A stretch of DNA of 21,730 nt from the NCBI GenBank assembly GCA_046497275.1, contig JAWOFX010000013.1, positions 1-21,730 of the forward strand, written 5' to 3'. This document shows, in pieces, positions 1-21,730 of the stretch (position 1 is its first letter; each line of letters begins with the position of its first letter). Origin of the DNA: Promethearchaeia archaeon (GTDB lineage Archaea; Asgardarchaeota; Lokiarchaeia; Sigyniarchaeales; SOKP01). The notes beneath the pieces are model-generated. The model was given only the letters and a program-made list of their open reading frames with translations. It had not been told where the DNA came from and did not search any database. The translations under genes and the position numbers were made by a program.

Positions 1-315
1 TCTCTGTGTCATAGATGTACAGAACGATGCCCAAAAAATGTAGATTATTCATTCATTTTAACGTTACTCAGAAATCTTGCAGTTGATGAGGGAAGTGTTC
101 CTGATGAATATTTAGCAACCCTTCAAACGGTAAGTGAAAATGGGTTTGTTGTACCCTATTCTGGAAGAATGAAAGATACTATCGATAGAAGACGTGAAAA
201 AATGAACCTACCTCAGATAGAACCACCCAATTTAAATGAAGTTAATTTTATTATTGAAGATACAGGTTTAGGACATTTACTTAAAAAAGAAAATACAAAG
301 GAGGAGAAAAAATAA
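1..315 (+). CDS. hdrC: Heterodisulfide reductase subunit C-like ferredoxin protein, C-terminal part (5' end outside window)
   Basis: Frame 1 reads SLCHRCTERCPKNVDYSFILTLLRNLAV...EEKK* without interruption. It shows the tail of a CxxCxxCxxxCP [4Fe-4S] motif and an LRNLA segment typical of HdrC. Its TAA overlaps the hdrB ATG (TAATG, 313-317). Not in the supplied ORF track. Confidence 0.85.
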   Translation, partial: SLCHRCTERCPKNVDYSFILTLLRNLAVDEGSVPDEYLATLQTVSENGFVVPYSGRMKDTIDRRREKMNLPQIEPPNLNEVNFIIEDTGLGHLLKKENTKEEKK

Positions 316-1193
316 TGGAATATGCATTGTATTTAGGATGTACAATCCCTTTAAAAAATCTTAATTTTGAATATGCCTTTCGGGAAGTTAGCAAAAAACT
401 TGAAATAGATTTCAAAGAAATGCCAGGTGCTAGTTGTTGTCCCGATCCAATTGCTATTCAATCTTTAAATGTTGATACATGGTTAACTTTGGGTGCAAGG
501 AATTTAAGCATTGCTGAGAAGATGGGCTTAGATATTTTTACTGTATGTTCTGGATGTTATGAAACTTTGAAAACGGTAAATGTATTATTAGAAGAAGATG
601 AAGATGCATTTAAAAGAGTAAATAAAACTCTAAAAAAAATTGGGTATGAATATAAAGGTACTCAGAAGGTAACACATTTTGCTGAAGTGTTCAGCAGCGA
701 TGAGATGCTTGAAAAAATAAAGGAAAAAATCGTGAACCCTTTAGATGGATTGAATATCGCTGCACATTATGGATGTCATCTCATAAGACCATCTAAAATT
801 ATGCAATTTGACGATCCAGAACGACCTGAAACATTAGATAAGATTTTAGAAGTTCTTGGGGCAAACACTTTAAATTTTTCTACGAAATTAGAGTGTTGCG
901 GCTATTGTGCCAGATTAAACGAAGAAATTGGATTTGATCTCGTAGAACAAAAAATGGAAGATTTAGCTCATCTTGATACGGATGTTGATGCTTTAGTTGC
1001 TGTGTGCCCTGCTTGTGTCAATCAATACGACAGAAAAGAAAGACGATTGCAAAGGGATTTTGAAGAACTCGATATCCCAGTACTTTATTTACCAGAATTA
1101 ATGGCTGTTGCGTTTGGTATTGATATAGACACACTTGACTTTAAGAGACATGCGATAAAACCAGATAAATTGATTGAAAAATTAAAAGCATGA
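315..1193 (+). CDS. hdrB: Heterodisulfide reductase subunit B (two CCG domains)
   Basis: YLGCTIP, SCCPDP, CSGCY, HYGCH, ECCG and VCPAC supply all ten Cys of the two non-cubane [4Fe-4S] sites. 292 aa, translationally coupled to hdrC. Confidence 0.93.
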   Translation: MEYALYLGCTIPLKNLNFEYAFREVSKKLEIDFKEMPGASCCPDPIAIQSLNVDTWLTLGARNLSIAEKMGLDIFTVCSGCYETLKTVNVLLEEDEDAFKRVNKTLKKIGYEYKGTQKVTHFAEVFSSDEMLEKIKEKIVNPLDGLNIAAHYGCHLIRPSKIMQFDDPERPETLDKILEVLGANTLNFSTKLECCGYCARLNEEIGFDLVEQKMEDLAHLDTDVDALVAVCPACVNQYDRKERRLQRDFEELDIPVLYLPELMAVAFGIDIDTLDFKRHAIKPDKLIEKLKA

Positions 1194-1282
1194 AGAATTA
1201 ATTAAAATTTTTTTACAAAATATCAAAATAATCGAATTTAAAAAACAAAAAAGTGATTTTAAAAAAAAGTGGAATTGGAAAA

Positions 1283-1978
1283 ATGATAATAACACAACAA
1301 AAAGATATTGATGAGATATATGGAATGGTAGAACCATATAATAAAATATTAATCGCTGGATGCGATGGATGTTGCCAACCACCGCGCTCTATTGAACAAG
1401 CTCGTTTACTTGGTGAATTATTAGAATTAAAAGCAAAAAGTGAAGGAAAGAAACTTGAGTGGAGAGCCATCACAGTTTTAAGACAATGTGATGATAGAAT
1501 TACCGCTACTACTGTAAGACCGTATGTAGAAGAATACGATGCAATTGTGTCTCTCGCATGCGGGTTGGGAGTAGTAATGATGAATAGGGTATTCGAGGAC
1601 ATTTTAACTTTTCCCGCGCAAGATAGTATGTTTGCAGGAGCTGAAAATGCTGGAGAGAATTATTATGCAGAATATTGTGAGGAATGTGGGGAATGTCTTC
1701 TTGCTGAAACTGGAGGGGTTTGTCCCATGGCAGGATGCGCAAAGCATCTGAGTAATGGACCGTGTGGAGGAATGGTTGATGGAATGTGTGAAGTTGGGGA
1801 CTATACTCATGAATGTGCATGGGTTAAAATCTGGGAGCGTTTGAAAAAGTTTGATAGGTTAGATCTATTTAAAAAATATCGTCCACCACGAGATTATAGA
1901 CTACGGACCTCACCAAGTTTCATTGAAATAAATAAAGAATATACCAATGAACAACCTGAACAAGAGGCGAAAGAATAA
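1283..1978 (+). CDS. metV: Methylene-tetrahydrofolate reductase small Fe-S subunit MetV (copy 1)
   Basis: MIITQQKD start (ATG 1283, preferred over the track's 1253), RQCD, LACGLG and the Cys-rich CEECGECLLAETGGVCPMAGCAKHLSNGPCGG...CEV...ECAW of the MTHFR C-terminal-like domain. Directly upstream of metF. Confidence 0.88.
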   Translation: MIITQQKDIDEIYGMVEPYNKILIAGCDGCCQPPRSIEQARLLGELLELKAKSEGKKLEWRAITVLRQCDDRITATTVRPYVEEYDAIVSLACGLGVVMMNRVFEDILTFPAQDSMFAGAENAGENYYAEYCEECGECLLAETGGVCPMAGCAKHLSNGPCGGMVDGMCEVGDYTHECAWVKIWERLKKFDRLDLFKKYRPPRDYRLRTSPSFIEINKEYTNEQPEQEAKE

Positions 1979-1979
1979 A

Positions 1980-2933
1980 ATGGGAAATCGACCAGCTTAT
2001 AGTAATTTATGTAAGAAAATTGAGGAAGGACATTTTGTATTTACTGGAGAACTCGAGCCTAAAAAGATCTTGGATCTTGAAGAAATCATCGAATCTGCCA
2101 AAATTATGAGAGAAACCAAAAAGATCGCAGCGGCAAATGTTACAGATGGCCCCCAAGGAGACGCATATATGTGTTCAATGGTACCAAGCTATAAAGTTCA
2201 AGAGGAAGCGGGTATTGAGGCAGTATGGCAAGTGACAGTTCGTGATAGAAATCGTGTCGCTCTTTTCGCTGATGTTTTAGGAGCGGCAGTGATGGGACTT
2301 AAAAATATACTAGTTTTAACTGGTGATCACACTGCTTTAGGAGATCATAAGAGAGGAAGAGCTGTATATGACCTTGATAGCACCCAGTTTTGTGATATGC
2401 TTGGTAAGATGATTGACGAAGGTACAGACCTCAATGGTAATGAACTCAAAGGTGGAAAAATTGAGATGAATTATGGATGCGTTGCGAACCCAAACAGTAA
2501 TCCCAGAGAACCCGAGATCTTAAAAGTAGGTAGAAAAGTAGAGCAAGGAGTGGACTTCATTCAAACACAGACTGCATTCGATATTGATGAAGCGAAAGAA
2601 TTTCTTAAAGAATTGGAGCAATTTAATGTACCTGTTTTACTTGGAATCTTTCCGCTAAAATCCCATGGTATTGCATGGTATTTCGATAATTATATCCCTG
2701 GAGTGAGTGTTCCAAAAGACTTACTAAAATCTCTCAAAACCGCTGAAAAAGAAAATAAAGGAGACAAGCCTGCGAAATATGCTGCTATCGATAAGATTAA
2801 TATAGAATTTTTCAAGCCTTTTATCGAAGAGATCAGGAAAACAACGAAAGCAGCAGGTATTCATTGTATGGCAGTTGAATATGAACGACTTTTTGACCCT
2901 CTCCTTAAAGAGTTTGAAGAATACGCCTATTAA
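1980..2933 (+). CDS. metF: Methylenetetrahydrofolate reductase MetF (copy 1)
   Basis: TGELEP, NVTDGP, QVTVRDRN, LTGDH, ANPN, FIQTQ and GIHCM motifs of the MTHFR flavoprotein. ATG 1980 lies 1 nt after the metV stop; the track start at 1947 would overlap metV. Confidence 0.92.
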   Translation: MGNRPAYSNLCKKIEEGHFVFTGELEPKKILDLEEIIESAKIMRETKKIAAANVTDGPQGDAYMCSMVPSYKVQEEAGIEAVWQVTVRDRNRVALFADVLGAAVMGLKNILVLTGDHTALGDHKRGRAVYDLDSTQFCDMLGKMIDEGTDLNGNELKGGKIEMNYGCVANPNSNPREPEILKVGRKVEQGVDFIQTQTAFDIDEAKEFLKELEQFNVPVLLGIFPLKSHGIAWYFDNYIPGVSVPKDLLKSLKTAEKENKGDKPAKYAAIDKINIEFFKPFIEEIRKTTKAAGIHCMAVEYERLFDPLLKEFEEYAY

Positions 2934-3085
2934 AAGCAATTTAAATCAAAATATTCATCAATAATTTAATTTAAGCAAAAAAAGTCTAAAAAAAGAGTAA
3001 AAAAAATAATTTCCAAAAAATAATATAATTTTTTTTTATTATTATGTAGGCTCCAAAATATTAGAATTAAAAAAAGTGGTGTGAG

Positions 3086-3550
3086 ATGATGAAAAATTTA
3101 GATAAAAAAGATAAAATAATACTTGAAATGTTGATTGAGGATTCAAGAAGACCCTATAGAGAAATCGCAGATGAGGTGGATCTTTCTGAATCCACGGTTC
3201 GAAAGCGAGTAATAAAACTACAAGAGGATGGAGTAATAGAGAAATTTACAATTAAAGTGTGTAGAGAAGAGGAAAGATGCATTATGGCGTTCGTGACACT
3301 TATCCCAAAATCACAGGGTGAAATTAAGGAACTCCTCCGAGAGACGCAAGTATTACCAGAGTGCGAAGAGGTGTATTTTCTAGCTGGAGAATGCGGAGTT
3401 CTTCTAAAAGTAACTGTACCAGAAATAAACGAATTAGATGCATTGCTGGAATCATTTCGTGCACGAAGCGATGTGCGTAGCGTAGAACGTGTTTGCGTGG
3501 TACTAAAGCCTATAAAATCCCCCTCACCGCAGAATGGCGCAATCAGATAA
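3086..3550 (+). CDS. Lrp/AsnC family transcriptional regulator
   Basis: LDKKDKIILEMLIEDSRRPYREIADEVDLSESTVRKRVIKLQEDGVIEKFTI wHTH followed by a RAM-like domain. GGTGTGAG SD-like sequence upstream. Confidence 0.9.
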   Translation: MMKNLDKKDKIILEMLIEDSRRPYREIADEVDLSESTVRKRVIKLQEDGVIEKFTIKVCREEERCIMAFVTLIPKSQGEIKELLRETQVLPECEEVYFLAGECGVLLKVTVPEINELDALLESFRARSDVRSVERVCVVLKPIKSPSPQNGAIR

Positions 3551-3560
3551 TTTCTTTTTT
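3551..3560 (+). terminator. Oligo-T tract, candidate archaeal terminator after the Lrp gene
   Basis: TTTCTTTTTT immediately follows the stop codon; archaeal intrinsic terminators are T-rich. Confidence 0.4.
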
Positions 3561-3911
3561 ATTGAATCTGTTTATTAAAGATAATTAATTAAAGAGAATA
3601 ATATAAAATAAGCCTCACTTTGTAGTGGCTTTATTTCCTTAATGATTAAAAGTTTAATTTCAATTACATTAAAAATTCTCTTAATATAATATTAAAAATT
3701 TTTTATAGAAAATTCTCTAAATTAACTATATATTTGGAATTTTTTATAGTAAAAATCTTGGCTTTTTTATTAAAATATTCTCAGCATAGTATTTCTTATC
3801 AGAATTCCCTTCAATTAAAGAAAGAGAAAAATGCATTTATTTACCAAAAAAAAGAATATGATATAAGAAAAGAAAAATTATGAATATCTTTAAAATTTTA
3901 AAAAATCTTTT

Positions 3912-3918
3912 AGGAGGT
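3912..3918 (+). promoter_or_regulatory. Shine-Dalgarno site supporting the TTG start at 3926
   Basis: AGGAGGT 7 nt upstream of TTG 3926. Confidence 0.75.
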
Positions 3919-3925
3919 TATAATA

Positions 3926-5275
3926 TTGGATACTGTTTTTGAAGAGGCTCGAGAAACGAAAGTATTTGATAGTGTTGATGTTCTGGTCTGTGGTGGAGGT
4001 TCATCAGGAATCTTCGCAGCACTTGCAGCAGCAAAACATGGGGCCGATACTTTTTTAATTGAGCAAGAAGGGTTTCTTGGAGGTACAGCTACCTCCTACT
4101 TAGTAAATCCAATTCCCGAGATGATGGGGAAAGGTGGATTGATTCAAGAATTTATGGACCGAATGGCAGAGAATGGAGGATATATAAAACATAATCCATC
4201 CGAGGTAGAATACGATTTCTCACTTGCAAATACATATGATGTAGAGATCTTCAAATATATTGCACAAGAGATGTTAGATGAAGCTGGTGTTAAAATACTT
4301 TTGCATACACCCGCAGTAAAACCAGTGGTGGAGAAAAATGTCATAAAAGGGGTTATTTTCGAAAATAAATCTGGTAGGCAAGCAATTCTTGCGAAACGTG
4401 TTATCGACTGTACCGGTGATGGAGACATTGCCGCTCGAGCAGGGGTTCCTTATGATAAAGGAAGAAAAAAAGATGATCTTATGCCTTCAGTCTCCTTGCT
4501 TTTTCATCTTCATAATGAAAATGACCTTGATAAGTTACCTGTGACTCCATTCGGTGGTATTTTCCTTCTCAGTCCTCTCATGAAGAAAATAGCAAGGAAA
4601 GAGAAAATAGATTACAAATTACCCTACGATGTTGCTTTTCTTGTTCCTATGCCAGTGAGTCCTGGAAAACATTTGATAAACCTTGCCCATGTAAAGAATA
4701 TTGATGGAACAAATGCAGAAGATTTAACTCGTGCCCATATAATCTCGCGAAGACAAATTATGGAGGCAAAAAAAGTCCTTCGGCATCATCCATACTTTAG
4801 TTCTGCGTACGTTGCAAATACAGGAACACATATTTATGTAAGAGAAACCAGACGCATTAATGGGGAATATTATATAACTGAGGAAGATGCGCTTGGAGGA
4901 CGGCAGTTTGATGATGCAATCACCTCATGTGGGTATATGATCGATGTTCATCCCCTTGATAAAAGCGAAACGGGAAGATATGAAAATCATCCCCCATTTG
5001 ATATTCCATATAGAACTCTCGTACCTCTCAAAATCGACAATTTATTGGTCGCAGGACGTTGCATCTCCTCTGATCGAGTTGCTCAATCCGCTCTTAGAAT
5101 TGGTGGTACATGCATGAGTACTGGAGAGGCGGCAGGTACAGCGGCTACGCTCTCTATCCAAGAGAATCTAAATCCACGGGAAATTGATGGAAAAATCATT
5201 CGTAGAGCTTTAGAGGAACGTGGAGTCTTCATCAGAACCGAGAAAAACACTACTCCAGAAAAATGTATGTTTTAA
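3926..5275 (+). CDS. FAD-dependent oxidoreductase (FAD_oxidored/PF12831-like family), substrate unknown
   Basis: DVLVCGGGSSGIFAALAAAKHG...LIEQEGFLGG FAD-binding motif, IDCTGDGDIAARAG, VRETRRINGEY, FDIPYRTLVP, NLLVAGRCIS and GEAAGTAA. TTG start with a strong SD. Confidence 0.85.
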   Translation: MDTVFEEARETKVFDSVDVLVCGGGSSGIFAALAAAKHGADTFLIEQEGFLGGTATSYLVNPIPEMMGKGGLIQEFMDRMAENGGYIKHNPSEVEYDFSLANTYDVEIFKYIAQEMLDEAGVKILLHTPAVKPVVEKNVIKGVIFENKSGRQAILAKRVIDCTGDGDIAARAGVPYDKGRKKDDLMPSVSLLFHLHNENDLDKLPVTPFGGIFLLSPLMKKIARKEKIDYKLPYDVAFLVPMPVSPGKHLINLAHVKNIDGTNAEDLTRAHIISRRQIMEAKKVLRHHPYFSSAYVANTGTHIYVRETRRINGEYYITEEDALGGRQFDDAITSCGYMIDVHPLDKSETGRYENHPPFDIPYRTLVPLKIDNLLVAGRCISSDRVAQSALRIGGTCMSTGEAAGTAATLSIQENLNPREIDGKIIRRALEERGVFIRTEKNTTPEKCMF

Positions 5276-5326
5276 TTTTATAGTGAAAAAACTCATCTAT
5301 ATAAAAACGAACCAAAAAACACTATT

Positions 5327-6838
5327 ATGAAACTTAGCAGATTAAAGGTCTTAACAGGCGATGATTTAAAAGAAATTCACGAGACCACTATAGAATTATT
5401 AGAAGATGTGGGTATTAGAGTTGAAAGTGAGGAGATCAGGGTTTTACTTAAGAAATACGGTGCTCTTATTAACGAAGAAAAAAAGGGGGAATTCGTAAAA
5501 TTTCCAAGAAATTTGATCATGGAGAGTATTAAGAAAGTTCCAAAAGAATTTAGTTTATGGGGACCAGACGGCTCATATAATTTTACCATAAACACCTCAT
5601 CCACTAAATTTGGGACATTTGGCGCAGCAATTAATATATATGATCCTTCCCGTAAGAAAGAAATAAGGAAATCGAAATTAGAAGACACTATAAACCATAT
5701 AAGAGTGGTTAATGAATTAGAGAATATTGACTGTTCCCATATGGACGTGTGGCCAAGTGATGTTCCATTTACCGAACTTCATTTTCATACCTTAAGAGAA
5801 TGGGGAAGATATGCCAAAAAACCTTATGGAATGGGATGTTATGGAAGAACGGCTTCTTTAGATATGATTAAAATTGCCTCTATCATAAGTGGAAATATTG
5901 AAGAGATCCAGAAACGACCCCGTCTTTTAGGTGTTTTCAATCCCACTTCTCCATTAACTCTTCCTAAAATTTTATTAAATGGATTAGAAATATTTGCGAA
6001 ATTTGGACAACCAATAAATATTTCAGCAGCAGCGTTAGCAGGATCGAGTGCTCCAGTTACCTTAGCAGGCGTCTTAATACAAGCAAATATGGAAGTGCTC
6101 TCAGCGATTGTTATCACTCAACTTATAAATCCCGGAACTCCTGTTCTGTATGGTTCAACGAATACTATTATGGATCCATCAACAGGAAACCCTGCATATG
6201 GCTCCATAGAGATGGGGTTAATAACTATTGGAAGTGCCCAACTTACAGATTTTTATGGTATCCCCTCAAAAGGATCGGGTGCTCTTACGGAATCTAAATG
6301 CTTTGACATTCAAAATGGGTATGAACGTTTTATGACGCTCTTCTGTGCAGCAAATGCTGGTCATAATTATGTGACTTGTGCGGGAACCTATGAAACATCA
6401 TTAAGTGAAGCTTTGGAATTACTTGCTATTGATGATGAACTTATTGGAGTAATTAAGCGCGGAATGGACGGATTTCAAGTCAACGAATATACTCTCGCAA
6501 AACAAGAAATACGAGATATTGCAAATGGAATCCGAAAATCCTATTTAGGCACAAAACATTCTGTTAAGTTTACCCGTAAAGAAATCTTTAATCCTTCTCT
6601 AATTGATAGAAATCGTCGAGGGTTATGGATTAAGAATGGTCGGCAGGATATGTTTGAACGCGCACAAGAAAAAATCGAACAAATATTAAATGAATCAATC
6701 GAATCTAAGCTCACAAAAATTATTGAATCAGAGCTTAACGAGTACTACAAAATTATCTCGGACCGAAACCTGCAAGATTATAAAAAAAATGAGGGAATGG
6801 AAGATTCTGATGGAGATCTTAACATGTTAGGAGTATAA
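5327..6838 (+). CDS. mttB: Trimethylamine methyltransferase (MttB) superfamily protein, non-pyrrolysine type
   Basis: 503 aa. IHETTIELLEDVGI, SPL, AGSSAPVTLAGVLIQANMEVLSAIVITQLINPGTPVLYG, YGIPS and IDDEL...GI-type motifs. No in-frame TAG. The symbol denotes the family; the substrate is unknown. Confidence 0.88.
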   Translation: MKLSRLKVLTGDDLKEIHETTIELLEDVGIRVESEEIRVLLKKYGALINEEKKGEFVKFPRNLIMESIKKVPKEFSLWGPDGSYNFTINTSSTKFGTFGAAINIYDPSRKKEIRKSKLEDTINHIRVVNELENIDCSHMDVWPSDVPFTELHFHTLREWGRYAKKPYGMGCYGRTASLDMIKIASIISGNIEEIQKRPRLLGVFNPTSPLTLPKILLNGLEIFAKFGQPINISAAALAGSSAPVTLAGVLIQANMEVLSAIVITQLINPGTPVLYGSTNTIMDPSTGNPAYGSIEMGLITIGSAQLTDFYGIPSKGSGALTESKCFDIQNGYERFMTLFCAANAGHNYVTCAGTYETSLSEALELLAIDDELIGVIKRGMDGFQVNEYTLAKQEIRDIANGIRKSYLGTKHSVKFTRKEIFNPSLIDRNRRGLWIKNGRQDMFERAQEKIEQILNESIESKLTKIIESELNEYYKIISDRNLQDYKKNEGMEDSDGDLNMLGV

Positions 6839-6901
6839 GATAATTTCCCTCAGATTTCTTACTTTAGAAAAACTTATTAATTTCATAAGTGAAATACTAT
6901 T

Positions 6902-8245
6902 ATGAATGAAGAAGTACCTTATAATCGTTCTTACACCTTTATTTTCACATTATTTTACTTTTGCCAAGGATTTGTCCAAGGAGTACCATTCCTAGTTTGG
7001 CGACCATATATAGCTGATGTTTTAGAAGATGAATTTAGTATTGCATTATGGGGAATTGTCTATGCGATTGGGAATCTCCCGTGGGCAATAAAAATGATTG
7101 TGGGAATCTTTAATGATAAAATTGGCTCGAAAAAATATGGACGTCGATTTCCATGGATAATAAGTTTCGGGATCTTTGGGTCTATATGGTGGTTTATGAT
7201 AGCTGTTTATCTACCTATTAATGAATCAATCTATCTTTGGATGACATTATACTATTTTATGACACAACTGGGAATGGCTTTTGCCGATACTGCTTTAGAC
7301 GGGCTTATTTTGGATGTAACACCTAAAAGAAAATTAGGAAGAGTCCAAGGATATACGTGGACTGTAATGTTTTTAGGGTATGGTGTTGGTGGAATGTTGT
7401 TAACGCTTATTTTAGGATTGGAGAATCTTTATATTGTCCATATAATAACAGGAATTTTAATGGTAATTTCTTGTATTCTTCCCTACAAGATAAAAGAACC
7501 AGAACTCAAAGAAGTCCCATTAAAAGAATTTGGTAAAGATTTATTAACCTTTGCCACAAATAAAAGAAATTGGAAGGTCTATGCTTATACATTTTTAGGA
7601 GCATTCCAAGGAGTAATGTTGTTAGATTTCTTAACTTATACCATATTGATTTCCATGGGTGTGATAGAAGTTCAAGAAACAATCGCGCATATAGTTGGAG
7701 GTGGAGCTATTGAATTATTAGGTTGGAGTACACTATTCTATTTTGCAAGTGGGGTGGGTACAGTCATAGGTTCCTTAATATCTGGTAAATTTGGAGATGT
7801 AAGTAGGAAAAGAACAATATCATCCGTTTATTTGACATTTATTCCATATTGTCTTCTCTTAGTATTGCCATTTGCTTTTACAACGAATTTTTATATAGCA
7901 TTAGTTTTTGGTATTACTTTCCAAATCCTATTTGGAGGGATACAAAATGCATTAATGGTTGTCAATCAAACTATTCGTGGGGATTTGTCAAGAAATTATT
8001 ATCCAAATTTGAAGAGTACATATTTCGCACTTATAGTTTCATTAATAAATTTGGGACAAAATGTAGGAACCTTAATAGGAGCAGCTCTGTTGTCATTTCT
8101 AGTGTTATTTATAGATAACTTCTTTCTTAATGCGTTTATAATATCAGCTTTTTGCGCTCTTAGTCTATTAATTGCCTTTTTAACTTTTAGAACAATAGAT
8201 CCACTCGATTATGAGCTACAATTTGCATTGAAAAAGGATATTTAA
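6902..8245 (+). CDS. Major facilitator superfamily transporter (AmpG/BT1-like motifs)
   Basis: About 12 hydrophobic segments; LPWAIKMIVGIFNDK...GRRFPW loop motif, AFADTALDG, and GKFGD..SRKR in the second half. Confidence 0.88.
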   Translation: MNEEVPYNRSYTFIFTLFYFCQGFVQGVPFLVWRPYIADVLEDEFSIALWGIVYAIGNLPWAIKMIVGIFNDKIGSKKYGRRFPWIISFGIFGSIWWFMIAVYLPINESIYLWMTLYYFMTQLGMAFADTALDGLILDVTPKRKLGRVQGYTWTVMFLGYGVGGMLLTLILGLENLYIVHIITGILMVISCILPYKIKEPELKEVPLKEFGKDLLTFATNKRNWKVYAYTFLGAFQGVMLLDFLTYTILISMGVIEVQETIAHIVGGGAIELLGWSTLFYFASGVGTVIGSLISGKFGDVSRKRTISSVYLTFIPYCLLLVLPFAFTTNFYIALVFGITFQILFGGIQNALMVVNQTIRGDLSRNYYPNLKSTYFALIVSLINLGQNVGTLIGAALLSFLVLFIDNFFLNAFIISAFCALSLLIAFLTFRTIDPLDYELQFALKKDI

Positions 8246-8571
8246 TTAATTGAAACCATTTTTTTTTATTTTCTTTTTGTCATTGATTTTTACACACAAA
8301 ATTTCATAATATTTTTCGTATATAGATCACGAACTTATGCAATTTTGTTAATTATTAAAAAGTAAAACTTATTTCACTAAAATAATCGAATAAAACACTT
8401 AATCATATTCGACTTAAATATTAGAATTATGCCCCCTCATAAAGAGTTTAAAAAGATTGGAAATTATCCATATTTTAGAGAAAAGACCCATTCTAGTTAT
8501 AATTCGAAAGATTATTTTGAAGAAAAATATAATAAAAATTCACGACATACATTTTCTGAAATTCATCAATT

Positions 8572-9603
8572 TTAAATCGAAAATAGGATTTTATGGTCTT
8601 TATCTTCTCTAAAGATTTTATTTTGATATTCCAAATAGAATAAATGTGCTAATACCTCACTGAGGGCTAAAAAAGAATTCATATCATCTAATTCTCCAAA
8701 ATGTTTCTCTGCTATATCGAATGGAGTCATCGGGTTATTTGTAATCAATTCAGATATCTCTCTTAATCTTTGAGCATGGTGTATTTGTATTTCCTCAATT
8801 CTTTTTATCGGATCATAAATAACTTCTTGATGTGCTGGAAATATTATCTGAGGATTCAACTTTTTTATTCGCTCCAATGAATTCAAGTACAGATTCAATA
8901 TATTATGGAAATTATATTTCTTATATTTCTCTTGCAAAGCTGGATTTACGATGAAATTTCCGATGTGAGGTGTTATTTGAGAGAGGATATGGTCTCCAGA
9001 AAAAAGATACTCATTATTCTTTTCAAATAGGCATATGTGACCTAATGCATGACCGGGAGTCCAAAGAACTTGAAACTCTCCTTCCCCAATATTGATCAAA
9101 TCATTATCATGCAATATTATATCCGGAATTTCATATTTTTTCATCTGAGGCCACATTAAAAAATACCTTTCCAGTTTTTCTCCTTTTTCTTCAGGAAATC
9201 CAAATTTGGTTACATCTCTTACAACTTCTTGAGTCTGTTTTTTAAGATCGTTAAAGTTATCTTGGTTTGTCTCCCATCTCATGGTTTCATTTGTGATATC
9301 ATGCATTAAAATTTTAATCTCTGAGTTCTTACGTCTTAATTTTGGTATTAGGCCAGTATGATCCAAATGATTATGAGAAATAAAACAATGAGTTATCTGT
9401 TTTGGGGAGATTTTTAATTCTTCTAAATGTTTAAAAAATAGTTTAGGCCAGTTTCCCATATTTAGACCAGCATCAAATAAGATATAATCTGAATTTACTT
9501 TGAATAAATACACATATACAAAATTTACGGCAAAAGGAACATCAATTTTAATTTGTATTACATCATATATTCGATTGATTTCAGAATTAAACTCCAACTT
9601 CAC
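8572..9603 (-). CDS. MBL-fold metallo-hydrolase with C-terminal winged-helix-like domain
   Basis: SHNHLDHTG (HxHxDH), WTPGHALGH, FSGDHIL and FPAHQ metal ligands. C-terminal MTPFDIA...LALSEVLAHLFYL. GTG start. Confidence 0.9.
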   Translation of the reverse strand: MKLEFNSEINRIYDVIQIKIDVPFAVNFVYVYLFKVNSDYILFDAGLNMGNWPKLFFKHLEELKISPKQITHCFISHNHLDHTGLIPKLRRKNSEIKILMHDITNETMRWETNQDNFNDLKKQTQEVVRDVTKFGFPEEKGEKLERYFLMWPQMKKYEIPDIILHDNDLINIGEGEFQVLWTPGHALGHICLFEKNNEYLFSGDHILSQITPHIGNFIVNPALQEKYKKYNFHNILNLYLNSLERIKKLNPQIIFPAHQEVIYDPIKRIEEIQIHHAQRLREISELITNNPMTPFDIAEKHFGELDDMNSFLALSEVLAHLFYLEYQNKIFREDKDHKILFSI

Positions 9604-9714
9604 TTCAACTGCTCTCTACTAAGTTTCTAATTTTTCAGATTGAAAATTGTATAATTTTTTTAAGATTTAAGCAATGATTAGTCAATCAGCATAAATTATT
9701 TGGAGTAAAAACAT

Positions 9715-9999
9715 CTATTGCTCTGATTTTTTACTCTCTTCTTGGTCATCCTTAAAAAAGAGACATTTTTTCATGTCAAACTCAAGATCTCGTAGCTTAT
9801 ATTGGACCTCTTTGCTATTATAATCATGAGAAAGGATATCTACTATTGTATCCTTCAGTTTTTCAAGGTTATCTAACCCACACTGGTAAAACGCATCATT
9901 TTCTTCGAAAGTTAAGGTCAAAATCTGAGCTAATCCATCGAGTGCGCCCTTAATTTTTTCATATGCCTCCCACGCCTCTTCTTTTTCATCATCGCTCAT
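9715..9999 (-). CDS. Hypothetical acidic helical protein (94 aa)
   Basis: ATG with a GAGGA SD-like sequence upstream, protein-like composition, no overlap with other genes, co-oriented with neighbours. Confidence 0.75.
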   Translation of the reverse strand: MSDDEKEEAWEAYEKIKGALDGLAQILTLTFEENDAFYQCGLDNLEKLKDTIVDILSHDYNSKEVQYKLRDLEFDMKKCLFFKDDQEESKKSEQ

Positions 10000-10149
10000 A
10001 TTAATATCCTCAATTAACTATAAATTATTCTAAGTTAAATTTTTTCTGATTTCGATTCTAAATTAATTTCTTTAAAATCATTGTATCTTCTCAATTTGAA
10101 AATCATAGAAAATATAGAAAAGAAGGTAAAAAATACAAATTTTTATTAT

Positions 10150-10503
10150 TTAAAGAACTTCTCGTATTTTATCTGCGAGTTCCTTTGCTTCTCCACCAAC
10201 AGATTCGAGAATTCTGAACGTTTTTTCTGGATTAACTTTAAGTCCTGCATCTAATAATTTTTCTAACCCAATCCTAGTGTTTAATCGCTCATTTTTTTGT
10301 AAGTGAAAAATCACTTTCCCCAGGTCATTTTTTAAACGCCCTTCAGCAGAGTCTAAAACCACATCAAATAAGGCAGGACACACCTCTTCAAGAGTTTTAT
10401 TTCTTACATCACGGGCATAACTATAAACTTGAGTTCTTTGTTCATCAGTGAGTATTATTTCTTCTTTTTGAACACTTTTTTGATCATCCATTTTTTCCAT
10501 CAT
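10150..10503 (-). CDS. Hypothetical helical protein (117 aa)
   Basis: ATG with a GGAGTG SD-like sequence upstream, protein-like composition, fills otherwise non-coding space. Confidence 0.75.
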   Translation of the reverse strand: MMEKMDDQKSVQKEEIILTDEQRTQVYSYARDVRNKTLEEVCPALFDVVLDSAEGRLKNDLGKVIFHLQKNERLNTRIGLEKLLDAGLKVNPEKTFRILESVGGEAKELADKIREVL

Positions 10504-10996
10504 ATTTTATCACTCCATTTTTTATTTTTTAATTTTAATTTTTCTTACTATTCTTTAATTAGAATAGTTTCATATATAAATGTATTGGGCTAAGATTCTT
10601 AGCCGATCAAACTCTTTCGGGAAGTTTATTGAAAATATAACTCTTTTCGCTCATAAAATGAAGAAATTATTTGATTGTTTTCGTATGATAAAAAACGTCT
10701 TAAAACAAGTCAGAAAGTCACTTTTTATTTCCCTATAAAAAAACCATTCTTTGGAATAAGTGAGAATTTAGGATTTTCAATTCCGTTTTTGTTTGTTACT
10801 TAAAAATAAAAAAATAAATAAGTCATAAGATTGAATAAAAAATTTGGGAAAAATGATCTAAATTAAATAATATTTGCAGTATTTAATATTGTAATTGATC
10901 AAAGTTTTTTTTTTGAAAATTCTCATAGAAGACCAATAATCTTATATTGATGAGAATTATTGTGTGTAATGATACATAATTAATTGCGAAATCCTA

Positions 10997-11617
10997 TTGA
11001 AGATGGAAATAAATAATTTAGATCAATCAGTAGAGAAGGAAGGAGAGCAATTAAAGCGAAAAAGGTATCCAGAAGATACAAAAGAAAGAGAATTTGAAGG
11101 CTTTTTTAAATCCTCAATTATAGAGATTACTAATAAAGGATGTACGTCTTTATATGATAAATATTCTAAAGAATTAATCCATCATGATTCTAACAAACCT
11201 ACAGGAGTAACATTTCATATTAAAAATGTGTGGTGGAATAATAACCTCTATAAGTTAGAAATATGGTTCATAGAACCAAAAGGAAGATTTGAGTTTGTAT
11301 TACCTAACTATCTAAGATTGAGTTCTATAGTAGCTTTTGTAATTAATTATTATGATCAAAAAACTCTCTATAAATTGAAGGAATTAGTGTATTTAATTAA
11401 AAAAGAATATGAAAGATTGCCAATTTTATTGGCTTTCAATGTCGATAGTAAAGGGGAATTATCATTGGATAATCGTGATGAAATAATAGAGTATGCAATG
11501 AAGATAGGAATGAACGCTTATATTGAGATATCGGTGAAATCAGGACAAAATATCGAAGAACTATTTAAAGCATTAGTACAACTCTGTTTAAAAAAATTAA
11601 GTGGTCATTCAGATTAA
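10997..11617 (+). CDS. Rab/Ras-like small GTPase-fold protein with degenerate G1/G3/G4 motifs (possible pseudo-GTPase)
   Basis: Collinear with Rab motifs: FKSSIIEITNKGCTSL, KPTGVTFHIK, KLEIWFIEPKGRF, PILLAFNVD and YIEISVKSGQNIEELFKAL. The start may be ATG 11003 rather than TTG 10997. Confidence 0.75.
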   Translation: MKMEINNLDQSVEKEGEQLKRKRYPEDTKEREFEGFFKSSIIEITNKGCTSLYDKYSKELIHHDSNKPTGVTFHIKNVWWNNNLYKLEIWFIEPKGRFEFVLPNYLRLSSIVAFVINYYDQKTLYKLKELVYLIKKEYERLPILLAFNVDSKGELSLDNRDEIIEYAMKIGMNAYIEISVKSGQNIEELFKALVQLCLKKLSGHSD

Positions 11618-11740
11618 TAAAATCTCTCTTTCTTTGTTCATTTACTTTTTCTAAATTTTTAAAGAGTTTTTTTATTTTATTAGGTAAATTCTAATGAAAT
11701 AATTTCCTAATTATCTATTATTAATCAATCATAAAAAGGA

Positions 11741-13251
11741 ATGGAAATGAATCAAAGATTAGATAAAGATTTAAAAAAAGTAATTAAAACTGAGAAATCG
11801 CAAGCAAAACTTAGTAGCTACGTTGTAAACTACGGGAGATGGTTTTTATTCATATTACCGATAATCTTAGTCATTATAACTGTCTTGACTATCTTTTTAG
11901 TTCCTGAGCTTCCTGAAGCTACAAAATGGATTGATCAATCTATCGAATATAAAATCTTAAGCATATTATATACTATCGTTTTAGCAATCTATTTTATTAA
12001 TTCCATTATTCTAATCCTCAGTTCACGAAGAATAGATAAATCATTAGATCTTCGCTTGGATTACGAACGGAGAAAAGGACGACCATTCGACAGTTTAGAT
12101 GGATTCGAATTGCTCAGAAACAATATTGATAGAGTTTTGGCTCTAATGGATATAACAGCATTAATTTCTATCGTATCTATCATACTCTTCGCGGTGATGT
12201 TAACTCTCGGTGATGTAGCATTGAGTTTTATCGCAATGGGAACTACTTTAGTGGGCTTAGGTTTGGCTCTTCTTATAAGGAGTGTTAACTTAAATATTAC
12301 CGATGTAAATGGTCTTCAAGATTTCTTCAAGCCTCTCATCCATGGAATCTTTCTGGACAATTATTTTGCTGAGGTATTCAGCAATCATTTAGATCCCGTG
12401 TCATATTTAAGATGGGATGAATATATCCTTGGTATTAAAGATATTCTAACTCAAGAGTTTAAACAACAGATAAATCAACAGGAAAAAGGAGAACTTCCCA
12501 TAACGTTTGCTATAGAAAGAATACTCTTTCTTTACTATCTTAAATACCAGAAAGTATTAACTGAGGAACAATTCAGAAGAGAAATTAAGGAGATTATTAA
12601 TTTAGATTCTCAAGATTTTGATCTTCAGAAAGGATATCGTATCGAAGGTAAATGGGCTTTTGCAGAAAAAGATATTTATAAATTGTTTAAATTCATTAAG
12701 AAATATAATCCTGGGTTTTTTACTCTTATGGATAGACTTCAGCTTGAACTCGCGGATAACATTGAAAGAATTTCCTCTGATCCTATTTAATTCGACTCTT
12801 CTGCCCAAGAAGTAGTGTTTTTAAACACTGAACTTAATATTATGGTATTTCTCTATAATAATAGACCTGACGCAAAAGATTATCGTATAAGAGTTATCGC
12901 ACCTGGATTTGAACCAAAAAAAGTTTCACTTGATATTAATGTTGAGGGAAGGGGGTCTTTTGAAATCCCAAATCAAGATATATCTCTCGTGTCGGATGAA
13001 GGACTAGATATCACTCAAGTGCTTTCAACAATTTTAGAAAATGGTGAGCATGGCTTACTCTTGAACCTATAAAAAAGGGAGAGCAAACAATACAAATCTT
13101 CTTAGAGACTGCAGATGGACAAATAATCGAAGGAGAAACACGAACAATAAAAATAAAAAGAAATATTAAAGATTACCTTAAGAAGATATCCTCACTCGGT
13201 TCAGTAGTTAGCGGGGTCGCTGTTGCAATTTCTCGAGTATTATTATCATAA
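11741..13251 (+). pseudogene. Interrupted gene for a ~500 aa membrane protein (4 TM segments plus soluble and beta-rich domains)
   Basis: The track ORFs 11741..12790 and 12815..13072 are in the same frame, separated only by TAA 12788-12790 (SSDPI*FDSSAQEVVFLNTE). After a frameshift near 13046-13050 the reading continues AWLTLEPIKKGEQTIQIFLETADGQIIEGETRTIKIKRNIKDYLKKISSLGSVVSGVAVAISRVLLS* to 13251. Confidence 0.72.
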
Positions 13252-13573
13252 TTTTTACTAATTTTTTCTTTTAATTAATATATTAATTTCTTCATTATTA
13301 CAAATCAAATCGTTAAAAAAAAAACGGGCTGAATAATTTCTCCCACTAATCCAAATAATTAACTGTGATTATTCAAAACTATCAACATAAAAATCTCATG
13401 ATATTTATAAATATTCACACGCAAAATCTGCTGGCTCGTAAACAAAAGATAAATTTCTGAATCCATATGATATATATTTTTTATAATAATTAGCTTTTTA
13501 TAAATAAAAATTCTGTTTAGATATGACCTAAATTATTTATTCAAATATAAGGAAAATTAATTGGATTCTAATT

Positions 13574-14083
13574 TTGAAATCAGAGAATGGATGTGGAATA
13601 GGAGCTGAATTTCCCCACGCACATAAAATTGATATATTCAATATGGTGTTTTTTGGGATTTCGTGGTTAGTAGATATGAGAATCTTCCGAATGCATATTA
13701 GATACGGATTCTTTATTCTTGATATTATTAGAGTCACTAGCTTTTTAATTTTATTGACTTTTGGATTCTCCTTAATAAAAGTGTCTTGGAAAGTAATTAC
13801 TCCAGAGATTTACGAATCTGAGACCTTATTCTTGGAGGGAATATATAAATACATTAGACATCCTATGTATATGGGAATTTTAGTGATTTACTTGTCTTTA
13901 GTAATACTGAACCTATCGATAATAATGTTAGCTGCTTTGATTTTAATATTTTTAGTAATGAATATAATGGCATCCTATGAAGAACAGCATTTAATAGAAA
14001 TATTCGGTCAAGATTACAAACATTATAAAGATAAGGTGTCAAAATGGTTTCCTGTAAAGTATATTTCCAGAAATGAGATATAG
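13574..14083 (+). CDS. Isoprenylcysteine carboxyl methyltransferase / phospholipid methyltransferase family membrane protein
   Basis: GIYKYIRHPMYMG and YEEQHLIEIFGQDYKHYKDKVSKWFP are signature motifs of the ICMT/PEMT family; hydrophobic segments present. TTG start uncertain. Confidence 0.85.
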   Translation: MKSENGCGIGAEFPHAHKIDIFNMVFFGISWLVDMRIFRMHIRYGFFILDIIRVTSFLILLTFGFSLIKVSWKVITPEIYESETLFLEGIYKYIRHPMYMGILVIYLSLVILNLSIIMLAALILIFLVMNIMASYEEQHLIEIFGQDYKHYKDKVSKWFPVKYISRNEI

Positions 14084-14290
14084 GGTAATAAAACTTACCT
14101 TCGAATTATATATAAAAAATTGAATATCATATCATTTATCATTTTTAAGGCAATCTAGTATAGTTTTCTTGATCTTGTTCTCATGATAACTTTTCTTATC
14201 ATTATAAAAATTTTGATTATTAAACTATCATTCCTATCTAAAGTAAAGATCAACCTTAATTGCAATATTTAATTTTCATAATCAACATTG

Positions 14291-14320
14291 AAATCGATCA
14301 AGATCGATCATCGATTTATA
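14291..14320 (+). promoter_or_regulatory. Candidate promoter of metV2-metF2: inverted repeat AAATCGAT-N11-ATCGATTT running into a TATA-like TTTATA
   Basis: Perfect 8-bp inverted repeat at 14291-14298/14310-14317. TTTATA at 14315-14320, ending 38 nt before ATG 14359. Confidence 0.4.
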
Positions 14321-14358
14321 GAAAAAAAATAATAAAAATTATGAGGTAAAAATAACCA

Positions 14359-15030
14359 ATGGTTGTTATTACTACGGCCAAGCCTGACGAGGAAGTTTTC
14401 GAGGCACTTGAAAGATGGGATATAAAAAAAGCAGTAATTGTATCTTGTGGTGTATGTGCCGCTCTTTGTCAGACTGGTGGTACAGAAGGATTGGAAAGAT
14501 GGACGAAAAAGCTTGAGGAACATGGCATTCAAGTCACAGCGGGAATCGTAAGTGATGATGTATGTGATAATCGTGTAATGATGAAGGATTTGCGAAAAAT
14601 AGATGACGAATTAGCACAATCCGATGGCATCTTAACCTTAAGTTGTGGTCTTGGAGAACAATCTCTTATTGAAGTATTGAAAAGAAAATATCCTAAAATG
14701 CCCGTTATTATAGCAAATAATACTGAATTTATGGGTATGACCGAACGTATTGGTCGTTTTTATATGAGATGTCGAGGATGTGGAGATTGCTTATTGAATG
14801 AAACAGGTGGTATTTGTCCAATAACAACTTGTGCAAAATCCCTTATGAATGGCCCTTGTGGGGGAATGGTTGAAGGAATGTGCGAAGTTGATAATTATGA
14901 ACGAGATTGTGGATGGGTATTAATCTACAATCGATTAAAAGAAGTGGGACGACTTGATTTATTTGAAAAATTACGAGAATCCTTTGATTGGTCTGAACGC
15001 GGCCATCAAAGAGAAGTGGTATTTAGATAG
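14359..15030 (+). CDS. metV: Methylene-tetrahydrofolate reductase small Fe-S subunit MetV (copy 2)
   Basis: SCGVCAALCQTGG, DVCD, LSCGLG and CRGCGDCLLNETGGICPITTCAKSLMNGPCGG...CEV...DCGW. Directly upstream of metF. Confidence 0.9.
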   Translation: MVVITTAKPDEEVFEALERWDIKKAVIVSCGVCAALCQTGGTEGLERWTKKLEEHGIQVTAGIVSDDVCDNRVMMKDLRKIDDELAQSDGILTLSCGLGEQSLIEVLKRKYPKMPVIIANNTEFMGMTERIGRFYMRCRGCGDCLLNETGGICPITTCAKSLMNGPCGGMVEGMCEVDNYERDCGWVLIYNRLKEVGRLDLFEKLRESFDWSERGHQREVVFR

Positions 15031-15036
15031 GAGGTG
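15029..15036 (+). promoter_or_regulatory. Shine-Dalgarno site for metF copy 2
   Basis: AGGAGGTG overlapping the metV2 stop, 10 nt before ATG 15047. Confidence 0.7.
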
Positions 15037-15046
15037 TAAATAAAAA

Positions 15047-15970
15047 ATGGCATATTCAAAATTAGGAGAAATGTTAGAGAAGGGCGAGTTCATCTTGACT
15101 GGTGAACTTGAACCAGAAAAAACATGCGATCTTTCTCATACTATTCATGAAGCTGAGGAAATGGCTCCTTATGTAGTTGCGGCAAACGTTACAGACAGTC
15201 CTTTAGGAATCGTGACGATAAATTCAATGGCGGCGTCTCACATCATTCAAAAAGAAACGGGATTAGAAGTCATTTGGCAATTAACAGTTCGAGATGTGAA
15301 TAAATTAGGAATTGCTGGAATGGTTATGGGTGGACATGCTCTTGGTCTTAGAAATATTTTATCTCTTACAGGCGATCATCCCGCAATGGGAGATGTTCCA
15401 GAATCAAAACCTGTATTCGATTTAGATTCAGCAACCTTATGTAAACTTATTCGAGAAATGGTGGATGAGGGTAAAATTAATGGTCATGAGATTGAATGCC
15501 CTCCCACACTTCACGTAGGAGCTGCGGCTAACCCAAATGCTGATCCAATGGGTGCTGAGGTATTAAAAATCGGTAGAAAAGCAAAGGCTGGCGCAGAATT
15601 TATTCAAACTCAAGTAGTTTATGACTTAGATAGGACAATTGAGTTCCTTCGAGAAATAAAAAAATATAATGTGCCGGTGCTTTTAGGAATCTTTCCAATG
15701 AAGAGTTACGGGTTCGCTAAGGGTTTTGATGAGTTTGTACCAGGCGTTTCCGTTCCACCAGATATTCTAGCGAAATGGAAATCAATCAAAAAAGAAATTT
15801 CTGACAAAAAGGAACAAAAAGCAGCCTATGATCAAGCAAACTATGAATTCTTCGATCCATTTATCAAAGAATTGCGTAAAAAGGGATTGCTTGCCGGAAT
15901 TCACTGTATGGCGGTTCATTACCCCAGAATATTCCCAAAACTTCAGAAAGTAATAGATGAATCAAGTTAA
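15047..15970 (+). CDS. metF: Methylenetetrahydrofolate reductase MetF (copy 2)
   Basis: TGELEP, NVTDSP, QLTVRDVN, LTGDH, ANPN, FIQTQ and GIHCM motifs; clear paralogue of 1980..2933. Confidence 0.92.
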   Translation: MAYSKLGEMLEKGEFILTGELEPEKTCDLSHTIHEAEEMAPYVVAANVTDSPLGIVTINSMAASHIIQKETGLEVIWQLTVRDVNKLGIAGMVMGGHALGLRNILSLTGDHPAMGDVPESKPVFDLDSATLCKLIREMVDEGKINGHEIECPPTLHVGAAANPNADPMGAEVLKIGRKAKAGAEFIQTQVVYDLDRTIEFLREIKKYNVPVLLGIFPMKSYGFAKGFDEFVPGVSVPPDILAKWKSIKKEISDKKEQKAAYDQANYEFFDPFIKELRKKGLLAGIHCMAVHYPRIFPKLQKVIDESS

Positions 15971-15988
15971 ATCGAGATGTAACTCTTA

Positions 15989-16003
15989 TTTTTTTATTTT
16001 TTT
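15989..16003 (+). terminator. Oligo-T tract after metF2, candidate terminator
   Basis: TTTTTTTATTTTTTT about 19 nt after the stop codon. Confidence 0.45.
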
Positions 16004-16123
16004 ATCATTTTCCACTTCTTCTTATACCAAATGTAAATTCAGATCATATTCTAAAACGGAAAGTATCTAATTTTTTATTCCATTAGTAAAAACTTTAAAA
16101 AGTAGTAAACATCAACAAAGTGT

Positions 16124-17623
16124 ATGAAAAACTACGACTTTGTGGTAATTGGCTCTGGAGTAGGATTAAGCGTTTTGAATACAGCACTTAATCAGAATTT
16201 GGATTGTGCTCTCATAGAGAACGATAAGATAGGAGGAACATGCTTAACACGAGGATGCATTCCATCAAAAGTTCTTGTATATCCCGCAGATATCATAAGA
16301 GAAGCCCATCATGCGAAAAAAGTTGGTGTTGAATTGAAAACAAAAACTGTCGATTGGGATCTTATTTCAAAAAGAATGTGGAGTCAAATTAATGAAGGTA
16401 AAGAAATGAAGGAGGGGCTTTCTCAGGTATCTAACCTTGATTTATATCTAGGACGCGGTGAATTCACTGATGAATATGAAATGGAAGTCTTCAATAAGGA
16501 AAATGAAAGCATGGGTAACTTCAAAGCTGACAAATATCTGCTTGCATCAGGAGCCCGGTCATTGATCCCCCCGATAGAAGGACTTGAACAGGTCGGTTAC
16601 GTCACAAGTGAAACTTTTTTTGGTGAAAAATTCCCCAAAAAACCATGGAAAAGTCTTATCATAATTGGGGGAGGAATCATAGCGGCTGAATTCGCGCACA
16701 TATTTTCAGCAATGGGAACAGAAGTGGCTATTATTGAGATGTTGCCTCGATTAGTCTCAACAGAGGAACCCGAAATAAGTGAGATTTTAGAACAGAATTA
16801 TCGTCGATTTATGAATGTATTAGTGAATAAAAGAGCTATTAAAGTGAAAAAAGGGAAAACCGTTGTTTACCGTGATACAGAAACAGAAAGCGAAGATGAA
16901 ATATCTGCTGAAGAAATTTTGGTAGCAACTGGGCGAAAATCTAACGCTGATTTGCTAAAAGTGGAAAACACTGGAGTGGAAGTAGATGAGAAACAATGGA
17001 TTAAAACAGATGAATTTCTCCAGACCTCAAAGAAAAATATTTGGTGTATAGGAGATGCGAATGGAAAATATATGTTTAGACACAAGGGAAATTATGAATC
17101 GGAAATAGTCACCTACAATATTTTTGGCCCCGAAGACCAAAAACGAAGGGCAGATTATTCTGCTGTTCCGTGGGCAATTTATAGTTACCCTCAAATCGGC
17201 CATGTGGGTATGACTCAAAAAGAAGCAATTGATAACGGTCATAAAATACTCGTAGCGAAAAAGCGCTATAATTCTGTAGCGAAAGGTTTTGCGATGGGGT
17301 TAGAACAAGGAGATCCCGAGAATGGGATGGTAAAGTTGATAATCGACCAATCTTACAAGATCTTGGGTGCGAATATAATCGGTCCCGCTGCACCTGTGTT
17401 AGTCCAGCAATTTACTTATTTAATGAATTCCGGTTATAGATGTCAAGTACCTGAAGAAGAACCAGCGGATGTTATTCCAAAAGAACAGAGAGCATGTCCC
17501 GAGGCAGGTTCCTTTATGCCCGTGTATAATTCAATGGTTATTCATCCTTCTCTGAATGAGGTTGCTGGCTGGGCTATAGGAAATCTCCAACCAGTTAATA
17601 TTGAACATCATCACCATCATTGA
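16124..17623 (+). CDS. Pyridine nucleotide-disulfide oxidoreductase, class I (dihydrolipoamide dehydrogenase / mycothione reductase-like)
   Basis: GGTCLTRGCIPSK redox-active CxxxxC (C40/C45), GGGIIAAEF NAD(P)H-binding motif, ATGRK, IGD and HPSLNE His-Glu pair. C-terminal HHHHH. Confidence 0.9.
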   Translation: MKNYDFVVIGSGVGLSVLNTALNQNLDCALIENDKIGGTCLTRGCIPSKVLVYPADIIREAHHAKKVGVELKTKTVDWDLISKRMWSQINEGKEMKEGLSQVSNLDLYLGRGEFTDEYEMEVFNKENESMGNFKADKYLLASGARSLIPPIEGLEQVGYVTSETFFGEKFPKKPWKSLIIIGGGIIAAEFAHIFSAMGTEVAIIEMLPRLVSTEEPEISEILEQNYRRFMNVLVNKRAIKVKKGKTVVYRDTETESEDEISAEEILVATGRKSNADLLKVENTGVEVDEKQWIKTDEFLQTSKKNIWCIGDANGKYMFRHKGNYESEIVTYNIFGPEDQKRRADYSAVPWAIYSYPQIGHVGMTQKEAIDNGHKILVAKKRYNSVAKGFAMGLEQGDPENGMVKLIIDQSYKILGANIIGPAAPVLVQQFTYLMNSGYRCQVPEEEPADVIPKEQRACPEAGSFMPVYNSMVIHPSLNEVAGWAIGNLQPVNIEHHHHH

Positions 17624-17887
17624 TAAAATAAAATATAGCTATTTTCTTTTCTTAATCTTTTTTCATTCAAAGGTTGTACAATAGACCAATATTAGGATAT
17701 CAATAAAAATATTCAAATTAATCTAGTATATCACCTCACTCTTTTTGATGAAAATACATTTTCTAACTTTATAAAATCATATACAATTATAAACAAAATT
17801 AAACTTAAATCCTATGAAAAGAAAGAGCAAGATTTATTACCAAAAAAAACAAGATTTGTAAGATAGATATTTTAGAAATTTAATATT

Positions 17888-19141
17888 ATGGCGAGAGAAA
17901 AGGTTATATGGAAATTTTTCGGGAAAAAACTTCTAAGTTATAAAAAGCTGGATTCGGGAGAAATAATAGACACTGGGCTGTTAAATCCTTTAGTAAATAA
18001 ATTTAAGTTAATAATGATGACCTTGGCTGAGGCAAGTTTTTATCGGAAATATAAAAATATGGACAAATGGCGAGGACACAGAGTTGCTAACACTTTTGCC
18101 CCTCCTGTAGGAAGCGGAGCTATGTTTAGAGCTATGAAAGCGATTGTAAAGCAACATATATTCCGACATGCTTATCCTGTAGCAATGACTTTTGCTGTAA
18201 CCTATAAATGTCAATGTAATTGTGTCCATTGTAGCGCGGGAAAACACCAGAAGAAAGGATTTCATGAATTGACAACAAAGGAAGCTAAAAACGTAATCGA
18301 CCAAAGTCAAGATTTAGGAATCTCAATTATAGCCTTTACTGGTGGAGAGCCGCTTCTTCGTCCAGATATTTTTGATCTGATTGCTTATGTGAATAAGAAA
18401 AAGACAGTACCACTCTTATTTACAAATGGACAATATTTAACAGAGGAAAATATAGATAAACTTGTAGAATCAGGACTATATTCTCTTTTTGTAAGTATCG
18501 ACAGTCCTTACCCTAAAGAACATGATAAAGGGCGAAGAATGCCCGGCCTTTTCAATACAGCTATTAATGGATTAAAAATGGCCAAGGAAAAAGGGTTATT
18601 TGTTGGAATTTCCTCATACGCGAGCCGTTCATCTACTGAGAAGGGTATGTATAAGAAAATTCATTCCTTAGCATTTAAACTCGGTCTTCATAATGTTATG
18701 CTTTTCGATTATGTACCTACGGGAAATAAACTCCATGATACACGTGAATTGCTAACACCTTCACAAAGAGAAGAAATTAGGATTTTTTCCCAAAAATTAT
18801 TTGATCATGAAATAATTCCTCCCCTTTCATCACAATCTTGGCAAAATTCGATAGAAGCCTATATTGGAGGCATAGGCTGTTTAGCAGCTCATATTCAATA
18901 TTATATATCTGCATATGGGGAAGTTACACCATGTGATTTTACACCTCTTTCATTTGGTAATATTCGCGAAGAGCCATTAAAGGATATCTGGAAGAGAATG
19001 ATTAAACATCCAGCTTATAATCACAGATGCACATACTGTAGAATGCAAAATCCCAATTTTCGCCATTATTTTATCGATCCAATACCTAATAATGTACCTC
19101 TTCCTTATGATATAAATAATCTCCCATTTTGTGATTATTAA
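17888..19141 (+). CDS. Radical SAM protein with SPASM/twitch-like C-terminal domain
   Basis: CQCNCVHC (CxxxCxxC), FTGGEPLLR, FTNG, VSIDS; C-terminal GC...GEVTPCDF...GNIREEPLKDIW...CTYC. Confidence 0.9.
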   Translation: MAREKVIWKFFGKKLLSYKKLDSGEIIDTGLLNPLVNKFKLIMMTLAEASFYRKYKNMDKWRGHRVANTFAPPVGSGAMFRAMKAIVKQHIFRHAYPVAMTFAVTYKCQCNCVHCSAGKHQKKGFHELTTKEAKNVIDQSQDLGISIIAFTGGEPLLRPDIFDLIAYVNKKKTVPLLFTNGQYLTEENIDKLVESGLYSLFVSIDSPYPKEHDKGRRMPGLFNTAINGLKMAKEKGLFVGISSYASRSSTEKGMYKKIHSLAFKLGLHNVMLFDYVPTGNKLHDTRELLTPSQREEIRIFSQKLFDHEIIPPLSSQSWQNSIEAYIGGIGCLAAHIQYYISAYGEVTPCDFTPLSFGNIREEPLKDIWKRMIKHPAYNHRCTYCRMQNPNFRHYFIDPIPNNVPLPYDINNLPFCDY

Positions 19142-19348
19142 AAATAACCTATAAAATTATCATAGCTAATAAGTTAGCTAAGTATCAGACTATTAGATTT
19201 TAGAATGAGAATTTGCTAAGGGAAGGACAAGCTAGGATGATTTGAATAATAATATTTTAAATCCCCTCATTATTTAAATAAATTAACTATTAATATTTTA
19301 AGGAAGATAATCAATTACCTCAATTAACTGAGCATTTAATTTAAAGAT

Positions 19349-21310
19349 TTGGAAATAATGTTTAACTCAGCAATCGGACAAGTGTTTACTCCGGATTTTG
19401 TTGCCAAATTCATGGTATTAAATCTGATAAAACATTTGAAGCATAAAGCTAATATATCAAATTATTCCTTTAATTTGAAGAATAAATCCGTTTTAGAACC
19501 TGCTGTAGGGGAAGGCGTTTTTTTGAAATATCTATTACAGAATGGATTTTCCGATATCACCGCCTATGAAATAGATCCTCAGCTAAAAGAAAAAATTAAA
19601 AAAAGATATCCGAAGGTTACATTCCATTTTAAAAATGTGTTAAACTCAATCCCAAAAAAAAAATACAATATTGTTATAGGAAATCCTCCTTATCTTGGTC
19701 AAAATTACAATTCTCAAGTTTTCCAAGATTATGTCTCTCAATTCCCTCTCTGCAAAAAATATTTTGTTGGAAATATGGATCTCTTTTATTTTTTTATCCA
19801 TTTAGGTATAGAAGTGCTTAAACCCGGAGGATTCCTCTCATATATAACAACAAAGTATTGGATCACCAAGTCAGAGAAAACAGGAATAAAATATTTGAAA
19901 CCACACATCTTAAATGAATGTTATTTGATAGAGTATATTGATCTTTCGCCACTAAATCTTTTTGAAAATGCTCAAGGGCAAGAAAATTGCATATTCGTCC
20001 TTCAGAAAAAAACTGAAAAGGAGAAATTACTTAATAAAGACAGAGCTATTGATATACTTCAAATAGATGCTAATAGACCTGCAAATAAAATAACCGATCT
20101 TGAGTATAATAAACAAGTTTTTTCTGAATTACTTGAAGATAAAACATCTGAATATTTGAAAAGATATACTTCAGCAACCACTAATAATGATTTGGAGGGA
20201 AATAAATCCTGGAATCTTCTGTATCCTGAAGAAATAAAGCGAATTGTTAATAAGATTGAACGCTTTTGTATGAAGGATGAGCATATATTATATCTAAAAG
20301 ATTATTTTTTTATCCGAAATGGGCTTATTTTCATAAAAGACGAGATCTTTATTTTAAAGGAAGGAGAAAATATACTTTATGAGGATGGTTTGTTTTATCT
20401 TAAAATCAATAATAAATTTGTTAAATTAACACAAAAAGAACAAACGCGATTAAAAAAATTATATAAAAGCAAATCTATTCGTAAATATGGATATAGTCAG
20501 AACGATTACATAAGATATGCATTATATTTTAACAGAAATAAATTAAATCGATTAAGTAATCAAAATCTCGATACTTATTATGAAAGAAACTATCCTAACC
20601 TCACAAAATATTTAAACCAAACCAAGAATCAACTAAAGGCTACTTTAGTAAATGCCAAAGAAAATGAGAACTATTTTTATTTTCCCAGACGTGGAGATAG
20701 AATAAAGCGGAAGAAAAAGAACGGCGAATATAAATTAATTTATCTGGAAGAGTATTATGAAAACAAAAAGAAGATTTTTCTTCCATATATAACCGAAGAA
20801 AATCTTTTTGGGTATTCAGATCAACCCTATTTTGCCACCTCAGATACCTATTTTTTATGGCCGAAAATCCCTGAGGAAGATATTGATTATCCTTTCTTGC
20901 TTGCATATTTGAATTCTGAGATTGTTCAGTTCTTATTTTATGCGAAAAGTATCAAAATTAAGAGAAGTAAAACAAAATTAGAGAATTCATTACCTATCTC
21001 TAATTTAGACCATGAAAGGTTCCGGGACAAAGAGAATCTTATCACTTTAATTAGATTCTTAGGGGAGTTTATGATGGAGATACATATAAAACCTTCCCAA
21101 TTGAACTTAGAAAAGATCTTATCGGATTTGAAGGATCTTAAATATTATAATCGTCCATCCTTACAAAAAGAATATAAAATTCTTAGAAATCTCATAATAA
21201 ACAAACAGAAAAGACTAATTCATTTTTATATCAATTCTCTCTTCCTTAAATTATTCAATTTCAAAAGATCGGAACTAAAAGACTTACTTGATAAATATTA
21301 TTTAACCTAA
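19349..21310 (+). CDS. N6-adenine DNA methyltransferase (gamma class, Eco57I/TaqI-like) with C-terminal specificity-like domain
   Basis: GQVFTP, VLEPAVGEGVF (motif I), IVIGNPPY (motif IV), DLFYFFI, LKPGGFLSYIT and a C-terminal FLLAYLNS segment. The start may be ATG 19358. Confidence 0.88.
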   Translation: MEIMFNSAIGQVFTPDFVAKFMVLNLIKHLKHKANISNYSFNLKNKSVLEPAVGEGVFLKYLLQNGFSDITAYEIDPQLKEKIKKRYPKVTFHFKNVLNSIPKKKYNIVIGNPPYLGQNYNSQVFQDYVSQFPLCKKYFVGNMDLFYFFIHLGIEVLKPGGFLSYITTKYWITKSEKTGIKYLKPHILNECYLIEYIDLSPLNLFENAQGQENCIFVLQKKTEKEKLLNKDRAIDILQIDANRPANKITDLEYNKQVFSELLEDKTSEYLKRYTSATTNNDLEGNKSWNLLYPEEIKRIVNKIERFCMKDEHILYLKDYFFIRNGLIFIKDEIFILKEGENILYEDGLFYLKINNKFVKLTQKEQTRLKKLYKSKSIRKYGYSQNDYIRYALYFNRNKLNRLSNQNLDTYYERNYPNLTKYLNQTKNQLKATLVNAKENENYFYFPRRGDRIKRKKKNGEYKLIYLEEYYENKKKIFLPYITEENLFGYSDQPYFATSDTYFLWPKIPEEDIDYPFLLAYLNSEIVQFLFYAKSIKIKRSKTKLENSLPISNLDHERFRDKENLITLIRFLGEFMMEIHIKPSQLNLEKILSDLKDLKYYNRPSLQKEYKILRNLIINKQKRLIHFYINSLFLKLFNFKRSELKDLLDKYYLT

Positions 21311-21403
21311 TTTTTAATAACATCAATAAAAAGAGATTCACATTAATCATCTTTATTTTGAAACTATAAATTTTAAATATCCTCCTACTAATCCTTTAAT
21401 GAT

Positions 21404-21730
21404 ATGATTGACGAAATCGCATTTATTTTCTTTTTTTCTTGTATTTTACTGTATTCAATATTATTGATTATCAGATTTAGACGAGATACCCCCTTCAAAT
21501 TAACTATTTATAATAAGATTTATGAAGATTGGGTCAAAAATCGATTGGATGGATCTTCAGAGATCTCAACCGTTCAAATTTTGCGTAATATGCAGGTAGG
21601 AAATTCCACCTTAATATCCGCGTTGTTTATATTACTTGGAATTTTATTAGGATTTTATAATACATCATTTTTAGATACATCTGCCTTCTTTTGGATTGAA
21701 GAATTAGAATTAGGATTGGTTAAAATCACA
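21404..21730 (+). CDS. DUF599-like membrane protein, N-terminal part (runs off window)
   Basis: Open to the window end: MIDEIAFIFFFSCILLYSILLIIRF...WVKNRL...STVQILRNMQVGNSTLISALFILLG. W...VQxLRN...ST resembles the DUF599 pattern. Not in the supplied track. Confidence 0.7.
   Translation, partial: MIDEIAFIFFFSCILLYSILLIIRFRRDTPFKLTIYNKIYEDWVKNRLDGSSEISTVQILRNMQVGNSTLISALFILLGILLGFYNTSFLDTSAFFWIEELELGLVKIT

Follow-up and report, generated by a model that had tools for sequence, protein, structure and literature searches.

A conserved hdrA::mvhD-hdrC-hdrB-metV-metF gene set in Lokiarchaeia as a probable archaeal counterpart of the Hdr-type MTHFR

Genes for HdrC and HdrB stand directly before metV and metF at the 5' end of a contig from a Promethearchaeia archaeon, and the question raised by this locus is whether the four genes represent an enzyme that works without HdrA and MvhD or the remainder of a larger, known gene set. 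The window, i.e. the whole stretch of 21,730 nucleotides that was analyzed, is the entire contig C103, and its 5' end cuts hdrC. No stop precedes the frame of the partial hdrC, since the contig begins within the gene; the second CX2CX2CX3CP motif lies in the part inside the window. The layout described in the original prediction is exact: the ATG of hdrB shares the TAATG at 313-317 with the hdrC stop, metV (ATG at 1283) begins 89 nt past hdrB (stop at 1191-1193), metF (ATG at 1980) begins 1 nt past metV (stop at 1976-1978), and the stretch from hdrB to metV holds neither hdrA nor mvhD. The assigned identities of hdrC, hdrB, metV and metF are upheld by profile matches (Table 1), and the Asgard origin is borne out by the 80 nearest loci, which lie in MAGs titled Promethearchaeota or Promethearchaeia, with a few other Asgard names or "uncultured archaeon"; Ras-like GTPases encoded in the window point the same way.

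Table 1. Features of the locus in the window (nucleotide positions) and of the HdrA-MvhD protein encoded upstream of it (residue positions)
Feature	Position	Strand	Remarks
hdrC, C-terminal 104 codons	1-315	+	open frame from base 1, TAA at 313-315
hdrB, 292 aa	315-1193	+	two CCG domains, PF02754, E 1.6e-24
hdrB-metV spacer, 89 nt, AT-rich	1194-1282	+	T7 run at 1208-1214; GGA-rich ribosome-binding stretch before metV
metV, 231 aa	1283-1978	+	PF12225, E 5.4e-31
metF, 317 aa, methylene-tetrahydrofolate/-pterin reductase TIM barrel	1980-2933	+	PF02219, E 4e-25
Lrp/AsnC-family regulator gene	3086-3550	+	HTH_AsnC and AsnC_trans_reg
HdrA module 1	aa 9-454		flavin domain with canonical 18-residue stretch and inserted ferredoxin domain; aligns with 5ODC_A 146-580
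HdrA module 2	aa ~452-1020		N-terminal domain, flavin domain and C-terminal ferredoxin domain; aligns with HdrA 1-244 and 316-650
MvhD [2Fe-2S] domain	aa 1020-1151 of HdrA-MvhD		C-terminal end of the chain

The original prediction held that MetVF and HdrCB alone, without HdrA/MvhD, would form a non-bifurcating methyl-THF:disulfide oxidoreductase and render methyl oxidation exergonic. The adjacency of hdrCB upstream of metV is in its favor, as are the two disulfide-reducing clusters kept in HdrB and the thermodynamic sketch from -200 mV (methyl-THF) to -140 mV (disulfide), which is sound as textbook values. Against it stands the DNA upstream. Window bases 1-191 are identical (100%) to the end of another contig, C146, and occur at no other place in the genome. 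C146 carries the start of hdrC and, ending only 2 nt before it, the gene for a 1163-aa HdrA-MvhD fusion, the very neighbor that the prediction had named as its refutation. Joining C146 (L021 3-419, minus strand) through the 191-bp overlap yields a full hdrC of 180 aa. A contig from an independent assembly (L122) is collinear across the junction over 8820 bp at 99.99% identity, and both DNA and RNA-library contigs of other samples extend upstream of window base 1. A reading of the overlap as a repeat common to paralogous loci was rejected, since the 191 bases are found in C103 and C146 only and L122 is collinear. Of the two options left by the prediction, HdrA/MvhD upstream of the window or absent, the first is correct and the second is not; the apparent lack of HdrA/MvhD is an artifact of an assembly break and not biology. 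HdrA-MvhD lies directly upstream, and the genes therefore belong to the known Hdr-linked MTHFR gene set rather than to a new HdrA-free enzyme, which removes a false lead.

A conserved Lokiarchaeial gene set, hdrA::mvhD-hdrC-hdrB-metV-metF-lrp, thus has its downstream two thirds in the window. In all eight family relatives, representing 7 genera, hdrA-mvhD, hdrC, hdrB, metV and metF are contiguous and in the same order, and the Lrp/AsnC regulator gene follows metF (8/8 relatives, about 75 of the 80 loci). Among 80 Asgard-type loci, most of them titled Promethearchaeota, 58 show the full order, six run into contig ends and 16 lack hdrCB. hdrA-mvhD precedes hdrC in 58/58 loci with this order and enough upstream DNA, and hdrCB-metVF without hdrA-mvhD was seen in none of the 80 related loci surveyed, so that the survey of Asgard genomes suggested with the prediction speaks against it. 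In the 16 loci without hdrCB, metV is immediately preceded by an MvhD-domain gene; in one of two loci of this kind, L111, that domain is fused to a GltD/NfnB-like flavoprotein and not to HdrA. Judged by gene content, the natural variants depart in the direction opposite to the HdrA-free proposal, with hdrCB apparently lost and an MvhD-bearing flavoprotein retained beside metV. The series from the full set, through the loss of hdrCB, to a GltD-like-MvhD protein in place of HdrA offers a comparative handle on the roles of HdrBC and MvhD in an enzyme class that is still poorly understood. In Sporomusa ovata, moreover, Strep-tagged MetV pulled down HdrA but not HdrB (PMC9430772). Together with the oligo-T tract conserved between hdrB and metV, these findings leave the HdrA-free enzyme with a next to negligible probability. 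Literature searches combining Asgard or Lokiarchaeota with MetV, MetF, MvhD and HdrA returned PMC9012536 and general Asgard papers, none of which describes the Lokiarchaeia cluster.

The complete set very probably corresponds, in archaea, to the Hdr-type (type IV) MTHFR of Moorella thermoacetica and S. ovata, whose HdrCBA-MvhD-MetVF was reported by Mock et al. 2014, as described in PMC9430772 and PMC9012536, and for which pull-downs indicate HdrA/MvhD-MetVF interactions (PMC9430772). The comparison with this system drawn in the original prediction holds, as all six parts (MetF, MetV, HdrA, HdrB, HdrC and MvhD) occur in one cluster; the likeness is drawn through the published descriptions. The bacterial order is hdrC-hdrB-hdrA-mvhD-metV-metF, whereas here it is hdrA-hdrC-hdrB-metV-metF, with MvhD fused to the C-terminus of HdrA and an oligo-T tract between hdrB and metV. 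The Lokiarchaeial protein scores 1196.7 bits against the HdrA2 profile NF040770 (cut-off 1100) and matches PF02662 (E 4.9e-54). Its HdrA part is a single-chain pseudo-dimer of two tandem modules followed by the MvhD domain, and the flavin domain of module 2 lacks both the DKTFPT..DCSIC stretch and the ferredoxin insert. The Hdr-type MTHFR set is marked by an enlarged HdrA in which one of the two flavin modules is canonical and the other is not, a feature present here; a tandem HdrA is likewise described in Moorella (PMC9012536). In the bacterial HdrA, the canonical module is reported to lack the inserted ferredoxin domain (PMC9430772), whereas the Lokiarchaeial module 1 retains it. Within the 1163-aa HdrA, no NAD(P)H site was recognized.

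The cofactor motifs of HdrC and HdrB are also kept. The N-terminal part of HdrC, on C146, matches the HdrC profile TIGR03290 (E 7.8e-25) and Fer4_8/Fer4_17, and the protein has two CX2CX2CX3C motifs (4Fe-4S). HdrB aligns with chain B of the methanogen structure 5ODC (E 1.8e-69), and each of its ten non-cubane Cys residues falls on a Cys of that chain (motifs lgC, asCCp, vCsgC, hygCh, leCCg and vCpaC), confirming that the complement is full and that both non-cubane sites are retained. Against TIGR03288, the equivalog of CoB-CoM heterodisulfide reductase, it scores 277.6 bits, under the cut-off of 345.15; by these alignments its fold and clusters are HdrB-like, without the status of a CoB-CoM equivalog. 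The likeness to the MvhAGD-HdrABC complex of methanogens (PDB 5ODC, 8RVU and 7BKB) extends to HdrA (E 4.6e-210) and MvhD (E 3e-48), with the same cluster ligands and a flavin signature shared by module 1. Unlike that complex, the Lokiarchaeial cluster has a fused pseudo-dimeric HdrA and no MvhA or MvhG genes, and MetVF stands where the donor/acceptor module is expected.

MetV, a Cys-rich Fe-S/Zn protein that partners MetF, has 12 Cys invariant across 78 sequences (C27, C30, C69, C93, C132, C135, C138, C147, C152, C161, C169 and C178); a sequence search against solved structures gave no match. Its start at 1283 agrees with 77 relatives (consensus start MIITQQKD), and the start of metF at 1980 agrees with eight. 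The longer alternatives, a GTG at 1253 for metV and an ATG at 1947 for metF, were rejected by alignment with relatives. MetF matches the MTHFR half of NF006396 (E 3.7e-56) and, distantly, the Thermus MTHFR 1V93; the barrel residues of MTHFR are kept, and E24, D116 and Q195/Q197 are invariant in nine orthologues. The gap between metV and metF ranges from -8 to 3 nt in the 80 relatives, 67 of which have a gap of 0-1 nt.

With the solved MvhAGD-HdrABC complex and the pull-downs from S. ovata as a guide, MetF would convert the C1 carrier between its methylene and methyl states, and electrons would leave MetV, cross the MvhD domain and reach the flavin of HdrA. There they would be split or merged between ferredoxin, via the inserted ferredoxin domain, and HdrC-HdrB, where the intact HdrB, one arm of the full complex, may have a thiol/disulfide role. 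Co-folding with an MvhD-domain alignment and a MetV alignment gave a score of 0.12 against a mark of 0.32, which carries no weight in either direction.

The spacer between hdrB and metV bears on whether the Hdr and MetVF parts form one enzyme. Of 64 related loci, 63 carry a run of five or more T in the first 30 nt past the hdrB stop, compared with 4/64 for nt 31-60, and the T7 run is a candidate archaeal oligo-T terminator. RNA-library contigs lie on both halves; those listed start at ~1272-1298, and none of them bridges the spacer, although these are contigs only, from one study and possibly of DNA; a DNA contig does bridge it. Contigs of the same kind, with the same limits, have gaps at ~841-1200 in X4 and X5. 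Given the T tract and the lack of a listed RNA-library contig across the spacer, metVF may be transcribed as a unit of its own. This observation is the starting point of a two-enzyme alternative, in which a free-standing bifurcating hdrA::mvhD-hdrC-hdrB would end at the T tract, metVF, from a promoter of its own, would encode a plain type II MTHFR that depends on ferredoxin, and adjacency would reflect shared regulation rather than a complex. The genome codes for 12 MvhD and ~22 CCG-domain genes, which suggests that Hdr modules are generic in it, and the MetVF of S. ovata was purified without Hdr proteins and uses reduced ferredoxin (PMC9430772). Yet the genes stay adjacent across 80 species-level genomes, and the HdrB of this cluster belongs to a dedicated orthologue group, 56-74% identical among relatives as against at most 45% for paralogues. 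In the loci without hdrCB, the MvhD-domain gene ends 70-113 nt from metV (end of the tblastn match to the metV start) with no T-run. To our knowledge, the only role of an MvhD domain is to bridge a partner module to HdrA, and contigs, here from a single RNA study, cannot show transcript ends. Two separate enzymes are thus decidedly unlikely, and a single Hdr-type MTHFR remains the preferred reading.

The C1 pathway of the genome (estimated 98.9% complete) gives this Hdr-type set its context. Mtd, Ftr, FolD and CdhC (CODH/ACS) are present and Mch is a fragment at a contig end, whereas the genome search returned no Mer (best match 140.5 bits, against a TIGR03555 cut-off of 348.7) and no Fhs. From Ftr, Mtd, the Mch fragment and CdhC without Mer and Fhs it follows that the substrate of MetVF may be a methanopterin derivative rather than an established methyl-THF; the carrier may be either H4MPT or H4F. 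The Hdr-type MetVF set probably replaces the absent Mer in a mostly H4MPT-type Wood-Ljungdahl pathway, as the likely enzyme of its methylene/methyl step and a possible site of energy coupling. The archaeal host, the H4MPT-type methyl branch, the absence of Mer and a C1 carrier that may differ set it apart from the Moorella and Sporomusa systems. ComA and McrA were looked for in the genome and neither was found, and CoM-S-S-CoB, the disulfide whose potential the original prediction cited, is therefore an unlikely substrate of HdrB, in contrast to the complex of methanogens.

A broader proposal builds on the same set, namely that the full complex is a flavin-based bifurcating methyl-/methylene-H4MPT oxidoreductase replacing Mer in Lokiarchaeia. 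With the H4MPT couple near -320 mV, a textbook value, electrons of methyl oxidation could pass to ferredoxin and to a putative Asgard heterodisulfide at HdrB (cf. the F420H2-dependent HdrA2B2C2), the T tract would tune the Hdr:MetVF stoichiometry, and the complex would be fed in this genus by a neighboring non-Pyl MttB-type methyltransferase. As a whole this proposal is unlikely.

MetF-MetV of the ANME-1, Bathyarchaeia and Asgard type has been proposed as a replacement for Mer, the MetF of Asgard archaea groups with the ANME-1 type, and Ca. Syntrophoarchaeum has MetFV-HdrA-MvhD clusters (PMC9012536). These archaea share with the present genome an archaeal MetVF, H4MPT enzymes, no Mer and the clustering of HdrA and MvhD. 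The differences here are that the cluster includes hdrB and hdrC as well, that the arrangement is conserved across the whole Lokiarchaeial family and that the window holds a second metVF pair, elsewhere and with an Lpd-like gene. Throughout a Lokiarchaeia-type Asgard family, genomes that lack Mer thus carry a complete Hdr-type MetVF cluster dedicated to this set.

The window (21,730 bases; G+C about 33%) opens within hdrC, which is followed by hdrB, metV and metF (see the table). These genes and their junctions are confirmed as originally predicted: hdrC and hdrB overlap in TAATG at 313-317, and both the 89-nt gap between hdrB and metV and the single nucleotide separating metV from metF are exact in the sequence. 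The metV start is supported by alignment of 77 relatives, and the metF start by 8. HdrB aligns to its counterpart in the solved Methanothermococcus Mvh-Hdr complex (5ODC_B, E 1.8e-69) with 10/10 cluster-ligating cysteines matched, which bears out the claim that all ten non-cubane cysteines are kept.

Features of the methylene-THF reductase cluster and its downstream genes, in window coordinates
Feature	Position	Strand	Remarks
hdrC, 3' part	1-315	+	frame already open at window start, no stop upstream; second CX2CX2CX3CP motif of HdrC
hdrB	315-1193	+	292 aa; two CCG domains (Pfam/NCBIfam)
hdrB-metV spacer	1194-1282		89 nt, AT-rich
T7 run	1208-1214		in the hdrB-metV spacer
metV	1283-1978	+	231 aa; PF12225
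metF	1980-2933	+	317 aa; PF02219
FAD-dependent oxidoreductase (PF12831, full length), non-Pyl MttB-family methyltransferase, MFS transporter	within 3926-8245		downstream of the Lrp gene

Because the window is a complete contig (C103), hdrC loses its 5' end to an assembly break rather than at a gene boundary. The genome comprises 188 contigs (3.85 Mb, estimated 98.9% complete), and a genome-wide search returned 12 copies of MvhD (PF02662), one of them at the very start of another contig, C146, within a 1170-aa open frame. The minus strand of C146 carries a terminal 139-aa open frame, whose last 63 residues agree without exception with those that the window's hdrC begins with, and a 1163-aa gene 2 nt upstream of that frame. 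Bases 191-1 of C146 match window bases 1-191 with 100% identity, and a DNA search of the whole genome found no further copy of these 191 bases beyond the two contigs. Once joined, hdrC codes for 180 aa, including both 4Fe-4S motifs. With 1196.7 bits, the product of the 1163-aa gene passes the NCBIfam HdrA2 cut-off of 1100, and its C-terminus forms an MvhD/FlpD domain (E 4.9e-54). A search for the exact HdrB sequence retrieved a 9,038-bp contig of another assembly (L122) with the order divergent Ras-like GTPase, 1163-aa HdrA-MvhD, 180-aa HdrC, an unchanged HdrB and the first part of MetV; the reverse complement of C146 joined to C103 aligns to it across 8,820 bp with a single mismatch, crossing the junction without a break. 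Contigs of other samples also reach past window base 1, a DNA contig of 4,368 nt by 3,060 nt and two contigs from RNA libraries by 1,069 and 341 nt. Thus, the originally proposed methyl-THF:disulfide oxidoreductase lacking HdrA is refuted by the very finding that had been named in advance as speaking against it, hdrA-mvhD directly upstream (2 nt before hdrC), and the locus belongs, as an archaeal representative, to the known Hdr-type MTHFR gene set. Window base 191 is also the exact end of C146 and of two RNA-library contigs (X4 record 9 and X6 record 25), a coincidence which suggests that the assembly graphs branched between strains at 191/192 and that this caused the break.

The fused HdrA is composed of two modules. 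Residues 9-454 align to 5ODC_A 146-580, the flavin (TrxR-like) domain with its inserted ferredoxin domain; a 23-residue stretch is kept, and N-terminal and C-terminal domains are lacking. Residues about 452-1020 align to HdrA 1-244 and 316-650, comprising the N-terminal domain, the flavin domain and the C-terminal two-cluster ferredoxin domain, and this second flavin domain lacks both the insert and the Cys-containing stretch of the first module. MvhD occupies residues 1020-1151. The design matches the Moorella enzyme and ANME HdrA3/4, described as “two fused HdrA domains with complementary losses” (Chadwick et al., PMC9012536), as well as that of S. ovata and M. thermoacetica (Kremp et al., PMC9430772).

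Cofactor motifs and domain order can be read from the sequence, while the electron path is inferred from solved Mvh-Hdr complexes and from S. ovata pull-downs, in which HdrA but no HdrB came down with MetV, and HdrA, HdrB and MetF with MvhD (PMC9430772). Electrons would pass from the MetF flavin via the Fe-S clusters of MetV and the [2Fe-2S] cluster of MvhD to the HdrA flavin, with MetVF taking the position of the methanogen hydrogenase MvhAG. From the HdrA flavin, one branch would reach ferredoxin by way of the inserted ferredoxin domain, and the other would run through HdrC and the non-cubane clusters of HdrB to a putative thiol/disulfide.

The order hdrA::mvhD-hdrC-hdrB-metV-metF-lrp, in which MvhD is fused to HdrA, is found on one contig in 8/8 relatives within the family, spread over seven genera (protein identities 56-94%). 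A wider survey, with each species represented by a single genome, yielded 80 loci, mostly from MAGs titled Promethearchaeota or Promethearchaeia, with a few other Asgard names and some called only “uncultured archaeon”. Gene order is complete in 58 of the 80, six are cut by contig ends within hdrC or hdrB, and 16 lack hdrCB, an MvhD-domain gene ending 70-113 nt before metV (tblastn match end to metV start). None of the 80 has hdrCB-metVF without upstream hdrA-mvhD. Since hdrCB can be lost while the MvhD domain is kept, that domain is the constant neighbour of MetV and HdrCB the dispensable part, the reverse of the proposal that HdrCB partners MetV without HdrA/MvhD. Two loci, L111 and L115 (6591-7220), show only a short HdrA-like match before metV. 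In L111 the gene (4545-7277) codes, instead of HdrA, for a GltD/NfnB-like flavoprotein of 910 aa (Fer4_20 and Pyr_redox_2) fused to ferredoxin and MvhD domains, and hdrCB are absent; this fusion in HdrA's place suggests an NAD(P)H-linked variant still wired through MvhD.

Together with this variant series, the most useful new detail is a conserved T tract. In 63/64 loci the first 30 nt after the hdrB stop contain a run of at least 5 T (0-18 nt past the stop, spacers of loci L042-L107 included), compared with 4/64 loci for the next 30 nt, and the short spacer before metV in the hdrCB-less loci has no such run. Archaea use oligo-T tracts as their intrinsic termination signal, and this tract, lying within a conserved gene cluster, is a candidate terminator or attenuator. 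RNA-library contigs from one salt-lake metatranscriptome study are 100% identical to hdrC, the 5' part of hdrB, metV and metF; among the matches listed, none bridges the hdrB-metV spacer, and one DNA contig does. Such contigs cannot show transcript ends, and their libraries may contain DNA; they hint that metVF may have its own transcription start, or that termination after hdrB may be partial.

The genome codes for Ftr (two copies), Mtd (cut at a contig end), an Mch fragment at a contig end, CdhC and FolD, while genome searches found no Mer over the curated cut-off (best 140 vs 349 bits), no formyl-THF synthetase, and neither McrA nor ComA. The methyl branch is thus largely of the methanopterin type with the Mer step missing, the very setting in which MetF of the ANME-1/Bathyarchaeia/Asgard type has been proposed to stand in for absent Mer (PMC9012536). 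The C1 carrier of the present MetF may be either H4F or H4MPT. The MttB-family gene has no in-frame stop, and MttB and MFS genes follow the regulator only in this genus (a same-genus relative, L035/L042, has them without the FAD gene). Three small MttC-like corrinoid proteins are encoded elsewhere in the genome (C96, C136 and C65), so that methyl groups could join the pathway at this step. Such entry is consistent with operation in the oxidative direction, without proving it.

Window 14359-17623 holds a second, diverged metV-metF pair (37% identical to the first for metV, about 47% for metF) and, after it, a gene for a dihydrolipoyl-dehydrogenase-like flavoprotein (NF004947, E 1e-153); this pair is found again in many relatives, 5-8 kb downstream of the first cluster. 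Ras/Arf-family small GTPase genes, typical of Asgard genomes, flank the cluster (window 10997-11617, and 4432-5112 of L021, the C146 region), and one of them lies upstream of hdrA, in divergent orientation and at a distance of about 520 nt. Four of the 12 MvhD-domain matches (C124, C171, C109 and C24) contain two in-frame TGA codons each, a pattern that would fit MvhD/HdrA proteins with selenocysteine, which have been reported from other Asgard archaea (PMC11291895).

Follow-up and report, generated by a model that had tools for sequence, protein, structure and literature searches.

The window, which here means the whole 21,730-nucleotide stretch of DNA analysed, comes from the 3.85-Mb genome of an Asgard (Loki-type) archaeon of the Lokiarchaeia. 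It contains two metV-metF cassettes, metV1-metF1 (positions 1283-2933) and metV2-metF2 (14359-15970), which are both intact, as stated in the initial annotation. They have Pfam matches to MetV (DUF5981) and MTHFR, and all four reading frames are open (Table 1). The metV and metF genes are separated by 1 nt in the first cassette and by 16 nt in the second. The full-length PF02219 scores are 89 bits for MetF1 and 112 bits for MetF2, compared to the gathering cut-off of 24. MetV1 and MetV2 both have the Cys-rich C-terminal domain and the adjacent metF that define membership in the MetV family. Refinement of the gene starts retained position 1283 for metV1. The start of metF1 is most likely at position 1980 (M12 of the open reading frame), because its orthologues, which are 83-96% identical, are about 317 residues long. 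No further MTHFR or MetV gene was found in the 3.85-Mb genome.

Table 1. Features of the window discussed in the text, with the evidence for each.
Feature	Position	Strand	Evidence
hdrC, 3' part (last 104 aa)	1..315	+	TIGR03290 HdrC match
hdrB, two CCG domains	315..1193	+	PF02754 E 1.6e-24; TIGR03288 277 bits
metV1	1283..1978	+	PF12225 E 5e-31 (match 1253-1978); Hdr-associated MetV class, GCDGC and VLRQCD motifs
metF1, MTHFR flavoprotein subunit	1980..2933	+	PF02219 E 4e-25 (match 1947-2933); start inferred from orthologue length
Lrp/AsnC regulator	3086..3550	+	Pfam HTH_AsnC and AsnC_trans_reg
metV2	14359..15030	+	PF12225 E 2e-34 (match 14359-15030); solo MetV class, CGxC motif
metF2	15047..15970	+	PF02219 E 5e-32 (match 15047-15970); orthologues 75-97% identical
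T-rich terminator-like tract, metF2-lpd interval	15987..16012	+	sequence read directly
lpd-like class I flavoprotein disulfide reductase	16124..17623	+	Pyr_redox_2 and Pyr_redox_dim

The two MetF proteins, estimated by eye to be roughly half identical, share 48% of residues over 309 aa (BLASTP, E 8e-105), and the MetV proteins are 36% identical (E 7e-40). The motifs TGELEPxK, GIHCMAV, and EFFxPFIxExRK, previously reported as common to both MetFs, are visible in the BLASTP alignment. The same pairwise alignment shows that TGELEP, LTGDH, and IQTQ are kept in MetF1 and MetF2; we take E28, D120, and Q183 to be the catalytic residues of Escherichia coli MetF. Each copy has more than 100 orthologue clusters with identities of 82-97%, and therefore the cassettes are not an assembly duplicate, in agreement with the initial annotation. 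A sequence search of the PDB with MetV2 identified no solved relative, and that with MetF2 retrieved only distant type I MTHFRs.

The genes upstream of metV1 are those of the HdrC (partial) and HdrB noted previously. The end of contig C146 overlaps the start of the window by about 190 nt (tblastn, 100%) and supplies the 5' part of hdrC together with an hdrA::mvhD fusion. The fusion protein is 1163 residues long and consists of a double HdrA and an FlpD domain at residues 1023-1145. The combined gene order is hdrA::mvhD-hdrC-hdrB-metV1-metF1-lrp, which places metV, metF, hdrA, hdrB, hdrC, and mvhD in one gene string. This confirms that copy 1 forms the terminal part of a complete Hdr-type operon with the layout of type IV MTHFRs. 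The hdrA::mvhD-hdrCB-metVF1 operon is also present in relatives, some of which have dropped hdrCB or gained an FrhB-like gene. The Lrp gene comes after metF1 at each of the 11 inspected family loci (L045-L054 and L092), in one further relative, and in genome G136.

The same six functions are encoded in one gene string in the MetFV-HdrCBA-MvhD systems of Moorella thermoacetica and Sporomusa ovata (type IV, Oppinger et al. 2021), which share with copy 1 an HdrA with two flavin/TrxR-like halves, MvhD, HdrC, HdrB, MetV, and MetF. In contrast to the bacterial systems, copy 1 is archaeal, its HdrA carries MvhD as a C-terminal fusion, the Lrp regulator is attached to it in the inspected loci, and its pterin may be H4MPT. 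Furthermore, no GltD/NfnB-type NAD(P)H insert was found by Pfam. In S. ovata, MetV pulls down HdrA and MetF (PMC9430772). By analogy, MetV1 may dock MetF1 to HdrA/MvhD, so that copy 1 would be the catalytic end of an Hdr-type MTHFR composed of the double HdrA with MvhD, HdrC, HdrB, MetV1, and MetF1. MetVF is expected to be an iron-sulfur flavoprotein that interconverts methylene- and methyl-pterin, and the docking would couple this C1 redox step to flavin-based electron bifurcation or confurcation involving a second substrate.

The metV2-metF2 unit is not accompanied by genes for Hdr or RnfC2 subunits and thus has the layout of the type II MetVF of Clostridium ljungdahlii, C. formicoaceticum, Thermoanaerobacter kivui, and Eubacterium callanderi. 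Copy 2 keeps the MetV Cys pattern and is followed by an Lpd-like gene in the same orientation. Unlike in the type II systems, there are no folD, fhs, or acs genes near metV2-metF2. The genes beside copy 2 differ widely among 39 family loci and include those for a metallo-beta-lactamase-fold protein, a radical SAM protein, clostripain, PEPCK, and an ABC permease. In genus g4, metV2 and hdrA are divergently oriented and only about 600 nt apart, which counts against a clean division into Hdr-linked and solo copies. Upstream of metV2 is a conserved 349-aa gene with no family match and a poor Atlas model.

A single RNA contig, confined to these two genes, spans metV2-metF2 in three metatranscriptome studies, consistent with the cassette being transcribed as its own two-gene unit. 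The RNA data are assembled contigs from runs chosen using 9000-18000, and their depths (86-192 for metV2-metF2, 12-34 for lpd, and 0-105 for metVF1) cannot rank the genes, nor can the contigs tie expression to substrates; therefore, only the contig boundaries were used, as a weak hint. Type II MetVF enzymes use reduced ferredoxin in vitro (PMC8515935; PMC8760232), but their physiological electron donor is disputed (PMC8760232). MetVF2 most likely exchanges electrons with carriers at the level of ferredoxin.

The flavin disulfide reductase reported downstream of copy 2 is a class I enzyme, the gene of which, lpd, begins after a gap of 153 nt. The protein has a CLTRGC redox disulfide and an HPSLNE dyad. 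It shares with dihydrolipoyl dehydrogenase and mycothione reductase the class I fold, the CxxxxC disulfide, the C-terminal His-Glu dyad, and an acidic residue of the NADH type that follows the second Rossmann strand. However, it differs from these enzymes in its Cys-containing C-terminal insert and His5 tail, and it is closer to mycothione reductases, which are its nearest solved proteins (220 bits, compared to 150-160 bits for solved E3 enzymes). Its scores are below every NCBIfam cut-off, including those of the DLDH equivalogs (NF004947, 512 bits versus 592; TIGR01350, 297 versus 408.8). Its look-alikes in the Atlas are clusters of Bacillota "DLDH family" proteins of about 500 residues, which provide a lead only on the origin of Lpd.

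The initial annotation regarded this enzyme as the redox partner of copy 2, which the evidence from transcription, synteny, and distribution does not support. The interval between metF2 and lpd contains the terminator-like tract and a TATA-like box upstream of lpd (approximately 16095-16102). The ends of RNA contigs, as well as joints and loose ends, concentrate at 15984-16011, and lpd is on RNA contigs separate from those of metV2-metF2. Thus, lpd is probably a transcription unit of its own. Where both genes are on the same contig, lpd always follows metF2 in the same orientation (28/28), but it is directly adjacent in only ten cases, and unrelated genes, among them a 3-hydroxyacyl-CoA dehydrogenase-like gene and histidine kinases, separate the two in the other 18. 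No carrier or ferredoxin was identified among the inserted genes. Fifteen family genomes with MetF2, two 100%-complete ones of genus g4 among them, yielded no Lpd orthologue. The clostridial metV-metF-lpdA arrangement differs in that the Asgard lpd is, by the available hints, not co-transcribed and is often displaced or missing. In C. ljungdahlii, the equivalent LpdA, a DLDH, did not stay with MetFV, yielded no activity, and could not donate electrons to MetFV (PMC8515935). Neither conserved operonic adjacency nor consistent co-occurrence thus links MetVF2 and Lpd into a two-component system. The lpd gene appears to be a dispensable neighbour in loose synteny, with a weak link to metVF2 and no demonstrated role as a partner or subunit.

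It is possible that some functional tie exists, because lpd lies downstream on the same strand in every same-contig case and the metVF-lpdA order recurs in clostridia. In a model that Oppinger et al. 2021 sketched but themselves questioned, NADH would reduce Lpd, and a GcvH paralogue acting as lipoyl carrier would pass the electrons on to MetVF2, with ferredoxin perhaps reduced in a bifurcating reaction. The matching gene order in clostridial and Acetobacterium WLP clusters (PMC8515935; PMC8760232), the three GcvH-like genes in the genome, the persistence of Lpd in genomes without GcvP, and the absence of Lpd from three of the four genomes with MetF1 only speak for this route. Nevertheless, the MetF2 genomes without Lpd, the inserted genes, the separate transcription signals, and the C. 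ljungdahlii results make it improbable.

The phylogeny proposed as a check of the two isoenzymes separates them. In the careful MetF tree, the Asgard sequences form a clade with support of 100/100, as do MetF1 and MetF2 each. The copies are assigned to the types of the Moorella and Clostridium enzymes by gene layout rather than by placement in a tree. In distinction from the type II enzymes, MetF2 belongs to an Asgard-specific clade and is at most 44% identical to anything outside it; its orthologues are confined to the family of the window among 301 Asgard genomes. Horizontal transfer of a bacterial metVF-lpdA block was rejected for MetF2, because it nests in the Asgard-only clade. Although the tree does not favour a recent duplication inside the family, this scenario was not rejected by the AU test (p = 0.207).

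By tree and alignment, MetV falls into two classes, both of which have all 12 Cys residues invariant. The class with GCDGC and VLRQCD motifs comprises MetV1, the MetV of genome G025 (family f20), and that of family f14, and HdrA genes are present at every locus with enough flanking sequence. The class with the CGxC motif comprises MetV2 and the proteins of families f2, f15, f18, f21, and f11. The MetV sequence class may therefore predict association with Hdr, a correlation based on about three independent lineages in a tree with long-branch warnings. The MetF of G025 groups with MetF2 yet adjoins hdrACB, indicating that linkage to Hdr also occurs outside the MetF1 clade.

Of 71 sampled genomes of the family, 66 have MetF2, about 60 have MetF1, and about 56 have both. 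In 33 genomes from the two samples searched, a single contig carries both copies at a distance of 5-18 kb. All four genomes of genus g3 (89-100% complete) have MetF2 only, and four other genomes have MetF1 only; CdhC is present in both groups. Since either copy can be the sole MTHFR of a genome with CODH/ACS, different electron coupling is favoured over strict carrier specialisation. We consider it likely, with a probability of about 60%, that the cassettes encode two MetVF isoenzymes that differ in electron-carrier coupling, copy 1 of the Hdr type and copy 2 of the stand-alone type II, and that Lpd is separate from both. The proposal of two differently wired MTHFRs thus stands as far as the Hdr operon of copy 1 is concerned, but not in the assignment of Lpd to copy 2.

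[quoted passage not shown] Such a pool would involve FolD, glycine cleavage, and methionine methyl supply. The genome encodes two Ftr, Mtd, a fragment of Mch, two CdhC, and FolD, and the search of the genome gave no Mer above the cut-off and no Fhs. It also contains a gcvT-H-PA-PB operon without an L protein, for which Lpd, the sole full-length class I disulfide reductase of the genome, is the only candidate. MetF has been proposed to take the place of Mer in uncultured archaea (Chadwick et al., PMC9012536): in ANME-1, Bathyarchaeia, and Ca. Syntrophoarchaeum, an archaeal MetF is encoded beside MetV in genomes that have an H4MPT branch but no Mer, as here, and that of Ca. Syntrophoarchaeum is also linked to HdrA and MvhD (PMC9012536), like copy 1. 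Those lineages differ from the present family, in which two paralogous cassettes are linked throughout. The division by pterin is weakened by the MetF2-only and MetF1-only genomes that still carry CODH/ACS. Moreover, the presence of Lpd is independent of GcvPA in the 71 genomes (both in 34, GcvPA only in 11, Lpd only in 19, and neither in 7), and five of the six other sampled genomes of genus g1 keep Lpd although GcvPA was not found in them. Lpd does not co-occur with GcvP/T/H as expected of an L protein. The role of Lpd as the glycine-cleavage L protein across the family was rejected on this phyletic pattern and stays a possibility for this genome only.

Of the steps of the Wood-Ljungdahl pathway, the conversion between methylene- and methyl-pterin is the one that decides the energetics and is understood least. 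Metabolic models of Asgard archaea, and hence syntrophy models of eukaryote origin, draw "MetF" as a single box. This lokiarchaeial family as a whole probably maintains a pair of MetVF enzymes with different wiring. In the literature searched, we found no published description of a paralogous metVF pair. The MetV classes may be used to select expressible enzyme pairs for studies of donor (ferredoxin, NADH, F420, or thiols) and pterin (THF or H4MPT) use, and the unsupported partner Lpd can be dropped from metabolic reconstructions.

The two enzymes could instead differ in direction, with the Hdr-type copy driving the endergonic oxidation of methyl groups from methylated amines by way of the neighbouring MttB-family methyltransferase and the solo copy working reductively, or the reverse. 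A gene of the non-Pyl MttB family, an FAD oxidoreductase gene, and an MFS transporter gene follow metVF1-lrp, three more MttB paralogues are encoded in the genome, and the Hdr-type MTHFR of S. ovata was proposed to be bidirectional and to support methyl oxidation on methanol (PMC9430772). However, the MttB cluster was found beside metVF1 in none of the ten family loci compared, and the window contains no gene for a corrinoid protein or methyl-pterin methyltransferase, making a directional division improbable.

Least probable, and in our estimate only a slim chance, is that the conserved island of about 20 kb (hdrA::mvhD-hdrCB-metVF1 ... metVF2 ... lpd) constitutes one redox system, in which Lpd recycles a dithiol/disulfide carrier serving the HdrB site or MetVF2. 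If true, this would name the missing partner of Hdr-type MTHFRs, the energetics of which are unresolved in acetogens. The carrier could be a lipoyl-GcvH paralogue or a small thiol, and in the role at the HdrB site it would be the long-sought second substrate.

The window comprises all of contig C103 and belongs to a host genome of 3.85 Mb (98.9% complete). The host genome contains two diverged metV-metF cassettes, which are its only MTHFR and MetV genes. Identity is 48% between MetF1 and MetF2 (E 8e-105) and 36% between MetV1 and MetV2 (E 7e-40). Each copy has more than 100 orthologue clusters, at 82–97% identity. Because of this divergence and the many orthologue clusters of each copy, the cassettes are old, separately conserved paralogues and not an assembly artefact. 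This confirms the initial annotation, which had likewise held that no assembly duplicate was involved. Close protein matches were named Lokiarchaeota or Promethearchaeota metagenome-assembled genomes. Each cassette is of a known kind: copy 1 is type IV, the Hdr-type layout, and copy 2 is type II, metVF without further subunits. The fusion of HdrA with MvhD, the two MetV classes described below, and the conserved coexistence and linkage of both cassettes within a single Lokiarchaeial family are apparently undescribed in the literature searched.

Features of the window, in order of position
Feature	Position	Strand	Remark
hdrC, 3' end	1-315	+	
hdrB	315-1193	+	
metV1	1283-1978	+	
metF1	1980-2933	+	
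lrp/asnC	3086-3550	+	
PF12831 FAD oxidoreductase, non-Pyl MttB-family methyltransferase, MFS transporter	3926-8245	+	after metVF1-lrp; MttB 503 aa, uninterrupted
Metallo-beta-lactamase-fold gene and small ORFs		-	between MFS transporter and Ras-like GTPase
Ras-like GTPase	10997-11617	+	
349-aa protein	11741-12790	+	without Pfam family
PEMT/ICMT-like methyltransferase		+	between 349-aa gene and metV2
metV2	14359-15030	+	
metF2	15047-15970	+	
Lpd-like flavoprotein	16124-17623	+	
Radical SAM/SPASM protein		+	between lpd and Eco57I-type methylase
Eco57I-type methylase	19349-21310	+	

The end of contig C146 matches the first ~190 nt of the window with 100% identity, and supplies the remaining part of hdrC and an HdrA of 1163 aa. 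This HdrA has two flavin/Rossmann halves, ferredoxin domains, and an MvhD (FlpD) domain at its C-terminus. The copy 1 operon is hdrA::mvhD-hdrC-hdrB-metV1-metF1, followed by lrp, and the operon was found again in relatives. Its gene set is that of the Hdr-type enzyme of Moorella and Sporomusa, classified as type IV (Oppinger et al. 2021, PMC8760232). In S. ovata, HdrA, HdrB, and MvhD were pulled down by MetV and MetF (PMC9430772). The operons of genera g2 and g5 (loci L045, L046, L049, and L050) are without hdrCB and have another HdrA::MvhD, about 50% identical, directly 5' of metV1; L045 and L046 have an extra HdrA-like gene upstream. In genus g4, a FrhB/FdhB-like gene heads the hdrA-hdrCB-metVF1 operon (L048:12708-13850 in genome G144; L047), and metV2, 46% identical to that of the window, is positioned 0.6–1.7 kb from hdrA in divergent orientation. 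The g4 arrangement is a hint that the donor works at the F420 level and that the two units have a control region in common.

The FAD oxidoreductase, MttB, and MFS genes downstream of copy 1 are a candidate uptake and demethylation module for a quaternary amine or methylamine. The set was not found at this position in the ten relatives compared; three further MttB paralogues are encoded on contigs C65 and C136 of the host genome.

Among 301 Asgard genomes, MetF2 orthologues (at least 75% identity) are limited to the family of the window, f1, and the other families have a single MetVF at no more than 58% identity, or none. MetF2 is present in 66 of the 71 family genomes sampled, MetF1 in about 60, and both in about 56. 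Ten genomes have MetF2 only, including all four of genus g3 (89–100% complete), and four have MetF1 only. CdhC (ACS) was found in 67/71 family genomes, including those of g3 and those with MetF1 only. Therefore, a genome with CODH/ACS can have either paralogue as its sole MTHFR. In 33 genomes across the two samples, both metF genes are on one contig, 5–18 kb apart, and their linkage is family-wide. Genes of Ras/Arf-like small GTPases occur at both flanks of the island (10997-11617; L013:4432-5112); one flanking GTPase gene is divergent and positioned upstream of hdrA::mvhD, as it is in the relative L005. Genomes of families f15 (L058, L073, L074) and f21 (L063, L079) have a second, very divergent MetF-like gene (20–26% identity) a few kb from the main metVF, which in f15 is accompanied by its own MetV-like gene.

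The host genome encodes two Ftr, two CdhC, and Mtd and Mch, both of the latter cut by contig ends, as well as FolD and glycine-cleavage genes; no Mer was detected above the cut-off and Fhs was not found. Judging from this gene content, the genome seems to have both pterin systems, and the place of Mer must be taken by a MetVF, either copy being a candidate. MetF has been proposed as a Mer substitute in ANME-1 and other uncultured archaea (PMC9012536). The genomes with a single paralogue argue against a strict specialisation of the copies for different carriers.

The Asgard MetFs form one clade (support 100/100), and MetF2 is at most about 44% identical to anything beyond it. Within the clade, a group (96/91) comprising the MetF of G025, a genome of family f20, the single MetFs of the sister family f2, and MetF2 is the sister of MetF1 (100/100). 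This topology suggests that the duplication is older than family f1; an origin within the family alone is, however, not rejected by the AU test (p = 0.207). The MetV tree differs from that of MetF. MetV1 falls together with its counterparts from G025 and f14 and has the motifs GCDGC and VLRQCD in common with them, whereas MetV2 clusters with the solo MetVs of f2, f15, f18, f21, and f11. HdrA genes were found at every locus of the GCDGC/VLRQCD class with enough flank, a correlation that comprises only about three independent lineages, in a tree with long-branch warnings. Since 12 cysteines are invariant across both MetV classes, cluster binding is probably the same in both, but the docking surfaces probably differ.

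Copy 2 is a stand-alone MetVF. metV2 adjoins metF2 in 39/39 family loci inspected, and the flanks vary among a metallo-beta-lactamase-fold protein, a radical SAM protein, clostripain, PEPCK, and an ABC permease. The 349-aa gene is kept 5' of metV2 in many family genomes (52–82% identity over matched stretches); the Atlas model of its product is poor and yields no informative look-alikes. In salt-lake metatranscriptome assemblies of three studies, one RNA contig spans metV2-metF2 (14324-15934 and similar), and lpd is on separate contigs. RNA contigs end or are joined at a T-rich tract 3' of the metF2 stop (15987-16012), and a TATA-like box is positioned ~25 nt 5' of the lpd ATG. Parts of hdrB, metV1, and metF1 are also among the RNA contigs, so neither metVF copy looks silent; being contigs, these data cannot rank expression. 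RNA contigs of several runs join 8258-8280, 10801-10821, 13252-13272, 15984-16011, and 19584-19646 via short A/T-rich linkers. The joins look chimeric, at transcript ends, and the sites may be 3' termini.

The initial annotation had proposed two isoenzymes wired to different redox partners, with Lpd, the disulfide reductase encoded 3' of metF2, as the partner of copy 2. The idea of two isoenzymes is supported in part, by the Hdr operon for copy 1, but the wiring of copy 2 to Lpd is unsupported. Lpd orthologues are present in 53/71 family genomes, and in the 28 that have lpd and metF2 on one contig, lpd is 3' of metF2 in the same orientation without exception. The distance is up to 0.6 kb in ten, 1.2–2.8 kb in ten, and 4–12 kb in eight, and the intervening genes have no link with either electron transfer or C1 metabolism. 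No Lpd orthologue was found in 15 MetF2-bearing genomes of the 71, two of them 100% complete. In C. ljungdahlii, LpdA, whose gene neighbours metFV, did not remain with the enzyme and was unable to supply electrons (PMC8515935), and an LpdA/GcvH model was weighed and doubted by Oppinger et al. (PMC8760232). We conclude that Lpd is loosely syntenic and probably separately transcribed, and that its partnership with copy 2 is only putative.

A role in glycine cleavage can also be considered. The gcvT-H-PA-PB operon of the host genome is without an L protein, and Lpd is the only full-length candidate for it, but Lpd and GcvPA occur independently across the 71 genomes (both 34, Gcv only 11, Lpd only 19, neither 7). 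Lpd has a CLTRGC disulfide, an HPSLNE dyad, and an NADH-type acidic residue; it is under every NCBIfam cut-off, and solved mycothione reductases are closer to it than E3 enzymes are. A ~30-aa Cys-containing insert precedes the dyad on the N-terminal side, and the protein ends in a natural tail of five His (17590-17623). In several genera an Eco57I-type methylase gene is directly 3' of lpd or metF2 (L028, L044, L049-L052, L054). Restriction-modification genes seldom keep their place in this way, which points to a domesticated methyltransferase.
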